Positions 1-64,000 of a DNA stretch of 64,000 nucleotides are shown here, one piece after another (positions within the stretch are counted from its first letter, which is position 1; each line of letters begins with the position of its first letter). Both the position numbers and the translations under genes were made by a program. Under the pieces are notes generated by a model. The model was not told the DNA's origin and did no database searches. It worked only from the letters and a program-made list of their open reading frames with translations. Source of the DNA: an uncultured Chloroflexia bacterium (GTDB lineage: Bacteria > Chloroflexota > Anaerolineae > Anaerolineales > RBG-16-64-43); assembly GCA_963724345.1 (NCBI GenBank), contig CAVRUI010000001.1, positions 14,201 through 78,200 of the forward strand, in the 5' to 3' direction.

Positions 1-120
1 TGATATGCATAGAAAGTCTCCGCGTTATACCCTTAGGGCCGATCGGACCCTAAGGGTGCCATGGGATCTTGGATGCGAAGGATATCACGATTTTAATCTG
101 CGGCCGGGAAAACAATTCTC

Positions 121-223
121 ACCGCAAAGCCCGCCCTGGTGGGGCTGGGCCAGGGACGCAAAGGTCGCAAAGAATTTCTTAAATAATAATAAAAACTTTG
201 CGATCTTCGCGTCTTGGCGGTGA
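121..223. repeat. Imperfect palindromic intergenic repeat (CGCAAAG.../...CTTTGCG type)
   Basis: accgcaaag..acgcaaag..tcgcaaag, then an AT-rich spacer, then ctttgcg..cttcgcg..cttggcggt; same architecture as 49786-49857. Confidence 0.55.
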
Positions 224-236
224 AAAGGTTATAACG

Positions 237-1574
237 TTATCCGAAGATTCCGCTTGCCCGCGGCGTGTCATCCGGAACGGAGGGCGGCGGAGTATAGGCC
301 GCCGCGGGAGGCGCGGACGCCGGAGCCGGGCGCCTCGGGCGCCCGACGAAGAACGACAGCACGACCAATCCGAGACCCATGAACCCGAGCACGATCCCCT
401 CGCCGCCGGTGACGAGCGCATACCGGTGGGCGATGTACACCAGCACCCCGGCGCCGGTATCGAATGCGCCGGGCGAAACATACGCCGGAAGATTCTCCCG
501 CCCGAGCGAGATCACCACATCCAGCCCGACCCAAATGACGATCGCGGTCAGAACGACGCCAACTCCGGCCGCCAGGATCGGAATCCCCCACCAGCGCAGG
601 AAGCCCCGCCACGAACGCACCACCAGAAGCGTGACCAGGATCAGGATCCCGATGCACAGGATCGGGCTGAGGCGCACGATCACGCGCCCGATCTGCAGAA
701 TTTGCCGCGGCCCGATCGGCAGGCCGGATTGATCGAGATTTAGCGCCCCGCTGTTGCGCGCCTGCTCGAGGATATCCAGTTGGTCGGGTATTTGTTTGGC
801 GGCATCGGCCAGGGCGTTTGTAATTTGCGGTTCGACCATCGCCATCATTTCGTCGGGCGGCTTGCATTCCAGCATGCTGGACGGGTTGGAGGTATCCGGA
901 ACGTAATCGGCCGGGCAGGCGGGCAGGGCCTGGATGATCTGCATCATGGCATCCGTGCCGGCCGGGCCGGTCAGGCGCTTTTTAAAGTCCCGCATGTCGA
1001 TCGTGATGGATAGCGGGGCGCCGGGCGTATCGAGGATGTGGAATGCCTGTTTCAGGACGCTTTCCACCTGGTTCTGGAGCCAGTCCGCGGGAAGGAGCGT
1101 GCGCAGGATCGACCCCCACTGATCAATGCTCAGCACCTTGAAGAATTCCGGCGCGCCGCCCGTGCCGCCGGGATTGCCTCCCACGCCGCATTTCTCCATT
1201 GCGGAGATCTCCTGCTTGGTGGGCGCGCGCATTCCGCCGAGAATATCGCGGAAGGCCGGATCGCCGAGGTTCTCCATCGAACAGCTCTGGGCTTCCGGCC
1301 CCGCGTACTGCAGCGGATTGCCCCCGCCTTCCCAGGTCACACCTTCTCCGGCCGGGTGCAGGCTGGTGTAGATTTGTTCGGCGGCCAGGGAGGGCAGGCG
1401 GTCGTAAATCCGCTCGCGAACGAGCGCGTTCTGATACACACCGGGCGAAAGCAGCATGGAATCGGCGTTGACCAGCAATAGCACGAGGACGATCGTGACC
1501 AGGAAGGCCAGGCACAACAGGACCGCCAGCAGGCGGATCATGAAATTGATCAGCGCGCCAAGAAATTCGAACAT
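237..1574 (-). CDS. Hypothetical multi-pass membrane protein
   Basis: Start MFEFLG preceded by GGAGGG RBS; N-terminal TM, large extracellular region, 3 C-terminal TMs, Pro-rich tail. Confidence 0.75.
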   Translation of the reverse strand: MFEFLGALINFMIRLLAVLLCLAFLVTIVLVLLLVNADSMLLSPGVYQNALVRERIYDRLPSLAAEQIYTSLHPAGEGVTWEGGGNPLQYAGPEAQSCSMENLGDPAFRDILGGMRAPTKQEISAMEKCGVGGNPGGTGGAPEFFKVLSIDQWGSILRTLLPADWLQNQVESVLKQAFHILDTPGAPLSITIDMRDFKKRLTGPAGTDAMMQIIQALPACPADYVPDTSNPSSMLECKPPDEMMAMVEPQITNALADAAKQIPDQLDILEQARNSGALNLDQSGLPIGPRQILQIGRVIVRLSPILCIGILILVTLLVVRSWRGFLRWWGIPILAAGVGVVLTAIVIWVGLDVVISLGRENLPAYVSPGAFDTGAGVLVYIAHRYALVTGGEGIVLGFMGLGLVVLSFFVGRPRRPAPASAPPAAAYTPPPSVPDDTPRASGIFG

Positions 1575-1690
1575 GAACCCTCCACGGCCGCCGATATCCT
1601 TCGTGAAATCCGGCGGAGAATAAGGCAATTGTCCATCAATTCGGCGAGGATGTCCATCCCGGCTACGATCGCGCCGGCATGAAGATCACC

Positions 1691-1788
1691 TGTCATCCCG
1701 GCGCGATCGTAGCCTGCCCTCGCGGAGCATCCCCGCTTGGTTTTGGTTTCTAAGCGGGGATGGTTGCGAAGCGTGGGCCGGCATCCAA
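1691..1788. repeat. GTCATCCC...GGCATCCA palindromic repeat with nested CCTGCCCTCGCG hairpin
   Basis: tgtcatcccggcgcg...cctgccctcgcggagcatccccgc...gcggggatg...gccggcatcca; similar to copies near 22.3, 36.5, 41.7 and 56.7 kb. Confidence 0.65.
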
Positions 1789-1866
1789 TCCCGGTCCGGC
1801 TGCAGCTCAACAATCCATCGCGAACAGCTCGCCAGCATACCTCTCGGCATCAAGTGGCGCAACGCT

Positions 1867-2937
1867 TTATCCGCGCCAGCGGTGATAGAAGTAATTCAGG
1901 AGCGGCACGAACTCGCCGGTTGCCTTCCGGTTGCCGGCGGCAGTCGGATGGCTGTCGCCGTTCTCGGCGTAGGCGGAGAGGTTGCCCCCCTGATCGGCCG
2001 TGTATTCCACGAGCCCGTTGCGGATCCGGTGATGGTTGCCGCCGCCGGCATCCAGATCGTTGGTGTTCGGATCGCCGCCGTTGGAGGTCAGCACGTTGTA
2101 GAAATCGAATACGGCGACGTTGGTATGCGGGTACGACGCCAGCCACTCTTCGGCCAGCCAGCGGTTGAATGCCCGGGCATTGGCGGCCTGTTCGGGTGAG
2201 GATTCGAGAAGCGGCGGCGCGGTGATGACGATGAAGAGCTTGTCCGTGTGCGCGGAAAAATATTCCAGCAGGTCGGCGTAGATCCGCTTGGCGTTGGCGA
2301 CGGTGTGATATCCGGATCCGCTGTCCATGCCCTGAAGCGGATTTTCACCGGATGTGGGCGGATCGCCGGGATTGCCCTCCAGCGCGGAGTTGGGGAAACA
2401 GGACTTGAACATCACGATTTCGTTTTCGCCGCCGGGATCGCTCTCCCGCCGCGCGTATTCCGCATGCGGTTCGCTCTCAGCGTAGACGGCTTGCATGATG
2501 GCCCCGCTCGACGGCCCGAGGAACCAGTTCCACCACTGGCCGATGTCGGTGTGATCGCCGATCACGCTGCCGATTGAAGGAGTTTCCGGGCCCCAGCCGT
2601 AGTTGGTGTCGCTGACAAAGTAGTTGTTATCCGCCAGGGCCTGCCCCAATCCGCCGCTCCAGTCCGCCAGCCAGTTTTCGCCGCTGGAGTGGTGGATGAA
2701 AATCAGTTTGACGGTCTCCGCGGGAGGGGATGAGTTGATCCAGTCGGAACCCTGCGGGGATTCGGGGGAATTCTCCACCGGCATCTCCGTCGCATCGGCG
2801 GGCGTGTTTTCCATGGAAACGGCAGGTTCGGGAGTTTCGGCGGATGGACTGGATCGACCATCGGTACCGACAGGCGGTTGGAAATTACACGCCGGGAGAA
2901 GAACCAGGACGATGGGGATTAATCGCATCCAGCGCAT
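1867..2937 (-). CDS. Lipoprotein, SGNH/GDSL-like hydrolase fold
   Basis: GGAGG RBS; lipobox LLPAC; Pro/Thr linker; FIHHSSG, FKSCFP and C-terminal DSHP motifs. Confidence 0.65.
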   Translation of the reverse strand: MRWMRLIPIVLVLLPACNFQPPVGTDGRSSPSAETPEPAVSMENTPADATEMPVENSPESPQGSDWINSSPPAETVKLIFIHHSSGENWLADWSGGLGQALADNNYFVSDTNYGWGPETPSIGSVIGDHTDIGQWWNWFLGPSSGAIMQAVYAESEPHAEYARRESDPGGENEIVMFKSCFPNSALEGNPGDPPTSGENPLQGMDSGSGYHTVANAKRIYADLLEYFSAHTDKLFIVITAPPLLESSPEQAANARAFNRWLAEEWLASYPHTNVAVFDFYNVLTSNGGDPNTNDLDAGGGNHHRIRNGLVEYTADQGGNLSAYAENGDSHPTAAGNRKATGEFVPLLNYFYHRWRG

Positions 2938-3062
2938 GCGGCCTCCAAGGTGATGAATGTTCCGATTATATACGCGAACTGTCACCCCCTATCCCTGGGG
3001 CTTCATACTATAATGAAATCCCAACAGTTGCCGCCACCCCCAGGGTCAAGGAAGATAAAACG

Positions 3063-6000
3063 ATGGGAATGGATTCCGACAGCGCTCCGCGCCCCGCCGA
3101 CATCTCCACTTGCGAATCCGTCCCGATCCTGCGGCCCCGTCCGGCGGGAAAGCGCCGCAGCCAGTTCCGAATCCTCGTCTTTTCGCTGATAACCGCCGCC
3201 GGTTTCGCCTCCCCGGCCGCTGCAACTTCTCCCGCCTGGGCGGCACCGCGGCTCACCCCGGGCGTGATCGATCCGCCGACCGTCAGCTTGAATGTTCCGG
3301 CAACGGCGATGATCGGTTCAAACGTTATCTTCACCGCATCCTTCGATAACAACGATCCGGAGAACGAAACCGGATACGGCCCATTCCTGGAATTGATCAT
3401 CCCGCGCACCGGGGCGGACGGCGCAGGCGCGGCGACGGACGACGGGCTGGGAACGACCACGATCTCCGCCACGATCTTTGGAAATCCCATCCCGGCGCGG
3501 GATTTCTACCGGGTGACCTTCAACGCGGGCGGAACGGCAACCCACCCGATCGCCCGCAATGCGGCCGGCACCCTCATCACCGTCAGCGGAACGCCCGGCG
3601 ACGAACTGGTGGTCATCCGCCTGCCGTTCGGCAGTTTCTCGCCGGACCAGCCGCCCGCAACGGTGGCGATGACGGTCAACATGAGCAACCTCGCCGATCT
3701 CGGTTACGGGCTCGCCATCCGGGCGCGCGGCGGGTACGAGTTCGGGTTTACGCCGCTGGATGATTGGTGCTGCGGCGACCCGGCCAGTGCGACGCTGAGC
3801 GGCTACACCTCCGGATCGGTCACCCCGACTCTGCTCACGCTCGCCAAAGCCTACGCCGGCCCGGCGGACGTCTCCGCCGAGACGGCGACCGGTCCGAATT
3901 ACCCGCGGCAATACTCGGTCACGGTGGACATCGCCCAGGGCCAAACGATCACCGATCTGCGCATCACCGACCAACTGCCCAATAACCTGGAATACGTCGG
4001 ATTGGATTCGGCCACTCCGGGATACATCCTGGAAGACCAGCCTTTGGCCGGCGGGGCCCGCAATCCGCCCGATAACGACCTGATCCTGCGCTGGGCGTCG
4101 GTCACCGGCGGCGCGGGAACCACCGACGCCGCGGCGGCGTTCTCCTTTATTGTGCCGCGCGACGACGCCGACGGCGCGCGGGTGATCGATCCCGCCGGCG
4201 GCGTCGCGGTATCCTCCTGCAACAACGCCCTGGCGTCCGGGTCGTGGACTCCGATCGATGCGCGCGATGCCGTCCAGGCCGTCTCCATCGATCCGCCCGG
4301 CTGCGAGCATACGCTCATCGACCGTTCGCTCGCCGTGCAGAAAAGCCACGCCAATATCACCGACGGCAGCAACTCGCCCGGCGACCGGATCGATTACACG
4401 CTGGAGATCCAGGTCTCGGATTTCTTCGCCTTCGACCAGGTCGTCCTCACCGATATCCTTTCGGACGGCCAGCACTTCGACGTCGACCCGGCTTTCCCGC
4501 CCACCCTGGAGGTGAACGGGAACGGATATGCTCTGGCGGCAGCCGCCTTCGCCCCCGCCAACTTCACGGTTGATACTTCGCGGATCGACCTGACCGACGG
4601 GCCGCCGCCTCCACTGGTGGAAAATCCGGCGACCGACGGCACCACCCTTTTGACTTTCCGCGTCTCCGACGAGATCATCACCCGCGGCCAGAACGGGCGG
4701 ATGGTCGGCGGCTGCGTGAATCCGGCCGGCGGCACCCCCAACCCCGATTGCTCCTACAACGACGGCGGAACCACCGCGGTCATCCATTTCTACGCCATCA
4801 TCCAGGAAAGCTTCACCGATAACTATCCTTCGGGAGATTGGAGCGTCGATCAGGGGGACGAATTTAACAACAACGCCATGATCGACGGGCGCCTGCTCGA
4901 TACCGATTTGTTCACCCCCGGGCCGAATGTCACCGACGACGCGGCGGAAACCTTTGCCATTGGAACCGGGTCGCTCACCAAGCGGATCTATGCCATCAAC
5001 GGCAGCACCTCCTTCTCCACGCCGGCCCGGATCCAGCCCGGCGATTCGGTCACCTACCGCATCACCTACGTGATGCCGACCAGCGACGAGGAAAACCTCG
5101 AGTTCGCCGATTACATGCCGAAACCCATTTTCTTCGTCGCGGATCCCGACGCCGACGACTCCCCGGCGCATGGCAACGGGCCAGCCTGGGGATTCGATCC
5201 GGTCGGGCAGAGCGGGCAGCCGGCCGTGATACCCGCCGCCGGGCGCGCCAACTTCGGTCCGTCGGACACTTTTTATGATTATTCGGGGATCGTCCCCGCC
5301 CTCAGCGCGAACGCCGCCAACAACCGGCTGGGCTTTTTCTACGGAGACTTCGACGATCCGCGCAGCCAATCCACTACGGTCGATATCCTCTTCACCGTCA
5401 CGGTCGCGACCGAGCCGTTCGCCGACAGCATGTACCTGACCAACCAGGCGCATGCGATCGAAGGCAGCACCAACGCCGGCGAGGTCGGAGCGGATTCCAT
5501 CGTCCAATTGATCCTGACCGAACCGGTTCTCTCCTCGACCAAGGGCGTGGTCTGGACGAGCAATCCCGACAACGTGTTCACCCCGGCCGGCCGCGGGCCG
5601 GCGGGCATTACTTTCCTGGCGCCGGGTTCGGCGCCGCGCTGGAGCGGGACGATCCGCTCCGGGCCGCCCGGCGGCCTGCGCGGCAACCCGATCAACAGCA
5701 ACGTGCGGGACGTGGACGCCGGCGATACGGTGACCTTCGCGATCACGATCGAAAATACCGGCACCAGTCTGAAGGGCGCCTTCGACCTTCAGATCCGCGA
5801 CCTCCTCCAGACTCAATATCAGATTCCCGGCACGGGATTGAACCTTCAGGTGTATTACGGCAACGGCACCGGGCCGATCGCATACACCGGTATCGCCGCG
5901 CCGGGGGATTGCACCGGCTCCTGGCCCGGCGATCCCTGCGGACCGGATGGCACGGCCGATACCGCCGACGACCTTTTCGGCTGGGGAATCGAGCTGATCG

Positions 6001-9000
6001 ATCCGGTCGGGTCGGGCGTGTGCCAGGCGCACGACCCGAACCTGGGGAACAACGTCATCCTCATCACCTACGATCTGGAGATCCGCACCGGCGTGGCGCC
6101 CGGCAACATCATCAACACCGAGACGCTGATCCGTTATGCCGGCGAGGAGGGCGGGCCGAACCACGTGCCGACTCCCTCGCCGGAGACCGACCAGGCCACC
6201 GCCACGATCAGCGGCGCGCCGGTCAAATATATTGTCGGCACCTCGGAACCGCACACCGGTTTTTCGGGCGTGGAGCAGGCGGCGATCGGCGAAATCATCC
6301 GCTACCGGATCGTCGCGCGCATCCCGGAAAGCACCAGCGTCAATTTCCAATTCCGCGATCTTCTGCCGAACGGGCTGATCTTCCTCGATGACGGCACGGC
6401 GCGCGTGGCTTTCGTTTCCAATGGGGGGATTGCCTCCCTGGGTCGTGATAGTGTTCCCGCCATACCGAATGGGTGCAACCTTGCCGGCACTGCGGCGAAT
6501 GCGACCACCCCGGCGGTTCTCCCTTGTGCGCTGGATGATTGGAACTCCGGGAGCAGCAACAGCACGACCGCCGATCCGGATGCCTATGGCGCGGGGACCG
6601 ATGTGTATTTCAAGCTCGGCGATCTTGCCAATTCCGACCTGGACGACGACGGCGAATTCGTCGTCGTGGAATTCAACGCGCTCGTGCACAACCTGAGCGG
6701 CGCTCAGCAGAACGACTCGGGGGAAAATCTCGACAACAGCGTGCGCGCCTATGCCGGCGTCCCGCCGGTTCAAATCGGCAACGATTTGCCCGCGCTGCGC
6801 GTCCGGGTGGTGGAGCCGTTCCTGACCCTCGACAAAACCCACTCCGCCCTGGGCATCACGGTGGATGCGGGCGATACGGTCACCTACTCGGCGACGATCA
6901 CCAACGACGGCAGCGCGCCGACCAACAGCACCGCCTCCGCCTTCGACGTGGACTTCACGGACACTCCCCCGGCGGCATATTTGACATTGAACCTGGCATC
7001 CGTCGGCGTGTCGGCGACAGGCGGAGCGACGGGTGTGGTGAATGCTTCATCCGGCAATACCGTTCACTATCACCGATCGGGTCCATGCCGGTCGGGAGCC
7101 AGGTGATCATCACGTATCAGGCCGCGGTTTCCATGAACGCCACCCCCGGCCAGACGATCGACAACGATGCCGAGGTGCTCTGGACATCGCTGCCCGGTCC
7201 GCGGGGGACGGGCGATCAGACCCCCGGCCTGCCCGGGACGGGAACCGGGGAGCGCGACGGCTCGAACGGCCCGGCGGGGAACCCCAACGATTACGACCGG
7301 ACGGATATCGCCACGCTTGATATCCGCGATCCCATGTTCAGTAAATCCGTGGAAAGCACCTCCGCCGTGCACACGGCTGGGAACAACCTGGCCATCGGGG
7401 AAGTGGCCACCTTCGGGTTGCTGGTTACCCTTCCGGAGGGAACCACACCCACTCTGCAAGTCTTGGACGATCTGCCGGCCGGGCTCGCGTATGTCGATGG
7501 TTCGATGCAAATTATCACCCAAACCAATCCGCCGGCGACCTGCGGAAGCCTGAGCGCTGATTTCAACGGGACGCTTCCGGTCCCGGTTCTGACGATTACA
7601 CCCCCCGGCGGCGGCAGCGGCGCCAACCTGACCTTCGATTTCGGCGCCGTCACCGTCGCGGGCGATAATGTCGCCGGCAACAATTCCTTCCTGATCTGTT
7701 TCCAGGCGGTTCTCCTGAATGAATCCGGCAGCCAGGCCTCGCCGCCGCCGCTGACCAATACCGGAACCCTCTTCATCGGCCTGGATACCTTCACCGACAG
7801 CGAGGACCTCGCCGTCGTAGAGCCGACTCTGCGGATCGCCAAATCGGTCGATGACCCGAACCCCGCGCCCGGACAGGTCGTCACCTTCACCGTCGTGGTG
7901 GACCATGCCCCCGCCAGCGGCGCCACCGCCTTCGACGTCGAAATCTCCGACATGCTGCCCGCGGATCTGGCGCTGGACCTTGGGTCGGTTTCCTATGCCG
8001 CCTCCGGCGGATTAACGGGCATATACAACGGCTCGATCGGAAACCTGATGTTCTTCTCGGTGACGGAATTTCCCGCCGGGGGAAGCCTCACCATCACATA
8101 CCAGGCGATAGTGACCGCGCCCTTCGGCACGACGGTCAACAATACCGCCAACACCACCTGGAGCTCGCTGCCCGGCCTGAACGCCAACGAACGGACCGGC
8201 GCCGACGGGCCGGGCGGGGCGCTCAACGATTACGCCGCCTCCAGCAGTGCCCCGCTGAACACGGACCGCGACCTGGTTAAATCGCTGATCGCCGACAGCC
8301 ACCCGGCCCCGGTCACCGCGCTTCCGGATGTGTCGATCGGGGAAATTCTGACCTACCAACTGGTCCTCACCATCCCGCCGTCGTCCACCGACACGTATGC
8401 CGTCATCGACACGCTGGATTCGGGACTCGCGTTTGTGGATTGCGAAGACATCACCGGCGGCGCCGACCTGACCAGCTCGGCCATCAGCCTGAATACCGCC
8501 GGCAACTGCACCCCCGGCGGCGGACCCGGCGGCAATCCGCTCATCACCGGCTCGGGCGGGACGGTGGCATTCGATTTCGGCACGATCACGAACGCCCACG
8601 CGACCAATCCCGAGAGCATCACCATCCGCTACCGCGTCGTCGTCCTCGACACAACGGCCAACATCCGCGAGGTCACCCTGGCCAACGATGCGTTGATGCA
8701 ATGGTCGAGCGGAAGCATCCGCCGGCAGACGGCTCCGGTGCGGATCATCGAATCCGATTTGGGGCTGGAAAAAACCGTCGACCGGCCCTCGGCGGTCCCG
8801 TGGATGGTGGTGACCTACCGGATCCGGATCTTCCATACCACGGCCAGCCAGCTGGCGGCCTATGACGCCGTCATCAACGACATTCTGCCGGACGACCTGA
8901 CGTACGTGCCGGGATCGCTGAGCTTTGTACCCGGAAGCGGCGTAGCGCCCACTTTGTTGGACGATACCGCCATCGATCCAGGCACCGGTAATCTTGTCAT

Positions 9001-9769
9001 GCACGCCGAATGGGATGCGCTTCCGCTCGGTCAGGAAGCCGCGATCCAATTCCAAGTCACCTTCGGCCCGATCCCGGCCGGCTCCAGCGTGGTCAACACG
9101 GCCAGCGCGGAATGGACCAGCCTGCCGGGGGATGTGCCTGCGCCCCCCAGCACGTATCTCTCGGTTTTCAACCAGCCCTATTCCCACGAGCGGCGGTACG
9201 ATCCGCTTAACCCGGCCGATATCTACCGGGTCACCTCAGCCGCAACTGTCGGCCTGCTTTCCCTTCCGGAGACGGGTTTCGCGCCGGATCGGGTGACCGG
9301 CCTGCCCGCTCAGCCGGCCGGAAAACAGTACACCAAGCTGGGCGACCTGCGGCTGTACATCCCGCGGTTGGATAAAAATCTGCTGGTGGTCGGTGTGCCG
9401 ATTGCAAAGGACGGATGGGATCTGACCTGGCTGTGGGACCAGGCCGGGTATCTGGAAGGGACGGCGTTCCCCGGAACGGCCGGCAACTCCGTCATCACGG
9501 CGCATGTCTACCTGCCGAGCGGATTGCCCGGCCCGTTCGCGAACCTGAATACGCTGCGCTGGGGGGACCGGATTTTCCTTACGATCAACGGGCAGCGCTA
9601 CATCTATGAAGTGCGCACCAACTCCAGCGTCTCGCCCGCCGATACCTCGCCCTTCCGCCATGAGGAGACACCCTGGCTGACGCTCGTCACCTGCCTCGGA
9701 TACGATCCGCGGACCGAGACCTACCGTTACCGCCAGGTCGCGCGGGCGGTGTTGATAGAGATCCGATAA
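3063..9769 (+). CDS. Giant secreted isopeptide-forming/DUF11-repeat adhesin fused to LPETG and a C-terminal sortase (frameshift near 7065-7080)
   Basis: ORFs 2844-7106 and 6539-9769 join as ...GNTVTITIGSMPVGS if 2 single bases are removed; signal peptide; repeated K..GD.VTY.(I/L)...D.LP modules; LPETG at 9263-9277; sortase ITAH (His 9503), TLVTC (Cys 9692), downstream Arg. Confidence 0.85.
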
Positions 9770-10140
9770 CCCGCCCCCTCCTTTTTCCTCCCCCATTTGC
9801 TTCGTTACCGATGAATTTACAATAATCATTCCTTCTTTTTTCACGAAGCAAATGGGGGAGGATTGGGAGGGAAAAGAAAACAGGGAACGTGACTTTTGGG
9901 GGGAAGAGGAAACGACCGCCACCCTGCATCCAACGCCATCTTTCAAACAAACCCCATCGTTAACCCTCCCCTCAAGTGCACGTCTCCCCATTTGCCCGAC
10001 TAGCCGGTAATGCTTTCATAGATTTGTTGTCGGGCAAATGGGGAGACCACAGAGGGGAGGGTTATGCGTATTCTAAATGGTGGTAAAAATGGAACACGAT
10101 GCAAACGGGATTCCATCCGTTTCTTGAGTGAGGTTTTTTC

Positions 10141-10560
10141 ATGAGCGTTCAAACCTATCCCATCCGCCTTTCCACCAACGGCCAAACCGAAGTCCGCGAC
10201 ATCACCGGCGCGGTCCATGAAGTGATCGCCCGCAGCGAACTCGCGTCGGGAACGGCGACAATATTTTGTCCGTCTTCGACCAGCGGGCTGACGACGATCG
10301 AATACGAGCCGGGCTGCGTGGCGGACCTGCGGAGGATGTTCGAGGAGATGATTCCTTCGGCGCGCGAGTATGCCCACAACGCGACGTGGGACGACGGCAA
10401 CGGGCATTCGCACCTGCGCGCGGCGCTGCTTGGCCCCTCCCTGACCGTCCCCTTCAGCGCGGGGAGGATGACGCTCGGGACATGGCAGCAGATCATCTAC
10501 GTCGATTTTGACATCCGTCCACGCAAGCGTGAGTTGATCGTCCAGGTGATGGGAGAATAA
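10141..10560 (+). CDS. yjbQ: YjbQ/UPF0047 family protein (secondary thiamine-phosphate synthase)
   Basis: NGHSHLRAALLGPS and LGTWQQI...DFD motifs; GAGG RBS. Confidence 0.9.
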   Translation: MSVQTYPIRLSTNGQTEVRDITGAVHEVIARSELASGTATIFCPSSTSGLTTIEYEPGCVADLRRMFEEMIPSAREYAHNATWDDGNGHSHLRAALLGPSLTVPFSAGRMTLGTWQQIIYVDFDIRPRKRELIVQVMGE

Positions 10561-10595
10561 CCGATACCATCCTCATCCCTATCCCCCAACCCCTT

Positions 10596-10624
10596 GTAGG
10601 GGCGACCCAATGGGTCGCCCCTAC
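10596..10624. repeat. GTAG-type REP palindrome
   Basis: gtaggggcgacccaatgggtcgcccctac; identical copy at 51386-51414. Confidence 0.85.
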
Positions 10625-10691
10625 AGCGAAGGGGATCAGGAAATAAAAACGCCCGGATTGCTCCGGGCGATTATTTTAAGGATGCCGCCGC

Positions 10692-11228
10692 TCAAGGAAT
10701 CGGCGTCATGTAGATGAAGTAATTCCCCGCCCAGCAGTTGATATCCGCGCCCTGAAAATCCGGCTGCCTTTCGGTCAGTTTTATTTCGATCAGCGAGTTG
10801 CTGCATTTCAACTGGTCCGAAGACGTCTGGACGACATCCACCTTGGCGGATGTGTAAGCGCCGGGCACGCCGTCCGGGTAATACCACGCGAACACGGTGT
10901 AGGTTCCCATCGGCAGTCCGGAAATCTTATAGGTTGTCTGGTCGAGGGGTATTTCCGTAAAGAAGACCAGAGCGGTGGTTTTCTGGCGCGCATACATGCG
11001 GATGGCTGTGGCCGGTTGCGCCACCGGCGGCGGTTTGATGGTTCCGGAGATCGAACCAAGCGGGCCGGAGGGAGTCTCGGTTGGGACCGCGATTTCGGGC
11101 GTGGAGGTGGCCACGGTTTGCGTATCCGACTGGAGCGCAACCGTCGGGGTGACCGGGGTGGATTGCCCGCCGCAGGAGGCGGCCGCCAGAGCGAGCAAGG
11201 CAAGCATTGGGAATGCGGCAGACCTCAT
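10692..11228 (-). CDS. Hypothetical lipoprotein
   Basis: AGGAGA RBS; lipobox LAAASC; Thr/Pro linker; GSISGTI beta-sandwich-like start. Confidence 0.7.
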   Translation of the reverse strand: MRSAAFPMLALLALAAASCGGQSTPVTPTVALQSDTQTVATSTPEIAVPTETPSGPLGSISGTIKPPPVAQPATAIRMYARQKTTALVFFTEIPLDQTTYKISGLPMGTYTVFAWYYPDGVPGAYTSAKVDVVQTSSDQLKCSNSLIEIKLTERQPDFQGADINCWAGNYFIYMTPIP

Positions 11229-11359
11229 GGATTTCTCCTTCAGGTATTCCATCAGATGGGATCGGCTGCCTTCGATCGAACCGGGCAACCGGCGGATATT
11301 TTATCATCCTCCGGGGCAATTATCCCGATCCCGGGGACAAATCCGCGGAATATCCGGTG

Positions 11360-12430
11360 TTATCGGATGTGTATAGGATTAGAGAAAATCCATCCGCGCA
11401 ACCGGCCGCGGAAACGCCGCCGGGCTTCCAGCCGGTAGGCGCCCGGCAGGCGCGGGGCAAATGAACCCTCCGCCCCCGTGCCTGCCGCGACGATTCCTTC
11501 ACCGGCTCGGATGATCCGCCATTCGGCGGGATGCGGAAGCCCGGTTTTCAGCACAGGACCGGAAGCCAGGGGGACCTCTCCTCCCGGACCGGTGCTTGCG
11601 CCATCCGCCTCCGCCCGAAAACGGAATCCTTTGGTCGGTTTGGAGAGGTCGTACGCCACCCATCCGCTTCCCGTTTTCAAAGCTTCGGTGATCGTCCGGC
11701 CGTCCGTTTCCGCGTCCCCGGTGATTTTTTCGACGAGGACATGCAGGGTGACGGCGCGGAAAAGATATTCGTACGAGAAAACGATCTTGTGCAGCGGCCC
11801 CAGCGAATAGGAGTGGCCGTGCGCGTCCGGGCCGCCGACGGCGGATACGCGCCGCCCTTCCGCAAGGTACCGGTCCCACAGGGCGAGGGTTTGGGGGTCC
11901 GGTCCGAGAATCCCGGCCGAGGGAAAGAACGCATAAAAGATCATCTCGAGCCGGTTTTGAAAGAGCGATTTGAACTCGCTCATATAATTCCAGATTTCCA
12001 ATCCGGAAAACCCCTGCACATCCAGGGTGTCCCACCCCAGCGCTTCTTCGTGCACCAGCGGCGAGGCGGGATCGTAGGGGTGCGCCAGGAATGCCGCGCC
12101 ACCGGCATCCCGCACGGCGTCGATCAGCTTCTGCGGTTCGCGGGCGAACCGGCTGAGGTCGGTGCGGGCGCCGACGGCCAGCAGGTGGTTCTTCTGGGGA
12201 ATGCGGTCCTGATGGTGAATCTCCTCACCGGCCAGAACGAGCACGCGCCGGCCGCCGGGAAAATCCATCCAGCGGTCCACGCCGCTGACGTAGACGTTAT
12301 GATCGGTGGTGATGAGGAAATCCAGCCCGGCCTTCGCCGCGGCGGCGGCCAGGTCCGCGTGATACAATTCCCCGTCGGAATATCCCGTATGGTTGTGAAG
12401 GCTTCCGGTCAGTTCAAGCATGTCACCCAT
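11360..12430 (-). CDS. PHP-domain (CehA/McbA-type) metallohydrolase
   Basis: HNHTGYSDG, TDHN, GEEI, AHP, EIWN and GGPDAH motifs. Confidence 0.85.
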   Translation of the reverse strand: MGDMLELTGSLHNHTGYSDGELYHADLAAAAAKAGLDFLITTDHNVYVSGVDRWMDFPGGRRVLVLAGEEIHHQDRIPQKNHLLAVGARTDLSRFAREPQKLIDAVRDAGGAAFLAHPYDPASPLVHEEALGWDTLDVQGFSGLEIWNYMSEFKSLFQNRLEMIFYAFFPSAGILGPDPQTLALWDRYLAEGRRVSAVGGPDAHGHSYSLGPLHKIVFSYEYLFRAVTLHVLVEKITGDAETDGRTITEALKTGSGWVAYDLSKPTKGFRFRAEADGASTGPGGEVPLASGPVLKTGLPHPAEWRIIRAGEGIVAAGTGAEGSFAPRLPGAYRLEARRRFRGRLRGWIFSNPIHIR

Positions 12431-12480
12431 CCCGGGGAAAGGATAGCATAGCCTCCGGTGCCGCGCAATTCATCCCGCCC

Positions 12481-13032
12481 ATGGACACGATCCCAACCCG
12501 CCCGGTAATAGAGAAATCCCCCGAACCGCAGCCGTCCGCGCAGCCTGAATCTGCGCCGGCGCCGGTGGGCGGTTTGCGCGCATCGCTTGCCTGGTGGGTG
12601 TGGCCGGCCGGCGCGGTGATCGGGCTGGCCATCGTGATCGTCGCCTGGGTGCTCCTGTTCGCCGCCCCGCTGCCTCAGCTGCCCGCGGAAGCCGTCCCGC
12701 CGTATTTTACCGTTTACCCGCCGCCGACCTACACTCCCATTCCGCCGACGCTGACCATCACCCCGTTCTACACGGCCACGCCCGCAATCCCGACGGTCGT
12801 GCCTGGAACGATCGGCGTCGGGGCGATGGTGGAAGTGACCGAGGACGGCCTGCGGCTGCGGGATGAGCCGTCGCTCACGGGCAAGATCCTCAACCAGGCC
12901 GGTGCGCACGAGTTGTTCACCGTCATCGAGGGGCCGCGCCAGGCCGATGGATACACCTGGTGGCTGCTGCAGGGGGTGTACGATAAATCGCGCCAGGGGT
13001 GGGCGGTGGAAACTTACCTGAAGCCGTCGTAG
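12481..13032 (+). CDS. Membrane-anchored SH3-domain protein
   Basis: Single TM, Pro/Thr linker, GLRLRDEPSL...GYTWW...GWAVETYL (bacterial SH3). Confidence 0.8.
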   Translation: MDTIPTRPVIEKSPEPQPSAQPESAPAPVGGLRASLAWWVWPAGAVIGLAIVIVAWVLLFAAPLPQLPAEAVPPYFTVYPPPTYTPIPPTLTITPFYTATPAIPTVVPGTIGVGAMVEVTEDGLRLRDEPSLTGKILNQAGAHELFTVIEGPRQADGYTWWLLQGVYDKSRQGWAVETYLKPS

Positions 13033-13041
13033 CGTGGACGG

Positions 13042-13647
13042 CTATAGTTTCGGAAACACCCTCCCGGTCCGTTTCCTATACTCCCGGTACTCCTCTCCGA
13101 ACGCATCGATCATCATTTGCTCCTCGCGCGGCACCCGCACGAGGAACACGGCGCACATCAGCACCCCGAAGGCGACGAGAATCCAATTGGCGGAAACCAG
13201 CGCCAGGCCGCCCGTCCAGACGATCATCCCCGAATAGAGCGGATGTCGCATCCGGGCGTACGGCCCCGTTGTCACCAAACGATGCTTTTCCCGCAACTGC
13301 AGCTGGGGCGACCATTCTTTTCCCAGAGCGATCTGAGCCCAAATCCAAAGGCCGAGGCCGACCAGTCCGAGGAAGAATCCCGCCCAACGGATGATGCCCG
13401 GGATCGGGATGGAGAGCGCGGCCAGCCAGGCCGGCTGGAGGGCAAAGGCAGCCAACAAGCCGACGACCAAAAAGCCTCCGAGGACACGGACGAGGAACGC
13501 CGCCATCCCTTCGCGTTTGACGGCGGCGCGGTCGGGCATCACCCTTTCCCCGGCCAGCCGGACCCGCAGCGTGAAAACGATGCGCATCACCATCACGCCC
13601 AGGATGAGAACCCAAAAAAGAATTAGGAATAGTTGTTCGGATGCCAT
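13042..13647 (-). CDS. Isoprenylcysteine carboxyl methyltransferase (ICMT/PEMT) family protein
   Basis: HRLVTTGPYARMRHPLYSG and REEQMM...FGEEYREY. Confidence 0.9.
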   Translation of the reverse strand: MASEQLFLILFWVLILGVMVMRIVFTLRVRLAGERVMPDRAAVKREGMAAFLVRVLGGFLVVGLLAAFALQPAWLAALSIPIPGIIRWAGFFLGLVGLGLWIWAQIALGKEWSPQLQLREKHRLVTTGPYARMRHPLYSGMIVWTGGLALVSANWILVAFGVLMCAVFLVRVPREEQMMIDAFGEEYREYRKRTGRVFPKL

Positions 13648-13827
13648 AGACACCTCTTTTATTCCCAATCAGATCGTCATGCCTGCGCCTGCCCTCCGCG
13701 TATCGCATCCCGGCACTCGATCCTGGTTTAGGAGTGGGGATGATCGCGAAGCGAGGGTGCCCTTGGCAGGCATCCACGAAATCTTGTCGAACCGGAAGGG
13801 CGATCCATTGGATCGCCCTCTACACGA

Positions 13828-14517
13828 TCACCAGATTCCCGGCACAAGCCGCGCGGTATTCCGGCCGTAGGCTTCCCATTCCGCGCCGAACTCGTTTTTC
13901 AACAGCGCTTCCTCGTCGTGAATGCGCAGGAGCAGTATGGCGAGGATGACCGGCGCGGCGGCCAGGCCGATCCAGGACCGGAAGGCCAGGGAGAAACCGG
14001 CGGTGAGAAGAATAATTCCCAGATAGCGGGGATGGCGGATCCAACGGAACGGTCCGGACGTGATCAGGTGATGATCTTTTTGGATGGTCACTTCGGGGGA
14101 GTATTGTTTGCCGAGCGCCAGCCCCGACCAATAAATGAATCCATAGGCGGCGGCGCAGAGCACGGCGCCGATCCAGCGGAGGACGGCGCCTTCGGCGAGC
14201 GTCCCGATCCCGCGCCGGTCGAAAAAGGGGATCGCCAGCAGCGCGAGATACAGCCCGGTTACCAGCCCGATCCGGACGACGGTTTCCCGCCGGTTGAGTT
14301 TGGATTCATCGCCCTTGCCGCCGCGAATCCCTTCCGTCCCGGAAATCGCCTGGATGCCCACGGCCGCCGCGAACAATCCGACCGCTGCGGCATACCCCGT
14401 TCTGGGCGCGAGGGAGAAGAACCCGCCCAAATCCGCGAGCCCCCATCCGAGGAGCGGCAGTCCGAGATAGATCAGCACTGTGGCAACAAAGAATAAAAAA
14501 GCGCGGAGATATTTCAT
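13828..14517 (-). CDS. ICMT/PEMT family protein
   Basis: HHLITSGPFRWIRHPRYLG and EEALL...FGAEWEAY...RLVPGIW. Confidence 0.9.
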   Translation of the reverse strand: MKYLRAFLFFVATVLIYLGLPLLGWGLADLGGFFSLAPRTGYAAAVGLFAAAVGIQAISGTEGIRGGKGDESKLNRRETVVRIGLVTGLYLALLAIPFFDRRGIGTLAEGAVLRWIGAVLCAAAYGFIYWSGLALGKQYSPEVTIQKDHHLITSGPFRWIRHPRYLGIILLTAGFSLAFRSWIGLAAAPVILAILLLRIHDEEALLKNEFGAEWEAYGRNTARLVPGIW

Positions 14518-14565
14518 GGGTAATCAACTCCTTTCGATTTGCCCCTCTCGAAATGGATGGCGGGC

Positions 14566-15279
14566 TTACCAAATCCCGGGAACGAGGCGGTAAGCCACCT
14601 CTTTGGCGTACTCCTTGTATCCGGCCAGCTCGTTTTGGAGCATGCGATCCTCGAGCGCGGTCCGGACGATCATGCATGCCGCGGCCATGGCGGCGGGGAT
14701 CAGCGACCACAGGGATCCCAAAAGGATGGAAGTGCCCGGGGATTGCAGGATGGCGCCGATATATCCGGGGTGCCGGACGAATTGATACGGCCCGGTCCGG
14801 CAGACCGTCTGGCCGCGGTCGCTTTGGATGCGCGCGGCGGTGGAGAAATAGGCGTTGGAGATCATCGCCCAGCTGAAAAGCGCCATGCCGGCCGCGAACA
14901 CCACGCCCCCGGCGATATTCCACGCCGGTCCCAATCCGCGGGTCCAGCCGAAACGCGCATCCAGGCCGGCCACGATCGGGACCGCGAGGTAATACATGAT
15001 TCCCCACAACCCGCCGACCATCTTGTCCCAATTCTTGAATTCCTTGGGGCGACCGCGTTCGGCGATGGTCTCAAGGCCGTTGCGCAGCATGAAGACCCCG
15101 TTGATGAGTATGACGGCGAGGTTAATCCCAAGGAAGATCCAGGCTCCGGTCCAATCCAGGCGTCCGGCGGCGGCAAACAGGATTGCGCCCTGAAGGGCAA
15201 GCACGACGAAGACGGTGACCATGCGGGTGACGGCCGCCGCCACGAGGTTGGATCGCTCCGGAGACGTTCGGGTATCCAT
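14566..15279 (-). CDS. ICMT/PEMT family protein
   Basis: TGPYQFVRHPGYIG and EDRMLQNELAGYKEY...RLVPGIW. Confidence 0.9.
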   Translation of the reverse strand: MDTRTSPERSNLVAAAVTRMVTVFVVLALQGAILFAAAGRLDWTGAWIFLGINLAVILINGVFMLRNGLETIAERGRPKEFKNWDKMVGGLWGIMYYLAVPIVAGLDARFGWTRGLGPAWNIAGGVVFAAGMALFSWAMISNAYFSTAARIQSDRGQTVCRTGPYQFVRHPGYIGAILQSPGTSILLGSLWSLIPAAMAAACMIVRTALEDRMLQNELAGYKEYAKEVAYRLVPGIW

Positions 15280-15385
15280 ACGAACCTCCTGATCCCGCGC
15301 CGGGTCCGGCGCAGGCGAAAAAGGGGAAGCAAGGATGAATTGTGAGGTCGGAGTTTCTGGGAGAAGATTTCGCGGAAAAGAAACG

Positions 15386-15709
15386 CTACTCTTCTTCCTG
15401 CACGTGCCGCACGCCCTGCCAGAAGAGGGTCAGGACATGCGGATCGTCGACGCGGTAAAACACTTCCCGCCCCGCCTTGCGGCTGGAAACCAGGCGCAGG
15501 TGGCGCAACTGGCGCATGTGATGCGAGACGGCGGATTCCGAGATGCCCACCGATTGGGCCAGGGCCCCGACGTTGTGTTCCCCCGCCGACAGGCAGGCGA
15601 GGATCCGCACCCGGCTGGTATCCCCGAAGGCGGTAAACAGCTCGGCGATATGCGCGGCCATATGCTCGTCCAGGCTTTCGGTTTTTCGGGATAAAGTTTT
15701 TTTCGCCAT
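15386..15709 (-). CDS. ArsR/SmtB family metalloregulator, alpha5 (Zn/Co-type) site
   Basis: HTH VGALAQSVGISESAVSHHMRQL; alpha5 motif D-P-H-x10-H-x2-E (DPHVLTLFWQGVRHVQE). Confidence 0.9.
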   Translation of the reverse strand: MAKKTLSRKTESLDEHMAAHIAELFTAFGDTSRVRILACLSAGEHNVGALAQSVGISESAVSHHMRQLRHLRLVSSRKAGREVFYRVDDPHVLTLFWQGVRHVQEEE

Positions 15710-15751
15710 GCCGTCCCCTCCCGCTTGCCGCGAAGTTGAAAGATTGATATA

Positions 15752-15765
15752 TGAATAACTATTCA
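15752..15765. promoter_or_regulatory. SmtB/ArsR-type operator inverted repeat
   Basis: TGAATAACTATTCA (reverse complement TGAATAGTTATTCA), ~45 bp upstream of the ArsR start; resembles the SmtB operator core TGAACAGTTATTCA. Confidence 0.75.
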
Positions 15766-15850
15766 AACATTAAGGATAATATGCCCGCTCCCGGCTCCTG
15801 TCAATCCCCATTTGCCGTGGATGTACAATTGACCTTCGACCAGGAGGCAT

Positions 15851-16732
15851 ATGAAGCGAATTGCTGTTTTGGGTCTCGGGATCATCGGGGGCGGAATTGC
15901 CCGGAACCTGCTGCGCAAGGGGTTCCCGGTCGCGGTGTGGAACCGCACCCCGGGACGGGCGGAGCCCTTCCGGGGGCTGGGCGCGGAGCCGGCGGAAAGC
16001 CCGGCGGCCGCCGCCCGCGGGGCGGAAGTGGTGATCGACGCGGTGACCGATGTGGCCGCTTCCCGCGGGGTGTGGACCGGCGAACAGGGCGCCCTGGCCG
16101 CCATGGCGCCCGGCGCAACCGCGATCGAATGCGCGACCCTCTCCGTGAATTGGATCCGGGAACTGGATGCGCGGAGCGCCGGGCGGGGGATACCGTTTAT
16201 CGATTGCCCGGTGACGGGCGGCCGGGAGGGGGCGGAAAAGGGGACTCTGACACTCCTGATGGGCGCCAGGGAGGAGGATCTGGCGGCGGTCCGTCCGGTC
16301 CTCGAGGCGTTCTCCGCCCGCATCTTCCTGTTCGGCGCGCCGGGGATGGGCACGGCGTATAAACTGATCAACAATCTGATGCTGGCCGCGCAGATCCTGG
16401 TGACCGGGGAAGGGATCGCCTTCGCCGAGCGGAGCGGACTTGACCTTTCGCTCGTGGCGGATTCCATCCAGGCCGGTGCGATGGCCAGCCCGATCATCAA
16501 AGGGAAGCTTCCGTTCATCCTGAAAAGGGATTTCTCCGACACGAATTTCGCCCTGCGCTGGATGCTCAAGGATCTCCGCTACGGATTGGAGTACGCGGCC
16601 GAAATCGGCCTGCGCCTCCCGGACGCGGAACGGATTTGCGAACTCTTTGCGGAAGCCGATGCGCGCGGGTGGGGCGGCCAGGATTACGCCGTCGTCACGG
16701 AGCTGGCCCGCCTGCCGCGCCGGGACGCGTAG
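15851..16732 (+). CDS. 3-hydroxyisobutyrate dehydrogenase family NAD(P)-dependent oxidoreductase
   Basis: LGLGIIG...VWNRT, DCPVTGG, YKLINN and WMLKDL motifs; AGGAGG RBS. Confidence 0.9.
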   Translation: MKRIAVLGLGIIGGGIARNLLRKGFPVAVWNRTPGRAEPFRGLGAEPAESPAAAARGAEVVIDAVTDVAASRGVWTGEQGALAAMAPGATAIECATLSVNWIRELDARSAGRGIPFIDCPVTGGREGAEKGTLTLLMGAREEDLAAVRPVLEAFSARIFLFGAPGMGTAYKLINNLMLAAQILVTGEGIAFAERSGLDLSLVADSIQAGAMASPIIKGKLPFILKRDFSDTNFALRWMLKDLRYGLEYAAEIGLRLPDAERICELFAEADARGWGGQDYAVVTELARLPRRDA

Positions 16733-16754
16733 GGTCAAGGATCCCCATTTCACC

Positions 16755-18278
16755 ATGAACCTGCGGCGTTTTTCCCCGATTGAATACCGCACCCGCTGGA
16801 TTAATTTCGTGTGGACCCTCGCCGCGGTGGCATTGACCACCGCCATCCTGCTCTTGCTCCGCTCGACCCTTTCCAACCAGGTGATCGCCCTGCTCTACCT
16901 CCTCCCGGTGATGCTCAGCGCGACGCGCTGGGGGCTTTTGCCGGCGTTGACCGCTTCGCTGACCTCGTTCTTCGCCTTCAACTTCTTCTTCCTGTTTCCC
17001 ACGTTTACCTTTGCGGTGGGCAATCCGGAGGAACTCCTGGCCCTGATGATCTTCCTGATCGTGGCCGTCATCATCAGCCAGGCCGTCGCTTCCGCGAACA
17101 CGCATGCCATGCGGGCGGAAATCCGGGAGCGGGAAGCCACGACGCTGTACGCGCTCTCGCGCGTGCTCGAGGAGCAAGCCGGTCTGGACGATACTCTGGC
17201 TTCGGTCACCCGGATGATCACGGAAGTTTTCGGGTTCGCCGGCTGTGAAATCCTGGTGAGTTCGGACGATCCGGTGTTTCGATCCGGGGCGCGTTTCATG
17301 GCCGGCCCGGCCGCCGGGATCGGGCAGCCCGCCGGCGGGACGCGGGAGGTGGATATCCCGCTGGCGGCGCGCCAGACGAATGTCGGGATCCTCCGTCTGC
17401 ATATTCGGGAAACTAATCCGCCGCCCGACGCAAGCATCCTGCGCCTGTTGACGACCTTCGGGGCGCAGGCGGGCCTGTATATCGAACGTGCCGAGTTAAG
17501 CCGCGAAGCAAGCCGGGCGCAGCTTCTTGAAGAGAGCGACCGCTTGAAATCGGCGCTGCTGTCTTCGGTCTCGCATGATCTGCGCACCCCGCTGGCCGCG
17601 ATCAAAGCCTCGGCCACTGTCCTCCTGCAGGAGGATGCCGCGCTGGATGCGACCACCCGTTCCGATCTGCTCTCGGCCATCAACGAGGAGACCGACCGGC
17701 TCAACCGCCTGGTGGGCGACCTGCTGGATCAATCCCGGATCGAAGCGGGCGCGCTTCGCCTCAAACGCGATTGGTGCGATATGGACGAACTGATCCGTGC
17801 GGGTGTGCGGCGGCTCGCGACATCCCTGGCGGTGTTCCGGATCCAACTCCACATGGACCCCGGCCTGCCGCTGATCATGGCCGATTATGTCCAGGTGGAC
17901 AGGGTCATCAGCAATCTTCTCGACAACGCGATCCGGTTCGCCCCTCCCGGATCGGCCATCGACATCTCGGCCCGCGCCGGAAATGGAAATTTGACGGTCG
18001 CCGTCACCAACCAGGGTCCGGCGATCCCGGCCCGGCTGCACCCCAACCTGTTCGACAAGTTCTACCGGATTTCGGAGGACCGCTCGCCGAATATGGGCAC
18101 CGGGCTGGGCCTTTCCATTTGCAAGGGGATCGTCGAGGCGCACGGCGGGCGGATCTGGGTGGAGAGTCCGGTTGCGGGAGATTCCGGGACGCGGTTCACA
18201 TTCACCCTGCCGCTGCCGGGAAGCGCCGGAGAAAAGAAGGAACGGGATGAAGAAAACCAAAATCCTGATCGTGGATGA
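16755..18278 (+). CDS. kdpD: KdpD-like sensor histidine kinase (DUF4118 TM + GAF + HisKA + HATPase), lacking the N-terminal KdpD/USP domains
   Basis: AFNFFFLFPTFTF, LLSSVSHDLRTPL, GTGLGLSICKGIVEAHGG; overlaps the downstream regulator. Confidence 0.8.
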   Translation: MNLRRFSPIEYRTRWINFVWTLAAVALTTAILLLLRSTLSNQVIALLYLLPVMLSATRWGLLPALTASLTSFFAFNFFFLFPTFTFAVGNPEELLALMIFLIVAVIISQAVASANTHAMRAEIREREATTLYALSRVLEEQAGLDDTLASVTRMITEVFGFAGCEILVSSDDPVFRSGARFMAGPAAGIGQPAGGTREVDIPLAARQTNVGILRLHIRETNPPPDASILRLLTTFGAQAGLYIERAELSREASRAQLLEESDRLKSALLSSVSHDLRTPLAAIKASATVLLQEDAALDATTRSDLLSAINEETDRLNRLVGDLLDQSRIEAGALRLKRDWCDMDELIRAGVRRLATSLAVFRIQLHMDPGLPLIMADYVQVDRVISNLLDNAIRFAPPGSAIDISARAGNGNLTVAVTNQGPAIPARLHPNLFDKFYRISEDRSPNMGTGLGLSICKGIVEAHGGRIWVESPVAGDSGTRFTFTLPLPGSAGEKKERDEENQNPDRG

Positions 18279-18939
18279 CGAGCCCCAGATCCTGCGCGCG
18301 CTGCGTGCCGGGCTGGTGGCCCAGGGGTATGAGGTGGTCAGCGCCGCCGACGGGGAGGAAGCGCTGGACAAGGCCTCGTCCGAACTGCCGGATGCGATCA
18401 TCCTCGACCTCAACCTCCCGCGCAAATCCGGACTGGAAGTTTGCCGCGAACTCCGGGAATGGTCGACGGCGCCGATCATCGTGCTCTCGGTGAGGGATTC
18501 GGAACGCGACAAGGTCACCGCCCTGGACCTGGGGGCGGATGATTACCTGACCAAACCGTTCAGCACCGGCGAATTGCAGGCGCGGTTGAGGGTGGCGCTT
18601 AAGCACGCCGCGGCGCGGGAAGGCGCGGGCGAACCGGTCATGCACGCAGGCAACATCACGATCGACCTCGCCCGGCACATCGTCGAGCGGGGCGGGGAAG
18701 AAGTCCATCTGACGGCGACCGAATACAATCTTCTGGCGTATCTGGCCACCAATGCCGGACGTGTCCTGACTCATACTCAAATCATGGAGCATGTCTGGGG
18801 AGCCGGGTACGAAAGCGAGACCCAGAACCTGAGGGTGTATATCAGCCAGCTGCGGCGCAAGCTGGATCCGGATTCGGAACAGCCGCAAATGATCACCACC
18901 GAGCCGGGAATCGGTTATCGGTTCATCATCGACGAATAG
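18247..18939 (+). CDS. kdpE: KdpE-like OmpR-family response regulator
   Basis: ILIVDDEPQI, ALDLGADDYLTKPF, LRVYISQLRRKL, TEPGIGYRF. Confidence 0.88.
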   Translation: MKKTKILIVDDEPQILRALRAGLVAQGYEVVSAADGEEALDKASSELPDAIILDLNLPRKSGLEVCRELREWSTAPIIVLSVRDSERDKVTALDLGADDYLTKPFSTGELQARLRVALKHAAAREGAGEPVMHAGNITIDLARHIVERGGEEVHLTATEYNLLAYLATNAGRVLTHTQIMEHVWGAGYESETQNLRVYISQLRRKLDPDSEQPQMITTEPGIGYRFIIDE

Positions 18940-19054
18940 CCTCTCTTTTTCGATCCCATCCAATCCCCTCTTCATTAATAAGCATGGGAAAGTCCGCGGT
19001 TCCCGCCGAAACCGTCTATTTCTCCTGCTTTTCCCCATCCTCCCTTCGCATCCC

Positions 19055-19103
19055 TTTATCTTTTTCTTATACCGGCGCCTGTTTTCCTTATCCTTTCCTT
19101 ACA
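19055..19103 (+). promoter_or_regulatory. Two putative KdpE boxes
   Basis: TTTATC-TTTTT-CTTATA (19055-19071) and CTTATC-CTTTC-CTTACA (19087-19103); compare the E. coli kdpFABC box TTTATA-CTTTT-TTTACA. Confidence 0.6.
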
Positions 19104-19150
19104 TCACCGTCATAAGATTTCCCGGTGAAAGGAAGGTTTAAGGATTTTCC

Positions 19151-20152
19151 ATGGACCCGGTCGCAGAATCCCAATTGTTAATTCGATTGCAGGGAATGGA
19201 TATTCCCGCGGAAGCGGCCTCCGATCCATCGCTCTGGCAGCTGAAAGAAGCCCGCGCCCGGGAGGATCTGTTATTCCAGAACCAATCCGGCGAAACCCGG
19301 GACCATCTTCAACATCAGGCGGCCCGGATTGCCAAAGCGTTGATGGAAGGGAAAGGTGAATTAAATTTCCGCCTGCCCGGCCGGGTTTCCTGGCCGCAGG
19401 CGCATGGGAAGCTGTTTTCCGCCGTCGACGTGCCGGAGGATTTCCGCGAGCAGAAAGTATCCGGATTCTTGGGCTTGATCCCGGTAAAGGATGCCCGGAC
19501 TGCGTTTCGCGGCCGGCTTGCCCAATTGGAGAATTCCGGCTACACCGGCGTAAGCGCAAGCGCCGCATTGCTGCGTTTCGCGATTGTCCGGCAAATCGTC
19601 CATGATCTCATCCCCGAACAACTGGCCGCCGGTTTTCCGGCCGCGGCCGCGAATTCCTTCGTCCTGCCGGAAGAACCGAAAGATAACCATTTCCTGCAGG
19701 ACGCTGAACTGGCCATCCCGCGGCTTCGGGACGGATTGAATACGCTTCACCAGGCGGTCTCGCTCGCCCCGTATATGTATGCCGATGAGGAGTACCAGGG
19801 AAAAAGGGACATCCTGCTTGCCCGGATGCTTTCCCTCGGCCATGCGGTTGCGGATGGCCATCTCCGGAACATCGTGCGCACGATCCGGCGCCGCGCGGAT
19901 GCGGACGACCTCAACCGCGGGCTGCGGCTGAGCCTGCCGTATTTTGACGACCGCGCGCTGGAAATGAAGCTGCACGAGTTCGAGGTCATTCCGCCGGGGC
20001 GGACGATGTTCGTGCCGGCGTTCGTGGCGCTGGCCGCCGCGGGGGAACAGGAAAAGATCGGACAGGAAAAATCCCTCAGCCCCTCGACCCGCGTGCATCT
20101 CCTCGCCGAACTGAAAAGCCTGGAACAGGCTTTCGACACCCGGCCCCGATAA
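19151..20152 (+). CDS. Hypothetical cytoplasmic protein
   Basis: 333-aa ORF with AAGGA RBS; first gene after the KdpE boxes; no recognised motif. Confidence 0.7.
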   Translation: MDPVAESQLLIRLQGMDIPAEAASDPSLWQLKEARAREDLLFQNQSGETRDHLQHQAARIAKALMEGKGELNFRLPGRVSWPQAHGKLFSAVDVPEDFREQKVSGFLGLIPVKDARTAFRGRLAQLENSGYTGVSASAALLRFAIVRQIVHDLIPEQLAAGFPAAAANSFVLPEEPKDNHFLQDAELAIPRLRDGLNTLHQAVSLAPYMYADEEYQGKRDILLARMLSLGHAVADGHLRNIVRTIRRRADADDLNRGLRLSLPYFDDRALEMKLHEFEVIPPGRTMFVPAFVALAAAGEQEKIGQEKSLSPSTRVHLLAELKSLEQAFDTRPR

Positions 20153-20176
20153 TCCTTTCTTAAGAAAGAGTATGGT

Positions 20177-22000
20177 ATGGCTTTTTCGATCTTGTTTTTG
20201 ATCGCAATCATCTTCCTCGCCTGGCGGATTTCTCCCCGCGAGAAGAAGGAGCACGCCGCCATCCACGGCGCCGGACAGATCGGCCTGCTGGCGGCCGTGG
20301 CGCTGTTCGGTGTGGATTACTTCACCTCGTTTTATTATGCGACCGGGGAAATGCTTGGCGCGTTGCACCCGTATGGATTGCAGGATTACGCCTATCTTGC
20401 CGTGGTGGTGATCGCGCTGGCCAACATCGTATTCGGCGCGCTGTACATGTTCTCGCTCGGCCCGTTCAATGAAGGCGGCGGATCGTACACCGCTTCCATG
20501 CGTTACCTTAAACCCACACTCAGCCTGATCGTGGCCGTGACGCTGATCGAGGATTATGTGTTGACCATTGTGGTTTCGGCGCTTTCGGGCGGAGACCAGC
20601 TGCTCTCCATCCTGAACGCCTACAACACCGGTTGGGTCTGGCACTTTCTGATCGGAGCCGGACTGGCGGCCGTGACTTGGTATTTGACGATCCGCGGGCG
20701 GGGGGAATCCTCGCAGGTGGTATTCACCGGTCTCGGAATTTTCGCTATGCTGACCGGAGCCATGGTTGTCGGTTTGCTAATGGCCCATTTTAATGGCGTC
20801 CCTGCAATTCCGATCACCGAATCCCCGCAATCCGCCTCACTCGGCCAGGCGGTGTTGCATATGCTGACCGCATCGATGAAGGGAATGGTGGCCCTCACCG
20901 GGTTGGAGGCGATGTCGAACGGAATCCAGTTCGTGATTAATGAGGACGTCTCGCTCGTGAAGTGGGGTAAAAAGCACTTGCCCAAGCTGCGCGCGCTTTG
21001 GAATTTCTACAGCGGTAAAACGGGGATTGGGCGTTTCGTGCAGACTTCCTTCCTCTTCTACGGCGGTCTGACCACGGTCATCCTTACCTTCTTTGCCATT
21101 CGCTTCGATGTCTTCGACGGCACGCTCGGCCGCACGCTGGTGGGAAACCTGGCTTTCATCGGGTTCGGCCAGATCCCGGGCGGCACGCTGCTTTTCTGGG
21201 TGTACCAACTGTTGGCGGTCGGATTGCTGGCCGCAGCGTCGATGACCGCCTTTCAGGACGCGCAGGCCACCGAATGGCGGGATGTGGCGATCGGAGAAAT
21301 TCCGGAAGCGATCGTCTACCGCGATCCGCGCGGCACCTTCACCCGCTCGGTGACGATCACCTTCGGAGTTTCGGTGTTCATCATGCTGCTTGTACGCGGA
21401 GAGACCTCCCTGGCGGTGCCGTTCTACGGAGTAGGAGTGTTTCTGCCGATTGCCATCATGGGGTTGGCCATCCGTCAGCATGTTCTCCAACATTTCACCG
21501 GCCGCGTCCGCCGCTGGGGTTCGCTGGCCGCGGGATTCGCCTCGCTTTTAGCAGGGGTTGTCTTCGTCGGCCAGATCGTGGGCAAGTGGGAGGAAGGCGG
21601 ATGGATCCGGCTGCTGACTTTCACCACCCTCTTTACGACCGCCCATCTCCTCCTGCTCTCGCCGCTCGGCCGCCGCACGCCGGAGCAGATCCACCGCATC
21701 GTGCGCGACAAGGCGCGCGTCCAGGGCGCCATGGCGTCGATCGTGGAGTGGCAGTCGCTGCAGATGCAGGAATACCGCTATTGGATACTGACCGGGGTCT
21801 CCAAATTCTACGCGCTCTTCGGAATCAACCGGCCTGTCCGCTATGCGCCGCCTCCTCCCGCGGGCGAGTATGACGAAGCGCTGCACGTGGATCATCCGGA
21901 AGCACACTCGTTCCTGGAGCAGTATCTGGATTCGCTGCCCGCGCCCGATCCGCGGCTGGGGGGCCAACCCAAGCAGACCACGGAACCGAAACAGCCTTGA
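20177..22000 (+). CDS. APC-superfamily permease, KimA/YdaO-like K+ transporter
   Basis: GVDYFTSFYY, EGGGSY, EDYVLTIVVS and ALTGLEAMSNG parallel KimA motifs; many TM segments. Confidence 0.75.
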   Translation: MAFSILFLIAIIFLAWRISPREKKEHAAIHGAGQIGLLAAVALFGVDYFTSFYYATGEMLGALHPYGLQDYAYLAVVVIALANIVFGALYMFSLGPFNEGGGSYTASMRYLKPTLSLIVAVTLIEDYVLTIVVSALSGGDQLLSILNAYNTGWVWHFLIGAGLAAVTWYLTIRGRGESSQVVFTGLGIFAMLTGAMVVGLLMAHFNGVPAIPITESPQSASLGQAVLHMLTASMKGMVALTGLEAMSNGIQFVINEDVSLVKWGKKHLPKLRALWNFYSGKTGIGRFVQTSFLFYGGLTTVILTFFAIRFDVFDGTLGRTLVGNLAFIGFGQIPGGTLLFWVYQLLAVGLLAAASMTAFQDAQATEWRDVAIGEIPEAIVYRDPRGTFTRSVTITFGVSVFIMLLVRGETSLAVPFYGVGVFLPIAIMGLAIRQHVLQHFTGRVRRWGSLAAGFASLLAGVVFVGQIVGKWEEGGWIRLLTFTTLFTTAHLLLLSPLGRRTPEQIHRIVRDKARVQGAMASIVEWQSLQMQEYRYWILTGVSKFYALFGINRPVRYAPPPPAGEYDEALHVDHPEAHSFLEQYLDSLPAPDPRLGGQPKQTTEPKQP

Positions 22001-22027
22001 CGGCAGGCACACTCTCAGCAGAATCCG

Positions 22028-22056
22028 CCGCCCGTACCCTACGGGCGGTTTTTTTT
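22028..22056 (+). terminator. Rho-independent terminator
   Basis: ccgcccgta-ccc-tacgggcgg followed by T8. Confidence 0.9.
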
Positions 22057-22060
22057 ATTC

Positions 22061-22460
22061 GTCATCCCGGCGAAATCGGTTTGTTCGTCATTCCCGCGGT
22101 TGTGAGCACGCAGCGGGAATGATGGCGATCCATGAGGAACTCACAATCAAGACTTCTAAATAAAATCCCTAGGTGCTCGGTCCGTCCGCGCCGGCATCCA
22201 GGAATTACCTTGCACGCCCCCTTCAACCTATTAGTGAATACCGGCCAAGGACCCCCTCGTTTCCCCGCAAAATGCGCGGGGCAGGCGCGCCCATCCCCAC
22301 TCGTAAACAAAGATCGAGTGGGGATGCTCCCCCCTTCGCGAAACCATCGCACCGGAACCCTCGCTTCGTGATCGCGCAAGTGCCAAGATCAAACCGAACT
22401 TGCGCATTCCGCGAGGGCAGAATGCCCCGGTTGGGCCGGGCCGGTCCGCGCCGGCATGAC
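22061..22460. repeat. Cluster of GTCATCCC/GGGAATGA palindromic repeats
   Basis: gtcatcccggcgaaatcggtttgttcgtcattcccgcg...gcgggaatga; segments similar to 41457-41780. Confidence 0.6.
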
Positions 22461-22587
22461 GATCTATTAATTTCCCGCTTTCCCGGCGTGTTCCTGAATC
22501 GATTTCCCGGATGGGGAAGGATGATATGATATTCGCGGAATCGTTCCGGGAAAGGGACAGTCGAAAAATTCGAGGAGAATAATCATC

Positions 22588-23787
22588 ATGCTTGCCCCTC
22601 TCGATCGCAGATTTGATGCCGGTGGGCGCGGCAACGTCTTGATTTTATTCACCGTGGTCGTAGCCTATGTTGCCGGGTTTATCGGCATCGGGACGCGCTT
22701 CGGATTGACCACCTGGGCGGTACTGATCCTGCTCGGCGTCGTTCATCTGGGGCTGTCGGCGGCCGCCGACCGAATATTTTTCTGTCCCGCTACTTCCCTG
22801 AAGGTGGCCGTCTATCTGCTCCTGCAACTGGCCATCTGCATGGCGGTTCAATACATCGGATCGGGTTACTTCTGGCTGATGATGATGCCGCTGGCCAGCA
22901 CGGCCGCGGCAATCCTCTCCCGGTGGGCGAATGCGGTTTTTTATGTGATGGTGTTGACCGCGTTCATGGCGCCCTTAGATTGGCAACAACCGGAAATTGC
23001 CGTCCAAAACACGCTGATATTCGGTTGTGCGCTGGTTTTCGTATGGATCTTCACCGAGGTTTCGGTCCGCGATCAGAAAATCCGCAGGGACGTGGAACGG
23101 CTGGCGCGGGAACTCGAGGAAGCCAATATGCGCTTAAGGGCGTCGGCCGTTCAAGCGGAGGAACTGACCCGCTCGCGGGAACGCAACCGGATGGCGCGCG
23201 AGATCCACGACAGCCTGGGGCATTACCTGACGGTGGTCAACGTCCAGCTCGAAGCGGCCCGGGCGCTGGTCGAGAGCAAGGGCTGGAAGGAAGCGGCGCC
23301 GGATCTGTACGCGACGCTTGAAAAAGCCCAGACCCTGACCCGCAGCGGATTGGCCGACGTGCGCCGTTCGGTGGCGGCCTTGCGCACCGATCCGATGGGG
23401 GAAAAACCGTTCCTCGAGGCGGTCAGGGCGCTGATCGCCGACAATCAGGAGGCCGGCTTGCTCGTTTCCTACAAGCAGGCGGGTTCCCCGCGGGCGGCGG
23501 CGCCGCAGATTGAACTGGCGCTGTACCGGATCCTGCAGGAAGCGCTGACCAACGTCCGCAAACATGCGCGCGCCTCGCGGGCGGAAGTGATCCTGGATTT
23601 CCAGGAGTTGTCCATCCGCTTGGAAGTCCAGGACAACGGAGTCGGTTTTTCCAATGCGGAAAATGACGAGGAAAAATTCGGCCTGCGGGGAATTCGCGAG
23701 CGGGTCGAACTCCTCCAGGGCCGGATGGAGATCGGAGCGAACCCCGGCGGCGGGGTGAGGGTGATGGTGGAATTGCCGATTGGATAA
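22588..23787 (+). CDS. Membrane sensor histidine kinase (HisKA_3, NarL partner)
   Basis: ERNRMAREIHDSLGH, QEALTNVRKHA, DNGVGF, FGLRGIRER. Confidence 0.92.
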   Translation: MLAPLDRRFDAGGRGNVLILFTVVVAYVAGFIGIGTRFGLTTWAVLILLGVVHLGLSAAADRIFFCPATSLKVAVYLLLQLAICMAVQYIGSGYFWLMMMPLASTAAAILSRWANAVFYVMVLTAFMAPLDWQQPEIAVQNTLIFGCALVFVWIFTEVSVRDQKIRRDVERLARELEEANMRLRASAVQAEELTRSRERNRMAREIHDSLGHYLTVVNVQLEAARALVESKGWKEAAPDLYATLEKAQTLTRSGLADVRRSVAALRTDPMGEKPFLEAVRALIADNQEAGLLVSYKQAGSPRAAAPQIELALYRILQEALTNVRKHARASRAEVILDFQELSIRLEVQDNGVGFSNAENDEEKFGLRGIRERVELLQGRMEIGANPGGGVRVMVELPIG

Positions 23788-23858
23788 AGTCCGAGGCCGA
23801 CGCGATTCGTCATCCGGCATGACCCTGGCTGGGACCACCCCAGTCTCGATAGGAATTC

Positions 23859-23888
23859 AAACCGCCCCGTCATTCGACGGGGCGGTTT
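23859..23888. terminator. Bidirectional terminator hairpin
   Basis: aaaccgccccgtc-attc-gacggggcggttt; near-identical to 26594-26625. Confidence 0.8.
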
Positions 23889-23906
23889 GCTATGCACCCC
23901 GGATCA

Positions 23907-26381
23907 TTAAAAACCAAACTGCAGAATTGAGAATTTTATTCCGAGACTTTCCAGGCCTGCGGATGGATCTTTGGACCTGTCCCCCGTCCCGGCGCAGGCC
24001 AAGGATTGCGGGCCGGTGGATGGGTCAGTCACAGACGCCGCCGATGGGCAAATGCATTCCGACGCCGAGCTGGATGCCCCGGACATCGTCCCGCCGGCCG
24101 CCTCGCATTGCGCTTTCGGCAGGTCCGCGGAACAAGCCGGCCCTTCGGGGACGTAGGCTCCGGATCGATCGATGGTGGCATTGCAGTTCTTACGCGGATC
24201 CGCGGGACCTTCCATGAACGGCATCCACACCCAGCAGGATCTGCCATCGGGGAGCGCGAACAGGCCGTGGGTGAGTTCAGGGTTCAGGGAAAGCAACTCC
24301 AGCATATCGCCCTGGGTCAGAACCTTGATCAGCTGCGTGCGCGCGTCGTCTCCCGCCCGGCAACTCGCGTTCACCTTGGCCGTGTACTGGCAATGGTCCG
24401 GGGACGGTGTTCCTTGGGATTTCAAGTCCCCCCCGGAGATCGAAGGCATGAAGGCTTCGACGGCGCCGAGATCGCAAGCGGATCCGGACGGTCGGGTAAA
24501 TCCGCGCTGATCCACCGTCAGCCCGCCGCAGTCCGCGGCCGCGTCGATGGCCGGACTGTTAAAAGCCGGCATGTTGGTAAGGGTTGGGCCGCCGTGTTCG
24601 GCAAGGTCGGAAAATCCGGGATCCGCACTGGTCAGCGAGAAATCGCAGGACCCGTCGCTGTCGAGGTTCACACCGACGGCGTGGAAATTTGCCACGTCAA
24701 ACAAGCATGCGGTGTCGCCTTCGGCTCCGGCGACAACCGAATTTTTCATCGTCGTTGGAGCGTCGACATACAGGACCACGCCTATCCGGGGATGATTGTC
24801 GAGCATGGTGACGTGCACAAAGGAAGTTGTCGAATTCGCGGTCATCGAAGCCCCCGCGCCTTCCTGACTTAAATTCTCGGAGATCGTGGTATTTTCCACG
24901 CTGACATCGCCTCGCCCGATGAACAAGCCGCCTCCCGTATCGCCGCCTTCATTGGCCCATATCGTGCTTTGTTTGACATTCATCCAATTACCGGCGAAGG
25001 CGATCCCGCCCCCGGCCGATAGAGTTGGATTGCCGGCTGCCCGGACAGCGTGGTTGCCTGAAAACATGCTTTGGGTAACGTTAGCCGTGAGCATCGGACC
25101 GGTGACATTGGGAAGCCACCCGGCGTACAAGCCGCCGCCCCGCAAGCCAGAATTCTCCGAGAAGGTGGACCCCAGGATATCGACGGAATCACTTGCAAAC
25201 ACGCCGCCCCCGTATTCGGTCGCCAGATTCCCGGTAAAATAGGTGTCGCGGACTGATACCCACCGGGTGGCATACACGCCGCCCCCGAACGTTCCGGATT
25301 CGTTGAACGCGAATTCGCTATTGCTGATTTTCAAGGAATTGCCGGAGTGGCACAGTGCTCCGCCCGGGCCATCGGCTTTATTTTTGTAGAACATGGAGGA
25401 GGAAACGAGCAGTTCGGATTCCTGGGAACTATCCACCGCCCCGCAGGTTTCGGCGGTATTCTCTGTAAAACCACCGCCGCTCAGGTCAAGTATGGAATCC
25501 TTGATTCGAAGCGCGCCGCCGCTGTGGGAGGATTCATTCTGGATGAAATGCACGCTGGAAATGTAAAAAGCTGTCCTTTCCCCCTCGGCGTCGATCGCGG
25601 AATTTTTATTTTTCAGGAACTCGCTCATGGAGATGAAGGTCCCATCCTCGCCTGTGCCGCTCGCCGCTCTCCGGATGGCGATCGCGCCTCCACTATCAGC
25701 GACATTTCCCTCGAACGTGGTGCGCATGACCAAAAGGAAGCCGTTGGAGCTGAAAATGCCTCCTCCGGCGCTGTCCACATCCGGTTCCAGGAAACCGTTC
25801 AGGGCGCCGTTGTTTTTGAGAACGCTTTTGCCCATGACCGTTACACTCCCCTCGCGGTTGTAGATCGCGCCGCCTTCGGCGGGGGTGCCAGACTGCACGC
25901 CTTCGGCAATATTCCCCGAGAAAGTCGTCTCGTCGAAGTACGCCCATCCGCGGTTTACGTATACGGCGGCGCCGAGCGCGCGATATCCATTCCGCATCGT
26001 CAGGCGGTCTGTTTTCAACTTCCCCTCGGGTTGGACGAGGAAAAATCCGAAGCGAATGTTGGATCCCATGATATTGGTGTTCAGGACGGCGTTGTTGCCC
26101 ACGAGCTTGATCTCGCCGGTGATGGCGGGCAGGGCGCTGGGGATGGCAACACCATCGATGTTTTGAGTGTTGTTCACGGATGTGAACAGATATTCACAAT
26201 CCGCCGCCAGGACGATCTCCGCCGGTCCGGAATCCGCATTGGCCTGATTGATCGCGGTGATCAGGTCCGGCGTCGAGCAAGCGACCGTGTAGGTCGTCGT
26301 GGCTTCCGGGGTGGAAGGTTTGCACGCGGCAAACAATATGCACAGAAGCGCGAGGGAAATGTAAGCAGGCGGTTTGTTCAT
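23907..26381 (-). CDS. Lipoprotein with Pmp-like GGA(I/L)/FxxN beta-helix repeats and a choice-of-anchor Q domain
   Basis: Lipobox FAAC; repeated GGAI/FxxN; GGPTLT...SPAID...DQRG..RP....CDLGAVE; Cys-rich C-terminus. Confidence 0.8.
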   Translation of the reverse strand: MNKPPAYISLALLCILFAACKPSTPEATTTYTVACSTPDLITAINQANADSGPAEIVLAADCEYLFTSVNNTQNIDGVAIPSALPAITGEIKLVGNNAVLNTNIMGSNIRFGFFLVQPEGKLKTDRLTMRNGYRALGAAVYVNRGWAYFDETTFSGNIAEGVQSGTPAEGGAIYNREGSVTVMGKSVLKNNGALNGFLEPDVDSAGGGIFSSNGFLLVMRTTFEGNVADSGGAIAIRRAASGTGEDGTFISMSEFLKNKNSAIDAEGERTAFYISSVHFIQNESSHSGGALRIKDSILDLSGGGFTENTAETCGAVDSSQESELLVSSSMFYKNKADGPGGALCHSGNSLKISNSEFAFNESGTFGGGVYATRWVSVRDTYFTGNLATEYGGGVFASDSVDILGSTFSENSGLRGGGLYAGWLPNVTGPMLTANVTQSMFSGNHAVRAAGNPTLSAGGGIAFAGNWMNVKQSTIWANEGGDTGGGLFIGRGDVSVENTTISENLSQEGAGASMTANSTTSFVHVTMLDNHPRIGVVLYVDAPTTMKNSVVAGAEGDTACLFDVANFHAVGVNLDSDGSCDFSLTSADPGFSDLAEHGGPTLTNMPAFNSPAIDAAADCGGLTVDQRGFTRPSGSACDLGAVEAFMPSISGGDLKSQGTPSPDHCQYTAKVNASCRAGDDARTQLIKVLTQGDMLELLSLNPELTHGLFALPDGRSCWVWMPFMEGPADPRKNCNATIDRSGAYVPEGPACSADLPKAQCEAAGGTMSGASSSASECICPSAASVTDPSTGPQSLACAGTGDRSKDPSAGLESLGIKFSILQFGF

Positions 26382-26593
26382 GGGGTGTTTGCTCCTTTCG
26401 CGGTCACCATCTACTATACAGGAAATGCACCGGATTTTCCTGCTCGGCGGCATTATCTGGAGGTTTTGTGGAGGTTATTTCACAGGATCGGTTTTACGTG
26501 GGTTTCTGAACTGACTGTGAAAATAAAAAATCACCATGGTCCAAGCCAGGATCCCGCCGGGATGACGGAACGCCCTGATCTGGTTCGGAAATC

Positions 26594-26625
26594 AAACCGC
26601 CCCGTCGTTCGACGGGGCGGTTTTT
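26594..26625. terminator. Terminator hairpin
   Basis: aaaccgccccgtc-gttc-gacggggcggttttt. Confidence 0.8.
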
Positions 26626-26639
26626 CTTGCGGCAAATGG

Positions 26640-27476
26640 TTACGGAGTGATGGTAATGCTTTGGATCAGCGCGTCCAGCAGCGTCAGGCTTGGCAAAAAG
26701 GAAGCCTCGGGCTGGGCATTCAGCTTGTTGGTGATATCCATAATATAGGGATCGAACCCGTCGCAGGGTTGATCCGGACTCATTCCGGCGGGTTGAGTTT
26801 CGTAGGTTCCCGGAAGGATGGGATTCGAGATCCGCAGAACGGCCGAGATATAGAATTGCTCGTCGCTCGTCAGGCCTTGGAAGATTAAGAACATGTCGTG
26901 ATTGTTGATCGGGGAGCAAAACTGCGCGTATTGACTGATGAACCGAATCCCGCTTCCGTCCGCAAAAGACACCACCTTGTACTGGGCGTGGAATTCCTGC
27001 GCGGCTCCGAGAAGATCCATCACGGGCAGCGCATCTGCTCCGGGAGCGCCGCCTGCGATCAGCGCCTTCAGCGCGTCCACGTTGACGGATGCCTGGGGGC
27101 GCAATGCCAGGAACTCCGCCAGGCGGTAGACATGAATGGTCTGGAAGTATGGTTGATCGGGCGGCAATACATACCCTTGCAGCGTGACCTGTGTGTATTC
27201 GGGCAATTGCCAGGGATCGTTTTCGATGTTTTCGGGAACCGTTTCGCAGGTATGGCCGGATGCCAGGGCGGGTTCCAAATAGAACGACAATTCGTTGCAT
27301 TGAACGTTGGGGGCGACCGTCGGTGTGAGGGTGATGGTGGGCGTTATGGCGAGCTCAGGGGTTTCCGAAGCCGCCGGCGGTTGGTTGGTTACGGGAGCCG
27401 GCGTTTCCGGGCCCGGGATATTGCACGCGAGCATCAGGGCGGCGAGAATGAGAGCAAAAAGGAAAAGTCGTTTCAT
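26640..27476 (-). CDS. Hypothetical lipoprotein
   Basis: AGGAGG RBS; lipobox MLAC; Pro/Thr linker; FLPSLTLLDALIQSI tail. Confidence 0.8.
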   Translation of the reverse strand: MKRLFLFALILAALMLACNIPGPETPAPVTNQPPAASETPELAITPTITLTPTVAPNVQCNELSFYLEPALASGHTCETVPENIENDPWQLPEYTQVTLQGYVLPPDQPYFQTIHVYRLAEFLALRPQASVNVDALKALIAGGAPGADALPVMDLLGAAQEFHAQYKVVSFADGSGIRFISQYAQFCSPINNHDMFLIFQGLTSDEQFYISAVLRISNPILPGTYETQPAGMSPDQPCDGFDPYIMDITNKLNAQPEASFLPSLTLLDALIQSITITP

Positions 27477-27529
27477 GCGTCCTCCTGTTCGCGATCAATT
27501 ATATATGAAACCGATATTTACCAGTGAGC

Positions 27530-27624
27530 GTCATTCCGCGTGTTCTTGGCGGGAATCCAGTGAATGCTTTCCAGAAAACATTCATGGATTTCTGGATCCC
27601 CGCTTCGATCACGCGGGGATGACG
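27530..27624. repeat. GTCATTCC...GGGATGAC palindromic repeat
   Basis: gtcattccgcgtgttcttggcgggaatccag...ctggatccccgcttcgatcacgcggggatgac. Confidence 0.7.
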
Positions 27625-27739
27625 ATCGCTTCGTCGCCCGTCATTCCAGTGCGCCTTCCCATCGGAATGATATGATAAACACCGGGAAGACCCTTTCGCT
27701 TTTCGGCCGGAGAATAACAGGCGATCCCGAAGGAGCCGC

Positions 27740-28384
27740 ATGGCACCCATCCGCATTCTGATCGTCGACGACCAGGCTTTATTCCGCGAAGGATTGCACA
27801 CGCTGCTTTCGGTCCAGGCGGGCATGGAGGTTGTGGGTGAAGCCGGGAACGGCGAAGAAGCGCTGCGCCAGGCGGAGGCGCTCAAGCCGGATGTGATTCT
27901 GATGGATCTGCAGATGCCCCTTCTGGACGGCGCGGCGGCGACCCGCCGCCTGAAAGCCCAGGGGGCGCCCGCCAAAGTGATCGTCCTCACCACATTCGAC
28001 GACGACGAGAACGTGTTCGAAGGCCTGCGCGCCGGGGCGGTGGGGTACCTGCTGAAAGACACGCCTTCGTCGAAGCTGGTGGAGGCGATCCGGCTGGCGG
28101 CGCGCGGGGAATCCTTCCTCGAGCCTTCCGTGGCGGCCAAGGTGGTTTCGGAATTCGCGCGGCTCAGCCCGCGCCCCTCGGATGCACTGGCCGAGCCGCT
28201 TTCCGAGCGCGAAATCGAGGTCCTGCGGTTGGTGGCGCGCGGGGCAAGCAACAAGGAGATCGCCGCCGAACTGGTGATCGCGGAAGGCACGGTAAAGAAC
28301 CACCTTACCAATATCCTCGCCAAGCTTAGTGTGACCGACCGGACCGAAGCGGCGATGAAGGCGAAGGAATTGGGACTGATTTAG
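27740..28384 (+). CDS. NarL/LuxR-family response regulator
   Basis: [36 protein letters not shown]...TVKNH. Confidence 0.95.
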
Positions 28385-28640
28385 AAATCCGACCATCGAC
28401 GATCGACCATCGACCATGGACCATGGTTGTGGTGTTAATGGGAACCTATCGCGTTCCCGAGTAAGGGTAAAGATCCCCCTCGATTTACTCGCGGACAGGC
28501 TTTCACGACATCTGCCGCATCCCGAATTCGCGAACCTGTCCTAACCCCCTCTCCTAACCTCTCCCCCTTCCCCGTATGGGGAAGGGGGAGAGGGAATCCG
28601 TAGAGATATGGATTATTTTCCTCATTGACACAATCGATCA

Positions 28641-29006
28641 TTAGCCGCATATTTTTAAAATTTCCAGAATCACATTGTCGATTGAGGCGGCAATTCTTTC
28701 ATTGGTAACTCGAAAAACTCGAATACCATGAGAGATCAGGATTTCATCGCGGAAAAAATCCTGTTCCAATTGGGTATTGTGAATTCCGCCATCGACTTCA
28801 ATGGCTAATTTCATCTTCATGCAATAGAAATCGATGATAAAGCCAAAAAGCACATGCTGGCGCCTGAAATGCAATCCATTTATCTGGTTTCTTCTCAAAC
28901 GTGCCCATAACAACCGTTCCGAATCGGTCATTTCCCGGCGCAAGCGCCGGGCTTCTCGATACTTCCCATCCGAAATTCCCTGCATAGAATGCATATGGCG
29001 TTTCAT
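28641..29006 (-). CDS. DUF559 (Vsr-like) endonuclease domain protein
   Basis: ARRLRREMTDSERLLW..LR, FRRQH, IIDFYC, IEVDGGIH, D..RD; visibly lower GC than neighbours. Confidence 0.88.
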   Translation of the reverse strand: MKRHMHSMQGISDGKYREARRLRREMTDSERLLWARLRRNQINGLHFRRQHVLFGFIIDFYCMKMKLAIEVDGGIHNTQLEQDFFRDEILISHGIRVFRVTNERIAASIDNVILEILKICG

Positions 29007-29141
29007 AAAATCCCCCTTTGGATTGATGATTTGGGAATTTTATCGCATTCTGTCCTAACCTCCCCACCCCCAACCCCCGACCCCTCTCCCCCTTCCCCGT
29101 AAGGGGAAGGGGGAGAGGGGTGCCGAAGCCTCGGTGTTCGT

Positions 29142-29390
29142 CCGAGGCGAGGCGGGGAGAGGGGGTTAGGACAGAGACGATGCGGGAAGGAGAGATGTGC
29201 TGGAGACAAGGTGAACTCCCGAGGCGAGGCGGGGAGAGGGGGTTAGGACAGAGACGATGCGGGAAGGAGAGATGTACTGGAGACAAGGTGAACTCCCGAG
29301 GCGAGGCGGGGAGAGGGGGTTAGGACAGAGACGATGCGGGAAGGAGATGTGCTGGAGACAAGGTGAACTTCCGGGGCGAAGGCGGGGAGA
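29142..29390. repeat. 77-bp tandem repeat, about 3.3 copies
   Basis: Unit ccgaggcgaggcggggagagggggttaggacagagacg...gtgaactc starts at 29142, 29219, 29296 and 29371. Confidence 0.92.
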
Positions 29391-29606
29391 AGATTGGAGC
29401 AGATGGGAGGAGAAAGCAGATCTACAAATTGAATTTTCGAGGGTCCATGGTCCATCGTCCAAGGTCCATGGCCGGATCGTGCCCCTTCCTACTCCGTCCT
29501 GTGACCCTCTCCCATCCCAAGATGTGACCCCTTAATAGACCTCCCGGCCGATGCGCGTTCCGCGCGCAAAGCGTATATTTCAACAAGTTCAAACTCGGGA
29601 GGACAT

Positions 29607-30557
29607 ATGCCACTCATTCTGGAAGTTCAGGATCTTGTCAAACAGTATTCCGGCGCGGCCGAACCCGCCGTCAAAGGCGTTTCCTTCGGCGTACGGCGCG
29701 GGGAAGTATTCAGCCTGCTCGGGCCGAACGGCGCCGGAAAAACCACGACGATCGGGATGCTTTCCTGCCTGTTGAAGCCGACCGGCGGCGACGCAACCAT
29801 CGACGGGCATTCGGTCCGCACCGATCCGGAAGCGGTCAAACGCGCGATCGGAATCGTCCCGCAGGATATCGCGCTGTACCCCACGCTTTCGGCCCGGGAA
29901 AACCTGCGCTTCTGGGGCTGGATGTACGGATTGGGCGGGAAAGACCTCGCCCGCCGGATCGAGAAAATCCTCGAGACGGTCGGGCTCACCGACCGCGGGA
30001 ACGACCGCGTGGAATCCTATTCCGGCGGGATGAAGCGCCGGATCAACATCGCCGCCGGGCTGCTGCACGAGCCCAAACTCGTGTTCCTCGACGAACCGAC
30101 CGTCGGTATCGATCCGCAAAGCCGGCGCAACATCCTCGACATGGTCAAAGCGCTCAACGCCCAGGGAATGACCGTCCTCTACACCACCCACTACATGGAA
30201 GAAGCCCAGGAGCTCAGCCAGCGGATCGGGATCATCGACCATGGCAAGCTGATCGCGCTCGGTACGCTCGATGAGCTCACCCGGCTGGTCGGCCGCCAGG
30301 ACGAGATCGAACTCAAGATCGCCTCCGAGCACGCCGGGCCGGAACTCGCCGAAGCCCTCGGCAAGGTGAGCGGCGTGCGCAGCGCGCGCGCCGAGGACCA
30401 TACCGTGCGGCTGATGGCCGACGACGCCAATGCTTCGCTGCCCGAGGTGATCGGCGTGGCCAATGCGCGCGGCGTCAAAGTGATCGGGATCGACATCCGC
30501 GAACCCAACCTCGAGGCGGTGTTCCTGCACCTCACCGGCCGCGCGCTGCGGGATTAG
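29607..30557 (+). CDS. ABC-2 exporter ATP-binding protein
   Basis: GPNGAGKTT, YSGGMKRR, FLDEPT, TTHYMEEA. Confidence 0.95.
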   Translation: MPLILEVQDLVKQYSGAAEPAVKGVSFGVRRGEVFSLLGPNGAGKTTTIGMLSCLLKPTGGDATIDGHSVRTDPEAVKRAIGIVPQDIALYPTLSARENLRFWGWMYGLGGKDLARRIEKILETVGLTDRGNDRVESYSGGMKRRINIAAGLLHEPKLVFLDEPTVGIDPQSRRNILDMVKALNAQGMTVLYTTHYMEEAQELSQRIGIIDHGKLIALGTLDELTRLVGRQDEIELKIASEHAGPELAEALGKVSGVRSARAEDHTVRLMADDANASLPEVIGVANARGVKVIGIDIREPNLEAVFLHLTGRALRD

Positions 30558-30566
30558 GAGACGCCC

Positions 30567-31811
30567 ATGAAATTCTTACAGATCGCCTTCAAGGACCTGA
30601 CCGTCGCTTTCCGCGACCGGACGGGCCTGCTCCTGATGCTGGCCGCCCCGGTGGTGTTGACCTTCGGCATGGCGCTGGTGAGCGGGCGTTTATCCGGCTC
30701 CTCGGGGCCGGCTCTGGCCGATATCCCCGTGGTGATCGTCAATCTGGATGGCGGGGAAATCGGAAACAATCTGGCGGAGGCTTTCGCTTCCGAAGAATTA
30801 TCCGGCCTGCTCGATCCGCAAACGGCGGCGGACGCCGCCGCGGGCCGCGCCCTGGTGGACGGGAATAAAGCCGCCGCGGCGGTGATCATCCCGGCCGGTT
30901 TTTCCGATGCGGTCACCGGCGGAACGAAACCATTGGAAACCGACCGGATCGAAGTGTATGCCAATCCCGAACGGGAAGTATCCGCGCAGGTGGTCACGGC
31001 AATCGTGGAATCCTTCGTCCAGCAGATCGAGCTGGGGCGCATCAGCGGCCAGGTGGCGGTGGAGCAGATGCTCGCCGCGGGCATCATCACCCCCGCTCAG
31101 GCGCAGGAAATCGGATTGCAGGTCGGGGAGCGGGCCGCCGCGGAGCGGGGTTCCGGGGCGCCGGTCCGGCTTGTATCGACCGAAGAATCCACGGCAGAGG
31201 CGGTTCAGTTCGATCCGATGGCTTATTTCGCCCCGTCGATGGCGATTTTCTTCCTGATGTTCACCGTCTCGCTGGGAGGCAAAAGCCTTCTGGAGGAGAA
31301 GAACACCGGGACCCTCGCCCGCCTTTCCAGTGCGCCGATCCGGGAAGCCGAGATCCTGGGCGGGAAGATGCTCGGGATTTACCTGACGGCGCTTGCGCAA
31401 ATGGCAATTCTTATCGGGATCAACGCCGTGCTGTTCCATGTGACATTCGGGGATCCGCTTGCGCTGGCGGCTCTGGTGGCGGCTCTGGCGGCGGCCGCGA
31501 CGGGCTGGGGGATCCTGCTGGCCGCGCTGGCCAAAACCCCCGGCCAAGTCACCACCGTGGGGTCGGCGATGATGCTGACCTTCGGCATCCTGGGGGGAAA
31601 TTTTGTCTCCGCATCGGGGATGCCGGAATGGTTCCGCCTTGCAGGAAAAATCACGCCCAACGCGTGGGGGCTCGACGGGTTTGTCGCGCTGGGAATGGGG
31701 GACGGCCTGCCTCAGATCGCAGGCATTCTGGCCGGCCTGCTGGTCATGGCGGCCGCGCTGTTCCTGGTTTCGGTTTGGATTTTACGGCGCCGCGGCATGC
31801 TGCGCGGATAG
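30567..31811 (+). CDS. ABC-2 exporter permease
   Basis: N-terminal TM, extracellular loop, EEKNTGTLARL, 5 C-terminal TMs. Confidence 0.9.
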   Translation: MKFLQIAFKDLTVAFRDRTGLLLMLAAPVVLTFGMALVSGRLSGSSGPALADIPVVIVNLDGGEIGNNLAEAFASEELSGLLDPQTAADAAAGRALVDGNKAAAAVIIPAGFSDAVTGGTKPLETDRIEVYANPEREVSAQVVTAIVESFVQQIELGRISGQVAVEQMLAAGIITPAQAQEIGLQVGERAAAERGSGAPVRLVSTEESTAEAVQFDPMAYFAPSMAIFFLMFTVSLGGKSLLEEKNTGTLARLSSAPIREAEILGGKMLGIYLTALAQMAILIGINAVLFHVTFGDPLALAALVAALAAAATGWGILLAALAKTPGQVTTVGSAMMLTFGILGGNFVSASGMPEWFRLAGKITPNAWGLDGFVALGMGDGLPQIAGILAGLLVMAAALFLVSVWILRRRGMLRG

Positions 31812-31861
31812 CCCTTATCGAAGTATGGACCGTCGGTAACAGTTTGAAAAGGAGATGGGAA

Positions 31862-33074
31862 ATGAAACAAATACTGGCCATAGCCTGGAAGGATACGGTG
31901 ATCCGGTTTGCTTCGCGCGGGGAATGGCTCTTCTTCCTTGTCCTTCCGGTCGTGTTCACGATGGTGCTCAACTTTGGGGTCGGTTCCGCCTTCGGATCAG
32001 AAGGTGACTTGCGGATCCCGATCCTGGTGGTCGATCAGGACGGCGGGGAACTGGCCCGGGATCTGATCGCGGCGCTCGAACTCGTCGGCTACCGTGCGCG
32101 TGGAATTGACCGATCGGGCGGATGCCGCGTCCCGGTTCAAAGAACGGGAAGCTCCCGCGATCCTGGTCATCCCCGCGGGTTTGGAGGAAGCGCGTGCCAG
32201 CGGGCAAACCGTGGAACTGCAATTCACCGCCGCGGCCGGAAATTCGGACGCCATCGCCGCGCAACAGGCGGTGGAAGCCGTTCTCGGCTCGGTGGGCCGT
32301 TCGCTGCAGGCCGCCGGGATCATCACCACCGCCGCGGAGGAGATTCGTCCCTTTGCGGACGCCGCGGCCCGGCAGGCTTTCTACGATGCCGCCAAGACCG
32401 AAAGCCAAACGTTGTTCGCGGAACAACCCGTATGGATTGCGGTGACGAGATCGGGCGCGGCGGAGGCGAAGCTGGCCACATGGACTCCGCAAGCACAAGC
32501 CTCGGCCGGCCAGCTGATCACCTGGGTGTTCATCCCGCTGCTGGGGATCTCCGGTATGTTCGCCTATGAACGCCAGCAGGGAACCTTGCGGCGGATGTTC
32601 AGCGCCCCGGTTACCAAGACGGCCGCGCTGCTGGGGACGATCGCCGGTCAGTTCGCGACCGCACTGGTGCAAATGATCATCCTGGCGGCGGTCGGGACAG
32701 CCATTTTCGGGCTGCCGTGGTGGAGCCATCCGGCGGCGACTCTGGCGATGTTTGCTGCTTTCGGCCTGGCCGCCGTCGCCTTCGGCACGATGCTGGGAAC
32801 GTTTGTGAAAACCGAAGCTCAGGCGGGCGGGTTGAGCATGGCCCTCGGCATGTCGATGGCGCTGCTCGGCGGTTGCTGGTACCCGCGCGAGCTCTTCCCC
32901 GATATTGCCCAGAAAATCACGCTGGCGCTGCCCACGACCTGGTCGATGATCGGGATGAACGACATCCTGCTGCGCGGCGCGGATCTGGCGGGGGTGCTGC
33001 CGGTGGCGGGCGTGCTGTGCGGGTTCGCGGTTGTGTTCCTGGCAGTCGGCGTCCTGCGGTTCCGCTACGAGTGA
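31862..33074 (+). CDS. ABC-2 exporter permease (one +1 frameshift near 32080)
   Basis: MKQILAIAWKD... frame joins the 32094-33074 ORF (ERQQGTLRR, GGCWYP). Confidence 0.85.
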
Positions 33075-33147
33075 TGGGATGGGTGTCATCAGGAGGAGGT
33101 ATGTGGAACACGCCACTTCATGAGTTTCCTCCCCTCCCCTCCGCTCC

Positions 33148-33321
33148 CCTCCCCCCTGGGGGTGTCCGTTTTCTGTGAACCGTTCTAATCCCCCCATCCC
33201 GAAGGGATGGGGGGAAGTGATTGGTTATATTTCCGCCCACACCATGCGTTCTCTCCCCCCTAGGTTCCTTCAGTCTATGTGAGCCGTTCTACTCCCCCCA
33301 TCCCGAAGGGATGGGGGGAAG
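33148..33321. repeat. Repeats flanking the second DUF559 gene (left side)
   Basis: tgtgaaccgttctaatccccccatcccgaagggatggggggaag at 33174-33217, near copy at 33278-33321, third copy at 33792-33835. Confidence 0.85.
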
Positions 33322-33359
33322 TGAATTTTGGGGGGAGGGGGAGGGGAATGAATTGCGAT

Positions 33360-33731
33360 CTATTCGGAATTCTTCATGCCAGTGGATTCGAGTAATACTC
33401 GTATCTTAATCAAGACCGCGTCAATATCCGCCATCACTTCATGATTCCAAAAACGGATCACCGTATATCCGTTTTCGCCGAGATAATCCGAACGGGCGGA
33501 GTCGTATTCCTTTTGTGATGCATGAGGTTCCCCATCCAATTCGACAACGATCTTCTTTCGGGGAGCACAAAAGTCGACGATATATGGACCGATCGGGTGC
33601 TGACGGCGAAAGCCAACTCCTGCCAGCCGGTGGGCACGTAAACGCGGCCATAGCTTTTTCTCCGCGGGAGTCAAGTTTCTTCTAAGGATCCTGGCGCGAA
33701 GAAACGTTTTCGATTCTTGAGCTTGTGACAT
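33360..33731 (-). CDS. DUF559 endonuclease domain protein
   Basis: ARILRRNLTPAEKKLW..LR, FRRQHPIGPYIVDF, ELDGEPH, YDSARSDYL...IRFWN. Confidence 0.9.
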   Translation of the reverse strand: MSQAQESKTFLRARILRRNLTPAEKKLWPRLRAHRLAGVGFRRQHPIGPYIVDFCAPRKKIVVELDGEPHASQKEYDSARSDYLGENGYTVIRFWNHEVMADIDAVLIKIRVLLESTGMKNSE

Positions 33732-33840
33732 AGTAATCCCCCTGCGTTTGATCCATCCGACGTTCCCTCCCCCCTGGGGTCGTCGGTTTTCTGTGAACCG
33801 TTCTAATCCCCCCATCCCGAAGGGATGGGGGGAAGAGCAC

Positions 33841-34917
33841 TTAGGGGGAGGGAGGGTTGTGTTCCCGCCACTCCATGCGTTCTTTGCGCCAGGTTTCTTC
33901 GTCCACGGGCGGGAGCGCGATTTCCCCGGTATCGCGGCGCACCAGCGTCAGGGCATCGTTGGGGCATTCCACCGTGCACACGCCGCAACCCGCGCAGCGG
34001 ATCGCGTCCACGCGGGCGGTGCCGTCGACGGTGATGGCGCCGAAGGGGCAGCGTTCGGCGCATACGCCGCACGCGCCGCAGGCGGCTTCATCCACCCGGC
34101 AGACGAAGCCCGAATGCGCGATCACCGAAGCGATCCCGCTTTCCGCAATCCCGCGCAGGATGCCGCACGAACAGGTGCAGCAGTTGCAGATGTACATGTT
34201 GCCTTCACGGGTGTTCGAGACCGAATGAACCAGCCCGGCTGCCGCCACACTGCGCAGCAGGTCCAGGGCTTCCGGTTGGGTCAGCTCCCGCACCCCTTTG
34301 CGGCCGTGAAAGGCGCCCGGCGCGCTGGACATGATCATGCAGGCTTCCACCGGGTGCGGGCACGGGCGCCCGATCAGGGCGGTCTGTTTCCGGCAGATGC
34401 AATCGGTTACGCCCCAGGCGGCCGCCCGTGAGACGATCCCCGCCGCGCTCTCGAAGGGCGCGATCGAAATATCCGCCTTCACGCTCTCCTGAACCGGGAC
34501 GACGCGGTGAAAAGGCGGCTGGATGGCGCCCGCCCGGCGAAACGCGGCCTGGAAATAATCCTCGAACCGTTTGGCCAGCTCCGAGTCCATCCTCCCCGCC
34601 TGCATTTCGTAAATTCCCACAACGAACGGCATCAGGCAGTACCCCAGGCCGCCCTCCGCCCGTCCGGCGGTGATCAACCCTTTGCGGGCCATTTCCTTCA
34701 ACTGCGCGCGGATCACGGCGGGGTCGCGGTCCAGCCGGATGGCGATCGCTCTCGGCGTTTCCGGTTCCGTGGAGAGGTCGGCGGCCAGCGCCGCTTCCTC
34801 GGGGGAAAACAGGTATGCCAGCAGGCGCAGGTGCGAGCCGTCTTCCGCCGGGGGATAACCGTTGGGGAGATCGTCGAGCCGCTTGGCAAGGTTTTGAAAA
34901 GATGTAAGGTCCGTCAT
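33841..34917 (-). CDS. 4Fe-4S binding protein with N-terminal winged helix
   Basis: CICR..C..C, ICNCCTCSC, CGACGVCAERCP and CAGCGVCTVECP. Confidence 0.88.
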   Translation of the reverse strand: MTDLTSFQNLAKRLDDLPNGYPPAEDGSHLRLLAYLFSPEEAALAADLSTEPETPRAIAIRLDRDPAVIRAQLKEMARKGLITAGRAEGGLGYCLMPFVVGIYEMQAGRMDSELAKRFEDYFQAAFRRAGAIQPPFHRVVPVQESVKADISIAPFESAAGIVSRAAAWGVTDCICRKQTALIGRPCPHPVEACMIMSSAPGAFHGRKGVRELTQPEALDLLRSVAAAGLVHSVSNTREGNMYICNCCTCSCGILRGIAESGIASVIAHSGFVCRVDEAACGACGVCAERCPFGAITVDGTARVDAIRCAGCGVCTVECPNDALTLVRRDTGEIALPPVDEETWRKERMEWREHNPPSP

Positions 34918-35051
34918 GGGGGGAAGTATATCAGGGCGCGGGAGTCCGGATTAATCCATCGAGGGACCGGAAGTCACCGATCCCTCAGGGTCTTTCGACC
35001 CTTCGGGATGACACCCGCAGGAGGACCGCGCACATGTCCGTGCGGGGCGGA

Positions 35052-35990
35052 TTACGTTTTGGGATGCGCGGCGAAGAATTCCCAAATGGTCCGGGAAGCC
35101 GGCCAGAGGCTTTCCGAAGGCCAGACGTGCCCGATGCCGTAAAGCGAATACAATTCGACGGCTGTTCCACCGGCGCATGCGGAATACACCAGATGCGTGG
35201 CAATCCCATCCCGGTTTTCATCCGGGGAACCCGTACAGCCGTCGAAGTATGCCCACAGCGCGACGCTGCCCCTCACCGAACGGATGGCCGGATCCAAATC
35301 GGGATCCAAATCCTCATCGGCGTAGGGCGCCGAGTCGTCGCTCAATCCCTGGATGTGGAGGACGGAGACCTTCCCCAAAGGCCGGCATGGGTCGTACCCC
35401 AAATTTCCGGCGACCGGCGCGATGGCCGCAATCGTATCCGACAGCTCGCACGCCAAGCGGTACGCCAGCATCGCCCCGTTCGAAAAGCCGGCTGCGTACA
35501 CCCGCGCGGGATCGATTGCATACAAACCGCCCAAATCGGAAAGGATCCCGCGCACGAACGCCGCCTCGTCGATGTCATTCTTTTGCGCGGAACCGCAGCA
35601 CAAACCGGCGTCGAAGGAGAGGGCTTGCGCCGATCCGGTCCCGTTCGGATAAGCGACGATGAATTGATTTGCATCGGCGAGGATATTGAATCCCGTCGTC
35701 GCCAGCATATAGTCGCCGTTCATCCGGTGACCGTGAAAAACGAGCACCAGCGGCACCGGGGAAACGGCGCTCAGCCCGGCCGGGACGTGGAGGAGGTAAC
35801 TCCGTGACAGTCCGTCCACGGTTAACGAGCGTTCGGTGTCGCCCGGGGGCCTCGTGGCCGGAACGGGCCATGTAAATGTGGGGGGATTTGGAAGCGTGGG
35901 GCCGGAGGGCTGCGCCTTGGCGAGGGCGCAGCCGATCATGAATATCGCCAACAGAAGAAACCCGCAGACGCGCGCGCCGGTGTGGATCAT
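35052..35990 (-). CDS. PHB depolymerase/LpqC-family esterase, secreted
   Basis: LVFHG, AGFSNGAML nucleophile elbow, GHVWP; start uncertain. Confidence 0.85.
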   Translation of the reverse strand: MIHTGARVCGFLLLAIFMIGCALAKAQPSGPTLPNPPTFTWPVPATRPPGDTERSLTVDGLSRSYLLHVPAGLSAVSPVPLVLVFHGHRMNGDYMLATTGFNILADANQFIVAYPNGTGSAQALSFDAGLCCGSAQKNDIDEAAFVRGILSDLGGLYAIDPARVYAAGFSNGAMLAYRLACELSDTIAAIAPVAGNLGYDPCRPLGKVSVLHIQGLSDDSAPYADEDLDPDLDPAIRSVRGSVALWAYFDGCTGSPDENRDGIATHLVYSACAGGTAVELYSLYGIGHVWPSESLWPASRTIWEFFAAHPKT

Positions 35991-36212
35991 CGGGATCTTA
36001 GCGGGCTCAGATGGAATGCGGCAGTGGGTGGGCATCGGAATGAGTGAAAATTTTAGGCAGGAAGGCCGGCGACCGGCTCGTTTCCGGACGCAGGAAAATA
36101 TTTTATACCCAAAATCATCCGGAAGGTGATTCGAAGTTTTATTCGCCGGGCGGATGAATTTCACCAGTCCGGCGCCAGCCAATGGAAATAGGCCGGGAGA
36201 CGGCTAGGCGCG

Positions 36213-36578
36213 GGCATCCAGTGATTATTATTGAGAAGTAGTATATGGGAGTACCTCATGGATTCCCGCTAAGATCGCGCGGGAATGACGAACTCCTCCT
36301 CGTCATGCCGGTGTGCACTTGGCCGGCATCCAGTGATTATTACTGAGAAGTAGTATATGGGAGTACCTCATGGATTCCCGCTAAGATCGCGCGGGGATGA
36401 CGAACTCCTCTTCGTCATGCCGGCGTGCACTTGGCCGGCATCCAGTGATTATTATTGAGAAGTAGTTTGTGGGAGTTCCTCATGGATTCCCGCTTAAAAC
36501 ACCCCCGCTTCGCAACCATCCCCGCTCAAAAGGCAGTACGAGCGGGGATGCTTCGCGGGGGCAGGCGCGGGAATGACG
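36213..36578. repeat. 112-bp tandem repeat (about 2.5 copies) built from the GTCAT palindromic element
   Basis: ggcatccagtgattatta... starts at 36213, 36325 and 36437. Confidence 0.9.
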
Positions 36579-36678
36579 GACATTTGAGTGATTGTCAAAA
36601 CCACGCGGGAATAACGATCGCATGGATCACGCACAGAGCCCGTTGTCTTAAGCCGGCTTTTCCACTACACTTCATCCC

Positions 36679-37758
36679 ATGACAGGTCAGCCGCTGCCAC
36701 TCATCCATATCGGGGGCACACCGCGCGAGATGGGCCTGGAATTCGGGCGGGCGCGCAGGGAGTCCATCATTCATATGGTCTCCAACGTCAAGGCGTTCCT
36801 CGAGCAAACCTACGGCCAGATCCGGCTCACGTGGCCCGAGGCGATCCTGCAGGCGCACAAATACCTTCCCTTTGCGCAGGAACTCACACCGCGTTATGTG
36901 GAAGAGCTGCGCGCCATGGCCGAGGGCGCGGATGTCGCCTTCGACGACCTGATGGTGGTCAACTGCCTGGAGGCGATCACCACCGACGCGCTCCACCTGC
37001 TCGGATGCACCACTTTCGTGGTGACCGAGGAGCATACCGCCGAAGGCCGCGTGCTCATCGGGCACAATGAAGATTGGCTTCCGGCCGACGAATCGGATGT
37101 GTTTCTCATCCACGCCGAGCCGGACGGCGAGCCGGCGTTTCTGGCGATGACCTACGGCGCATTGGTGCCGAACATCGGGTTCAATGCCGCCGGCATTTGC
37201 CAGTGCTGCGATTCGGTCTACCCGAGCGACGTGCGCATCGGAGTCCCGCGGATCTTCGTCTCACGCGCGGTGCTGGCCGCCCGGACCATATCCGGGGCGA
37301 TTTCCGCCGCACTCGCCCCGCACCGGGCGGCCGGATACAACCACGTCCTGGTGCATGCCTCGGGCGAGGCCTATAACATCGAGGTCTCGGCGCGGTTCTT
37401 CTCGATGATGTACGCCCAGGGCGGGATTCTGGCCCACACCAATCACTACCTCAGCCGGCGCATGGCGCGGCTCGAAAACGACGCCCATCACCTGATCGGA
37501 TCCCGCGTGCGCTACTTCCGGACCATGCGCCTGCTCCGCCGCACCCACCGCCACAACCGCGAATCCCTGAAGGGGATCCTGCGCGACCACGTCAACCACC
37601 CGAACTCGATCTGCTCACACGAGGCGATCGACGAAAATCCGCTCGATCAGCAGAAAACCGTCTGCTCGCTGATCATCGACCTGAACGAACGGGAGATGCA
37701 CGCGTCGTGGGGCGTTCCATGCGAGAACGAATATTTCACCTACCGGTTGTCCACGTAG
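36679..37758 (+). CDS. C45 family autoproteolytic peptidase/acyltransferase (Ntn hydrolase)
   Basis: G|CTT cleavage site, GHNEDW, GFNAAG, HTNHY. Confidence 0.88.
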   Translation: MTGQPLPLIHIGGTPREMGLEFGRARRESIIHMVSNVKAFLEQTYGQIRLTWPEAILQAHKYLPFAQELTPRYVEELRAMAEGADVAFDDLMVVNCLEAITTDALHLLGCTTFVVTEEHTAEGRVLIGHNEDWLPADESDVFLIHAEPDGEPAFLAMTYGALVPNIGFNAAGICQCCDSVYPSDVRIGVPRIFVSRAVLAARTISGAISAALAPHRAAGYNHVLVHASGEAYNIEVSARFFSMMYAQGGILAHTNHYLSRRMARLENDAHHLIGSRVRYFRTMRLLRRTHRHNRESLKGILRDHVNHPNSICSHEAIDENPLDQQKTVCSLIIDLNEREMHASWGVPCENEYFTYRLST

Positions 37759-37777
37759 GTTCTTCTCCGGATTATAT

Positions 37778-37817
37778 AAAAAGCCGCGGGGCTGAAAATG
37801 CCCCGCGGCTTTTTTTT
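37778..37817. terminator. Bidirectional terminator
   Basis: aaaaagccgcggggc...gccccgcggctttttttt between convergent genes. Confidence 0.9.
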
Positions 37818-37847
37818 ATGATCCGCCGGTTGTCCCGGGTCGCTAAT

Positions 37848-40235
37848 CTACTTCAATCCGCCCGGTTTGTATTCGCAGCGCAGGAGGGTAACGTTCCAGA
37901 ACACCTCACTGCGGACGATCGCCCCTCCGGCTTTATCGAGCGCGACGAACTGGTACTGCAGCCAGGATTCGCCGAAGGTGCGCACGTCGGGGATGTTCTC
38001 CGCCCACAGGGTGATTTCATACAGGTTGTTCCCGACCGGGGTCATGGAGATTCCGCTGCTCCAGGCGCCGAGCCGTCCGCTGCTTTGTTCCTTCAGCCGG
38101 GCGTAGAACAGAACGTTCGCCACGCCCTCGGCGCTGGAAAGGCCGATCTGGAAGGTCACCTCGCGCGGGCCGCAGTCGCCGGCGGAGTTGGGCCCGTAGA
38201 AGTAGAGGGTCTCGGTGGAGACTTTGGGCTTTCCGAACGAGATAAGGGCGGGGGTCGGGGTGTCCGTGGGCGCGACATCGGGCATCATCGGCAGGAATTG
38301 GAAATCCCAGCCGAAGTTGATATCCGCGCGCACTTCGCCGCCGCCAAGCACGATCTCGGTCGTGGCGGGTCCGCCTCCGCGGATCGGATAGGTCCAGCCG
38401 CCGGGAATAAGCGCCAGGTCGTTGCCGTCGTGGAGCGCATCGACCGAGACGCAGTAGGTGCCCGCCGCGAGGGCGGGGAAGGAATACCCGCCATCCGGGC
38501 CGGTGACGGCCGTCATCAGGTCGCTCCCCGTGGCGCAGGAGCCTGCTTTCAGGCGGAGCGTGACGCCCGGGATGCCGGGTTCGCCGGGTTCCAGAATGCC
38601 GTTGGCATCGATGAAAAGCCCGTCGCCGTCGGGATCGCTGCATCCCGGAGGCGGCGTGGGCGGGTATCCGTGTTCCGGGACGGCGCACAGGTCGTGCCAG
38701 ACTTTCCCGCTGATCATGGCGTCGCCGCCGCCGGAGGCTGTGCGCTCCACCGCGCCGCGGTCGCAGCCTGCGCCCTGCGGACGGATTACGCCGTGTTGGT
38801 CAGTTCCGGCGCAGAGGTCGGGGTTGGCCGAGTCGATCGCCGGGCTTGCGGCTTGGAGATCGAATGCCGGCGACCAAGTTCCCACCGGAGGCGGGGGGGC
38901 CAGCATCGGATCGGTGCTGGAAAGATCGGTGCCCTCCGAGAGGGCGCAGGTCGCGCCGTCGTCGATGTTGTGGCCGATCGAATCAATCGGCACCCCGGCG
39001 CAGTTACCGCCCGAATTGCCGGCCAGGATCGTATTGCGGATGGTCTTTTCGCCGCCGCCGCTGTTGTGGATTCCCTGGTTATTATTCCCGGCGACCGTCA
39101 CGAACATCAGCCGGATGTTCCCGCCGTCGTTGAAGATGCCGCCGCCACCGGAGCCGCCCGTGTTGGCGCCGACGGTTGTGTTGTCGAGGAGCAAGCCGCC
39201 GCTGTCGGCATTGAAAGCGCCGCCGCCCTCATCTTCATAGGCCGTGTTGTACACGATCGAACTCTCGTAGAAGTGGGCCATCCCCAGGTTGTAAATCCCG
39301 CCCCCGGTCCGGCCCTCGTTGTTGCTCAGCATGACATCCCGTGCGATGAGGGTGACGTAACCGTTGAGGATCCCGCCTCCGGCGTTGATGCTGTGGTTGT
39401 TCTCGACGGTGGAGCTGGTGAGTTCGAGGTCGCCGTTGTTGTGAATGCCGCCCCCTTCGTTCCCCGCGCTGTTGCCCTCGACCTCGGTGTTGATGATGGT
39501 CGATTGGGTGCCGGGGCCGAGCCACATGCCTCCGCCCGGGCCAAAGGCTTCATTATCGGCGACGATCGTATGGGAGAGCATCAAGGTCGGCGCGACGCCC
39601 GCGACATCTTCGGTTGCGATGCCGCCGCCGACGAAGGCGTGGTTGCCGCGGATTTCCGACATATAGACGCCGAGTGCGCTGCCGCCGGCGGCGTAGATCG
39701 CGCCCCCGTCCACTTCGTGGTCGCCATACCAGGTGCTGATGTTGTTTTGGAAGATCGTTTCGTTGACGTTAAGTGTCGCGTTGATGACCCGGATTCCGGA
39801 TCCGTTGTATTCATGGCCGTTCTGGATCACCAAGCCGCTGAGGCTGGCACTGACGCCGGGCAGGACGTCGAAGATCCGGTCCGCGGCGTTGCCGTCGATG
39901 ACCGGTTTCCCGGTTCCCATAATCGTGACGTTGCCGGTGAGATCCAGGTCGCCGGTCGCGGCGGCATCTTCATCGGACCCCGCCCGCGTCAGGGTGTAGG
40001 TTCCGGCGGGGATTTGGATGGTCTGGGTGCCGGCGCAGATGTTGGCCCGGATCACCGCCTCGCGCAGGGAACAATCCGCGCCGGAGCACACGCCGTCGTT
40101 GGTGTCGGCGGTTTTGGTTACCAGGATATCCGCATCGCACGGCACCGGGGTTCCGCCGCAGCTGACCAGGAGGGCGAACAGGAAGATCGCGCATCCTGGA
40201 ACATACCGGGCGATGGAAGGCTTATTGGGTCTCAT
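37848..40235 (-). CDS. CSLREA-domain lipoprotein with beta-helix, choice-of-anchor Q and SdrD B-like domains
   Basis: LVSC lipobox; DCSLREAV; GGGI repeats; SPAIDS...DQHG..RP; ISGKVWHD...GEPGIPGV. Confidence 0.88.
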   Translation of the reverse strand: MRPNKPSIARYVPGCAIFLFALLVSCGGTPVPCDADILVTKTADTNDGVCSGADCSLREAVIRANICAGTQTIQIPAGTYTLTRAGSDEDAAATGDLDLTGNVTIMGTGKPVIDGNAADRIFDVLPGVSASLSGLVIQNGHEYNGSGIRVINATLNVNETIFQNNISTWYGDHEVDGGAIYAAGGSALGVYMSEIRGNHAFVGGGIATEDVAGVAPTLMLSHTIVADNEAFGPGGGMWLGPGTQSTIINTEVEGNSAGNEGGGIHNNGDLELTSSTVENNHSINAGGGILNGYVTLIARDVMLSNNEGRTGGGIYNLGMAHFYESSIVYNTAYEDEGGGAFNADSGGLLLDNTTVGANTGGSGGGGIFNDGGNIRLMFVTVAGNNNQGIHNSGGGEKTIRNTILAGNSGGNCAGVPIDSIGHNIDDGATCALSEGTDLSSTDPMLAPPPPVGTWSPAFDLQAASPAIDSANPDLCAGTDQHGVIRPQGAGCDRGAVERTASGGGDAMISGKVWHDLCAVPEHGYPPTPPPGCSDPDGDGLFIDANGILEPGEPGIPGVTLRLKAGSCATGSDLMTAVTGPDGGYSFPALAAGTYCVSVDALHDGNDLALIPGGWTYPIRGGGPATTEIVLGGGEVRADINFGWDFQFLPMMPDVAPTDTPTPALISFGKPKVSTETLYFYGPNSAGDCGPREVTFQIGLSSAEGVANVLFYARLKEQSSGRLGAWSSGISMTPVGNNLYEITLWAENIPDVRTFGESWLQYQFVALDKAGGAIVRSEVFWNVTLLRCEYKPGGLK

Positions 40236-40497
40236 GGTTTTTCTCCTTTATGCCGCGGATGGAATGAAAGAATGGTACTTAGAACGGTTGGACGATGCAA
40301 ACGGCGTTCACTTCACGCATTCTCTCCCGGACGGAAAATGGGACTCTCTGAAAAAAGGTGTCATGCTGAGCGCCTGCCCTCGCGAAGCGGGGGAAGCGAA
40401 GCATCTGTTTCAGCGTGTCCAGGCCCTTCGCTGCGCTCAGGGTGACATTTTCAGAGGTTTCAAAAGTATAATTTTCACAAGTTTCAGTGTACTCCGG

Positions 40498-41304
40498 ATG
40501 CCGGGGAAAAATTCCAAAAAACCTCCGGAATACCTATACGAGGGATATTTGCCGAATAAACTGGACGCGCTGGAGAAGCGGATCGTCTCCTGCCGCCGCT
40601 GCCCGCGGCTGGTGGAGTGGCGGGAGCGGATGGGCAGGGAGAAACGGCGCGCTTACCGCGGGGAAACCTATTGGGCGAAGCCGGTCCCCGGATTCGGCGA
40701 TCCACGGGCGCGGGTACTCGCGGTGGGGCTTGCGCCGGGCGCGCACGGTTCGAACCGGACGGGGCGGATGTTCACCGGCGACGCCTCCGGCGATTTTCTG
40801 TACCCCGCTCTTCACCGGGCCGGGTTCGCCGACCGGCCGGCGGCCATTGCGCGCGGCGACGGCCTCGCGTTGGAGGGCCTGTTCCTCTCGGCTGTGTGCC
40901 GCTGCGCCCCGCCGGACAACAAGCCGACGGCGGAGGAGATCGCGAATTGCCTGCCGTACCTGGCCGGGGAAATCCGGTTGCTTCCGGATTTGCGCGTGCT
41001 GGCTGCGCTGGGGAAGATCGCTTACGACGCGCTGGTCCGCTTGCTGAAGGCGGGTGAATTGGGGATCCAACCGGCGGTTCTGCCGGAGAGCATTCCACCG
41101 TTTGGGCACGGCGTGCATTGGCCGTTCGTCACCGCGGAGGGCGGGCGGATATGGATGGCGGCTTCGTATCATCCCAGCCGGCAGAATACCCAGACCGGCC
41201 GGCTGACGAGGGCGATGTTCGACCGCTTCTGGCGTTTGGTGACGGAATTGGCGTCTTCGTCCACGAAGGAACACGAAGGAAGATCCGAAGAACACGAAGA
41301 ATAA
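40498..41304 (+). CDS. Uracil-DNA glycosylase family 5 (UdgB-like, 4Fe-4S)
   Basis: CRRCPRL, GLAPGAHGSNRTGRMFTGD, YHPSRQNT; start uncertain. Confidence 0.9.
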   Translation: MPGKNSKKPPEYLYEGYLPNKLDALEKRIVSCRRCPRLVEWRERMGREKRRAYRGETYWAKPVPGFGDPRARVLAVGLAPGAHGSNRTGRMFTGDASGDFLYPALHRAGFADRPAAIARGDGLALEGLFLSAVCRCAPPDNKPTAEEIANCLPYLAGEIRLLPDLRVLAALGKIAYDALVRLLKAGELGIQPAVLPESIPPFGHGVHWPFVTAEGGRIWMAASYHPSRQNTQTGRLTRAMFDRFWRLVTELASSSTKEHEGRSEEHEE

Positions 41305-41364
41305 AATTATTTTTGGGAGGGATTATTCGACCGCTTGTGGTGTTTATTTCAACTTTGAATATTC

Positions 41365-41437
41365 GTAGAGTGGGTTGACGCACCGCCGATCACTTTATAA
41401 ATGCTCGATTTATCAATGGCGCGTCAACCCACCCTAC
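41365..41437. repeat. GTAG-type REP doublet (inverted)
   Basis: gtagagtgggttgacgc ... gcgtcaacccaccctac. Confidence 0.75.
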
Positions 41438-41456
41438 AAGGCAGGCGCGCAGGCAA

Positions 41457-41578
41457 GTCATCCCGGCGCGATCGGTTGGTTCGTCATCCCGGCGTGATCG
41501 GTTGGTTCGTCATCCCGGCGTGATCGGTTGGTTCGTCATCCCGGCGTGATCGGTTGGTTCGTCATCCCGGCGTGATCG
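41457..41578. repeat. 26-bp tandem repeat, about 4.7 copies
   Basis: gtcatcccggcgtgatcggttggttc at 41457, 41483, 41509, 41535 and 41561; no spacers. Confidence 0.92.
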
Positions 41579-41786
41579 CAGCCGGGATCCACGACATGCA
41601 CTCTATAAAAATATTATTCTGCTGGATGCCCCTTCGTTCACCCCCGCTCCGCAATCATCCCTGCTCATGGAAAAAGTTCGAGCAGGGATGCTCCCCCCTT
41701 CGCGAACCCATCGCACCGGGAAATCACCGGCGCTAATCGCTCCGGGGGGCAAGCGCGGGGCAGGCGCCGGGCATGACGATCCCATC

Positions 41787-44558
41787 TCATTCCATTATCG
41801 ATAAAAACACCGGCACGATCTGCGGGTCGAAATGCTTCCCGGATTGGGTCAGCAGGTAATCGCGCGCCTGGTCCTTGGTCCACGCCTGGCGGTACGGGCG
41901 GTCGGATGTGGTTGCGTCCCAAACGTCCACGATCGCGAAGACCCGCGCCGCGAGCGGAATTTGGTCGCCCTTCAAGCCGCGCGGATAGCCCGAGCCGTCC
42001 CACTTTTCATGGTGGCAATAGGGGATGTCGAGGGAATGCTTCAGGTAGATGATCGGCGAAAGCATCTCGTAGGCATAGAGCGGGTGGCGGCGCATGACGT
42101 CCCATTCCTCGCGCGAAAGGGCGTCGCGTTTGAGGAGGATGCTGTCGGGGATCCCCATTTTTCCCATGTCGTGCAGCAGCGCGCCGCGGCGGATGTGGAC
42201 CATCTGGCTTTCATCCATCCCCATCGCGCGCGCCAGGCTTTCGGTCATCTCGGTGACGCGCTCGGTATGCCCTTCCGTGCCCTCGTCCCGCAGGTCGAGC
42301 GCGCGCGACCAGCCTTCGATGGTGGTGTCGTAGGCCAGGTTCAGCTCGGCGTTGGAGTGCTGCAGCTCGTCGAACAGGGAAGCGTTGTCGATCGCGATCG
42401 CGGCCTGGACGGTGAGGGATTCCAGGAAATCGAACCAGTCGGCATCCGCCGTGAGCGCGGTCCGGAAGAACACCTCGAGCACTCCCTTCACCTGGCCCTT
42501 GACGATCAGGGGAGCCGCGCAATAGGACTTGAAGCGTTCGGACGGGAACTTCGGCGAGCGCGAAAGGCTGCCCACATCCTGGTCCAGGTTTGGGACGAAG
42601 ATCAGCCGGCGCTCGTGGGCCGCCTGGCCGGCGTATCCCTCCCCCAGCCGGAGGTGGGTGTGGTGCAGGGCATCCGAGTGGAACCCCTTCCCGGCCACGA
42701 ATTCCAACAACGTGGTCTTCGGGTTGAGAAGCAGGACGTCCACCGCATCCACGTTCGAACGGCGCGAGACCTGGTCCAGGAGGATTTCCAGCGTGAAGTG
42801 CAAATCCAGGCTGGAGCTGATGGTGATGTCGATATCCCGCAGGGTTTGCAGACGCTCCAAGCGGCTTTGCGTTTCCGCGTACAGGCGCAGGTTCTCCAGC
42901 ATCGGCGCGAGCTGGCTGCCGAGCGTGCGCAGGAGAAGAACGTCGTCGTGGGGGTAGAAATCGTCCGGATCGCGCCGTCCGAACAGCCACACCCCGCTGG
43001 TCTTCCCGCCGGTCTGGAGCGCGACGGCCAGCCGGACCCAGGACCAAAGGTCGGCGGCGACGCGGTCGGGCGGCCGGTACTGGCCGGCGCTCTGAATCAG
43101 CGTTTCCATTTCGCCGAGTTCCACCAGCCGGTCGGTCAGGGTGAGCCCATCCACGTAAAACAGAGAGTATCCGTTTTCCATCTTCCGATACAAAGCCAAC
43201 TCGCGGATCAAGAGGCTCGGGGTCACGTCGCGGCTCAGGAGCCGGATGAGCAGCGCGGGTTCGAAGGCCGCCGGCAGCTGGAGCGCGAAATCGCGGACGA
43301 TCTCCTGCGGATTGTGGCGGGCCCCGTAGGCCATCGTATCGAACCAGAGCTGGAAACGCCCGCGCAGGCCCGGGGCGGCGATCAGGAAGATCAGCGTCAC
43401 GGCCAGGCTGAACGCCAGCGATTCATCCGCCAGGTGGAGGTATTGGCTGGCGACGGAAAAGATAAGGATGATTGCCAGGCTGTAGAGCAGAATGAATGTA
43501 TACAAGCTCAACGCGCGGTTGGCGCGCAATTCGAACTCCCCCAGGCTGCGTTTGTAGATCGCGTAAAAGTAGAAAAACGGAAGCAGCGGAAGGGCCATGT
43601 AGGTGGCCAGCAGCGCCGGTGTGGACAGCGAAATTAATTTTGTGAAGAGGGGGACGGTTACATAGAACAGACTCGGCAGGAACGCCAATCCGATTCCGAG
43701 GAACATCAAACGCAGGGCAAGCCGTTCCGTCGCGGAAAGACGGGTAAGAAGGCGGTAGGCCAACAGCCCCAGGCTGCCAAGGATGGCGATCGCCAAGCCC
43801 AAATAAAATACCTGACGGGGCAGGACATGGAACAGCTCCAGCAGGGAAAGAACAACACCGGCAAAATAGAGAATCAACAGATACATCCGCTGCCGGGGCC
43901 GAAAGATCGGATTGGGGATCTCCAAATGCAGGTGGATGTACAGAGGAGCAATAAGCCAGGTCGCCACATGGATAATATAAGAGGAGAAATTGAGAATCGA
44001 TATGGATAAGCCGACGGCCAGGTATACCGCGGTGGCGTAGTTAAAAACAACCAGAAGAAACCAGCGCCGGTTCCGGGGACGGATGAGGATCAGCACGGCC
44101 GTCCCGGCCAGCCAAAATGGGATATAGAACAGCATTGGAATAAAGCTTTTTAACCGGTCGGAAAGGGCCGGGCTGACAAGCGTCCACTGGATTATCTGCG
44201 GGTTTCCGTTGCGGAGGATGGAGACCTCTATCGTGTCGCCGGGTTGAAGCCCGGAAAAGGGGACGCGGTCGTTATTATTAAGATAATCCTCATAGCGGAT
44301 ATCCCCAATGGCTGTTATTTGATCTCCCGCGTTGAGTTTATCCACATCCGCCGCGCACCACTCCGGCTGGTTGCTGCTGTTGCTCAAGCAATTTGCAAGA
44401 CCAAGAATTGTCCAATTGCTGTCGTATTCGATTCCGGAATAGGGCGCGATGTACGTTCCCGCGATCCCGTAAAAAAGACAGATCAGCAGGGTTACGAAGG
44501 AAATCAGGAACAAAGGCCAATCGGCGGCCTGCCGAAGGCCGGTCTTGATTTTTTCCAT
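41787..44558 (-). CDS. ComP-like membrane sensor (TM-PDZ-multi-TM-GAF-GAF) fused to an HD-GYP phosphodiesterase
   Basis: PDZ-like LNAGDQITAIG...LQPGDTIEVSILRNG; about 9 TMs; GAF motifs; HTERV, LLHDMGK, HHEKWDGSGYP, DVWDA..SDRPYR. Confidence 0.85.
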   Translation of the reverse strand: MEKIKTGLRQAADWPLFLISFVTLLICLFYGIAGTYIAPYSGIEYDSNWTILGLANCLSNSSNQPEWCAADVDKLNAGDQITAIGDIRYEDYLNNNDRVPFSGLQPGDTIEVSILRNGNPQIIQWTLVSPALSDRLKSFIPMLFYIPFWLAGTAVLILIRPRNRRWFLLVVFNYATAVYLAVGLSISILNFSSYIIHVATWLIAPLYIHLHLEIPNPIFRPRQRMYLLILYFAGVVLSLLELFHVLPRQVFYLGLAIAILGSLGLLAYRLLTRLSATERLALRLMFLGIGLAFLPSLFYVTVPLFTKLISLSTPALLATYMALPLLPFFYFYAIYKRSLGEFELRANRALSLYTFILLYSLAIILIFSVASQYLHLADESLAFSLAVTLIFLIAAPGLRGRFQLWFDTMAYGARHNPQEIVRDFALQLPAAFEPALLIRLLSRDVTPSLLIRELALYRKMENGYSLFYVDGLTLTDRLVELGEMETLIQSAGQYRPPDRVAADLWSWVRLAVALQTGGKTSGVWLFGRRDPDDFYPHDDVLLLRTLGSQLAPMLENLRLYAETQSRLERLQTLRDIDITISSSLDLHFTLEILLDQVSRRSNVDAVDVLLLNPKTTLLEFVAGKGFHSDALHHTHLRLGEGYAGQAAHERRLIFVPNLDQDVGSLSRSPKFPSERFKSYCAAPLIVKGQVKGVLEVFFRTALTADADWFDFLESLTVQAAIAIDNASLFDELQHSNAELNLAYDTTIEGWSRALDLRDEGTEGHTERVTEMTESLARAMGMDESQMVHIRRGALLHDMGKMGIPDSILLKRDALSREEWDVMRRHPLYAYEMLSPIIYLKHSLDIPYCHHEKWDGSGYPRGLKGDQIPLAARVFAIVDVWDATTSDRPYRQAWTKDQARDYLLTQSGKHFDPQIVPVFLSIME

Positions 44559-44559
44559 C

Positions 44560-45510
44560 TCAGTGTATATCGATCTCGGGCGGCACCGCGATCCCTAGTT
44601 TTTTCAAGAGGTGAATCAGCGGTACGATGTATTGGTCGATCACGGAGCGCAGTGAATCCGGATCAGCCAGCGGTGTTTCCTTAAGAATTTTCTTGGCCGC
44701 CAGGTAACTTTGGCTGAGATGGTACATGGCATAACTGACGGCTCCGGATTTGATCAGGATCTGCTGCGCGGACCGCAAGGCCTCCGGGTCGTCGACCTGG
44801 GAACGCAGTACTTTGAACCGCTCGCGGTCCGGGTGATCGGCCGTCAGGGCGTACAGGAACAGCAGGTTGTTTCGGCCCTGTTTCCAATCCGGATTGGCCG
44901 GGGTTTCCATGCCATCCTGAATGTCGTCGTGGATCTGAATTGCGTCGCCGGTAATGGACCCCAATTGGCGGAGCCGTTCGACGGTTTTTGGATTAGCCTT
45001 GCCGAGGATCGCCCCGATTTGCATCGCCGTTCCGAAGTACGACGAACTTTTGGCGTGAGTCACCTTCCAGTAATTCTCCTCGCCGGTCAGGTTGCGCGAA
45101 TCCAGATCCTGGCCGTATGCCATGGTGAGCGCCATCTGCGCCAGGCAATCCATCACCGCCGCCCGGCGCCCGGCATCCACGGGGGTGTTGGCGATGACGC
45201 GGAAGGCGATCGATTGAAACGCGAAGGAGAAATTGGCGGCCATAGCGTCGCCGATCTTGAGGTGCTCCCCGCGCGGATCCTGGTCGAGCATATCGTCCAC
45301 GAGGAGGATACTGAGAATCATGCATAAAATTGCGGCCGAACCGCCTGCCACCACCGATTCGTCGCCACCCACCGCCCGGCAGGCGCGCAACGGCCATTCC
45401 CAAACCTGGTGCGGGCGGGCCACCTGCCGTTCGAAAATGGCTAATATCGCCGGCCAATCGGCCACTTCCGGCAGGCTCATAACCTGTCTTTTTACATCTT
45501 CAATATCCAT
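44560..45510 (-). CDS. Class I isoprenoid-synthase-fold protein, ComQ-like putative Trp-peptide prenyltransferase
   Basis: LLVDDMLD, GQDLD, KSS, QIHDDIQD, DWKQGRNNL; lacks the GGKRxRP and DDxxD..RRG IPP-binding motifs; GAGGGAGG RBS. Confidence 0.72.
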   Translation of the reverse strand: MDIEDVKRQVMSLPEVADWPAILAIFERQVARPHQVWEWPLRACRAVGGDESVVAGGSAAILCMILSILLVDDMLDQDPRGEHLKIGDAMAANFSFAFQSIAFRVIANTPVDAGRRAAVMDCLAQMALTMAYGQDLDSRNLTGEENYWKVTHAKSSSYFGTAMQIGAILGKANPKTVERLRQLGSITGDAIQIHDDIQDGMETPANPDWKQGRNNLLFLYALTADHPDRERFKVLRSQVDDPEALRSAQQILIKSGAVSYAMYHLSQSYLAAKKILKETPLADPDSLRSVIDQYIVPLIHLLKKLGIAVPPEIDIH

Positions 45511-45588
45511 GGAATTCCCTCCCTCATAATTATGTGGAAATCCGGTAATTTAGCAACAGGTTGTTCTTTCTCCGGTTTGGAAAAACAT

Positions 45589-45616
45589 CGTAGCGCGGCG
45601 AGCCGTCCGCGCTACG
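45589..45616 (-). terminator. GTAG-type hairpin with U-tract between the peptide gene and the ComQ-like gene
   Basis: cgtagcgcgg-N8-ccgcgctacg followed on the minus strand by atgttttt. Confidence 0.55.
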
Positions 45617-45723
45617 AGAAATCCTACCCTGATACCCGGGAAATCAGGGCAAATAGTGCCACCCATTCCCTGCGATCGACCGGTTTTCCTCCGGATGCTT
45701 GAATGTGATCTGCGAGGCCGGCC

Positions 45724-45867
45724 TTAACCCCATTTACCCCAGCCTGACAGGCTGGTGGCTTTCAACAGATCCTCGGGCTCCTCGATCGCCGTGAGGTCGG
45801 ACAAAGCTGCTATCAATTCACTTTTCTCTTCGGAATGCAAAAGCACGTTGAACTTTTCTATGGACAT
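45724..45867 (-). CDS. 47-aa ComX-like precursor peptide (not in the supplied ORF track)
   Basis: GAGGAGGG RBS 5 nt before ATG; MSIEKFNVLLHSEEKSELIAALSDLTAIEEPEDLLKATSLSGWGKWG*; Trp at -2 and -5. Confidence 0.75.
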   Translation of the reverse strand: MSIEKFNVLLHSEEKSELIAALSDLTAIEEPEDLLKATSLSGWGKWG

Positions 45868-45970
45868 GCGAACCCTCCTCTATGGGCTATGGACGCTTTC
45901 CTCTTTGGGTCTTGCGGTGGACCGCGGGCTGGATGAGCATGGGACCCGGCTCGATCACCATGCCACATTA

Positions 45971-46013
45971 ATTATATGTAAATTGGAGAGAGAAAACCAT
46001 CGACTTTCGATGG
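45971..46013 (-). promoter_or_regulatory. Putative promoter of the peptide gene: TATAAT -10 plus an upstream palindrome
   Basis: TATAAT at 45976-45971; weak -35; CCATCGA-N3-TCGATGG at 45997-46013. Confidence 0.5.
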
Positions 46014-46124
46014 AAGGTAGTCATTTTCAGACCGGCTCGTGCGGGTAATCAGGACGATCGGCCGCTCCGAATTCGAATCGGGCTGTTTCTCAGGATTACA
46101 GGTGAGGATTGGCGGAAGCGGGGA

Positions 46125-46878
46125 TCAGATCTGCCCGGAATAAACGGACGCCAATATGTCGCGCGACCGTTCCAGCGGGCGGTTATCGAGCGGAGTTACC
46201 CGGTAACCGAGCGATTCCAGAAACGCAAGGCATTCCATATGGACCTTGCCGGAGTGGGTGGAGAGGAAAATCGGCGGATGGCTCGCGGCCAGCATCCGGC
46301 GCGCGCCCTGCAGCGCCAGGAATTCCGCCCCTTCGATGTCGATTTTGAGCAGATCCGGCGCCGGCAGGCGCCCCGCATCGATCCAATCGTCGAGCGCGAT
46401 GGATTTCACCTCCAGCGAGCCGCTTTCGCCGATCCGCCCCTTGGATGTGCTGGAATCCTCTTCGAAGCGGACCGTACCGCTGCGGTCGGCGACCGCCGCG
46501 TCGACCACGGTCACGTTCCCGATCCGGTTGAGGGCGAGGTGCCGCCGGAGAAACCCCAGGTTGCGGGGCAGCGGCTCGAACACGAACACGCGGCCGCCGC
46601 GGCCCGGCCCGGACGGCGGAGATCAGGCTGTAGTAGCCGACGTTCCCGCCCAGGTCGAACACCACGCCGCCGGAAGGGACAGCTTCCGCGAACCGGACGC
46701 ATTTTTCCATTTCGTAGCTGCCCAGCCAGTATCCGTGGTTCCCGGATCCCGCGATCCATTTCTTCCCGCGCAGGGGGCCCTGCAGGATGGGCAGTACCGC
46801 CCGCCCGGGAATCAACCGCAGCGGGAGGCGCAGAATTTTTCCGAAAAACGAAGTGTTGGAAATTGAGGTCCAGTTCAT
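46125..46878 (-). CDS. FkbM family methyltransferase (one +1 frameshift near 46595)
   Basis: FDLGGNVGYYS in the upstream frame; FEP..N and LLKIDIEGAE in the downstream frame. Confidence 0.85.
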
Positions 46879-46979
46879 GTCCACTCAGATTGACGAAAAA
46901 TCTTTGGACAGGATTTGACAGGATTTTCAGGATAAAAAATGAAAAAATCATGTCGATCCTGCAAGATCCAGCCTATTCT

Positions 46980-47606
46980 CTACCAGCGCATCAGGGCATT
47001 GATACCCAGCCGCCGGCTTTTCTGCACATACAGTCCGACGTACGCCAGGTCGAAGAACAGGATTGCCCAGGCGAAGAACACCGTGAGCTGTGATTCCGGC
47101 AGATACACAAACACCAGAATCGAGGGGCACAACGTGCCCAGCATCTTCGCCAGCCCGATGTAGAGGGACTGACCGGCCAGATCCCTGCGGTCCAAAAGCA
47201 TGCGGATGAACAGGATCGACATCAGGAGATTTTGCCCGAAGGCGGTGTAGTAGCCCGCATAATTATCGAACTCGCGCGTGACCAGCAACACGGTCAGGAA
47301 CGCGACGATGAGTATGGAGAGAAAAGCGCCGAAGAAAAATACGGCGGTCACTTCGGACGGGCGGCGCGCGCTTTCGTAGCGCAGGTATTGGATGACGATG
47401 ACCGAATCCAGGGCGAACCAGGCGATGTTGATGATCAGCTGAATCCCGCCGGCCGGATGGATGAAGGAAAAGATGAATTCCCAGGAGATGTTGAGCGTCA
47501 GGGCCGCCATCGGCATGCCGCAGGCTTTATCCTGGTATCCGCGTTTGATGAGGAGCAGGTAGGTGATCAGCCAGAAGACGCCGGATGCGATCCCAAGCCA
47601 CTGCAT
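46980..47606 (-). CDS. Transmembrane terpene cyclase, Pyr4/PaxB/XiaH/DmtA-like
   Basis: ~7 TMs; W..TY....RG..D..CGMP..AL.LNISWEF; W..LD; SL.IG.AK.LGT; late FFDL Asp; GGAGG RBS. Confidence 0.78.
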   Translation of the reverse strand: MQWLGIASGVFWLITYLLLIKRGYQDKACGMPMAALTLNISWEFIFSFIHPAGGIQLIINIAWFALDSVIVIQYLRYESARRPSEVTAVFFFGAFLSILIVAFLTVLLVTREFDNYAGYYTAFGQNLLMSILFIRMLLDRRDLAGQSLYIGLAKMLGTLCPSILVFVYLPESQLTVFFAWAILFFDLAYVGLYVQKSRRLGINALMRW

Positions 47607-47621
47607 GACGACCCTCCTTCG

Positions 47622-48390
47622 TTACGCCGCATCGCGCCGGGGCGGCACGAGAAATTCCAGCAGGAGCGATACTATATCACGGCCCCCGGGCGGCAAAGGA
47701 TCGCGCGGGTATACCCGGCGGAAAGATTCGAGGCGCTGGATGACATCCCGCAGGGGCACCGGGCGCCCGGCATCGGCCGAAGCCCGGCGGACGAACAACG
47801 CTCCCTGTGACCGGTGGCACGCCATTGCGGCCAGTTTGCATTCGAACGCGGGAGTGATATCCACCACGAAATCCGCCGGATCGTTGAGGTTGGCTGAGCG
47901 CTTGCGCGGATGATCGGCATGATCCGCGCCGAATGAATAGAGCGCGGGAACGCCGGAGAGGCGCGCGGTTTCGAGGCAGGCCTGATGCGCCAGCAAGTGG
48001 CCGGGATGCCCGTATTCGCCGCTCGAGCCGTGGGTGATCACCGCGTCGCGGTTTCGCGGCGGCGAAGAAGGCTTCCATTTGCGGGACGACTTCCCCGGCC
48101 GATCCGGCGAAGGCGTACAGCGCGTCCTCGGGGCCCACGTCCGGATCCCGGAACCCGAGAAAATCGACCGTCGCGCATCCGAGCGCGCGCCCGGCGCACC
48201 GCAGTTCGTCGGACCGTATGGCTCCAAGCCCGGCGCGCGTGGCAAACCTCAGATCGCCCGCCTCGCCGCCCTCGCCGCGCGTGCAGCACAGGATCCCGAC
48301 CTCCGCCCCGCGCCGGGCAAGCAGCGCGAGTGTTCCGCCGGCAAAAACCGATTCATCGTCCGGATGTGCGGTGACGCAGAGGATTTTCAA
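47622..48390 (-). CDS. PIG-L/LmbE family deacetylase (one +1 frameshift near 48050)
   Basis: AHPDDE, TRGEGGE, GEYGHPGH, CHRSQ. Confidence 0.85.
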
Positions 48391-48505
48391 GATAAGCTTC
48401 CTTCGGATGCCCGAAAAAGGAAACGGGCCGGGAGAGGGAGTTATTAAGGATATAGCCGCGATCGGCGATCGCGGCTATAGTATTTTTCATGCCGGTTGCT
48501 TCGAC

Positions 48506-48967
48506 CTAACTCGTCTTGCCTTCGATGGTGTGGATCGCCTGTTCGGGCGTGACGTTGGCGTACAGCACCGACATCAAGCCGGGCAGGTATTTGTTCATCG
48601 TCATCACGTTGGAATACACCACCTGGCGGATCAGGACGTGGTTCAGCTCGCCGCCTTCCACATCGATGCTGGTTTTGCAGCGGATGTCGCCGTCGTTGAT
48701 GTCCATCTCGAAATTGCCGATCACCAGCCCGTAATTCGCCCGGGTGATGAACTCCATCGCCGCCGGACGCCGTTCCTCGGGGGCGGGGTTGGGGAACACG
48801 GAGTAGAAGATGAACTGCTGCTGGTTTTCCCGCGCCTGCGCAAAACAGGTCCATTTGCCGTTTTTACCGGAAAAACCGGTGCGGAGGATGGGCTTACTCT
48901 CCATTTCGGTGAATGGCCAATCGTCTTCGCGGAAAAATTTTCTGATCGATTCGAGTATTTTCCCCAT
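48506..48967 (-). CDS. YbjN-domain (type III chaperone-like) protein
   Basis: EFITRANYGLVIGNFEMDINDGDIR. Confidence 0.85.
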   Translation of the reverse strand: MGKILESIRKFFREDDWPFTEMESKPILRTGFSGKNGKWTCFAQARENQQQFIFYSVFPNPAPEERRPAAMEFITRANYGLVIGNFEMDINDGDIRCKTSIDVEGGELNHVLIRQVVYSNVMTMNKYLPGLMSVLYANVTPEQAIHTIEGKTS

Positions 48968-49135
48968 CGGGAATCCTCGCCGCAGAGGGGGCCCCGTTCC
49001 GGCGCGAAGCCGAACGGGCGGAAACCGCCATCCGGGATGAATTTTATACGGAATGGGGCGGCTTAGCAACCGTTCCACGGGGGGCGTTTCATTCCCCAAA
49101 AAGCCGGGCGATGGGGCGGGCTGTATAATCGCCGC

Positions 49136-49774
49136 ATGCCCGAAGTGAAGAGCCGGATCCGCATGAAGAACTGCCGCCTGCCGGCCTGTGCCCGGGCCGC
49201 CTCCTTTTCAGTCCTCATCCTGCCCTTACTCCTAACCGCGTGCCGGGCCGTCGGACCCTCTCCGGCGCCGGCCGGCACACCAACCGGGTTACAGGGGACC
49301 GGCGCGGGTTTTGCCGTGTTTTCCCCCGGACCTTCCTCTGAAAAGACGGTCGAACCGGCACCGATCTTGGCTGCGACGGCGCCCGTCCCGGATGAATCCG
49401 CGGAAGCAATCCCGACGGAGAGCCAGCCGGCCTTCGGATCCTGTATCGACAACCTGGTCTTCATGGGGGACCTGACGTATCCCGACCGCGCGTCGGTTTC
49501 ACCCGGCCAAATTCTGGAGAAGAAGTGGAAGGTCCGCAACGGCGGGCTTTGCGATTGGGGGCCGGAATACCGGTTCCGCTGGGTGGGCGGGGCGGAGCTC
49601 TCGACGCGCCGCGAATTCGCGCTTTTCCCCGCCGCCGCCGGGAGCGAAGCCGTCGTCTCCATCACGCTGACCGCGCCGCTCGCGAAGGGGGAATACATCT
49701 CCAGCTTCCGGGCATTTTCGCCGCTGGGCGTGGCGTTCGGGGATACGCTCTACATCGATGTGGTAGTCACCTGA
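49136..49774 (+). CDS. NBR1-Ig-like domain lipoprotein
   Basis: LTAC lipobox; DLTYPD...PGQ..KKWKVRNGG.C.W; FG..LYIDVVV. Confidence 0.82.
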   Translation: MPEVKSRIRMKNCRLPACARAASFSVLILPLLLTACRAVGPSPAPAGTPTGLQGTGAGFAVFSPGPSSEKTVEPAPILAATAPVPDESAEAIPTESQPAFGSCIDNLVFMGDLTYPDRASVSPGQILEKKWKVRNGGLCDWGPEYRFRWVGGAELSTRREFALFPAAAGSEAVVSITLTAPLAKGEYISSFRAFSPLGVAFGDTLYIDVVVT

Positions 49775-49785
49775 ATTAAATCTTA

Positions 49786-49857
49786 CCGCAGAGACGCAGA
49801 GAACGCAGAGAAAATATTTTTCTAAAAAAAACTCTGCGACCTCTGCGCCTCTGCGGT
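49786..49857. repeat. CGCAGAG/CTCTGCG palindromic repeat
   Basis: accgcagagacgcagagaacgcagag...ctctgcgacctctgcgcctctgcggt. Confidence 0.8.
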
Positions 49858-49920
49858 GAAAAGGTTTTAGCTTTGATGTAAAATTATGCTCAAATGGATT
49901 TCGTAAATACGAGGAGGCCT

Positions 49921-51347
49921 ATGCTGCGTGTTCGGGGATCGGAAATCGTCGATGCGGAAGGGCGGAGCATCCGGCTGCGGGGGGTGTGCGTCGGAGGCTG
50001 GATGAACATGGAAAATTTCATCAACGGGTACCCCGGGGATGAAAGCGGGACCCGCCGCGCCATGGGGGAAATTCTTGGTCCGGCGCGGGCGGAATTCCTC
50101 TTCGACCGCTGGCTGGATTATTTCTTCAACGAGGACGACGCCGCATACCTGAAGGAGTGCGGCGCAAACGTCGTCCGCCTGCCGCTCAATTACCGGCACT
50201 TCGAGGCCGATGGAGATCCGTACCGCTATTTGGAAAAGGGATTCGAACGCCTGTCGAAGGTCATCGGGGCCTGCGCGCGGGCCGGGCTGTATGTGATCCT
50301 GGATTTGCACGCCGTGCAGGGGTGGCAGAACACCGACTGGCACTCCGATAATGCCAGCCGGCATTCGCTGATCTGGGGCCATCCGCATTTTCAGGATCGG
50401 TTTATCGCATTGTGGAAGGAGATCGCGCGGCGATACCGGGGCGTCGACGCCGTGGCCGGGTACAACCTGATGAACGAGCCGTTCACGGGGGTGCTCCGCC
50501 GGGCGGTTCCGGGCTTACCATCCCTCCGATTGGGCGGCCATAAACAAGCTGTACCGGCGCGCGGCGGGCGCCGTCCGCGAGGTCGATGCCGACCACATCA
50601 TCTTCCTGGAAGGGGATTACTACTCGACAAGATTTTCCAAGCTCGACCCTCCCTTCGCGCCCAACCTGGTGTACAGCAGCCACAACTACACGCCGGCGGG
50701 TCTGTTCTCGGGCAGGTACCCGGGGAAATTCGACGGGAAGACCTGGAATAAAAAGCGCCAGGCGGACGTTTTCAACGCGGGCGAAGGCACGGTTTTTACG
50801 CAACAGTACCAAGTTCCGCTGTGGGTCGGCGAGTTCGGATCGTTGTACACCGGACCGGCGGCGGACGCGGCCTACCGTCTGCGCGCGCTTGACGAACAGA
50901 TCGCCGTTTTCGAGGAGCACGCGGCGCACTGGACGATCTGGACCTACAAGGACGTCGGCGTGATGGGGATCGTGACGGTCGATCCGAAGAGCGAGTATAT
51001 GCGTTTGATCCGGCCGATCCTGCGCGCCAAGCATCTCTTGGGGACGGATTCCTGGCTGGATAGGCCGGCGGGGAAAACTCCCGTTCACAAGGCGGTCGAG
51101 CGGCTGGCGGGAATCGCCGAACGGACGATCGGCGACCCGGAGATCGACCATCCATCCAATCGCAGGTACATGGCGCAAGCGCTGCAGGCGGGCTATTTCG
51201 CGAGCCTGATGCAGCCGGCCTTCGCCAAGCGCTTCAAGGGTCTCTCGGAGATCGCAGATCGACGGGGTCATGCAGTCGTTCGCCTTGCGCAACTGCAAGG
51301 TGCAGAAGGGGCTGGCCGAGGTGATGAAGAAGTATTGGCGGGGGTAA
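49921..51347 (+). CDS. Glycoside hydrolase family 5 (two +1 frameshifts, near 50490 and 51255)
   Basis: GGWMNME, NVVRLP, ILDLHA, YNLMNEP (acid/base), LWVGEFG (nucleophile), WTYK. Confidence 0.85.
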
Positions 51348-51385
51348 TAATGCAGGGGCGACCCAGTGGGCCGCCTGTGGATGAC

Positions 51386-51414
51386 GTAGGGGCGACCCAA
51401 TGGGTCGCCCCTAC
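51386..51414. repeat. GTAG-type REP palindrome
   Basis: Identical to 10596-10624; a degenerate copy lies immediately upstream. Confidence 0.85.
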
Positions 51415-51582
51415 AAACGCGGTCCCCGCCAGGGGTTCACACCCGCTTCGCGAGTGCAGGCGCGGGGATGACGGAGCGTTTACCAATGGGGGTGGCCGAT
51501 AAGCCGGCACCCAGTCGGGACCTTGTGGAACCGTAATTCCTGGACCCCGGCCAAGAACACGCCGGGGTGACGGAGGGAAACA

Positions 51583-51607
51583 ACCGGGCGGCCAATCGGC
51601 CGCCCGG
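51583..51607. terminator. Hairpin between the convergent GH5 and ahcY genes
   Basis: ccgggcggcc-aatc-ggccgcccgg. Confidence 0.6.
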
Positions 51608-51691
51608 ACTTCATATCTATACCCGCGTCTTCCCCCTCCTCTATCCTCCCCCGTTAGCGTTGAAAGAGCGGCTAACGGGGGAGGAAGGGGG

Positions 51692-53077
<1,386 letters not shown>

Positions 53078-53080
<3 letters not shown>

Positions 53081-54034
53081 GGTCAGAATTTTTTCCACCA
53101 TCGGATCTTTTCCGAACGCTTTTTCATAACGGGCGAGAAATTCCGCCCGGGTGAACTTGTGGTTCTGGGTTCCCACTTCCTCGATGCAATAGGTGGCCGC
53201 CAGCGCTCCCATCCGGCCGCAAATGTCCCACGGCGCCTTGTGCATCATTCCTTTAAGAAGCCCGCCGCGGAACGCGTCGCCCACGCCGGTCGGGTCGGCC
53301 ACGCGCACCGCCGGGACGATCGGCAATTCGATCACTGTGGCGCCGGCCTTGATCCGCGAGCCCTTTTCCCCGAGCGTCACGATCACGGTCTCCACCGCCG
53401 CCTCGAGCGCCGCCTCGGTGCGGCCGGTCTTCTTGGCGATCAGCCCGAATTCGTATTCGTTGCAGATCAGGATCTTGCAGGCGTCGATCCCGACCGCGAC
53501 GTCCGCCCCGTCCATCCGCGCCACCTGCTGCGAGGGATCGTACATCAGCGGCAGGCCGAGCGTGCGGCATTCGCGGGCGTATTTCATCATCGCCGCCGGA
53601 TCGTTGGGGGAGATCACGACCCAATCCGGCCGCGGATTGATCCCGGCAACCGAGAGTTCGGCGGCGCGGGCCATCGCACCCGGGTAGAAGGAAGCCAGCT
53701 GGCTGTTGGATTTATCGGTGGTGGCGAAGAAGGAACCGGTGTAGCAATCGGCATATTCCTTCGTGAGGGACGTATCCACGCCGACCGCTTCCAGCGCCGA
53801 GCGGTATTCCGCGAAATCCTTGCCCACGGTGGCCATCAGGTACGGCCGCTCGCCCAGCAGCGCGAGCGTGTAGGCGATGTTCCCGGCGATCCCGCCGCGG
53901 TGCCTTTGCAGAGTATCCACCAGGAACGACAGGCTGAGGGAATCCAGTTTTTCGGGAAGGATCTGCTCGCGGAACAGACCCGGGAACGTCATCAGGTTGT
54001 CGAATGCGACCGAGCCGGTGAGGACTACCTTCAT
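53078..54034 (-). CDS. PfkB-family adenosine kinase
   Basis: TGSVAFD, LSLSFLVD, GGIAGNIAY, DPTGVGDAFRGG; cotranscribed with ahcY. Confidence 0.88.
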
Positions 54035-54084
54035 CGTAAACTCCCGCACAAAAAGCGCTCCCCTTGCGAGAGCGCCGCCGGAAT

Positions 54085-54113
54085 ATGGTAACATGCGCTG
54101 GCGGCTTTGTCAA
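54085..54113 (-). promoter_or_regulatory. Sigma70 promoter of the kinase-ahcY operon
   Basis: TTGACA-N17-TACCAT on the minus strand. Confidence 0.7.
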
Positions 54114-54258
54114 AAACGGCCGATGTATTTCCCATTCGTTGGGAGAATGGGAGTCTTCTAAAAAATCCAGGCAGCAGCCGGCTTTTATTATGGAGGCCGT
54201 CCTGAGCCCTGGAAGGGCGAAGGATCGCGTTAGAGAGATCATACCGATTGGCCAACTT

Positions 54259-56643
54259 ATGAAGAACGCATTTCCGATTTTCCTCTTGCTCCCGGCGCTG
54301 CTCTCCGCCTGCGCGCTTCCCATCGCGGAAACGCCGCATGCGGTCACAACCTCGCCCGTCACGCCGCTGCCGACGATCGGCCCCTCGCCGACGCCGACGA
54401 TCCTCGCGACGGCGACTCCCTCACCCAACGAAAGCATCCGGCTCGGCGACCGCGCGCTGCTGAACGGGGACTGGGACGCCGCGATCGCGCACTACAACGC
54501 CGCGCTGGCCGCGGGTGTGGAGAGCGAACGCGCGGCTTTCTTCCTGGCGCGGGCGACGTACCTCGCGGGGAATCCAGCCGAGGCGCGCGGGATGCTCGAG
54601 GGAATGCTTGCCAACCTTCCGGCGGGAGAATATGCCGGGCGGGCGAATCTTCTGCTGGGGGATATCACCGCGGCGCAGCAGGATTGGGGGGCGTCGGTCG
54701 CGGCCTATCAGCGGTTCCTGGCGATCGCGCCCGGAATCCTGAACGATGTCGTGCAGGAACGGGTCGGCAATTCCTCGCTGGCCGGCGGGCTGACCGATCA
54801 GGCTGTGCAGGCCTATGGCGCCGCGGCGGATGCCTCCGATCCGGCAAACCGGCTGCGGCTGATCGAAAAAGAAGCCGACGCGCTTACGGCGGCGAAGCTC
54901 GGGGGAGCGGCGATCCCCCTGTACCAGGAGGTGCTGGCCGGAGTATCCAGCGGTAATTCCAAGGCGCGCCTCAACCAGAAAATCGGCAGTGTGCTGATCG
55001 CGCTCGGCCGGACGGAGGAGGGATACTCGTATTTTCAGGCGGCGCTGCAATACCCGGCCGCGCCGGATGCGTTCGGCTGCCTGGCGGAGCTCCTGCATGC
55101 CGGGTATTCGGTGTACGACATCACCCGCGGGGTGATCGATTATTACGCCGGGGAATACGGCACCGCCGTCGCGGTGCTTTCCAATCATCTGAGCGGGGCG
55201 GCCGACGAGAAGGCCAAGGCGCTGTACTTCCGCGGCCTCTCCTACCGCGCGCTGGACCAGCCGGAAAACGCGAAGACGGATTTGGACACTGCGGCCGCGC
55301 TTGGCCCGGCCAGCGGATACTGGGATCTGGCGCTGTTCGAATCCGCCTATACGCGTTGGGCGTGGCTGGATGACTACGCCGGCGCGGCCGGGATCCTGAC
55401 CGGCCTGACGGATGCGATGCCGGCTCACCCGCGCGCGGCGGAGGCGCTATTCACGGCCGCGCGGATCGCCGAACGCGGCGGCGACCTCGCGCTTGCGGCA
55501 CAACTCTGGATGCGCATGGCGCAGGATTACCCGGGGGATTCGAGTGCGATGGAAGCGCGCCACCAGACGGGGATCGCGTTGTACCGCAGCGGGGACTGGG
55601 TCGGCGCGGAAAACGCCTGGGCGGCGGGCGCATCCTCGGGCGACGGATATACGCGGTCGCAGGCGCTGTTCTGGACGGCGAAGGCGCGCGAAAAGCGCGG
55701 CGATGCCGGCGGCTCAAAGGCGGCCCTCGAGCAGGCCGAGGCCGCTTCGCCGACCGATTATTATTCCGAGCGCGCGGCCGACCTGCTCGCCGGAACCGGA
55801 GCCTTCGCCCGCTCCTTCGATATCAACCTTGTATTTGACATTGATGCAGAGTACCTGCAGGCCGAGGCCTGGGTGCAGTCGGTTTTCCCGGCGGAACTGC
55901 CGATGGATCAGCGCTACGCCGGCGTGCGGAACGATCCGCGCCTTCTGCGCGGGCGGATCCTGTGGGATACCGGCCTTACCGACGACGCCCGGTACGAGTT
56001 CGACAGCCTGTGGTCCTCGGCGGGAAGCGATCCGGCCGGGTCGCTCTACCTCAGCCGGTATTTTGCGACGATCGGGTACTACCCCGGAGCGATCCAGGCC
56101 GCGCGCAAGGTGCTCGACGCGGCCGGTTTGAACGACGAGCAGATGCTTGCCGCGCCCGCCTACTTCAGCCATATCCGCTTCGGACCGCACTTTGCGGACA
56201 TCCTCGTCCCGCAGGCGGCCCGCTTCTCGCTCCCTCCCTTGCTGCTCTTCGCGCTGGTGCGGCAGGAGTCGCTCTTCGGCGTCTCGGCCGCCTCGGCCGC
56301 CAACGCGCACGGCCTGATGCAGCTGATCCCGTCGACGGCGGAAGCGGTCGCGGCCGATCTTGGGATGAGCGGATTGACGCTTGCGGATCTCTACCGGCCG
56401 GTCATCAACGTCCAGCTCGGCGCGGCGTACCTGGCCCAGCAGCGCGACGCATTCGGCGGCAATATGTTCATGGCGCTGGCGGCCTACAACGGCGGGCCGG
56501 GCAGCGCCGCCTTCTGGCGCGACCTGGCCGGCGGTGATGATGATTTATTCGTGGAGGTCATCCGATACGAGGAGACGAGGAATTACGTGAGGCGGATTTA
56601 CGAGAACTACGCCATTTACAGTGATATTTATCAGGTGGCGTAG
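54259..56643 (+). CDS. TPR-containing soluble lytic transglycosylase (Slt70-like) lipoprotein
   Basis: LSAC lipobox; TPR helices; RQES, GLMQL, AAYNGG, ETRNYV. Confidence 0.9.
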   Translation: MKNAFPIFLLLPALLSACALPIAETPHAVTTSPVTPLPTIGPSPTPTILATATPSPNESIRLGDRALLNGDWDAAIAHYNAALAAGVESERAAFFLARATYLAGNPAEARGMLEGMLANLPAGEYAGRANLLLGDITAAQQDWGASVAAYQRFLAIAPGILNDVVQERVGNSSLAGGLTDQAVQAYGAAADASDPANRLRLIEKEADALTAAKLGGAAIPLYQEVLAGVSSGNSKARLNQKIGSVLIALGRTEEGYSYFQAALQYPAAPDAFGCLAELLHAGYSVYDITRGVIDYYAGEYGTAVAVLSNHLSGAADEKAKALYFRGLSYRALDQPENAKTDLDTAAALGPASGYWDLALFESAYTRWAWLDDYAGAAGILTGLTDAMPAHPRAAEALFTAARIAERGGDLALAAQLWMRMAQDYPGDSSAMEARHQTGIALYRSGDWVGAENAWAAGASSGDGYTRSQALFWTAKAREKRGDAGGSKAALEQAEAASPTDYYSERAADLLAGTGAFARSFDINLVFDIDAEYLQAEAWVQSVFPAELPMDQRYAGVRNDPRLLRGRILWDTGLTDDARYEFDSLWSSAGSDPAGSLYLSRYFATIGYYPGAIQAARKVLDAAGLNDEQMLAAPAYFSHIRFGPHFADILVPQAARFSLPPLLLFALVRQESLFGVSAASAANAHGLMQLIPSTAEAVAADLGMSGLTLADLYRPVINVQLGAAYLAQQRDAFGGNMFMALAAYNGGPGSAAFWRDLAGGDDDLFVEVIRYEETRNYVRRIYENYAIYSDIYQVA

Positions 56644-56672
56644 GGGCGGAATATTACGGTTATGAAAAAGCA

Positions 56673-56880
56673 CGTCATGCCCGCGTGGGTTTCGTAGAGG
56701 CGGTTGTTTGGATTAAAAACGTCATCCCCGCGCCTGCCCTCGCGGAGAATCCCGGCTCGCATCAGGTTTTTGAGCCGGGATGAATCGGAGCGGGGGTGAT
56801 CTTAGCGGGGATCCAGTGTTGTCTTCGACCTTAATTGGTTAATTCCTGGATGCCCGCCAGGTTCACGCGGGCATGACGAC
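56673..56880. repeat. Nested GTCAT palindromic repeat
   Basis: gtcatgcccgcg..., gtcatccccgcgcctgccctcgcg...gcggggatccag..., ctggatgcccgc...cgcgggcatgac. Confidence 0.7.
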
Positions 56881-56924
56881 CGCCAGTTCATCCTGTAAAT
56901 CCTGTCTATTTCCCCGCCGGATGT

Positions 56925-57482
56925 TTACGGATATGCTTCGGGGTTCTTTAATTTTTCGCGGAACGCGATCCGGAACTTGCGGACCTTCGGATTGATCGTC
57001 AGCGCGCAATACATCTGGTTCGGGTTGTTTTTAAAATAATTCTGGTGGTACCCCTCGGCTGCGTAAAACTTGGTGAACGGCACGAGCTCGGTGACGATCG
57101 GAAGCGGCCACAGCTTCTCGTCCTCGATCTTGCGTTTGGATTTCAAGGCCGCCTGCTGCTGGGCATCGTCGTGGTAGAAAATAGCCGAGCGGTATTGCGT
57201 GCCGACGTCCGGCCCCTGGCGGTTGAGCGTGGTCGGGTCGTGCGTATGCCAGAAGATCTCGAGCAGCTCTTCGTATGTGACCACCTTTGGATCGAAGGTG
57301 ATCTGCAGGGCTTCGGCGTGGCCGGTCATCCCGGTGGATACTTCCTCGTAGGTTGGATCGACTTTCTTCCCGCCGGTGTATCCGGATACCACGTGATCCA
57401 CGCCGCGCACATCCTGGAAGACCGCTTCGATGCACCAGAAGCATCCGGCGGCGAAGGTGGCGGTTTCGAATTTGTCGGACAT
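56925..57482 (-). CDS. msrA: Peptide-methionine (S)-S-oxide reductase
   Basis: AGCFWC, GYTGG, HDPTTLNRQG.D.GTQYRS, AEGYHQNY. Confidence 0.96.
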   Translation of the reverse strand: MSDKFETATFAAGCFWCIEAVFQDVRGVDHVVSGYTGGKKVDPTYEEVSTGMTGHAEALQITFDPKVVTYEELLEIFWHTHDPTTLNRQGPDVGTQYRSAIFYHDDAQQQAALKSKRKIEDEKLWPLPIVTELVPFTKFYAAEGYHQNYFKNNPNQMYCALTINPKVRKFRIAFREKLKNPEAYP

Positions 57483-57642
57483 GGGTGCCTCACTTTCTCC
57501 TGCGTTCCCGATTTATTCGAGTATATTATTTCGGGATTCTTCCACGAAGAGCACCAAGAGCACGAATTATGAAATTCTATCGCTTTATGCTATTCGTGCT
57601 CTTCGTGGATCACTTTCTCCAACGGCTCAGCCTAATTTCTCC

Positions 57643-58455
57643 TCAAAGAGAATAGTACAACAACCTGTGCGCCTTGGCCGCGGCCGGAAACAACCCGGCC
57701 AGGCCGAACATCAGGCGCACGCCGAAATTCAATTTGCGGATATCTTCCGATTTGAAAAAGGTCCATTCCTCCTTAAGGCGGATCCCCGGGGCCCAGGTTT
57801 CGATCTGCTTCGGGTCGTCGATTCCCCAATGGACCGTGGCGCCGGTTGTTTTCAACACGTCGGCGCGATGGATGTTCCGCGCGGTCAGCGTGCTGAAGGC
57901 GTCGAAGGCGATCTCGCAGCCCGGGAAGGCTTCCCGCAGGCGCAACAGGAGCTCCTTCACCCGATCCTCGGAGAGGTACATCAACAACCCTTCGGCGGCG
58001 ATGAAGACCGGTCGGTTGCGGGGGATTTGCTCCATCCAGCGGAAGTCGGTGACGGAAGAAGCGATCATGCGATAGCGGGGGGATTCGGCGAAAAACTTGC
58101 GGCGCAATTCGATCACATCCGGAAGGTCGAGGTCGAACCAGCGGACGCGGCCGTTGTCGACGCGCAAGAAGCGCGTATCCAACCCGCAGCCGAGGTGCAG
58201 GACGATCCCGTCCGGATTGCGGGTGAGGAACCCGCGGACGTAATCGTCCAGCCGCTTGGCGCGGATGAAGATGGTCAGGCGCGTGCCGGGTTTAACCTTC
58301 AAGCGGGAAAAATCGTAATCGACCTTCTCCACAATCTTCCACGCCTCGTCGTCCTGGAACACGCCCTTCGGCGCGGCGAGAGTCCGGCAGTAGAGGGTGA
58401 TCATCAATGTTTCCTGCCCGGCGGTGAGAGTGACTTTTTCTTTTGGTTCGGGCAT
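57643..58455 (-). CDS. Class I SAM-dependent methyltransferase (LCM/TcmP-like)
   Basis: ETLMITLY, LGCGLDTR, DLDLPDVI..R, AEGLLMYL. Confidence 0.9.
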   Translation of the reverse strand: MPEPKEKVTLTAGQETLMITLYCRTLAAPKGVFQDDEAWKIVEKVDYDFSRLKVKPGTRLTIFIRAKRLDDYVRGFLTRNPDGIVLHLGCGLDTRFLRVDNGRVRWFDLDLPDVIELRRKFFAESPRYRMIASSVTDFRWMEQIPRNRPVFIAAEGLLMYLSEDRVKELLLRLREAFPGCEIAFDAFSTLTARNIHRADVLKTTGATVHWGIDDPKQIETWAPGIRLKEEWTFFKSEDIRKLNFGVRLMFGLAGLFPAAAKAHRLLYYSL

Positions 58456-58576
58456 GGCGTCTACTCCCTTGCCGGATTTGCCGGTCGAGTAGGCCGCGGC
58501 TCTGAGCGGCCGTATCGAGACCGAACAATCTCACATCTTCATAGCCGCCGGTCTCGATCCGCCCGAAAAGCGCGGG

Positions 58577-59011
58577 CTACTCGACCGACTTGCTGGCTTC
58601 CCAGAATATCGTCATCCCGGCGCCGAATTTCCCGTTCGGGCGGCGCATAAACCCATACCGCTCGTAAAACTCCTCTTTCCCCCAGGCGGACATCAATCCG
58701 ACGATCGTATGCTCGACGGCGTGGCGGCGGATGTATTCCATGATCCGGTCCATCAACCGTTTGCCGATCCCCTCGCCCTGCCGGGCCGGATCCACGATCA
58801 CATCCTGGATGTAGTACACCATCCCGCCGTCGCCGATGATCCGCGCCATGCCGACGATCTTTCCCTGCGCGCGGGCGCAAAGGCAATAATGCGAATTCCG
58901 CAGCGAGGGCGCGATCGCGGCCGGATCGGGGATGGTCCACCCGACCAATTTACGCAGCGCGATGTATTCCTCGGGAGTGGGATATTCTTCGGCAAGGATG
59001 ATTTCTTCCAT
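58577..59011 (-). CDS. GNAT N-acetyltransferase
   Basis: VGMARIIGDG, DVIVDPARQGEGIG, FYERYGF. Confidence 0.92.
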   Translation of the reverse strand: MEEIILAEEYPTPEEYIALRKLVGWTIPDPAAIAPSLRNSHYCLCARAQGKIVGMARIIGDGGMVYYIQDVIVDPARQGEGIGKRLMDRIMEYIRRHAVEHTIVGLMSAWGKEEFYERYGFMRRPNGKFGAGMTIFWEASKSVE

Positions 59012-59036
59012 GGTGTCTCCCGACGGAGGACGCCGG

Positions 59037-59433
59037 TCAGGGCTTTTTCAATCCGGTGATGTTGCCGGCGGAATCGGTGAGGAACGTCCCCTTGCTCAGG
59101 TCGAGCAGGACGAGCTCGTTCCCCCACGGATCGCGGACCACGGCGGCGCGGCCGACGGGGATGTCGAACGGCGGTACGACGACCGCGCCCCCGGCGCCGG
59201 ACGAATGCCGCCACGGCTTTCTCCGCGGATTCCACTTTCCAATCCATCGCCTCCGCCGGACCTTTGGTGAAAAGCATGAGCTCGCAGTCCGAATCGGGCA
59301 GGCGCAAGGCGGCCGAATCGGCGGTGCGCCAGATCAGCTCATGCCCCAACCGGTCCCGATAAAAGCCGAGCCCCGCCTCTAGGTCCGGGACGGGCAGGCG
59401 GATGCAATCGGGTTTTTGAAGAAGTGGTTTCAT
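59037..59433 (-). CDS. VOC/glyoxalase family protein (one +1 frameshift near 59198)
   Basis: VPDLEAGLGFYRDRLG; the corrected frame gives AGGAVVVPPFDIPVGRAAVVRDPWGNELVLLD. Confidence 0.82.
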
Positions 59434-59621
59434 CGGCGGCTCCGTGAGTGCTCACATAATTTTACCCCCTCCTCTGTCCTCCCCCGTTTATCAAGAGACA
59501 AAGGCGATAAACGGGGAGGATTCTTACTCCACGAAGGGCACGAAGGAAATTCTGAAGAACACGAATAATAATTTATTCTTCGTGTTCTTCAGGTTTTCTT
59601 CGTGTCCTTCGTGGATTCTCT

Positions 59622-60098
59622 TTAGCGGACGGCTTCCGCCTCGCCGGAGACGGCCTTCACCGCGCGCTCGACGCTGTCCTCGGGTTTGACGTTCACCTGG
59701 ACATCCGCCAGAGTGCCGTTTTCGTCGATCACGAAGTGGCTGCGGATCACGCCGGGGACCGGCAGCCCGCTCCGCCAAACGCCGTACATCCGCGCGACGC
59801 TGTGATCCTTGTCGGCCAGGAGCGGGAAGGGAAGGTGATACTTCTCGCGGAACTTGCGGTGCGACGCAACGTCATCGGGGCTGACTCCCAGGACGACGGC
59901 GTTCCCTTCCTCGATTCGTTCGAAATTGTCGCGGAAACCGCAGGCCTGGGTCGTGCATCCGGATGTGAAGTCCATGGGGTAGAAGTAAAGGATCACCCGC
60001 TTGCCGCGATAATCCGAGAGCTTGATGGTTTTTCCGGTATCGCTGGGAAGTTCGAAATTCGGCGCTTCGTCGCCGATGGAAAGGATTTTGTCGTTCAT
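59622..60098 (-). CDS. bcp: BCP/PrxQ thiol peroxidase
   Basis: YFYPMDFTSGCTTQACGFRD. Confidence 0.92.
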   Translation of the reverse strand: MNDKILSIGDEAPNFELPSDTGKTIKLSDYRGKRVILYFYPMDFTSGCTTQACGFRDNFERIEEGNAVVLGVSPDDVASHRKFREKYHLPFPLLADKDHSVARMYGVWRSGLPVPGVIRSHFVIDENGTLADVQVNVKPEDSVERAVKAVSGEAEAVR

Positions 60099-60424
60099 TT
60101 CAGCCTCCTGCCACGCCGGGTTGCTCCATCCATCGTTCGGAGGGCATCCAGGAGGGGATGGAGCACCCGGCGATTAAAATTACCCCCGATGCATATGAGT
60201 GTTTGAAGAGGATGTGATTTGTTTTATTCTGGATGCTGATAAATGGAGATTGTTAATCCTGGTTTAATTTGTATATACCGCACGGAAACCGACCCGTTTT
60301 TATTCTCCTTCATTCTCGTATAACGGGGATTTCCACCATCCCATCCCACCTCCCCCTGTCCCTCGCTGCCGCTCGGGACGTCCCCTCCTCCCTTCCCGTA
60401 TCACGGGAAGGGAGGAGGGAATTC

Positions 60425-62884
60425 CTAATACAAATCCACGAGCGAGCGAATGCGAAGAGCTTTCCGCGCGCGGGCCAGGGTCCAGCCTTTGGGGAGCGGC
60501 GCGTTGATCCGGTGACTCGCGCCCGCGGGCAGGTCGAAGTAATTGTCACTGAATACCAAGTCTGCGCCATCGAGCGCGCATTCGACGAACAACGCAAGCT
60601 TTTTCCCCGAGATATAAAAGGACAATCCGTCTTTGGCGCGGCTTACTTTTGCCTTCAGGCCGGGATCTTCGAGCGTGAGGTGTTTGACCGGCGCAAACGG
60701 CGAAACGCAGGAAGCGATCCGGGTCCGGTTTTGCCAGAGTTCACACACCAGGACCGTTTCCCGCCGGTTGGCAAAGTCAATCCGGCCGGTGAAATCCAAT
60801 TCCCGGACGGGCGTGTCCGCGAGCGGCGCCGCGTCGAACTTTTCGCGGCCGTGATCCAGAACCTTCCCGGCGGGCGTCTCCAGCCGCCAGCGGACTTCCC
60901 CTTCCCATGGCCGGGTCAAATCGCTGGTCACGTGGATCGCGCGGCGCTCCCCGGTATCCTCGACCGAAAGCAGGACGGGCGCGTAGAACCGTTTGGCCGC
61001 GTAGTGCATCGCCTTCCAGCGGCCGTAATAATCCAGCGACGCCCAGGAAATCGCCGGCCAGCAGTCGTTGAGCTGCCAGATGATCGTTCCGCTGACGCGG
61101 GCGCGGTTGCGGCGCCAGTGCTCCACGCCGACCCGCATCCCCTCCGCCTGGAGGATCATGCTCAGGTAAACGAGCGACGGAAAATCCTTCGGCATGCGGA
61201 AGGTATCCAGCATCTGGGAAAGGATCACCTGGTTGCCGGGCCCGGAACGCTGGCGGTGTTCCATGACGTAGGAAGTCAGATTGCGGTCCGCGGGGGCGGT
61301 GAAAGTTTTGATGGTTTTCAGCGGCGGCAGGGATTGGAAGCCGAACTCGCTGGCAAAGCGCGGGAACTGCCCGCGGTAGGCGGTGAACGGCTTTCGCTCG
61401 TGCCAGACTCCCCAATAATGCATATCGCCGCGCTGCGCCCCGTTCGGGTCCACAAACGGATCGCCGGAGGAAGCCGAGGAGGGCCAATACGGCCGGTCGG
61501 GATCCTCCCCGGCGACGACCGCGGGGATCAGATGGTGGAACATGCGGTCGTACCCGGCTTTCAACTTCTGGTTATCCGGATCGTCGGGCTTGTTCCATTT
61601 CCATTCCGACCAGCCCTGCTCCATCTCGTTGTTGCCGCACCAAAGCGCGAGGCTGGCGCGGTGGCGCAGGCGGCGGACGTTTTCCACCGCCTCGATGCGG
61701 ACGTTTTCGGCGAATGCGTCGTCATCGGGGTAGATCCCGCAGGCGAACATGAAATCCTGCCAGACCAGAATCCCGAGCCGGTCGCACAAGTCGAAGAAGC
61801 GTTCCTCGCCGTAGGTTCCGCCGCCCCACACCCGCAGCATGTTCATGTTTGCGTCCACCGCGGATTGCAGCAACGCGCGCATGCGATCATCGCTCACGCG
61901 CGGGGTGAAGGAATCGGCCGGGATCCAATCCGCGCCTTTGGCGAACAGCGGCACTCCGTTGACGACGAAGGTGAAGGATTCGCCCCATTCGTCCGGCGCC
62001 CGCTTCAGCTCGACGGTTCGCAGGCCGATCTGGTATGAGCGCCGGTCGAGCAGCGCGCCCTCCGCTTCCAGTGTGACTTCCAGCTGATATAGATCCTGCT
62101 TGCCCATCCCGCTCGGCCACCACAGGCGAGGATTCTGCACGTCGATCGAGATCTCCGCCGCGCCGCAATCCACCGCGGCATCCACGGACGACCGCGAGCC
62201 GTCCGGCGCGGTCAGGATCGCCCGCGCCCGCAGCGCCTGTTCCGAGTACCTTTGGACCGCCGCACGCACGCCGACCCGCACTTTCCCCGCCGCATGGTGC
62301 TGGCGGATGTGGACGTCATCCAGCCGCGCGACGGAGAATCCTTCGAGCCGGATTCCCTGCCAGACGCCGATTGCCGGAAGCTTGGGGCCCCAATCCCAGC
62401 CCCAGTGATATGGCGATTTGCGCAGGTGCGGCCCGCCGGGGATATCTCCGCCGCCGGTGAGCGGCCGTTCCTCCTGGCGTGCGCGGATGAACGCCAGCGG
62501 CGAGCGGAAGCGGATACCCAGTTCGTTTTGCCCGTCTTTGAGAATGCCGGTCACGTCAAAGCGGTATGCGCGGAATTGGTTGTCGGTTTTTCCAAGCGGC
62601 GTTCCGTTGAGGCTCACCTCGGCCAGCGTATCGAGACCGTCGCAGACGAGGAAGGAATTCCCCTCCTTGAGAAGCTGCGGATCGGCGCGAAAAAGTTTCC
62701 GGTATTCCCAGTCGCTTTCGGCCACCCATTGCACTTTCAATTCATTGTCGGCGTGGAACGGATCCGGGATGCGGCCGAGCGCGAGCAGGTCGGTGTGGAC
62801 GCCGCCGGGGACGGCCGCTTGCAGCCATGGAGAGGTGCCTGCCTGCCGGAACTGCCACTTGCCGCCGAGATTTTGTTCGCGCAT
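60425..62884 (-). CDS. Beta-mannosidase (GH2)
   Basis: VPGGVHTDL, WGWDWGP, NMLRVWGGG, WCGNNE, SEFGFQS, WQLNDCWP. Confidence 0.93.
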   Translation of the reverse strand: MREQNLGGKWQFRQAGTSPWLQAAVPGGVHTDLLALGRIPDPFHADNELKVQWVAESDWEYRKLFRADPQLLKEGNSFLVCDGLDTLAEVSLNGTPLGKTDNQFRAYRFDVTGILKDGQNELGIRFRSPLAFIRARQEERPLTGGGDIPGGPHLRKSPYHWGWDWGPKLPAIGVWQGIRLEGFSVARLDDVHIRQHHAAGKVRVGVRAAVQRYSEQALRARAILTAPDGSRSSVDAAVDCGAAEISIDVQNPRLWWPSGMGKQDLYQLEVTLEAEGALLDRRSYQIGLRTVELKRAPDEWGESFTFVVNGVPLFAKGADWIPADSFTPRVSDDRMRALLQSAVDANMNMLRVWGGGTYGEERFFDLCDRLGILVWQDFMFACGIYPDDDAFAENVRIEAVENVRRLRHRASLALWCGNNEMEQGWSEWKWNKPDDPDNQKLKAGYDRMFHHLIPAVVAGEDPDRPYWPSSASSGDPFVDPNGAQRGDMHYWGVWHERKPFTAYRGQFPRFASEFGFQSLPPLKTIKTFTAPADRNLTSYVMEHRQRSGPGNQVILSQMLDTFRMPKDFPSLVYLSMILQAEGMRVGVEHWRRNRARVSGTIIWQLNDCWPAISWASLDYYGRWKAMHYAAKRFYAPVLLSVEDTGERRAIHVTSDLTRPWEGEVRWRLETPAGKVLDHGREKFDAAPLADTPVRELDFTGRIDFANRRETVLVCELWQNRTRIASCVSPFAPVKHLTLEDPGLKAKVSRAKDGLSFYISGKKLALFVECALDGADLVFSDNYFDLPAGASHRINAPLPKGWTLARARKALRIRSLVDLY

Positions 62885-63060
62885 GGGGTGGGCCTTCCTG
62901 GGGAGGGTTTGTGACCGGCGGATATGATAGCCCATCCGGGGATTTTTGTCTGGAGAATGCATGTAACCTGTCAGGTCTTTGCTCGAATTCAAGATCCTTC
63001 GGATTTCGGAAAAGGCCTGACGGGTCTTTTTGGTTTTTACGACGTGGTCATACCTGCCAC

Positions 63061-63196
63061 GAGCACGCAGGTATGACGGAAAAGAACACGCAGGTATGAC
63101 GGAAAAGAGCACGCAGGCATGACGGAAAAGAACACGCAGGTATGACGGAAAAAGAACACGCAGGTATGACGGAAAAGAGCACGCAGGTATGACGGA
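63061..63196. repeat. 23-bp tandem repeat, 6 copies
   Basis: ga(g/a)cacgcaggtatgacggaaaa at 63061, 63084, 63107, 63130, 63154 and 63177; inverted half-site gtcatacctgc at 63047. Confidence 0.92.
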
Positions 63197-63237
63197 CCGC
63201 TTCCGCCGCGGCCTAGGATCTGCGCGCCGCGGGAGGT

Positions 63238-63744
63238 TCACTCCATGCGGAAGGGCGCCAGCGTATCGATATCCCCGACGAATTGCGGCAGGCCGGTGTG
63301 GCCCAGCGCCTGGCGGATGGCGAGGTTCTCCCCGTTGTGATACCAGTAATGGTAAATGACGCGCTGCATCAGCGAACCGAGCGTGTACTTGCCGAAATCC
63401 GGGCCGCGATCGATAACCTTCAGCAGATCCGCCGTCTTGAGCGTATCGAGCCACGGGTCGGCCGCGGCGGTGACGGCGCGCCAAGCCGTGAGCACCAGCG
63501 CGAGGCCGTGGGCGCAGGCGGGCGCGCCGTAGGCATAATCGGTGTTCAGGTCCGGAAGCAGGATTTTCTTCTGCCCGCCGTATAAAAAGCACAACTGCTC
63601 CTGCCACGCCAGATGCCCGACGTTCCAACTGATGCAGTTCAGGGGAGGCAGGCGGCGCATGGCATCCGCTTCCGGGAGTCCTTCCAGGCCCCGCAGATAC
63701 TCGCTTCGCGTAAACCGCAGTTGGTCGACCAATGGATGAGCCAT
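63238..63744 (-). CDS. DinB family protein
   Basis: NCISWNVGHLAWQE and YHYWYHNGE metal-binding His pattern. Confidence 0.88.
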   Translation of the reverse strand: MAHPLVDQLRFTRSEYLRGLEGLPEADAMRRLPPLNCISWNVGHLAWQEQLCFLYGGQKKILLPDLNTDYAYGAPACAHGLALVLTAWRAVTAAADPWLDTLKTADLLKVIDRGPDFGKYTLGSLMQRVIYHYWYHNGENLAIRQALGHTGLPQFVGDIDTLAPFRME

Positions 63745-63839
63745 ATTCACCTCTGCTGGAAAAAATTTTTCCCGGCGGGAGGAAAAGCGAAGGATTTTTT
63801 TCCGACCGGAAGAGAGCGAATTACCGCGGATGGACCGGG

Positions 63840-63998
63840 TTATCCGGCCGACACTTTTTTGCGTTTCTCCGCGAGGAAAAATTCTCCGAAAATGACCGCG
63901 GCCAACGATGCCGCCATGGTGACGATCCAGGCGGCGGTCGCTTCCAGCTGGACGTTATCCTCCCGGACTTCCACCTCGCGCAATGACCGGCCTGCCAG
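63840..63998 (-). CDS. C-terminal fragment of a CDS running off the window end
   Basis: Open frame ...LEATAAWIVTMAASLAAVIFGEFFLAEKRKKVSAG* (TM plus basic tail). Confidence 0.45.
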   Translation of the reverse strand: MAGRSLREVEVREDNVQLEATAAWIVTMAASLAAVIFGEFFLAEKRKKVSAG

Positions 63999-64000
63999 GA

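Follow-up and report, generated by a model that had tools for sequence, protein, structure and literature searches.

The window, a stretch of 64,000 nucleotides from an uncultured Chloroflexia bacterium, carries between 3063 and 9769 the coding sequence of a predicted Sec-secreted, stalk-like surface protein of ~2230 residues (Table 1). At 6707 nt, this interval is not divisible by 3, and the single continuous gene assumed in the original prediction was not found there; instead, two overlapping frames, 2844..7106 and 6539..9769, cover it. In tblastn searches, residues 8-1326 of the intact 2225-aa G001 ortholog map to 3066-7067 and are collinear with the 5' part of the passenger, and residues 1329-2225 map to 7076-9766 in a different frame, placing the frameshift in the eight bases between the two segments. 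The gene neighbors are UPF0047, PHP, and ICMT family genes or ORFs without a Pfam match, and no accessory, partner-substrate, or separate pilin gene was found among these flanking genes.

Table 1. Coordinates of the features along the fused surface protein gene (window numbering)
Feature	Position	Strand	Description
Sec-type signal peptide	3063..3242	+	aa 1-60; n-region KRR, hydrophobic core FRILVFSLITAAGFA, predicted cleavage AWA/AP (translation)
Passenger, 5' part	3243..7067	+	N-terminal region without Pfam match, then Ig-like stalk: DUF11, DUF7507, GramPos_pilinBB, TIGR04226
Frameshift site	7068..7075	+	8 bases versus two ortholog codons; frame of 6539 thereafter; tblastn and blastn versus G001
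Passenger, 3' part	7076..8755	+	more DUF11 and isopeptide-forming fimbrial-type modules; collinear with ortholog from aa 1329
Last DUF11 module	8756..9262	+	final strand leads directly into the LPETG motif (AlphaFold)
LPETG sorting motif	9263..9277	+	putative scissile bond Thr 9272-9274 / Gly 9275-9277
Conserved linker	9278..9352	+	FAPDRVTGLPAQPAGKQY...; consensus GFAP-[GDN]-[RVK]-[VI]-T-x-L-P-x-Q-P-x4-Y; predicted docked on sortase core
Sortase catalytic domain	9353..9754	+	His 9503-9505, TLVTC 9680-9694 with Cys 9692-9694, Arg 9731-9733; PF04203
Last four residues and stop	9755..9769	+	stop 9767-9769; neither membrane segment nor basic tail

The break is probably an assembly error, because the gene is uninterrupted in the orthologs of related genomes (one frame of 2225-2301 aa each) and rpoC is likewise split here. 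In the same 3-contig assembly this essential gene is broken across at least four frames, indicating that indel errors are present. Both gene halves are stop-free and ~74% identical to the intact ortholog along their whole length, and the paralog on contig C3 also hops frames, within a repeat. These observations make it unlikely that the frameshift is genuine and the copy dead, with a product reduced to the 894-aa 3' part lacking a signal peptide or no product at all. Such an explanation would take the assembly sequence as it reads, and it would agree with the lack of a homopolymer run at the shift site and with the gene caller, which recorded only an 894-aa product for the locus. Shared words with 6800-7350 were found in seven public runs (best share 0.26); contigs from three runs span 6800-6936 and 7082-7350, leaving 7060-7080 uncovered. 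The frameshift in the window's copy is a point counted against the auto-sortase reading developed below.

Translation bears out the predicted Sec-type signal peptide, which ends in SPAWA/AP, with the reservation that the position of the start codon is uncertain, the frame being open from 2844. It forms the most hydrophobic 19-residue window of the entire protein; its layout is the same in the orthologs, and 78 homologs have similar N-termini. The pilin-like modules reported earlier likewise score above their cut-offs: TIGR04226, the isopeptide-forming fimbrial domain, with 62.7 and 82.2 bits (cut-off 30), TIGR01451 with 64.1 and 63.6 bits (cut-off 24), and DUF11 (PF01345) with 39 and 80.9 bits (cut-off 24.6). 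Lysines kept in three orthologs all lie at module starts, the position of intramolecular isopeptide lysines, with the exceptions of K1184 in the passenger and one residue within the sortase linker. The N-terminal domain (aa 62-261) is free of Lys. The placement of the module-start lysines fits putative intramolecular Lys-Asn/Asp isopeptide bonds.

The passenger runs into an LPETG motif, present as predicted with Phe as the next residue, and the chain continues with FAPDRVTG and then the sortase domain. Strict LPxTG occurs twice in 2234 aa, compared with 0.14 expected from composition. The other occurrence, LPGTG at aa 1389, is not kept in two orthologs and was attributed to chance. The LPxTG before the sortase is kept in both orthologs compared. 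The domain that follows is a complete sortase, as had been claimed, matching Pfam PF04203 with 69.9 bits (cut-off 26.6) over profile positions 1-124 of 125 and beginning 25 residues past the motif Gly. Its catalytic residues lie in the contexts VITAHVY (His), TLVTC (Cys), and YRYRQVAR (Arg), and the tail alone scores 42.4 against TIGR01076 (cut-off 39.35).

Classical LPXTG wall-anchored proteins likewise have a signal peptide, Ig-like isopeptide stalk modules, and an LPXTG near the C-terminus, but there the motif is followed by a hydrophobic helix and a basic tail; here, a folded sortase domain of ~160 aa takes their place. Hydropathy analysis revealed no membrane-anchor helix on either side of the sortase domain and neither a hydrophobic helix nor a positively charged tail after LPETG, in agreement with the original prediction. 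The same holds for the family, as none of 150 homologs has a hydrophobic 19-residue window (mean hydropathy >1.8) in its last 170 residues. Sortases are usually separate membrane enzymes that meet membrane-retained substrates, whereas in this protein the enzyme is the C-terminus of its own presumed substrate.

The C-terminal module is not confined to this genome. At E<=1e-30, 1314 cluster representatives match it, and by sequence search they form a large family that does not extend beyond one order, Anaerolineales. Among 150 of these representatives, the motif reads [L/A/I]-P-x-T-G-F-A-P, with Pro, Gly, and Phe kept in 150/150 and Thr in 148/150; position 1 is Leu in 111, Ala in 14, Ile in 10, and Val in 3. 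The linker is similarly constant (F 150/150, A 138/150, P 145/150, T 136/150, Q 133/150, and Y 143/150). The catalytic Cys, His, and Arg are present in 150, 149, and 148 of the 150, respectively. The motif is therefore conserved on a par with the catalytic Cys, and motif and enzyme are conserved together. Nearly all of the 150 homologs terminate 22-40 residues past the Cys.

A survey by genome gave the same result. The motif is present in 80/80 loci from Anaerolineae/Chloroflexota GTDB-species genomes and in 18/19 loci of the relatives, the sole miss being cut by a contig end. Conservation of LPxTG before the sortase in homologous fusions, the point at which the original prediction could have failed, thus held, and the idea came through this check strongly. 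Across 41 relatives' genomes, 40/41 matches at E<=5.2e-36 begin at or before the motif (the exception is truncated at the end of a contig). The matches next in rank (E>=8e-23) begin past the motif. Three of the latter were read, two from G031 and one from G022, and all are membrane-helix sortases without LPxTG. Judged by where the matches begin, the motif goes with the fused clade.

The passengers are far less uniform. Among 26 full-length homologs they include DUF11, DUF7933, DUF7507, FG-GAP, SdrD_B, SpaA, Cadherin, Big_3_5, Big_1, Chlam_PMP, Ice_binding, and Beta_helix domains, and 11 of the 26 have no Pfam domain besides the module. The Sec-like signal peptides of 78 homologs precede unrelated mature N-termini. 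Genomes carry 1-11 copies of the module; the genome studied here has two, with an identical LPETGFAPD junction. As far as domain content can tell, the C-terminal module is portable and stands behind many unrelated passengers in Anaerolineales. Such fusions do sit in Anaerolineae annotations without a functional description, as had been suspected, under the names "sortase" or "DUF11 domain-containing protein," and an ESM Atlas look-up returned "sortase/DUF11, Chloroflexota." In the literature covered, with subscription-only sortase-superfamily surveys outside its scope, no account of a natural fusion between LPXTG and sortase turned up, only engineered analogs.

We next considered the relationship of the domain to known sortases. 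Among solved structures, the nearest in sequence are without exception class C sortases (2xwg, 1.4e-8), and the class C model NF033745 is the best-scoring class model, although its 45.3-49.3 bits fall below the cut-off of 160; none of the class models C, D, E, F, and GN reaches its cut-off. Class C sortases are also encoded in clusters with pilin genes, and no such cluster surrounds this gene. An AlphaFold model of 8756-9766 (pLDDT 92.4, pTM 0.86) places a strand at model residues 157-167, directly before LPETG at 170-174, with pLDDT of ~95-97 over LPETG and linker. A short model without the DUF11 module has a pLDDT of 95.8 overall, 95 in the linker, and 76 on average in the first ten residues. 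The predicted fold is that of an eight-stranded β-barrel sortase (Foldseek E 1.4e-9; VIA matches to solved sortases at Z 17-18). It is shared with the class C enzymes S. agalactiae SrtC1, S. pneumoniae SrtC1, A. oris SrtC1/SrtC2, and C. diphtheriae SrtA (Z 17.5-17.9), the predicted model matching 3tbe_C at Z 17.9 with an rmsd of 2.5 over 142 aligned residues. The core fold alone assigns no class, because the VIA Z values for classes A, C, and E are tied within 1, and a class assignment from it was rejected.

With the short model in VIA, 15/17 class C entries align from model residue 1-5, covering LPETG at 6-10, compared with 1/33 entries of class A, D, E, or F (B. anthracis SrtA); in the other 32, the alignment starts at model residues 19-31. 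Class C sortases carry a DP(W/F/Y) lid anchor, which is missing from this protein, where the segment on the predicted lid path is the full substrate motif LPETG. Model residue 1 corresponds to chain residue 44 of GBS SrtC1 (lid 44-55, D49-P50-Y51) and to residue 52 of S. pneumoniae SrtC1 (lid anchor D58-P59-W60), and model residue 5 corresponds to residue 79 of C. diphtheriae SrtA (lid P77-S89, including D81 and W83); the lid numbering is that in the accessible parts of PMC3166054 and bioRxiv 10.1101/2023.02.23.529612. Judged by where the alignment ranges start, LPETG of the model coincides with the DP(W/F/Y) anchor of the lid. The class C lid "occupies the length of the groove" above the catalytic residues, according to the same part of PMC3166054.

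The spacing is in agreement with this placement. LPETG lies 76-80 residues ahead of the His and 139-143 ahead of the Cys, and the A. oris SrtC2 lid loop (104-108) lies 76-80 before H184 and 138-142 before C246 (PMC11131087). Sequence distance thus agrees with class C lid spacing, and the affinity of the domain is with class C. Whether the motif reaches the active site, a point attached to the original prediction, received an affirmative but indirect answer: the model docks motif and linker on the core (pLDDT ~95) along the class C lid, and the predicted position over the active site derives from the first and last residues of alignment ranges. Motif position 1 shares more information with model residue 297, in the β6/β7 loop, than with any other position (mutual information 0.36); residue 297 is Leu in 0/16 APxTG sequences and 94/193 LPxTG sequences. 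On independent pairs (FastTree tree), 6 supported pairs gave a median sign-test p of 0.25, so that covariation between motif and loop is a hint only.

Together, these data led us to propose that the C-terminus acts as an "auto-sortase" tag that cuts LPET/G in cis and links the passenger to an amine of the envelope, a reading in which we place about as much belief as doubt. The tag would consist of three parts: the [L/A/I]PxTG-FAP segment, some 18 residues of docked linker, and a sortase domain lacking a membrane anchor. After export, the sortase domain would fold such that its own LPETG covers the active site, in the place taken by the lid in class C enzymes. The Cys would attack the bond between Thr and Gly, either in cis or in a sister molecule, and the passenger would be held as a thioester and then handed to a cell-envelope amine, most likely one carried by a peptidoglycan stem peptide or some other surface polymer. 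Release of the sortase domain, with the new N-terminus GFAP..., would follow after a single turnover. The tag would stand in for LPXTG, membrane helix, basic tail, and separate membrane sortase together. We are slightly more hesitant about its general form, in which a module of ~190 residues on any secreted protein would cut itself between Thr and Gly and attach its cargo covalently via the new C-terminus with neither anchor nor partner, the class C lid and the built-in substrate being variants of a single structural element. In a bolder form, the thioester might persist at the stalk tip as a covalent "harpoon" directed at amines on other cells or surfaces. What the original prediction had observed was confirmed in part, and its interpretation was supported in part.

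The points in favor of the auto-sortase reading are the co-conservation of motif and enzyme, the association of the motif with the fused clade, the lack of a membrane segment past the motif in all 150 homologs, the portability of the module, the predicted docking, the lid path, the sequence kinship to class C sortases, flanks devoid of accessory genes, and the existence of engineered self-cleaving fusions. Counted against it are the want of a membrane anchor to keep the protein near its acceptor and the cost of an enzyme domain used for a single turnover. A comparable logic is known from Hedgehog/HINT autoprocessing: a C-terminal domain joins the N-terminal cargo in a thioester at the junction between the two, passes it to a nucleophile, and is then discarded. 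The likeness is by analogy only; fold and chemistry are unrelated, and no homology is implied.

Engineered SrtA-LPXTG-target fusions cleave themselves (Mao 2004, as cited in the accessible part of PMC3614425), and BISOP is another engineered self-cleaving sortase fusion (PMC2901362). As in the natural family, a single chain holds both enzyme and motif; the engineered proteins, however, are man-made and ordered enzyme-motif-cargo, whereas the natural order is cargo-motif-enzyme. A GBS SrtC1 mutant in which the lid sequence KDPYS was changed to IPNTG carries a sorting motif at the lid position, by alignment ranges the same place as in the natural family. In that mutant, the part of PMC3166054 available reports a disordered motif and an empty active site, which weighs against the auto-sortase reading and shows that a sorting motif at the lid position need not bind. 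Unlike the engineered fusions and the lid mutant, the natural proteins also have a FAP...Y linker that is invariant.

The mutant bears directly on the possibility that LPxTGFAP is an uncleaved, autoinhibitory pseudo-substrate lid and the passenger a stalk displaying, at a distance from the membrane, a working sortase that acts on other proteins in trans, since the engineered IPNTG lid stayed out of the active site. The predicted course of the segment along the class C lid path is consistent with this explanation, as is the conservation of GFAP and linker past the scissile bond, which matches that of the motif; such conservation is unusual in a substrate, counts against the auto-sortase reading, and would suit a structural lid equally. 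Yet the segment matches the substrate consensus perfectly, has no DP(W/F/Y), and lies beside intact Cys, His, and Arg. The diverse passengers, among them an ice-binding domain, a β-helix, and FG-GAP repeats, resemble cargo and not stalks, and partner substrates are not encoded nearby. We therefore regard an uncleaved lid as improbable.

The original prediction also allowed for self-polymerization, in which each subunit would use its own sortase to couple its LPET carboxyl end to the following subunit, through a lysine or the N-terminus of the latter, so that covalent fibers or a sheath would result. The nearest relatives by sequence and fold are pilin-polymerizing class C sortases, and the passenger contains pilin-type isopeptide domains. 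Anaerolineae are filamentous, which was counted in favor of this idea. However, the conserved lysines are those of the module starts, with the two exceptions noted above, and the Lys-free N-terminal domain provides none. Mature N-termini and passengers vary so widely across the family that there is no common acceptor site. This branch of the prediction was not supported, as neither a conserved pilin-type acceptor lysine nor a common mature N-terminus was found, and we consider self-polymerization distinctly improbable.

A separate membrane-anchored sortase of ~318 aa, without LPxTG, is present in most of the relatives, where it adjoins an ORF judged by eye, not by profile scan, to resemble LCP-family wall-polymer ligases; a candidate for the cutting enzyme is thus available to them, another point counted against the auto-sortase reading. 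At least one classical ORF with LPTTG, helix, and basic tail in this genome indicates that a classical sorting system exists here as well. Classical sorting requires the helix and basic tail for retention. That such a separate sortase cleaves LPETG and anchors the passenger, leaving the fused domain free as a soluble sortase or with another role, is nevertheless very unlikely, as helix and tail are both absent from this protein, the assembly (only 77.7% complete) yielded no separate sortase, and neither the predicted docking of the motif on the fused domain nor the joint conservation of motif and catalytic triad would be explained.

If the auto-sortase reading is true, natural fusions of substrate and enzyme that share an invariant motif would represent a different logic for covalent surface display. 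Two surveys, of adhesins and of isopeptides, sought anchor motifs within the last 50 residues, according to the accessible text of PMC9210967 and PMC12617251, and the LPETG described here falls outside that window because it lies ~165 residues from the C-terminus. The module would offer a direct model of a sortase with substrate bound in cis, which is lacking for class C, the lid-motif attempt having been unsuccessful (PMC3166054, in the part available). A compact self-ligating protein tag could come from it. With 1314 clusters across one order of mostly uncultured filamentous bacteria, the module is abundant, and the tag looks like a self-contained anchor on thousands of related proteins.

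The gene at 3063–9769 had been predicted to encode a giant adhesin carrying its own LPETG motif and a C-terminal sortase. This architecture was upheld, but because of a frameshift the single open frame was not, so that the observation is only partly confirmed. The frame from 3063 closes at 7106, and a second frame, open from 6539, encodes the remainder up to 9769. An intact orthologue from the same genus (genome G001, 2225 aa) matches 3066–7067 with residues 8–1326 and, in the other frame, 7076–9766 with residues 1329–2225, placing the break, a small indel, within 7068–7075. Taken at face value, these two frames would make the window copy a real pseudogene, which we consider improbable, as five relatives encode the orthologue in one uninterrupted frame (2225–2301 aa) and indel errors occur elsewhere in the assembly. 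The family model of rpoC (G000:C3:2149143-2153292, outside the window) matched in six pieces and at least four frames, and the paralogue on contig C3 also changes frame within a repeat; rpoB is whole (one frame, 1472 aa). In our view the frameshift is another of the assembly's indel errors; public contigs do not span it. Such errors may explain why this metagenome-assembled genome (3.1 Mb) is only 77.7% complete despite having just 3 contigs.

Read through the frameshift, the protein has about 2234 aa, and a hydropathy scan found its signal peptide to be the sole strongly hydrophobic stretch. Pfam and NCBIfam models identified DUF11, DUF7507, GramPos_pilinBB, TIGR01451, and TIGR04226 (isopeptide-forming fimbrial domain) in the passenger and, at the C terminus, a complete Sortase domain, with LPETG about 165 residues before the end. 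The N-terminal domain also contains the pentapeptide IPRTG (3399–3413, aa 113–117), which both aligned orthologues keep and which is probably structural, because it lies inside the conserved block ELIIPRTGADGAG. The flanking genes (UPF0047, PHP, and ICMT) are unrelated to the window gene. Three adjacent minus-strand ORFs within 13042–15279 (13042–13668, 13828–14517, and 14566–15279) encode membrane proteins with alike ends (...VPGIW/...VFPKL), the first matching ICMT/PEMT methyltransferase families, and look like a tandem paralogue set.

Features of the fused adhesin-sortase gene in window coordinates
Feature	Position	Strand	Basis or remark
Sec-type signal peptide	aa 1–60, AWA|AP	+	translation from 3063; then long Ig-like passenger
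LPETG	9263–9277	+	translation
Pfam sortase domain	9353–9754	+	begins 25 residues after motif Gly
Catalytic His	9503	+	translation
TLVTC	9680–9694	+	translation
Catalytic Arg	9731	+	translation
Stop	9767 (frame ends 9769)	+	translation

HMMER, run with the final 178 residues of the protein over the full set of 1.84 billion cluster representatives, returned 5350 matches at E ≤ 1e-3, of which 1314 reached E ≤ 1e-30. Lengths of the top 150 range from 187 to 5246 aa, and each carries its match at the extreme C terminus. The junction was aligned in 150 rows, comprising the 149 of these 150 homologues with a recognizable TLxTC anchor and the window's own tail. Motif position 1 is L in 111 rows, A in 14, I in 10, and V in 3, followed by P 150, x, T 148, G 150, F 150, A 138, and P 145; the linker reads [G/D/N], [R/V/K], [V/I], T 136, x, L 112, P 126, x, Q 133, P 118, four residues, and Y 143. 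Among the catalytic residues, His is conserved in 149 rows, Cys in 150, and Arg in 148, the same level as the motif junction. No membrane-like segment was found in the last 170 residues of any of the 150 homologues, nearly all of which end 22–40 residues past the catalytic Cys. At the DNA level, the motif was present in loci of 18 of 19 relatives, the single miss being cut by a contig end, and in 80/80 species-genome loci. The expectation that homologous fusions keep LPxTG just before the sortase was thus borne out.

Match scores in the relatives' genomes showed a clean gap between 41 matches at E ≤ 5.2e-36, of which 40 begin at or before the motif, and a weaker group at E ≥ 8e-23 beginning after it. 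In the four weaker matches that were read (two in G031, one each in G022 and G035), a membrane helix and linker precede a sortase domain without LPxTG. LPETGF is kept in a fused member of 40% identity, and these sequences suggest that the motif accompanies loss of a membrane anchor. Most relatives additionally encode a stand-alone sortase (about 318 aa) that has a membrane helix, lacks LPxTG, and scores best against class D and E models, under their cut-offs; in two loci (L026 and L027; G001:C46 and G010:C65) it adjoins an ORF resembling, by eye, the LCP (LytR-CpsA-Psr) family. On one contig of an order-level relative, at least seven sortase-domain matches follow one another (G031:C134:11072-27262, frames 330–2230 aa). 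In L110, the one that was read, a membrane helix is present and LPxTG is absent, and the series appears to consist of anchored sortases that expanded in tandem.

We modeled 8756–9766 with AlphaFold2 from a 54-row alignment (pLDDT 92.4, pTM 0.86; LPETG coil, residues 170–174, and linker about 95–97). Without the DUF11 module (LPETG at residues 6–10; pLDDT 95.8, pTM 0.91), the linker still scored 95 and the first ten residues averaged 76; the LPETG-linker segment is therefore predicted to dock on the sortase core itself. When this second model, itself a prediction, was aligned with solved structures, recording only the first and last aligned residues, 15 of 17 class C entries aligned from model residues 1–5, and 32 of 33 class A, D, E, and F entries from residues 19–31. 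The exception was Bacillus anthracis SrtA, which has an N-terminal appendage. By these ranges, LPETG would fall at about 49–53 of GBS SrtC1 (model 1 = chain 44), 57–61 of Streptococcus pneumoniae SrtC1 (model 1 = chain 52), and 80–84 of Corynebacterium diphtheriae SrtA (model 5 = chain 79). Published descriptions place the lids of these enzymes at 44–55 (anchors L47 and D49-P50-Y51; H122, C184, R193), D58-P59-W60, and P77–S89 (D81, W83), respectively (PMC3166054; bioRxiv 10.1101/2023.02.23.529612). In Actinomyces oris SrtC2 (lid loop 104–108, H184, C246; PMC11131087), the loop lies 76–80 residues before His and 138–142 before Cys, in agreement with 76–80 and 139–143 for the window LPETG. In the crystal structures, the class C lid lies over the catalytic residues and "occupies the length of the groove" (PMC3166054), so the ranges and spacing suggest that the built-in LPxTG stands where these enzymes have their lid anchor. 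A caveat is the KDPYS to IPNTG lid swap in GBS SrtC1 by Khare et al., which, as described there (PMC3166054), left the motif disordered and the site empty.

No NCBIfam class model reached its cut-off (class C best, 45–49 bits versus 160). By sequence, the closest solved structures are without exception class C (2xwg, 1.4e-8), and Z values for the core fold do not tell the classes apart. We place the domain in an unnamed sortase clade nearest to class C. Motif position 1 may covary with a residue in the β6/β7 loop, which is described as forming a hydrophobic pocket for the class C lid anchor (PMC3166054). Leu occupies that residue in 0/16 APxTG versus 94/193 LPxTG variants; on independent pairs the test was not significant (6 pairs, median p 0.25), leaving a hint of a link.

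The best reading, to which we give an even chance, is a cis-acting auto-sortase tag: the fused sortase would act once on its own LPETG, hand the passenger to an envelope amine, and then be shed. That the motif instead remains uncleaved, as a pseudo-substrate lid on a displayed enzyme, appears unlikely.

Among 26 full-length homologues with signal peptides, passengers include DUF7933, DUF7507, DUF11, FG-GAP, SdrD_B, SpaA, Cadherin, Big_3_5, Big_1, Big_12, Chlam_PMP repeats, an ice-binding-like domain, and a β-helix; 11 have no Pfam domain other than Sortase. Sec-like N termini were found in 78 homologues, with unrelated mature ends. Varied passengers, unrelated N termini, and unrelated neighbors are what one expects if the module behaves as a general C-terminal sorting device, in a role comparable to that of classical LPXTG tails, and speak against a dedicated pilin-to-pilin reaction. 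Lysines conserved among three orthologues lie at module starts, the positions of intramolecular isopeptide lysines, the exceptions being passenger K1184 and one lysine of the sortase linker; the N-terminal domain lacks lysine altogether. Self-polymerization is accordingly somewhat less probable still than the lid reading. The original interpretation of cis-autoprocessing, self-anchoring or self-polymerizing, is thus supported in part, by the conserved motif-sortase pairing, and its self-polymerizing branch is opposed by portability and lysine positions.

The genome holds two fused-type copies. The second (locus L003, 5034–12522, minus strand; G000:C3 about 255033–262521) has an LPETGFAPD junction and ends in ...GLPETGFAPDVVTDLPVQPEEKLY plus sortase, within a 520-aa frame (SdrD-like, DUF11, sortase). 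Ahead of it, a 1919-aa frame ends in TPTETETPTRTH repeats; because these switch frame several times, the two frames probably belong to a single giant gene that assembly errors in the repeat have split. A 206-aa stop-to-stop frame on the minus strand of C3 encodes a classical sorting signal (LPTTG, FGDSAG, hydrophobic helix, tail ending RQLRLSRVRR), so the organism probably also has an ordinary sortase pathway. No separate membrane-anchored sortase was found in this assembly (77.7% complete), and cutting of the fused protein by such an enzyme is the least probable alternative to the cis-acting tag.

The 80 species-genome loci are nearly all titled Anaerolineales, Anaerolineae, or Chloroflexota. 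Two short contigs binned as Acidithiobacillus ferrivorans (L036, 3.8 kb) and a Methanosarcinales archaeon (L066, 8.4 kb, cov_0.34) most likely come from Anaerolineae and were assigned to the wrong bin, gene transfer being the less likely account. In 150 genomes sampled evenly across the phylum, 10 had strong matches, all from the window's order (families f14, 9/9, and f15, 1/3), and the other 138 had none; the fused type occurs in 25 of 41 close genomes, in up to 11 copies each.

Public databases already contain the family proteins, which bear automatically assigned names ("sortase," "LPXTG-site transpeptidase family protein," "DUF11 domain-containing protein," "class F sortase," "sortase domain-bontaining protein"). 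The openly accessible full-text articles searched held no account of a natural LPXTG-sortase fusion; engineered self-cleaving fusions (PMC3614425 and PMC2901362) and the engineered GBS SrtC1 lid mutant were the only comparable cases in them. Two large surveys, of adhesins and of isopeptide domains, by their own account sought anchor motifs only in the last 50 residues (PMC9210967, PMC12617251), whereas the window motif lies well upstream of that range. The fused type is a real, conserved new variant of the sortase system and is probably functional.

Follow-up and report, generated by a model that had tools for sequence, protein, structure and literature searches.

A conserved module of small peptide, synthase-fold enzyme and membrane sensor in Chloroflexota and Acidobacteriota, with a proposed ComQXPA-like logic and, in one clade, an HD-GYP output

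In ComQXPA of Bacillus subtilis, the ComX pheromone, a small peptide with a Trp near its C-terminus, is encoded beside ComQ, a Trp prenyltransferase with a synthase fold, and ComP, a polytopic kinase that is the membrane sensor; ComA is the regulator. In the ComP pattern, variation falls on the sensory portion and on the core of the peptide, and the output is conserved. In DSF signalling of Xanthomonas, a fatty-acid signal is relayed from RpfC to RpfG, and the HD-GYP domain resides on a separate response regulator. The synthase-fold enzymes ComQ, PalQ, and StheQ each modify a neighbouring small peptide by prenylating a Trp close to its C-terminus, and ComP and PalP are the adjacent kinases (bioRxiv 10.64898/2026.08.29.745113; PMC10853753; PMC13290415). 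The ComQ/StheQ family has a pseudo-SARM NDxxx as its second motif; StheQ of Sphaerobacter thermophilus has DExxD and the pseudo-SARM NDxxD, and stheX lies downstream (bioRxiv 10.64898/2026.08.29.745113). PalPXQ of Paenibacillus alvei consists of a sensor kinase (PalP), a leader peptide with a conserved Trp (PalX), and a prenyltransferase of the isoprenoid-synthase superfamily (PalQ); the Trp of PalX is strictly C-terminal and its leader is of the NHLP type, and PalQ is terpene-synthase-like and remote from the trans-isoprenyl-diphosphate synthases (PMC10853753). The xiamycin/oridamycin pathway joins the all-alpha indole prenyltransferase XiaM/Ord1 to the Pyr4-like membrane cyclase XiaH (PMC12510300, PMC13307353), and ChrPC and NctPC are peptide prenyltransferase-cyclase fusions with MstE-like cyclase domains (PMC13290415).

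The locus studied here lies in a 64,000-nucleotide stretch of DNA (the window), where three consecutive minus-strand genes encode a peptide, an enzyme, and a receptor, as the original prediction had described (Table 1). The nearest relatives are Anaerolineales MAGs, in agreement with the predicted Chloroflexota origin. The junction between the enzyme stop and the receptor start reads cacTGAgATGgaa, which is the expected TGA-G-ATG with 1 nt between the codons. The region 45575-45630, between the peptide and enzyme genes, folds at -25.8 kcal/mol (z -3.74; none of 200 shuffles as good), and the hairpin is not family-wide, with 17 of 80 intergenic regions having one vs 7 of 80 on the antisense strand. 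Among the scanned window neighbours of the module there is no receiver or LuxR-type gene, in line with the statement that no ComA-like gene is adjacent. The favoured reading, with a probability of roughly 0.55, is a peptide-signal module that works like ComQXPA; no published description of such a module of peptide, enzyme, and HD-GYP sensor was found.

Table 1. Positions of the module, its domains and the accessory genes in the window
Feature	Position	Strand	Description	Basis
Peptide gene	45724-45867	(-)	47 aa, precursor-like	ORF list and Shine-Dalgarno sequence
Terminator-like hairpin and U-run	45588-45617	(-)	between peptide and enzyme genes	pattern scan and fold
Enzyme gene	44560-45510	(-)	316 aa, divergent trans-isoprenyl-diphosphate-synthase fold	PF00348, family alignment A1
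Receptor gene	41787-44558	(-)	923 aa	
Receptor extracytoplasmic loop	44142-44456	(-)	residues 35-139; acidic, 2 Cys, PDZ-like	topology sketch and weak PDZ matches
Receptor membrane bundle	43377-44141	(-)	residues 140-394; ~9 helices	
Receptor cytoplasmic linker	42834-43376	(-)	cryptic GAF-like end (WVRL...GRRDPDD...ENxRL)	
Receptor GAF domain	42387-42806	(-)	residues 585-724	PF13185 (GAF_2), 54.3 bits
Receptor HD-GYP domain	41817-42305	(-)	residues 752-914; motifs intact	PF13487 (HD_5), 137.9 bits
Pyr4-like transmembrane terpene cyclase	46980-47606	(-)	208 aa; accessory, window's clade only	PF25129, 98 bits
FkbM-family methyltransferase	46125-46884	(-)	accessory; broken by 1-nt insertion near 46598	
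PIG-L/LmbE-family deacetylase	47622-48390	(-)	accessory; split over two frames near 48048	PF02585

Peptide, enzyme, and sensor form a conserved unit of a large family in two phyla and not a one-off. The counts per locus refer to the best 80 of 158 confirmed related loci of Chloroflexota and Acidobacteriota. The peptide gene adjoins the enzyme gene on the same strand in 77 of the 80, which bears out the expectation of a Trp-bearing small ORF beside enzyme homologues; the three misses lie at contig edges with at most 272 nt of upstream sequence. All 97 peptide-profile matches fall in the enzyme-adjacent zone, although this zone accounts for just 910 of a total of 10,338 small ORFs. A sensor N-module of ~570 aa is adjacent in 70 of the 80 loci. 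Nine of the ten misses are cut or fragmented, and L081 is the single locus with enzyme and peptide that has no sensor; one orphan sensor (G112) is the opposite exception to the linkage. Among 401 Chloroflexota genomes sampled, six have the enzyme, and strong sensor matches occur in the same six, at coordinates adjacent to the enzyme, plus one more genome. Two more distant loci (L096 and L097) combine a synthase-fold enzyme with a kinase-type relative of the sensor, and the small ORF upstream of them ends in SWM or GGWF. The hosts, and the order of peptide then enzyme with the peptide gene upstream, differ from ComQXPA, in which Q precedes X.

The sensor module has interchangeable outputs. Histidine kinases are the majority state (52 of the 70 adjacent sensors), followed by HD-GYP (10), and the remaining sensors are cut (5) or split (3). 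HisKA_3 is present in 8 of 40 relatives, ~24 Chloroflexota loci also have a small receiver protein, and the ComA-type REC+GerE architecture was confirmed in all eight receiver proteins tested; in these traits many relatives resemble ComQXPA. The window sensor has an intact HD-GYP domain and neither kinase nor regulator. Since the kinase prevails and the REC+GerE neighbour is frequent, the comparison agrees with the original proposal that kinase/regulator output is replaced by direct c-di-GMP hydrolysis, and ComQXPA-like logic with this replacement of the kinase relay is well supported by these comparisons. In Acidobacteriota relatives, the route to c-di-GMP runs by way of a receiver-EAL protein, found in 19 of 20 loci, and their hybrid kinase and receiver-EAL share the two-step logic of RpfC/RpfG. 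The proposed readout of a cell-cell signal as c-di-GMP hydrolysis by HD-GYP is also like the DSF system. Unlike in that system, the sensor here carries the HD-GYP domain in its own polypeptide, and a modified peptide is presumed to be the signal. The genome of the window has GGDEF cyclases, with eight GGDEF matches.

The peptide (MSIEKF...SLSGWGKWG) has AGGAGG 6 nt 5' of its ATG and ends in a GWGKWG core. Its Trp residues, W43 and W46, are at positions -5 and -2, and neither is terminal as had been claimed; the Trp at -2 is shared with StheX. All 45 peptides of family alignment A3 share W43, and at least 90% have W46. The W-x-x-W pattern occurs in 90 of 98 family peptides vs 3.3% of background small ORFs, a count that is partly circular since the search profile was itself made from peptides of this kind; the position beside the enzyme is free of this circularity. 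The 47-aa ORF is no chance ORF, because enzyme neighbours match the profile in 77 of 80 loci and every match is enzyme-adjacent. In a library of 5.8 billion, the profile finds 167 called proteins at E<=0.001. The leader is conserved and helical (F6, L22) and nearly unchanged among close relatives, whereas the core around the Trps differs (GWGKWG, GWGYWA, GWGIWM, GWDYWR, GWAAWH). In many family peptides, the last Trp is followed by as many as 31 further residues, so that processing would be needed. The peptide has no match in Pfam or NCBIfam and, unlike PalX, no NHLP match. Nor does its leader resemble the NHLP-like leaders of L096 and L097, whose own matches to the NHLP clan are sub-threshold only.

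In the window's clade, accessory genes accompany the module. The gene for the Pyr4-like cyclase is found 1.5 kb upstream in the same orientation; it is single copy in the genome and has profile matches in none of 14 control genomes. Of the 80 loci, only L007-L010, L013, and L014 have it upstream of the module, and the other 74 lack it there. The insertion in the methyltransferase gene is seen by alignment with L007, L008, and L009, and tblastn with the homologue from L008 places residues 1-114 of the deacetylase in frame -3 and residues 115-250 in frame -1. A synthase-fold enzyme proposed to act on indole together with a terpene cyclase recalls xiamycin/oridamycin and ChrPC/NctPC. The acceptor of the xiamycin pathway is instead free indole or tryptophan-derived (PMC12510300, PMC13307353), and, unlike for ChrPC/NctPC, no prenyltransferase-cyclase fusion was found in the module enzyme family except one frameshift read-through.

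These genes also suit another explanation, in which the three genes serve the biosynthesis of a lipidated peptide product, such as a membrane-active or antimicrobial lipopeptide, and the membrane protein regulates or protects while sensing something else, for example the envelope state. Enzyme and peptide are the tightest pair, L081 dispenses with the sensor, the window's clade has tailoring-type genes, and prenylated peptides are treated largely as membrane-active compounds in PMC13290415. On the other hand, no exporter, protease, transporter, or immunity gene is conserved among the recurrent neighbours, the sensor is linked as faithfully as the peptide and is present in all six enzyme-positive genomes, and the recurrent extra partners are regulators (REC+GerE, receiver-EAL, HD-GYP); the explanation is unlikely. 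In nisin-type systems, the product itself is the signal, and this explanation therefore overlaps with the ComQXPA-like one.

The isoprenoid-synthase fold claimed for the enzyme is confirmed by PF00348 (71.7 bits vs a cut-off of 27). The enzyme remains far under all NCBIfam synthase cut-offs (77 vs 468 at best). Two canonical synthases elsewhere in the genome score 212 and 205 bits vs 72 bits here, and the module enzyme is a third, divergent synthase-fold protein. Its family forms its own clade apart from canonical synthases with a long stem (SH-aLRT 97), a lineage separate from StheQ and with a defined sensor partner. GKRxRP is replaced by xxWExP, IH by hydrophobic residues, RRG by a shortened P-RG, and GKP by TPA; the basic residues lost are presumably IPP-binding. 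Both Asp-rich motifs (DDMLD, 72-76; DDIQD, 195-199), K154, and Q192 are retained. The second motif is an invariant full DDxxD in the family, in contrast to the degenerate motif of the characterised Trp prenyltransferases compared (NDxxx in ComQ/StheQ, DDxxA in Ord1). The family profile matches the indole prenyltransferase Ord1 (9v4g) at 3e-13, and the enzyme is proposed to be a peptide Trp prenyltransferase. The retained residues, as in chain-elongating enzymes, would also fit a true prenyl diphosphate or terpene synthase making a lipid that the membrane protein senses or uses, with the small protein as regulator or chaperone and not substrate. The best solved-structure matches (nonaprenyl and GGPP synthases, 1e-17), the JGI annotation of relatives as 'geranylgeranyl pyrophosphate synthase', and the nearby cyclase point the same way. 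This is improbable given the lost GKRxRP, RRG, and GK motifs, the low scores against every curated synthase cut-off, the two canonical synthases already present, and the restriction of the cyclase to 6 of 80 loci, and it leaves the invariant Trp of a co-inherited 45-70-aa peptide unexplained.

The receptor consists of TM1, a PDZ-like loop, ~9 more TM helices, a cryptic GAF, a GAF, and an intact HD-GYP domain whose HD and HHEKWDGSGYPRG motifs are read straight from the translation. The predicted TM-PDZ-multi-TM-GAF order with a terminal HD-GYP domain holds for the TM helices, GAF, and HD-GYP; PDZ stays below threshold (PF13180, 17.3 bits vs a cut-off of 27, E 0.0057), with many weak matches, such as DegS at E 0.011, between the family profile at residues 35-134 and solved PDZ structures. 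The cryptic GAF-like stretch is at ~430-570, and profile positions 508-572 match other GAF proteins of the same genome and the solved GAF sensor 3o5y (E 5e-4). No known family was found for the 10-TM N-terminal module, another difference from ComQXPA along with the PDZ-like loop, and its membrane bundle has no Pfam or solved-structure match. Invariants of the bundle are PFWxxG, H209-L-H211, Y330, E343, and R345, and R452 is a further invariant polar residue, within the membrane or adjoining it. Among close relatives, no receptor region varies more than the outer loop, with 70/62/61/42/37/33% identity vs 96-81% for HD-GYP, although exposed loops tend to change fast whatever they bind. A variable outer loop and peptide core with a conserved HD-GYP domain resemble the ComP pattern. 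That the N-module is itself catalytic or a transporter (PDZ-guided peptide processing or export, or a lipid-linked-donor transferase on W-x-x-W) and only secondarily coupled to signalling domains would suit its invariant polar residues (H209, H211, E343, R345, R452), weak PDZ matches to DegS/DegP and RseP-type proteases, lack of a known family or a separate conserved exporter or protease, and the use of W-x-x-W as the eukaryotic Trp C-mannosylation motif by polytopic enzymes with polyprenyl-linked donors, but it is the least probable explanation, as the module is in every case joined to signalling outputs (HK, HD-GYP), which is typical of a sensor, matches no protease or glycosyltransferase family, and has its charged conserved loop 335-351 predicted on the cytoplasmic side.

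The ComQXP-type interpretation of the original prediction as a whole is partly supported by these comparisons, which do not place the enzyme and the sensor in the ComQ and ComP families. In the peptide-signal reading, the 47-aa peptide would be a ribosomal precursor whose leader docks on the synthase-fold enzyme. The enzyme, no longer condensing IPP, would move a prenyl group from a prenyl diphosphate to one or both Trps of the W-x-x-W core, and the modification could also be other than Trp prenylation. Once processed and exported, the modified peptide would be sensed by the adjacent 10-TM receptor via its PDZ-like outer loop and membrane bundle. We infer the link between peptide and sensor from adjacency and co-occurrence only; Trp prenylation, export, the peptide as sensor ligand, and the sign of the response are likewise deductions. 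In the window's clade, the signal would run through two GAF domains to the fused HD-GYP phosphodiesterase, and the peptide level may thus set the c-di-GMP level directly, with neither a phosphorelay nor a transcription factor in between.

The module consists of three consecutive minus-strand genes encoding a 47-aa peptide, a synthase-fold enzyme and a 923-aa membrane receptor, at exactly the positions of the original prediction. The best explanation of this arrangement, with a probability of about 0.55, is that it works like ComQXPA, through prenylation of a Trp and sensing of the product. As in ComQXPA loci, a short precursor with Trp near its C-terminus adjoins the enzyme. The start of the peptide gene is preceded by AGGAGG at 6-nt spacing. 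The Trp had been described as terminal, but the two Trps lie at positions -2 and -5. The core trio is intact, unlike the neighbouring FkbM and PIG-L genes.

Positions of the features discussed, in the window unless the receptor or another locus is named
Feature	Position	Strand	Description
Peptide gene	45724-45867	minus	47 aa, MSIEKF...SLSGWGKWG
Enzyme gene	44560-45510	minus	316 aa; 213-nt gap after peptide gene
Receptor gene	41787-44558	minus	923 aa; ATG one base past enzyme TGA
TM1	receptor residues 16-34	minus	hydropathy sketch
Outer loop	receptor residues 35-139		acidic, 105 residues, two Cys; hydropathy sketch
Membrane helices	up to receptor residue 394		about nine more after the outer loop; hydropathy sketch
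Cryptic GAF-like end	about receptor residues 508-572
GAF domain	receptor residues 585-724		Pfam
HD_5	receptor residues 752-914		Pfam, 137.9 bits against cut-off 27.2
Hairpin and U-run	45617-45588		between peptide and enzyme genes; -25.8 kcal/mol, z -3.74
FkbM methyltransferase	46125-46884	minus	1-nt insertion near 46598
Pyr4-like transmembrane terpene cyclase	46980-47606	minus	PF25129, 98 bits
PIG-L/LmbE-family gene	47622-48390	minus	two frames, split near 48048
Tandem array	41457-41586		about five to six 26-nt units GTCATCCCGGCG[CT]GATCGGTTGGTTC
Inverted repeat	41365-41437		20 nt; adjoins the tandem array
Acidobacteriota example (L031)	5169-11938		order receiver-EAL, peptide 1, enzyme, peptide 2, hybrid kinase
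Tandem enzyme duplicates (L020)	995-2952		between peptide and sensor genes
Tandem enzyme duplicates (L022)	6929-8906		between peptide and sensor genes
Distant module (L096)	554-4778	minus	sensor kinase, synthase-fold enzyme, upstream small ORF
Distant module (L097)	690-5084	minus	sensor kinase, synthase-fold enzyme, upstream small ORF
Orphan sensor of genome G112 (L095, G112:C19:44500-52500)	4210-6474	plus	kinase type, HisKA_3 and HATPase_c

The enzyme has the trans-IPPS fold, and its match to PF00348 (polyprenyl_synt) is only 71.7 bits. With a best NCBIfam synthase score of 77 bits where 468 are required, it falls far below every curated synthase cut-off, and NCBIfam gave no ComQ-named match for it. 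Hundreds of relatives (about 316 aa, 50-94% identity) occur in metagenomes under the source names 'geranylgeranyl pyrophosphate synthase' or 'polyprenyl synthetase family protein', and a search of 1.84 billion cluster representatives with the enzyme profile gave 247 at E<=1e-30. A housekeeping GGPP synthase was nevertheless set aside, because the window's genome (3.1 Mb in 3 contigs, 78% complete) has two canonical polyprenyl synthases elsewhere, scoring 212 and 205 bits, and the enzyme is without the GGKRxR and RRG motifs; a third synthase-fold copy is dispensable for housekeeping. The first Asp-rich motif is DDMLD, with D72, D73 and D76 invariant, and the second is DDIQD, with D195, D196 and D199 invariant in 25 of 25 family members. 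Alignment with the two canonical synthases shows that the KT-like Lys and the Gln preceding the second motif are retained, and that in the enzyme family GKRxRP is replaced by a variable stretch ending in WExP, the IH preceding the first motif by hydrophobic residues, RRG by P-RG (two residues deleted), and the GKP past the second motif by TPA-PDW. The basic residues of such motifs hold the IPP diphosphate in chain-elongating enzymes, and their loss, judged from sequence, would argue against chain elongation.

In a maximum-likelihood tree (83 rows, quick IQ-TREE search), 79 family enzymes form one clade on a long stem (SH-aLRT 97), apart from the two canonical synthases and two distant module enzymes. 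One member, from a MAG titled Promethearchaeota archaeon (L036), nests in the Chloroflexota clade, and its contig is probably a binning contaminant and not the source of an archaeal gene. Among solved structures, the sequence profile matches nonaprenyl and GGPP synthases best (1e-17), followed by the all-alpha indole prenyltransferase Ord1 (3e-13), which has DDxxA as its second motif (PMC12510300). Fused prenyltransferase-cyclase forms were not found in the enzyme family, a weak piece of evidence; the one candidate, P0243, was rejected as a frameshift read-through of the enzyme into the sensor.

Synthase-fold Trp prenylation of an adjacent small peptide is established in three cases, ComQ/ComX, PalQ/PalX and the ChrPC P-domain (PMC13290415, section 2.4; PMC10853753, sections 2.1 and 2.7). 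In StheQ/StheX of Sphaerobacter thermophilus, a member of the Chloroflexota, the Trp second from the C-terminus is modified; the Discussion of that preprint gives the biological role as unknown, and its accessible parts name no receptor (bioRxiv 10.64898/2026.08.29.745113). In the same preprint, membership of the ComQ family is defined by DDxxD at the first motif and a pseudo-second motif (pseudo-SARM) NDxxx, whereas the present enzymes lack NDxxx and have a full DDxxD instead. By this criterion they are not ComQ-family, and the details of their chemistry may differ.

Scanning one genome per species yielded 158 confirmed loci, of which the best 80 were studied (denoted by L numbers). Their hosts are Anaerolineales, Ardenticatenaceae, Caldilineae and other Chloroflexota, and Thermoanaerobaculia/Holophagales of the Acidobacteriota. 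The original prediction had proposed a search for short Trp-terminal ORFs beside homologues, and an iterated small-ORF profile found the peptide in 77 of the 80; the other three (L012, L015 and L030) have at most 272 nt of sequence upstream of the enzyme. This linkage rules against a chance small ORF, as does the fact that all 97 profile matches lie on the enzyme's strand in the adjacent zone, which holds 910 of the 10,338 small ORFs of these loci. Among 45 of 98 peptides, aligned after those with long spurious N-terminal extensions were left out, the first Trp never varies and the second is kept in at least 90%. The motif W-x-x-W was counted in 90 of 98 peptides, compared with 3.3% of background small ORFs, a count that is partly circular because the profile was made from such peptides. 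The possibility that W-x-x-W is a glycosylation motif was weighed and set aside. Against 5.8 billion proteins, the peptide profile matched 167 called proteins; among the 120 listed, every source name is 'hypothetical protein' and no Pfam domain was found. Two peptide copies, one on either side of the enzyme, are usual in Acidobacteriota; the two are paralogous and both have a W-x-x-W-P core. At two loci, L020 and L022, the enzyme gene is duplicated in tandem.

The part of the receptor that is kept beside the enzyme is its first ~570 residues, here called the sensor. It adjoins the enzyme in 70 of the 80 loci, of which 52 have it downstream on the same strand, 16 upstream and divergent and 2 in other arrangements; nine of the ten sensor-less loci are contig-cut or fragmented. 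Only L081 is truly without a sensor; it is the second peptide-enzyme pair of its genome (the same MAG as L061) and has a receiver-domain ORF downstream. In a sample of 401 Chloroflexota genomes, the enzyme occurs in six, the window's genome included, and strong sensor matches (E<=1e-160) occur in the same six at neighbouring coordinates and in one more, G112; counts are given in place of a formal co-occurrence statistic because the sampled genomes are mutually related. Enzyme and sensor are found together in few genomes; the module is therefore rare and patchily distributed, and is inherited as one unit. Peptide, enzyme and sensor almost certainly form a functional unit, a conclusion as secure as synteny allows.

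Hydropathy predicts an N-in topology for the receptor. TM1, the further membrane helices and the GAF domain bear out the TM-PDZ-multi-TM-GAF layout proposed before, but the PDZ call stays below the Pfam cut-off of 27, with scores of 17.3 bits (window) and 22.6 bits (L025, a related HD-GYP locus). The family profile of the sensor gives many weak matches to the PDZ domains of DegS, DegP and RseP-type proteases among solved structures, and PDZ is annotated on 10-61% of the members of its Atlas clusters. The HD-GYP domain foreseen at the end of the receptor is intact, with the HD motif and HHEKWDGSGYPRG readable in the translation. HisKA and HATPase_c were not found in the window receptor by Pfam, and its N-terminus has no ComP-named match in Pfam, NCBIfam, the Atlas or solved structures. 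In the Protein Atlas, the sensor module falls in unnamed clusters only.

The outputs fused to the sensor differ across the family. Among the 70 adjacent sensors, own domain queries gave 52 kinases, 10 HD-GYP proteins, 5 contig-cut and 3 split sensors; among 40 picked from these as apparently full-length, Pfam found HATPase_c in 34, HisKA in 20, HisKA_3 in 8, receiver in 6 and HD_5 in 5. A receiver protein of 180-270 aa adjoins the module in about 24 Chloroflexota loci, and all eight of those tested have the REC+GerE architecture of ComA/NarL. Judged from these domains, the architecture of the majority in the family is ComQXPA-like, with four genes. In 19 of 20 Acidobacteriota loci, a receiver-EAL protein lies directly upstream of the peptide and is accompanied by a hybrid kinase, the twentieth locus being contig-limited; c-di-GMP turnover would thus recur independently as an output via receiver-EAL. 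A separate PAS/GAF-HD-GYP protein lies near four kinase-type Chloroflexota loci. HD-GYP receptors occupy three places on the enzyme tree: the window's clade (9 rows, support 100), the clade of L024, L027, L029, L030 and L034 (support 100), and L025 alone. At least three changes of output state are needed on this tree, and fewer HD-GYP origins are possible since the base of the Chloroflexota clade is unresolved.

Compared with known systems, ComQXPA has the locus order Q-X-P-A and the window X-Q-P; in other clades of the present family the sensor is divergent and the regulator convergent. ComP and PalP are described as kinases encoded beside the prenyltransferase. ComP is a polytopic histidine kinase, like the sensors of most of the window's relatives, whereas the window receptor ends in HD-GYP. 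Regulators of the ComA type adjoin the modules of some relatives, whereas Pfam found no NarL/LuxR-type regulator among the scanned window neighbours, as had been said of the adjoining genes. The original prediction of a ComQXP-type system with an exchanged output holds in comparative terms, in that kinase and regulator are replaced by GAF-HD-GYP on the same sensor in the window's lineage; it does not hold for ComQ identity by the pseudo-SARM. The window's genome has eight GGDEF matches, so c-di-GMP is presumably made and is a plausible substrate of the HD-GYP domain. The window version would best be explained as a direct peptide-to-c-di-GMP switch, a new variant of ComQXPA-like signalling. Conserved exporter, protease and immunity genes were not seen among the recurrent neighbour clusters, which come from a crude gene caller with antisense artefacts.

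Across the window's closest relatives, no part of the receptor changes as fast as the PDZ-like outer loop. Compared with L007, L008, L009, L011, L012 and L013, in that order, the outer loop has 70, 62, 61, 42, 37 and 33% identity, against ranges of 87 to 53% for the membrane bundle, 93 to 79% for GAF, 96 to 81% for HD-GYP and 93 to 69% for the enzyme. The peptide leader is nearly constant across the four closest loci, and the residues between and after the Trps vary (GWGKWG, GWGYWA, GWGYWM, GWGIWM, GWDYWR, GWAAWH). This variation of loop and core resembles the pherotype pattern of comQXP and hints at signal-receptor specificity, which is suggestive only because exposed loops often change quickly regardless.

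Three further same-strand genes upstream of the trio, which the original prediction did not mention, encode an FkbM methyltransferase, a Pyr4-like cyclase and a PIG-L deacetylase. The Pyr4-like cyclase is rare in bacteria; it is single-copy in the window's genome and was found in 0 of 14 control genomes. It lies upstream on the same strand with FkbM and PIG-L in L007-L010, L013 and L014 (6 of 80 loci, all in the window's clade) and was found at no other of the 80; L011 has FkbM and PIG-L only, and L012 has no upstream sequence. Compared with L007, L008 and L009, the FkbM gene has one additional G in a GC run, and this insertion splits it into two overlapping ORFs. Relative to the intact L008 homologue, residues 1-114 of PIG-L are in frame -3 and 115-250 in frame -1. 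Both frameshifts may be assembly errors or decay. The bacterial Pyr4-like cyclases XiaH, TylF, GroF and the zig enzyme cyclise prenyl chains on aromatic scaffolds, and XiaH acts after XiaM, the Ord1 homologue (PMC13307353, PMC12510300). Prenyltransferase-cyclase fusions working on peptide Trp have also been reported (PMC13290415, section 2.4). A cyclised terpenoid-peptide signal is thus conceivable in the window's clade, where its one basis is gene adjacency.

Between the peptide and enzyme genes is a strong hairpin with a U-run, and a pattern scan predicts a promoter-like site ahead of the enzyme gene; together these would be consistent with high expression of the precursor and partial read-through. 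Such an intergenic terminator is not a general family trait, with 17 of 80 regions against 7 of 80 antisense. Downstream of the receptor gene, and close to it, is a tandem array beside an inverted repeat. A translated motif like that of the array, HPGVI.AGIHD, follows a gene in L003, from the same genome as the window, and the tandem unit may be a dispersed repeat.

Two distant versions, L096 and L097, were reached through weaker sensor matches in the genome sample; in both, a synthase-fold gene lies directly upstream of a sensor kinase. The small ORFs upstream of these enzymes end in ...ATSWM and ...MGGWF, and the second motif of the L097 enzyme is NDIRD. Partners of the sensor module therefore come from more than a single lineage of such enzymes and Trp-ended peptides. 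The leaders of these two give sub-threshold NHLP-clan matches (NF038399, 33 bits against 40, E 4e-8; the other E 9e-3); window-type peptides have no match to NHLP-clan models at E<=1, and hhalign found no similarity between their leader and the NHLP-like leaders. In the G112 genome (99% complete), neither enzyme nor peptide lies within 4 kb of the kinase-type sensor, the whole genome gives no enzyme match at E<=1e-30, and this orphan sensor is possibly an eavesdropping receptor.

Trp-prenylated peptide pheromones are known from Bacillus and Paenibacillus. Literature searches, largely of openly accessible main texts, gave no account of the present family and no prenyl-peptide receptor with c-di-GMP output; the supplements of PMC10853753 and PMC13290415 could list members. 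The family thus appears undescribed and widespread in poorly known phyla. On balance rather doubtful, and put forward tentatively, is the fuller proposal of a Chloroflexota/Acidobacteriota prenyl-peptide signalling family with W-x-x-W peptides and a prenyltransferase lineage of its own and, as receptor, a new 10-TM protein that bears a PDZ domain. The output of this family would be rewired between NarL-type transcription and c-di-GMP hydrolysis, by receiver-EAL in Acidobacteriota and by receptor-fused HD-GYP in one to three Chloroflexota lineages, and the signal of the window's clade may become a cyclised, methylated terpenoid-peptide hybrid through the Pyr4-like cyclase and FkbM.

If the ComQXPA-like reading is true, the public names would be misleading: the enzyme is called 'GGPP synthase' or 'polyprenyl synthetase family protein' and the peptide 'hypothetical protein'. 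The enzyme family and the short, recognisable motif of its substrate may be of interest for peptide-lipidation biocatalysis. The loci would also provide a natural series of one sensor with kinase, EAL-relay and HD-GYP outputs, useful for studying output exchange. Largely uncultured soil and sediment phyla would share Trp-prenylation chemistry together with a defined receptor, which would make peptide quorum sensing outside Firmicutes directly testable. The second messenger c-di-GMP is a switch between attached and free-living states, and the window's lineage would have a one-protein route to it from an extracellular peptide.

Follow-up and report, generated by a model that had tools for sequence, protein, structure and literature searches.

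A conserved tryptophan-bearing peptide gene linked to a ComQ-like enzyme and a membrane sensor in Anaerolineales: a probable prenylated peptide signal

Does a reading frame of only 47 codons, located in an intergenic region of an uncultured member of the Anaerolineales and ending in SGWGKWG, encode a peptide and, if so, what does this peptide do? Anaerolineales are abundant in sediments and wastewater sludge and are hard to culture. For a long time, prenylated peptide signalling of the ComX type was believed to occur in Firmicutes only. A preliminary description, made from the letters of the DNA, had proposed that the frame is an unannotated pheromone or RiPP precursor, on account of a strong ribosome-binding site, an acidic leader-like N-terminus and two tryptophans placed second and fifth from the C-terminus. 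Here, we examined the 64,000-nucleotide stretch of DNA that carries this frame (hereafter the window) and compared it with related loci from genomes and metagenomes.

The coordinates of the precursor gene, of the two genes that follow it and of the putative intergenic signals are given in Table 1. The frame translates as MSIEKFNVLLHSEEKSELIAALSDLTAIEEPEDLLKATSLSGWGKWG, in which a leader spans approximately residues 1–38 and a variable core spans residues 39–47. The core contains W43 and W46, the tryptophans of the preliminary description at the positions given there. The peptide is acidic, as had been said of its leader, with nine acidic (D/E) against four basic (K) residues, and the strong ribosome-binding site likewise held up: the AGAGGAG of the Shine-Dalgarno sequence is kept in all six sequences of an alignment of the window with five close relatives. 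The size of the ORF is by itself within chance, the 613-bp intergenic stretch wholly containing six other ORFs of 31–97 aa. The peptide matched no Pfam model at E ≤ 0.01 and no NCBIfam model. The Pfam ComX family, PF05952, had no match in the whole genome of the window at E ≤ 10, and was not among the families matched at E ≤ 1 by 30 precursor homologues. No precursor paralogue was found in this 3.1-Mb, three-contig genome, and no export signal was found on the peptide.

Table 1. Positions, in the window, of the precursor gene, the enzyme and sensor genes and the putative signals around them.
Feature	Position	Strand	Remarks
Invariant ACATATAATTAA block	45968..45979 (TATAAT 45976..45971)	minus	Kept in 6/6 sequences (window and five close relatives)
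Shine-Dalgarno sequence GAGGAGGG	45880..45873	minus	Read from the sequence; 5 nt before the precursor ATG
Precursor peptide gene, 47 aa	45867..45724	minus	ATG 45867..45865; stop TAA 45726..45724
Terminator-like hairpin, 11-bp stem with 8 G-C pairs, then T-run	45578..45617	minus	Between the precursor and enzyme genes
Promoter-like TTGCTA-16-CATAAT	45529..45556	minus	From a scan; both hexamers conserved in the six-sequence alignment
ComQ-like IPPS-fold enzyme, 316 aa	45510..44560	minus	Pfam PF00348, E 7.1e-20
Membrane sensor, 923 aa	44558..41787	minus	GAF + HD-GYP; start codon 1 nt after the stop of the enzyme gene

Comparison with related loci confirmed that the 47-aa ORF is a real, conserved gene whose leader codons are under strong purifying selection. 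The first comparison set consisted of 14 loci from species-representative genomes, most of them Anaerolineales or Chloroflexota MAGs, that encode relatives of the downstream enzyme at 44–94% identity. Thirteen of these loci carry a same-strand ORF of 47–56 aa immediately before the enzyme gene, and in the one left, L008, the sequence extends only 277 bp upstream. The window peptide and the 13 others share a common leader pattern, and the W-x-x-W is invariant among them. Between the window and its closest relative, L001, ten synonymous and no non-synonymous changes separate the 38 leader codons, and two synonymous and five non-synonymous changes separate the nine core codons. Over the six pairs formed by the window and L001–L003, dN/dS is 0–0.08 for the leader and approximately 0.06–0.2 for the precursor overall, most pairs with L005 being saturated at synonymous sites and giving no estimate.

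Another 80 loci came from a metagenome scan, for a total of 94. The C-terminal pattern W..W.{0,6} was present in the upstream plus-strand frames of 40 of 77 loci, against three of 800 opposite-strand control frames, and the 37 loci missed by the strict expression W..W.{0,6}$ were recognized by a leader HMM as the same family with longer tails. The preliminary description would have been contradicted by the lack of any conserved ORF or terminal tryptophan at syntenic positions; with the leader HMM, we found a homologous, tryptophan-bearing ORF beside the ComQ-like gene and on its strand in 80/94 loci, down to 39% enzyme identity, and opposite-strand frames over the 94 loci gave nothing better than E 3.9. 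Thirteen of the 14 loci without a precursor have less than 300 bp of upstream sequence, and in the remaining one, L084, no precursor was found in 723 bp.

These searches yielded 100 precursor-like ORFs, of which 80 precede and 20 follow the enzyme gene, with two copies in 18 loci and three copies in one. Among 91 distinct peptides, the tryptophans are arranged as WxxW in 85, as WxW in three and as WxxxW in one, and the two others have a single tryptophan at position −2. With regard to the double prenylation raised as a possibility in the preliminary description, the latter two, which are sub-clade peptides, hint that the C-proximal tryptophan may be the essential one. The WxxW is followed by 0–6 residues in 35 peptides and by 8–23 residues in 50; the longer tails occur in distant clades, and a free C-terminus right after the tryptophan pair is not universal. 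Alignment of 30 distinct peptides with short tails left F6, L22, W43 and W46 as the only invariant positions. A small-ORF search near ComQ-like genes had been expected to reveal a conserved tryptophan within a variable core, and this is the picture that emerged, both tryptophans being present in 30/30 peptides and the final residues varying while the leader stays conserved.

The intergenic DNA of the six close relatives is variable, apart from the ACATATAATTAA block, the Shine-Dalgarno sequence, the hairpin with its T-run (45617..45588) and the TTGCTA-16-CATAAT element. Located approximately 100 nt upstream of the precursor ATG, the ACATATAATTAA block is likely the −10 element of a promoter belonging to the precursor gene itself; a consensus promoter scan did not flag it because it has no good −35 element. 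The hairpin, whose stem is unchanged in 6/6 relatives and whose sole change lies in the loop, is a putative terminator or attenuator, and TTGCTA-16-CATAAT is a candidate promoter for the ComQ-like gene. This arrangement suggests that the precursor may form a separate transcription unit ahead of an enzyme-sensor operon.

The order precursor, IPPS-fold enzyme, multi-pass membrane sensor, all on the minus strand in the window, constitutes a conserved module. Nine members of the enzyme family were aligned with one another, and the enzyme of the window was aligned with the canonical IPPS of the same genome, the latter displaying GKRIRP, DDIQDGDAVRRG, GKT and FQIQDD. All three aspartates of the FARM (D72-D73-x-x-D76) are invariant, as are all three of the second motif (D195-D196-I-Q-D199) in 9/9 family members, which also have GQxLD and DWKxxRNN in common. 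Where the canonical enzyme has GKRIRP (the GKRxRP motif), the ComQ-like enzyme has V-WEWP, of the form W-E-x-P, and its P-RG stands in the place of RRG, the first arginine being replaced. In chain-elongating synthases, IPP is bound by the three basic residues (K/R/R) of GKRxRP and by the initial arginine of RRG, and an intact second aspartate motif is typical. Since these basic residues are lost in the ComQ-like enzyme, chain elongation seems unlikely.

No NCBIfam synthase model scored above its cut-off against this protein, the best being IdsA with 77 bits versus a cut-off of 468. Of the features by which a chain-elongating polyprenyl diphosphate synthase is recognized, both aspartate motifs are thus present, and the IPP motif and an equivalog score are absent. 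In the PDB, the best matches are ordinary synthases, headed by nonaprenyl diphosphate synthase (9imq, 4.5e-15), and the sequence search singled out no peptide prenyltransferase. A weaker match than 9imq, at E 1.3e-6, was obtained with the 9v4g/9v4j chains. The 9V4J entries could be identified as Ord1, an all-alpha-helical indole prenyltransferase, through the available part of a preprint (bioRxiv 10.64898/2026.08.29.745113). Ord1 resembles the present case in that the IPPS fold is used for indole prenylation, and differs in that its substrate is a small-molecule indole and not a peptide.

Structure prediction supports binding of the peptide to the adjacent enzyme. The predicted complex obtained an ipSAE of 0.84, against 0.01 for the best of three controls. 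Among solved complexes, 58 of 80 attained such a mark, and among mismatched pairs two of 110, counts that are only rough for a peptide-enzyme prediction, the alignments having been custom-built. The runs share at least 86% of their contacts, and the partner pLDDT is at least 77. In the model, leader residues 3, 6, 18–19 and 22–28 contact enzyme residues 220 and 253–263, the invariant F6 and L22 touching residues 259–263, and peptide residues 31–46, which include both tryptophans, share an interface with enzyme residues 191–203, the stretch that contains D195. As no ComQ-type enzyme-peptide complex has been solved according to the part of the preprint available (bioRxiv 10.64898/2026.08.29.745113), it is unlikely that the prediction owes its score to a known structure. 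A conserved tryptophan-bearing ORF beside an IPPS-fold enzyme that lacks the IPP-binding motif, together with the predicted complex, lends support to the original proposal of a pheromone or RiPP precursor.

The third gene encodes a protein with approximately 9–10 hydrophobic segments between residues 16 and 398, arranged as one segment at 16–34, a loop of approximately 105 residues and then approximately eight more segments. Its cytoplasmic part matches Pfam GAF_2 (2.2e-14) and HD_5 (PF13487, 3.8e-40), and the HD-GYP motifs are intact, with HD at residue 796 and HHEKWDGSGYP around residue 857. On sequence criteria, the sensor is an HD-GYP cyclic-di-GMP (c-di-GMP) phosphodiesterase, an activity that is predicted. 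The outer loop (residues ~35–139) displays a conserved cysteine pair and a GDQ-x-x-x-IG pattern. It matches Pfam PDZ_2 with E 0.0057 and 17.3 bits, under the cut-off of 27. When a profile of 27 such loops was compared with the PDB, the top matches were the PDZ domains of DegP/DegQ (0.007), Nas2 (0.0075) and an RseP-like protease (0.055), and the 46 rows at E ≤ 10 were mostly PDZ proteins, with eight antibody or nanobody chains. PDZ families are present in 10–61% of the members of the Atlas neighbours of the sensor, and an Atlas search with the sensor N-domain returned unnamed clusters only. The outer loop can be described as PDZ-like, a marginal assignment.

A homologue of the 520 N-terminal residues of the sensor is linked to the enzyme gene in 66/94 loci. 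Of the 28 loci devoid of a linked sensor, 21 have less than 600 bp of downstream sequence and seven have 654–1514 bp; in the clade of these seven, extra precursor genes part the enzyme and the sensor by 650–1800 bp. In seven loci the sensor is located upstream, on the other strand. The output domain of the sensor is variable. The 32 complete linked sensors, a tally in which some rows are the same protein from two collections, comprise 22 kinases, ten of which are hybrids with a receiver domain, and ten GAF + HD-GYP proteins including that of the window. Likewise, 70 database homologues of the N-domain carry HD-GYP domains in 36 cases and kinase domains in 31 (18 HisKA, six HisKA_3 and seven with HATPase only), three being other or truncated forms. 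A NarL-type regulator follows the kinase sensor in L008; no response regulator gene is found next to the sensor of the window. Seven other GAF + HD-GYP paralogues, 48–56% identical in their C-terminal part, are encoded in the genome, and such paralogues are the likely source of the swapped output domain.

The genes around the module were examined for synteny. The FkbM genes are syntenic only in the clade of the window (L001–L007, L016, L021 and L055, among loci reaching far enough upstream), and the Pyr4-like cyclase shows the same synteny except in L005; neither occurs in 13 further loci whose sequence reaches at least 2 kb upstream. YbjN and PIG-L (upstream) and UDG (downstream) are also syntenic in the clade of the window wherever the contig reaches. 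As YbjN, PIG-L, Pyr4, FkbM and UDG are syntenic only in their own clade, they constitute a neighbourhood and not a core. The Pyr4-like terpene cyclase and the FkbM methyltransferase had been considered as core peptide-tailoring enzymes, a role rejected because of this limited synteny; they may have a clade-specific role.

These flanking genes provide a reference against which the divergence of the module can be read. In Bacillus ComQXPA, pherotype polymorphism affects the peptide, the enzyme and the N-terminal half of the sensor amid similar flanks. In L001, the flanks are 77–92% identical to those of the window, with 94% identity for the enzyme and 91% for the peptide. L021 has flanks that are 79–95% identical, but an enzyme and a peptide with only 59% and 38% identity, respectively. 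Gene by gene, the values for L001 and L021 are 88% and 88% for YbjN, 78% and 81% for Pyr4, and 87–92% and 82–95% for FkbM. In L005 the flanks are more distant (61–86%), yet the enzyme is 84% identical. For L001, L002, L003, L005 and L006, the identity of the N-terminal half of the sensor is 84, 81, 78, 64 and 48%, and that of its C-terminal half 95, 93, 94, 88 and 83%; part of this contrast arises because membrane domains generally evolve faster than catalytic ones. These values are suggestive of a joint divergence of the peptide, the enzyme and the sensor input domain relative to the flanks, which would be pherotype-like as in Bacillus.

We consider it probable that the ORF is the precursor of a ComX/ComQ-like prenylated tryptophan peptide signal, read by the linked sensor with a c-di-GMP output. 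The precursor would be transcribed from its own promoter in a unit closed by its own terminator, and its conserved acidic leader, with the invariant F6 and L22, would dock on the adjacent IPPS-fold enzyme. With the leader docked, the W-x-x-W core at the C-terminus would come to lie at the Asp-rich active site, and a tryptophan indole would there receive a prenyl group from a prenyl diphosphate, W46, second from the end, being the most likely acceptor. The leader would then be removed and the lipidated C-terminal peptide would exit the cell, to be sensed outside by the co-transcribed membrane protein, plausibly via the PDZ-like outer loop; the PDZ fold typically grips peptide C-termini. Through the GAF + HD-GYP output, perception of the signal would directly change the hydrolysis of c-di-GMP, with no phosphorylation of a response regulator. 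The steps that we infer are the prenylation of the peptide, its processing and export, its reception and the direction in which c-di-GMP would change. Counting against this explanation are the DDIQD form of the second motif, the lack of a match to the ComX family and of a conserved protease or exporter, the marginal PDZ assignment, the long tails of distant clades and the locus L084.

The same evidence on the precursor and the enzyme would be expected if the peptide were a prenylated natural product of the RiPP class with a different function, for instance as an antimicrobial or membrane-active compound, the sensor then not being its receptor but regulating or responding to something else. The two or three precursor copies and the long C-terminal tails of distant clades do resemble multi-precursor RiPP clusters. 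However, the module is not accompanied across loci by any conserved gene for a protease, an exporter, a transporter or immunity, and the sole conserved partner besides the enzyme is the membrane sensor, whose absences are mostly contig ends and whose gene is separated from the enzyme gene by a single nucleotide. Moreover, discrete divergence of the peptide, the enzyme and the sensor N-domain amid similar flanks is what matched sets of signal and receptor would be expected to show, and we regard a natural product of this kind as unlikely.

It also seems quite improbable to us that the peptide remains unmodified and acts in the cell as a regulatory subunit of the IPPS-like protein or of the sensor, the prenyl diphosphate of the enzyme serving another purpose. 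Such a role would agree with the retention of both Asp-rich motifs of genuine synthases and with a peptide that has no export signal, and the complex prediction speaks to binding only, not to catalysis. It is at odds with the loss of the basic residues that bind IPP, which would make chain elongation unlikely, and with the predicted proximity of peptide residues 31–46 to the D195 motif region; in addition, a 47-aa peptide is far shorter than the small subunits known from heteromeric synthases. The two tryptophans are, furthermore, the only invariants of the variable C-terminal part, and tryptophan is the residue modified by ComQ, PalQ and StheQ, as described in the parts of the sources available (PMC10853753; bioRxiv 10.64898/2026.08.29.745113). 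As to a chance frame in a regulatory intergenic region, for instance in a 5' leader RNA of the enzyme operon, the six other ORFs of the same stretch and the conserved non-coding blocks would permit it, but the purely synonymous changes of the leader with respect to L001, the low dN/dS of the precursor, the strand-specific protein-level HMM matches and the invariant Shine-Dalgarno sequence make its probability close to nil.

The prenylated signal that we favour finds its closest model in the ComQXPA system of Bacillus subtilis, composed of the ComX pheromone, the ComQ prenyltransferase, the HisKA_3 kinase ComP and the NarL-type regulator ComA. The ComX type is further characterized by a prenyl group on C3 of the tryptophan, with a pyrroloindoline ring, and by an extracellular signalling activity. 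In both systems, the precursor is small, its leader is conserved and its variable C-terminal core contains a critical tryptophan, and an IPPS-fold enzyme with a FARM and a multi-pass membrane sensor are encoded next to it. Both are devoid of a dedicated protease or exporter, and in Bacillus, as apparently also here, the peptide, the enzyme and the N-terminal half of the sensor diverge together while the flanks stay similar. The differences are equally clear. The gene order is Q-X-P-A in Bacillus and precursor-enzyme-sensor in the window, whose peptide has no match to Pfam ComX and carries two invariant tryptophans as W-x-x-W instead of a single one; the sensor combines a PDZ-like outer loop with a GAF + HD-GYP output, and there is no ComA. 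The second motif also sets the enzyme apart from ComQ as the latter has been described, with DDxxD here and NDxxx, or pseudo-SARM, in ComQ. The pseudo-SARM is described for both ComQ and StheQ in the available parts of two sources (bioRxiv 10.64898/2026.08.29.745113; PMC10853753), the former of which gives a loss of activity of approximately 90% upon an N-to-D change in the second motif of ComQ. By analogy, the locus would work like ComX-ComQ-ComP, but with another peptide family, no pseudo-SARM, another gene order and another receptor output.

The only published Chloroflexota case is, according to the part of the August 2026 preprint available to us, StheQ/StheX from the cultured species Sphaerobacter thermophilus, which extends ComQ-like systems beyond Firmicutes (bioRxiv 10.64898/2026.08.29.745113). 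As presented there, StheQ is a ComQ-like peptide tryptophan prenyltransferase encoded next to a small tryptophan-bearing ORF, StheX, which is farnesylated on the tryptophan second from its C-terminus, the position of W46 in the window peptide. In addition, a glutamine precedes the second motif by three residues in both enzymes (Q212 in StheQ and Q192 here). By contrast, StheX has 69 aa, is encoded downstream of stheQ and carries WW at positions −3/−2, and StheQ, compared here through its published description and not its sequence, displays the pseudo-SARM N215-D216-x-x-D219. No receptor is discussed in the available text of that work.

The PalQ/PalX/PalP system of Paenibacillus alvei, as far as its description was available (PMC10853753), is likewise a three-gene cluster, with a sensor kinase, a precursor and a tryptophan C3-prenyltransferase of the isoprene synthase superfamily. 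An AlphaFold2 enzyme-peptide model in which the C-terminal tryptophan enters the active site led to its discovery, a kind of evidence that is also presented here. PalX differs in its NHLP-type leader and its strictly C-terminal tryptophan, against two tryptophans and one further residue in the window peptide, and PalQ, once annotated as a terpene synthase, stands apart from ComQ and the FPP-synthase-like subfamily, whereas the enzyme of the window is a clear PF00348 member.

On the output side, a parallel can be drawn with the Rpf/DSF system of Xanthomonas, in which the RpfC sensor kinase responds to a fatty-acid signal and acts on the HD-GYP regulator RpfG. In both cases, perception of a cell-cell signal ends, or is predicted to end, in HD-GYP-mediated hydrolysis of c-di-GMP. 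In Xanthomonas, however, a fatty acid serves as the signal, and a kinase phosphorylates the separate regulator that bears the HD-GYP domain, while here a single polypeptide with both the membrane sensor and the HD-GYP domain would respond to a presumed peptide signal. A 2022 survey indicates, in the part available, that Chloroflexi contain a ComP-ComA kinase-regulator pair (PMC8895600). Our literature searches found no report on ComQ in Anaerolineae, nor any on the fusion of an HD-GYP domain to the receptor of a peptide signal.

Read jointly, these elements would amount to the first peptide-pheromone receptor fused directly to an HD-GYP phosphodiesterase, a one-protein path from a quorum signal to a second messenger, with extracellular PDZ-like capture of a lipidated W-x-x-W C-terminus, possibly with both tryptophans prenylated, with pherotypes in uncultured Anaerolineales, and with an enzyme that is an IPPS with a second Asp-rich motif, recruited independently of ComQ and StheQ. 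We offer this full combination as a speculative possibility that we rather doubt. The probable signalling role, if true, would provide an entry point into the study of how cells of Anaerolineales communicate. A defined WxxW substrate motif together with an enzyme that has an intact second aspartate motif offers a test of how IPPS enzymes became peptide prenyltransferases, and natural sensors that combine the same input domain with either a kinase or an HD-GYP output allow a comparison of how a peptide signal may be coupled to c-di-GMP.

The enzyme family is separate and sharply delimited by profile scores. In 401 Chloroflexota genomes, six score 335–536 bits with the family profile, namely that of the window and five of the 400 others (335–510 bits), and all the rest score 93 bits or less. 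A count of 167/401 genomes at E ≤ 1e-15 includes ordinary synthases too; four of the counted genomes are flagged as unpublished, none of them in the family. No intermediate relative turned up among the 400 other Chloroflexota genomes, a sample perhaps without Sphaerobacter. A WxxW precursor is present on the strand of the enzyme in 5/5 other in-family genomes of this phylum sample, and in 0/2 loci with a generic IPPS. Beyond this phylum sample, a search of 5.8 billion proteins retrieved at least 120 clusters with at least 50% identity to the enzyme, which is common in metagenomes. Where public names are given to its homologues, these read ‘geranylgeranyl pyrophosphate synthase’ or ‘polyprenyl synthetase family protein’, and because homologues are annotated as geranylgeranyl pyrophosphate synthases, the family is invisible to annotation-based surveys.

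Two groups of the related loci have precursors that depart from the window's arrangement. The first is a distant clade whose enzymes share 39–45% identity with the window's ComQ-like enzyme, and which carries 2–3 precursor genes per locus, located on both sides of the enzyme gene (L037, L044, L047, L052–L054, L058, L062, L064, L071, L074, L077, L090–L092 and others). In its precursors the tail following the WxxW motif is 8–23 residues long, and most of its sensors are hybrid kinases that include a receiver domain. The second comprises L020 and L022, and L057, L060 and L094, whose precursors keep the family leader and differ from WxxW in their tryptophan arrangement: some have one Trp, at position -2 (..SWF, ..TWS), and others a WxW spacing (AAWAWRG/F, LAWGWN). 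These natural variants could reveal which Trp is essential.

In the window, a gene for a Pyr4-like transmembrane terpene cyclase is found 1.1 kb upstream of the precursor gene. Within the window's own clade its synteny extends down to 59% enzyme identity (L007/L021), though the gene is missing from L005, another locus of this clade. According to a 2026 paper (PMC13307353), bacterial Pyr4-like cyclases have received little study. The cyclase may have a clade-specific role, cyclising the putative prenyl chain of the peptide.

Two neighbouring genes have broken reading frames. The FkbM-type methyltransferase is split between two overlapping frames, whereas in the closest related locus, L001, a single frame holds both parts; the window has here a frameshift, or else an indel introduced by the assembly. 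The PIG-L-type deacetylase also has an apparent frameshift, the PF02585 match being confined to the first ~85 residues of one ORF and the remainder of the domain being encoded in another. Two broken genes within 2 kb suggest assembly indel errors, the genome being in 3 contigs and 77.7% complete. In the uracil-DNA glycosylase ORF, the UDG domain is preceded by ~220 residues whose composition is odd; the true start of the ORF is probably downstream of the listed one, or else this is another indel.

Coordinates of features around the module (window positions unless stated)
Feature	Position	Strand	Remark
Uracil-DNA glycosylase ORF	40018..41304	+	UDG domain, residues 224-406
Repeated element	~41375..41736	+	
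Repeated element	contig C3, near 1,086,600-1,087,100		
FkbM-type methyltransferase gene	46125..46884	-	
FkbM-type, ORF with the C-terminal part	46125..46589	-	split gene
FkbM-type, ORF with the N-terminal 90 aa	46183..46884	-	split gene
Pyr4-like terpene cyclase	46980..47606	-	PF25129, E 8.9e-28
PIG-L-type deacetylase	47622..48390	-	
PIG-L-type, ORF with the remainder of the domain	47622..48245	-	
PIG-L-type, ORF with the PF02585 match in its first ~85 residues	47677..48390	-	

A repeated element with the translation ...RHPGVI(A/L)AGIHD... occurs two or three times immediately downstream of the sensor gene and recurs downstream of the genome's own canonical polyprenyl synthase gene, on contig C3; the element may represent a dispersed intergenic repeat. 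Contig C3 also encodes, in seven places, seven more proteins with the GAF + HD-GYP C-terminal part of the sensor (48–56% identity), to which the N-terminal sensor domain is not common. The HD-GYP family is expanded for a 3.1-Mb genome.

Finally, locus L013 is labelled as a Patescibacteria-group MAG, yet the module on its 117-kb contig is the same as in Chloroflexota loci. Since this contig bears a Chloroflexota-type module and its peptide differs from that of L014 by few residues, a binning or labelling problem is suggested.

Follow-up and report, generated by a model that had tools for sequence, protein, structure and literature searches.

A Pyr4-type membrane terpene cyclase gene beside a ComQ-like peptide-prenylation module in two genera of Anaerolineales

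Several described systems come close to the locus treated here. In the drimentine pathway of Streptomyces (DmtA1/DmtC1), according to the published account (PMC6173783), the Pyr4-type membrane cyclase DmtA1 cyclises C3-farnesyl pyrroloindoline diketopiperazines by means of E60, D214, D94 and Y33. The proposed likeness lies in a cyclase with seven transmembrane helices (7-TM) that acts after indole-C3 farnesylation of Trp with formation of a pyrroloindoline, and in a reaction started by olefin protonation with no epoxidase and with conserved Glu, Asp and Tyr residues. The drimentine substrate is a tRNA-derived diketopiperazine and its transferase is phytoene-synthase-like, whereas the present locus encodes a ribosomal peptide and a ComQ-like transferase. 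According to a review (PMC13290415, citing Hubrich 2024), the prenyl group on Trp of ribosomal peptides is cyclised by ComQ-like P domains that carry a fused cyclase domain. Here too, ComQ-like prenylation of Trp in a ribosomal peptide would be followed by cyclisation, but the fused cyclase is soluble and MstE-like, while the putative role in the present locus falls to a separate integral-membrane Pyr4-type protein with, apparently, its own transcription unit.

A small Trp-containing precursor, a ComQ-family transferase and a membrane receptor are also found in ComQXPA of Bacillus and StheQ/StheX of Sphaerobacter, as is allele polymorphism in peptide and transferase, and for a ComQ homologue from Chloroflexota a preprint describes farnesylation of Trp in the peptide encoded next to it (bioRxiv 10.64898/2026.08.29.745113). 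The receptor of these systems is a histidine kinase, whereas a predicted HD-GYP phosphodiesterase is encoded here, and they have no known cyclase or methyltransferase, the StheQ preprint mentioning neither. Pyr4, XiaH, TylF and the zigralone cyclase share Pfam family, size and topology with the cyclase of the present locus. In PMC13307353, however, they come from clusters for polyketide or indole meroterpenoids, where UbiA-type prenyltransferases occur together with epoxidases or P450s, and the present locus has none of these genes.

The locus is part of a window (the whole stretch of DNA that was analysed, 64,000 nucleotides) from an uncultured bacterium of the order Anaerolineales. Its features are, by coordinate:

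40018..41304, plus strand: uracil-DNA glycosylase (UDG, family-4 type), which marks the right-hand flank of the cassette
41787..44558, minus strand: multi-pass membrane protein of 923 aa (GAF and HD-GYP domains), presumed to be the module's receptor
44560..45510, minus strand: ComQ-like prenyltransferase of trans-IDS fold (PF00348, 71.7 bits; motifs DDMLDQD and HDDIQD)
45724..45867, minus strand: ComX-like precursor peptide of 47 aa with the C-terminus ...SGWGKWG (W-x-x-W core)
45971..45976, minus strand: TATAAT box roughly 100 nt 5' of the peptide gene, embedded in a ACATATAAT block that is invariant
45997..46013, minus strand: weak terminator-like hairpin after the FkbM gene, a 7-bp stem followed by a T run
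46125..46878, minus strand: FkbM-family methyltransferase (PF05050/TIGR01444) with an N-terminal extension of about 70 aa, frame broken
46980..47606, minus strand: Pyr4-type transmembrane terpene cyclase (TMTC), 208 aa, intact, with the RBS GGAGGG
47622..48390, minus strand: PIG-L/LmbE-family deacetylase (PF02585, AHPDDE motif), frame broken
48506..49099, minus strand: YbjN-family protein (PF10722), the upstream neighbour of PIG-L

The main reading, to which a probability of roughly 0.45 is given, is that the cyclase, perhaps together with FkbM, tailors the prenyl-Trp peptide. The chemistry favours such a coupling by analogy, with the DmtA1/drimentine system and ChrPC as precedents.

The sequence-only reading had taken the gene at 46980-47606 for a membrane cyclase from a GMP..AL..N.SWE motif and a late Asp. 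The profile search bears this out, with a match to Pfam PF25129 (Pyr4-TMTC) of E 8.9e-28 and 98 bits (cut-off 27) covering profile positions 20-223 of 227, and the motif residues are in place (G30-M-P32..A35-L36..N39-I-S-W-E43 and D186). It is the single PF25129 protein of the genome. The AF2 model (pLDDT 86.9) has seven long helices (residues 2-26, 33-49, 55-76, 88-112, 119-139, 148-168 and 173-199), and size and topology are those of the compact Pyr4-like type, which has about 200-250 aa and seven transmembrane helices. Invariant positions across 71 cyclase sequences include W12, Y16, P32, N39-F44, F46, W63, D67 (helix 3, 71/71) and Y120, among others, and D186 is conserved in 99% of them. 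The spacing of Y16 and E43 is the same as that of Y33 and E60 in DmtA1; from spacing and profile coordinates, Y16, E43 and D186 are inferred to be putative counterparts of Y33, E60 and D214, while D67 is a candidate extra acidic residue for direct olefin protonation, comparable with D94 of DmtA1 and D96 of MacJ. Judged by its sequence, the protein is a genuine member of the Pyr4 family that retains the catalytic residues, with cyclase activity predicted.

The 7-TM protein could instead carry or export the lipidated peptide, which is regarded as very improbable. Foldseek comparison of the AF2 model with the PDB gave SWEET, KDEL-receptor and cystinosin proteins (PQ-loop-type, 7-TM) as best matches, one source labels a homologue as 'PQ-loop repeat-containing protein', and inspection of open reading frames and profiles revealed no recognisable exporter in the cassette. 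The fold matches are weak, however (TM 0.5-0.64, E around 1e-2), the score is far over the Pyr4-TMTC cut-off, and the acidic pair and Tyr that mutagenesis of DmtA1 ties to catalysis (PMC6173783) are kept. A sequence search of solved structures with the cyclase gave no relative, the sole match having an E of 0.27.

The assignment of the neighbouring ComQ-like and ComX-like genes to the peptide-prenylation type is supported, and such a pair farnesylates Trp in another Chloroflexota species according to the preprint. In 18 of the 20 ComQ-like loci examined, a peptide whose leader is conserved and whose C-terminus carries W-x-x-W is encoded upstream of the ComQ-like gene, and these loci span lineages with and without the cyclase. 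The ComQ chain-length positions before the first Asp-rich motif did not differ between the two kinds of lineage. The ComQ-like gene is the sole prenyl-transferring gene near the cyclase. The locus lacks an oxygenase, which counts against the coupling, since a bare olefin would then be what the cyclase must protonate. An Rfam search of positions 41000-49500 returned nothing except a chance lncRNA match (E 0.79).

In the genus of the window (g1) and in a sister genus that has the cassette (g4), five genes (cyclase, FkbM, peptide, ComQ and sensor) lie between PIG-L and UDG, with UDG after the sensor. The order YbjN, PIG-L, cyclase, FkbM, peptide, ComQ, sensor is found on every cyclase-bearing contig of g1 kin (6 of 7 kin genomes), and g4 has it too. 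It is complete from YbjN to the sensor in G013, continues to the peptide in G016 and G010, where the contigs end, and is cut within the cyclase gene by the contig end in G018; the cassette order also appears in 12 of 79 metagenome loci. YbjN upstream of PIG-L is conserved in g1 and g4 only. In two other sister genera (g2 and g3), PIG-L and UDG lie side by side in convergent orientation in three of four loci, the fourth having a toxin-antitoxin pair between them. Conservation of UDG, as its open reading frame is listed, is confined to residues of about 180-414.

The sequence-only reading had grouped PIG-L with the cyclase and FkbM next to the module; that PIG-L belongs to the module is not supported. 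The gene is conserved across the order and its orthologues in the sister genera (45-55% identity) directly adjoin UDG, so PIG-L is judged from gene order to be an ancestral bystander outside the module. It scores 71 bits against PF02585 (cut-off 28.2). As a BshB or MshB enzyme it was rejected, the intact kin allele reaching 84 bits where BshB2 requires 195 and 83 bits where MshB requires 224; being below these equivalog cut-offs, it is assigned as a PIG-L family member only. FkbM has another distribution. Among 40 relatives its orthologues (at least 69% identity) are restricted to g1 (7/7) and g4 (3/4), and a gene 47% identical with the same N-terminal extension occurs in G034, where neither ComQ nor cyclase was found, a case that counts against the coupling.

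The FkbM and PIG-L genes claimed beside the cyclase are both present, although each frame is interrupted by one extra base in the window. FkbM is divided into two overlapping reading frames (46183-46884 and 46125-46589) by one extra G near 46597, which a DNA alignment with 10 kin shows in the window only. The window copy gives 51 bits with PF05050 and, on the C-terminal frame, 74.4 bits with TIGR01444, and an intact kin allele reaches 98.6 bits against a cut-off of 37.7 with the FkbM profile. PIG-L is split likewise (47677-48390 and 47622-48245) by one extra base near 48048, absent from three kin aligned as DNA, and was a single intact frame in all kin tblastn matches except for a split copy in G013. 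The frameshifts could be real, making FkbM and PIG-L pseudogenes and any tailoring pathway a decaying one in this organism. The lack of the extra bases in the aligned kin (10 for FkbM, 3 for PIG-L) may be counted in favour of this, but it is considered improbable given the conservation of PIG-L across the order and the state of the assembly. A nearby GH5 gene has two further isolated +1 insertions (50495 and 51250) and the genome is in 3 contigs, yet 77.7% complete by marker genes, a pattern that fits an indel-rich long-read assembly. Because the kin examined carry intact genes, both frameshifts are most likely assembly errors. The sequencing-run search found no run holding exactly this sequence and listed no RNA run; three DNA runs contain 5-8% of the sampled words.

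The cyclase lies on the same strand as the peptide gene and two genes upstream of it, as had been claimed, with FkbM in between. It starts 15 nt past the PIG-L stop in the window and 15-50 nt past it among kin. The hairpin and separate promoter that the sequence-only reading placed at about 46.0 kb were recovered at 46013-45997 and 45976-45971. The hairpin is partly conserved in kin, the TATAAT box, unchanged in each of the 7 kin spacers aligned, is probably the promoter of the peptide gene itself, some kin have a palindrome 3' of the cyclase, and in g4 an opposite-strand gene for a PQQ-type dehydrogenase separates FkbM from the peptide gene. From these features the cyclase and the peptide gene look to be in separate transcription units. 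AATCCTG repeats in the spacer between cyclase and FkbM (19 in the window, 7.7 expected) were considered as an operator, a reading rejected because the kin spacer is unconserved (mean identity 32%).

The alternative of most weight, held to be only slightly less probable than the main reading, is that the cyclase is an unrelated neighbour. It (and FkbM) would then have a role apart from ComQ, for example on some other membrane isoprenoid or unknown substrate, as must be so for the many orphan homologues of other phyla, and would have landed by chance in the variable spot downstream of PIG-L that also received the peptide module. That the cyclase is coupled to PIG-L rather than to the peptide gene agrees with this, and so does the behaviour of the PIG-L/UDG junction, which also took an unrelated insertion in G012 and may thus be a hot spot. 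The congener G003 has PIG-L, FkbM, peptide, ComQ and sensor in order with a clean 77-bp spacer in place of the cyclase; by this comparison it is a genome that lost the cyclase and retained everything else, a loss that also suits an unrelated gene. In G007 the ComX/ComQ allele has been swapped (56-60% identity, compared with 83-94% among most other g1 kin), while the cyclase and FkbM are ordinary and show no co-variation with the swap. Against an independent arrival, cyclase, FkbM and peptide module are present or absent as a single block between PIG-L and UDG; the identity between g1 and g4 is also similar across the cassette genes (cyclase 67-72%, FkbM 69-76%, ComQ 64-72%). The cyclases of the clade furthermore have substitutions of their own where the remaining 70 homologues are conserved: D115 (97%) is replaced by N and G78 (86%) by E.

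The check proposed in the sequence-only reading, whether Pyr4-type cyclases and ComQ-like genes occur together in other genomes, gave no second independent linkage, either in 137 loci of cyclase homologues elsewhere or in 33 other ComQ-like loci. The 137 loci comprise 70 from genomes and 67 from metagenomes, many of the latter on short contigs; ComQ, FkbM or PIG-L was near the cyclase homologue in none of either set, and no cassette gene was beside it. Among the 33, a cyclase was beside the ComQ-like gene in 0 of 10 loci from other genera of the order and in 0 of 23 ComQ-positive genomes in a sample of 401 genomes of the class, one of the sampled genomes (G344) having both genes on separate contigs. 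No ComQ-like gene was found in 15 distant cyclase-bearing genomes (best E 5.6e-11). Thus the cyclase-ComQ linkage, by sequence comparison, is a single evolutionary event restricted to the g1/g4 clade, in which the two genes are linked but unfused.

The closest homologues outside the clade, 43-58% identical and with its invariant residues retained, come from Bacillota, Bacteroidota, Cyanobacteriota, other Chloroflexota and archaea. In a quick tree of 90 cyclase homologues the clade groups with unnamed metagenome proteins and apart from the other Anaerolineales copies; its deep nodes are open, so no claim is made on the cyclase donor. An unrelated neighbour is further suggested by these closest outside homologues, which have neither conserved neighbours nor ComQ, and by G022, where a cyclase copy follows murA by 4 nt and the ComQ module is on another contig. 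In the survey of Kakumu & Helfrich (PMC13307353), moreover, just 264 of the 1107 Pyr4-like proteins of bacteria have terpenoid genes in their vicinity. The g1/g4 clade could already be among these 264, because its ComQ-like gene scores as a polyprenyl synthase. On the other side, a prenyltransferase (UbiA) was a neighbour at only 2 of 36 diverse cyclase-homologue loci, which makes a prenyltransferase beside the cyclase uncommon by chance. The cyclase itself is rare (12 of 401 genomes of the class), and a single cyclase within about 1.1 kb of a single peptide-prenyltransferase module would a priori be a rare coincidence.

In the main reading, the cyclase and FkbM joined an accessory cassette of about 6 kb in the common ancestor of the two Anaerolineales genera, the cassette (cyclase, FkbM, ComX-like, ComQ-like and HD-GYP sensor) lying between the housekeeping genes PIG-L and UDG. 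The ComQ-like enzyme would prenylate indole C3 of a Trp in the W-x-x-W core to give a pyrroloindoline, and the lipid tail would cause partitioning into the membrane. There the cyclase, proton-initiated and class-II-like, would protonate the terminal olefin with E43 as the acid, helped by D67 and D186, and cyclise the chain in the manner of DmtA1, after which FkbM would possibly add an O-methyl group. Cyclisation or methylation of the peptide is something that we infer. The cyclase would be an optional tailoring step which alters signal identity and is not required by the module.

A known lipid-tailed, carboxyl-methylated peptide pheromone is the a-factor of yeast, a eukaryote, which is S-farnesylated on Cys and methylated by ICMT; for a product of prenylation and FkbM it serves as an analogy only. 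An a-factor-like pheromone of Anaerolineales, with a ComQ-prenylated Trp, a tail cyclised by the Pyr4-type enzyme, O-methylation by FkbM, readout by the HD-GYP protein and signal dialects based on cyclase and alleles, is as a whole unlikely. The dialects, if true, would arise from having or lacking the cyclase, which one congener lacks, and from swapped ComX/ComQ alleles. No report of a Pyr4-type cyclase acting on a ribosomal peptide was found in the literature searched, and such a pheromone would be the first case of this as well as the first terpene-cyclised quorum signal.

Should there be no such coupling, the locus still offers a clean example of a variable spot between housekeeping genes that gathers accessory genes, and the orphan cyclase subfamily (40-58% identity across phyla and archaea) stays a functional question. 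If it is real, ComQ-type peptide prenylation and Pyr4-type membrane cyclisation, both well studied but so far separate toolkits, would be joined, and ribosomal peptide-terpenoid hybrids would have a second route that is unrelated to the first. One branch of the large orphan family of bacterial Pyr4-like proteins would then have a function, and cyclisation of the lipid tail may be a means by which peptide signals are diversified in uncultured Chloroflexota.

The cyclase gene is third in a run of seven minus-strand genes, listed here in order of transcription with window coordinates:

49099-48506, minus strand, YbjN-family gene
48390-47622, minus strand, PIG-L deacetylase
47606-46980, minus strand, 208-aa membrane protein (PF25129), the cyclase
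46878-46125, minus strand, FkbM methyltransferase
45867-45724, minus strand, 47-aa peptide with the C-terminus SGWGKWG
45510-44560, minus strand, ComQ-like protein of polyprenyl-synthase fold
44558-41787, minus strand, 923-aa membrane protein with GAF and HD-GYP domains, the sensor

A plus-strand uracil-DNA glycosylase (UDG) gene is convergent with the sensor gene. The 208-aa protein, encoded by the sole cyclase gene of the 3.1-Mb genome, matches PF25129 (Pyr4-like transmembrane terpene cyclases) with an E value of 8.9e-28 and 98 bits (cut-off 27), and all the cyclase motifs named in the sequence-only reading were confirmed in it. When the window protein is compared with 70 homologues of other lineages, W12, Y16, P32, N39-I-S-W-E43-F, W63, D67, Y120 and G145-Q-S are invariant in the 71 sequences and D186 is conserved in 99%. 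Mutagenesis of the drimentine cyclase DmtA1 by Yao et al. found E60 to be essential, with contributions from D214, D94 and the conserved Y33, and tied D94 to reactions in which a bare olefin, not an epoxide, is protonated (PMC6173783). The spacing of Y16, E43 and D186 matches that of the DmtA1 catalytic residues, and D67 is a candidate extra acid. Seven long helices are seen in an AlphaFold2 model made from 11 sequences (pLDDT 86.9); its nearest folds, all weak matches, are the SWEET, KDEL-receptor and cystinosin 7-TM proteins, and no solved structure related by sequence was found. A distant family member with 37% identity (locus L205 7684-8331, genome G344) reads N-L-V-W-D where the others read N-I-S-W-E, the catalytic Glu being replaced by Asp.

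Among 40 relatives the cyclase is present in 6/7 genomes of the window's genus (g1), 4/4 of the sister genus g4 and 1/2 of g6, and was not found in the remaining 27. The order YbjN-PIG-L-cyclase-FkbM-peptide-ComQ-sensor is conserved within g1 and g4 and recurs in 12 of 79 metagenome loci. Homologues outside this clade (40-58% identity) come from Bacillota (many of them Lysinibacillus), Hymenobacteraceae, Nostoc, other Chloroflexota, Binatia, Nitrososphaeraceae and others. No ComQ-like, FkbM or PIG-L gene was found near them in 70 genome loci or in 67 metagenome loci, many of the latter being short contigs, and among 136 neighbours from 36 diverse loci, scanned against Pfam, no partner recurred. 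A UbiA prenyltransferase lies directly 5' on the same strand at only two of these 36 loci (L087 6993-7865 and L105 237-1100), one from a Methanoperedens archaeon and one from a Verrucomicrobia MAG, possibly as small meroterpenoid pairs in unusual taxa. ComQ-like genes were found in none of 15 distant cyclase-bearing genomes, where the best matches are generic polyprenyl synthases with E values of at least 5.6e-11. These orphan neighbourhoods agree with what the survey of Kakumu and Helfrich gives for bacterial Pyr4-like proteins, only 264 of 1107 of which have terpenoid genes nearby (PMC13307353).

ComQ-like genes with an upstream peptide (conserved leader, C-terminal W-x-x-W) are commoner than the cyclase: in the relatives set 20 of 41 genomes have them, as do 24 of 401 in an even sample of the class, where the cyclase is found in 12, one of them flagged unpublished. 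Outside g1/g4 the cyclase was found beside ComQ at none of 10 ComQ loci of the order and in none of 23 ComQ-positive genomes of the class sample; G022 and G344 carry both genes, in each case on different contigs. A single evolutionary event therefore underlies the linkage, and co-occurrence across genomes, proposed earlier as a check, gives no independent support. The peptide W-x-x-W core is the same in lineages with and without the cyclase. The 46%-identical homologue of G022 (L020 6535-7182) starts 4 nt past the stop of a murA-like gene (EPSP_synthase fold), in a housekeeping and cell-envelope context away from the contig with the ComQ module.

The ComX-like precursors of at least eight genera of the order (window 45724-45867, loci L013-L035) share the leader M.IE.F..LLHSE... 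and have cores such as GWGKWG, GWGYWA, QWFGWW, GWAAWH, GWFDWA and others, whose two Trp residues may be two prenylation sites. Directly 3' of the window's peptide gene is a strong terminator-like hairpin (45588-45617, minus strand; 11-bp stem with 8 GC pairs, T run), followed by a promoter-like site 5' of ComQ (45529-45556, minus strand), an arrangement from which far more peptide than enzyme transcript would result. The presumed receptor, a single 923-aa fusion in the window, is split in the sister genera g3 and g2 (L025, L026, L027, L030, L033) into a membrane-plus-GAF protein and, after it, a GAF-HD-GYP protein, and these loci have another GAF-HD-GYP paralogue 5' of the peptide.

The FkbM and PIG-L genes of the window are each read as two overlapping ORFs. 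DNA alignments place one extra base near 48048 in PIG-L (three kin) and one near 46597 in FkbM, the latter unique to the window among 11 FkbM sequences. A GH5-type glycoside hydrolase gene (49894-51502, plus strand) is likewise in two ORFs, and against two kin it shows isolated +1 insertions near 50495 and 51250. The extra bases are very probably long-read assembly indel errors and not decay; no sequencing run with the exact window sequence was found. Because the GH5 defect is of the same kind as the other two, the whole assembly seems indel-rich; it is in 3 contigs, yet marker-gene completeness is only 77.7%.

PIG-L orthologues (45-55% identity) are found throughout the order, with a match at E <= 1e-20 in 37/41 genomes, paralogues counted. 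In g2 and g3 PIG-L is convergent with and directly abuts UDG, with gaps of about 36-230 bp in three of four loci. The fourth (L118 7816-9632, genome G012) has two ORFs of 289 and 187 aa exactly between PIG-L and UDG, read as a putative AbiEi/AbiEii-type toxin-antitoxin pair, which makes the junction a spot collecting accessory genes. The g1 and g4 loci have five genes, from cyclase to sensor, between PIG-L and UDG. From this difference it follows that these five behave as one presence/absence block and that PIG-L is an ancestral bystander; it is judged not to belong to the module, and its taking part in tailoring is most improbable. FkbM orthologues (at least 69% identity) are confined to g1 (7/7) and g4 (3/4), and cyclase, FkbM and ComQ have similar identities between g1 and g4, so the block has been co-inherited since the g1/g4 ancestor. 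Co-inheritance is the best evidence in this analysis that the block may be a functional unit. Two things weaken it: the same junction took up an unrelated insertion in G012, and neither a donor nor another copy of the five-gene block was found anywhere.

The cyclase may instead be an unrelated neighbour of the peptide module, a reading rated only slightly less probable than tailoring of the peptide, and besides the single origin of the linkage several features agree with this. In the congener G003 a 77-bp spacer separates PIG-L from FkbM, and peptide, ComQ and sensor follow. This junction, internal to a 32.8-kb contig, holds no trace of the cyclase, and the gene is taken as lost. The transcription units also look separate. 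The cyclase starts 15-50 nt past PIG-L and is probably transcribed with it, a perfect palindrome lies 3' of the cyclase in several kin, and 3' of FkbM come a weak hairpin and then a TATAAT box, the box invariant in 7/7 kin; they fit the hairpin and separate promoter noticed earlier. A gene for a secreted PQQ-type sugar dehydrogenase lies between FkbM and the peptide in g4, on the opposite strand. G007 (L016) and an identical metagenome contig (L131) have a different peptide and a ComQ 56-60% identical to other g1 ComQs, as against 83-94% among most other g1 kin and 64-72% between g1 and g4, while their cyclase (73-88%) and FkbM (71-85%) are ordinary. ComX/ComQ alleles are thus exchanged while cyclase and FkbM are left untouched, a pherotype-like replacement within one genus, and the cyclase does not co-vary with them. 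Bacillus comQXP alleles are exchanged in much the same way. In G034 an FkbM of 47% identity that shares the N-terminal extension lies amid housekeeping genes, and neither ComQ nor cyclase was found in that genome.

Against mere adjacency, the sole terpene cyclase lies 1.1 kb from the sole peptide prenyltransferase module, which is unlikely as pure chance, and stays so even allowing for gene pile-up at a hot spot, the cyclase being present in only 3% of class genomes. The g1/g4 cyclases have also changed at two positions conserved in the orphan homologues (D115 to N and G78 to E).

Intergenic spacers in these genomes repeatedly contain near-perfect palindromes of the form (T/G)TAGCCG(C/G)GATCG.CGATC(G/C)CGGCTA(C/T) (window 48451-48479; 3' of the cyclase gene in L018, L022, L021 and L014), which may belong to a REP-like family or act as bidirectional terminators.

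A ComQ homologue of another Chloroflexota species C3-farnesylates the penultimate Trp of its neighbouring peptide; the words 'cyclase' and 'methyltransferase' do not occur in the text of that preprint (bioRxiv 10.64898/2026.08.29.745113). The DmtA1 substrate is exactly such a C3-farnesyl pyrroloindoline, but on a diketopiperazine (PMC6173783). Ribosomal peptides with a cyclised prenyl group on Trp are already known, the makers described being prenyltransferase-cyclase fusions with an MstE-like cyclase (review PMC13290415). No report of a Pyr4-type membrane cyclase acting on a ribosomal peptide was found in the literature, the 264 proteins of the PMC13307353 supplement lying outside this scope. 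The cyclase would be an optional tailoring enzyme that recognises only the lipid tail of the prenyl-Trp peptide. The features listed as signs of INDEPENDENCE inside the block each lower the odds of tailoring somewhat, but none contradicts such a role. The probability that the cyclase tailors the peptide is put at about 0.45, and it is unlikely that FkbM joins it. The coupling of cyclase and peptide is testable with four genes in a heterologous host.
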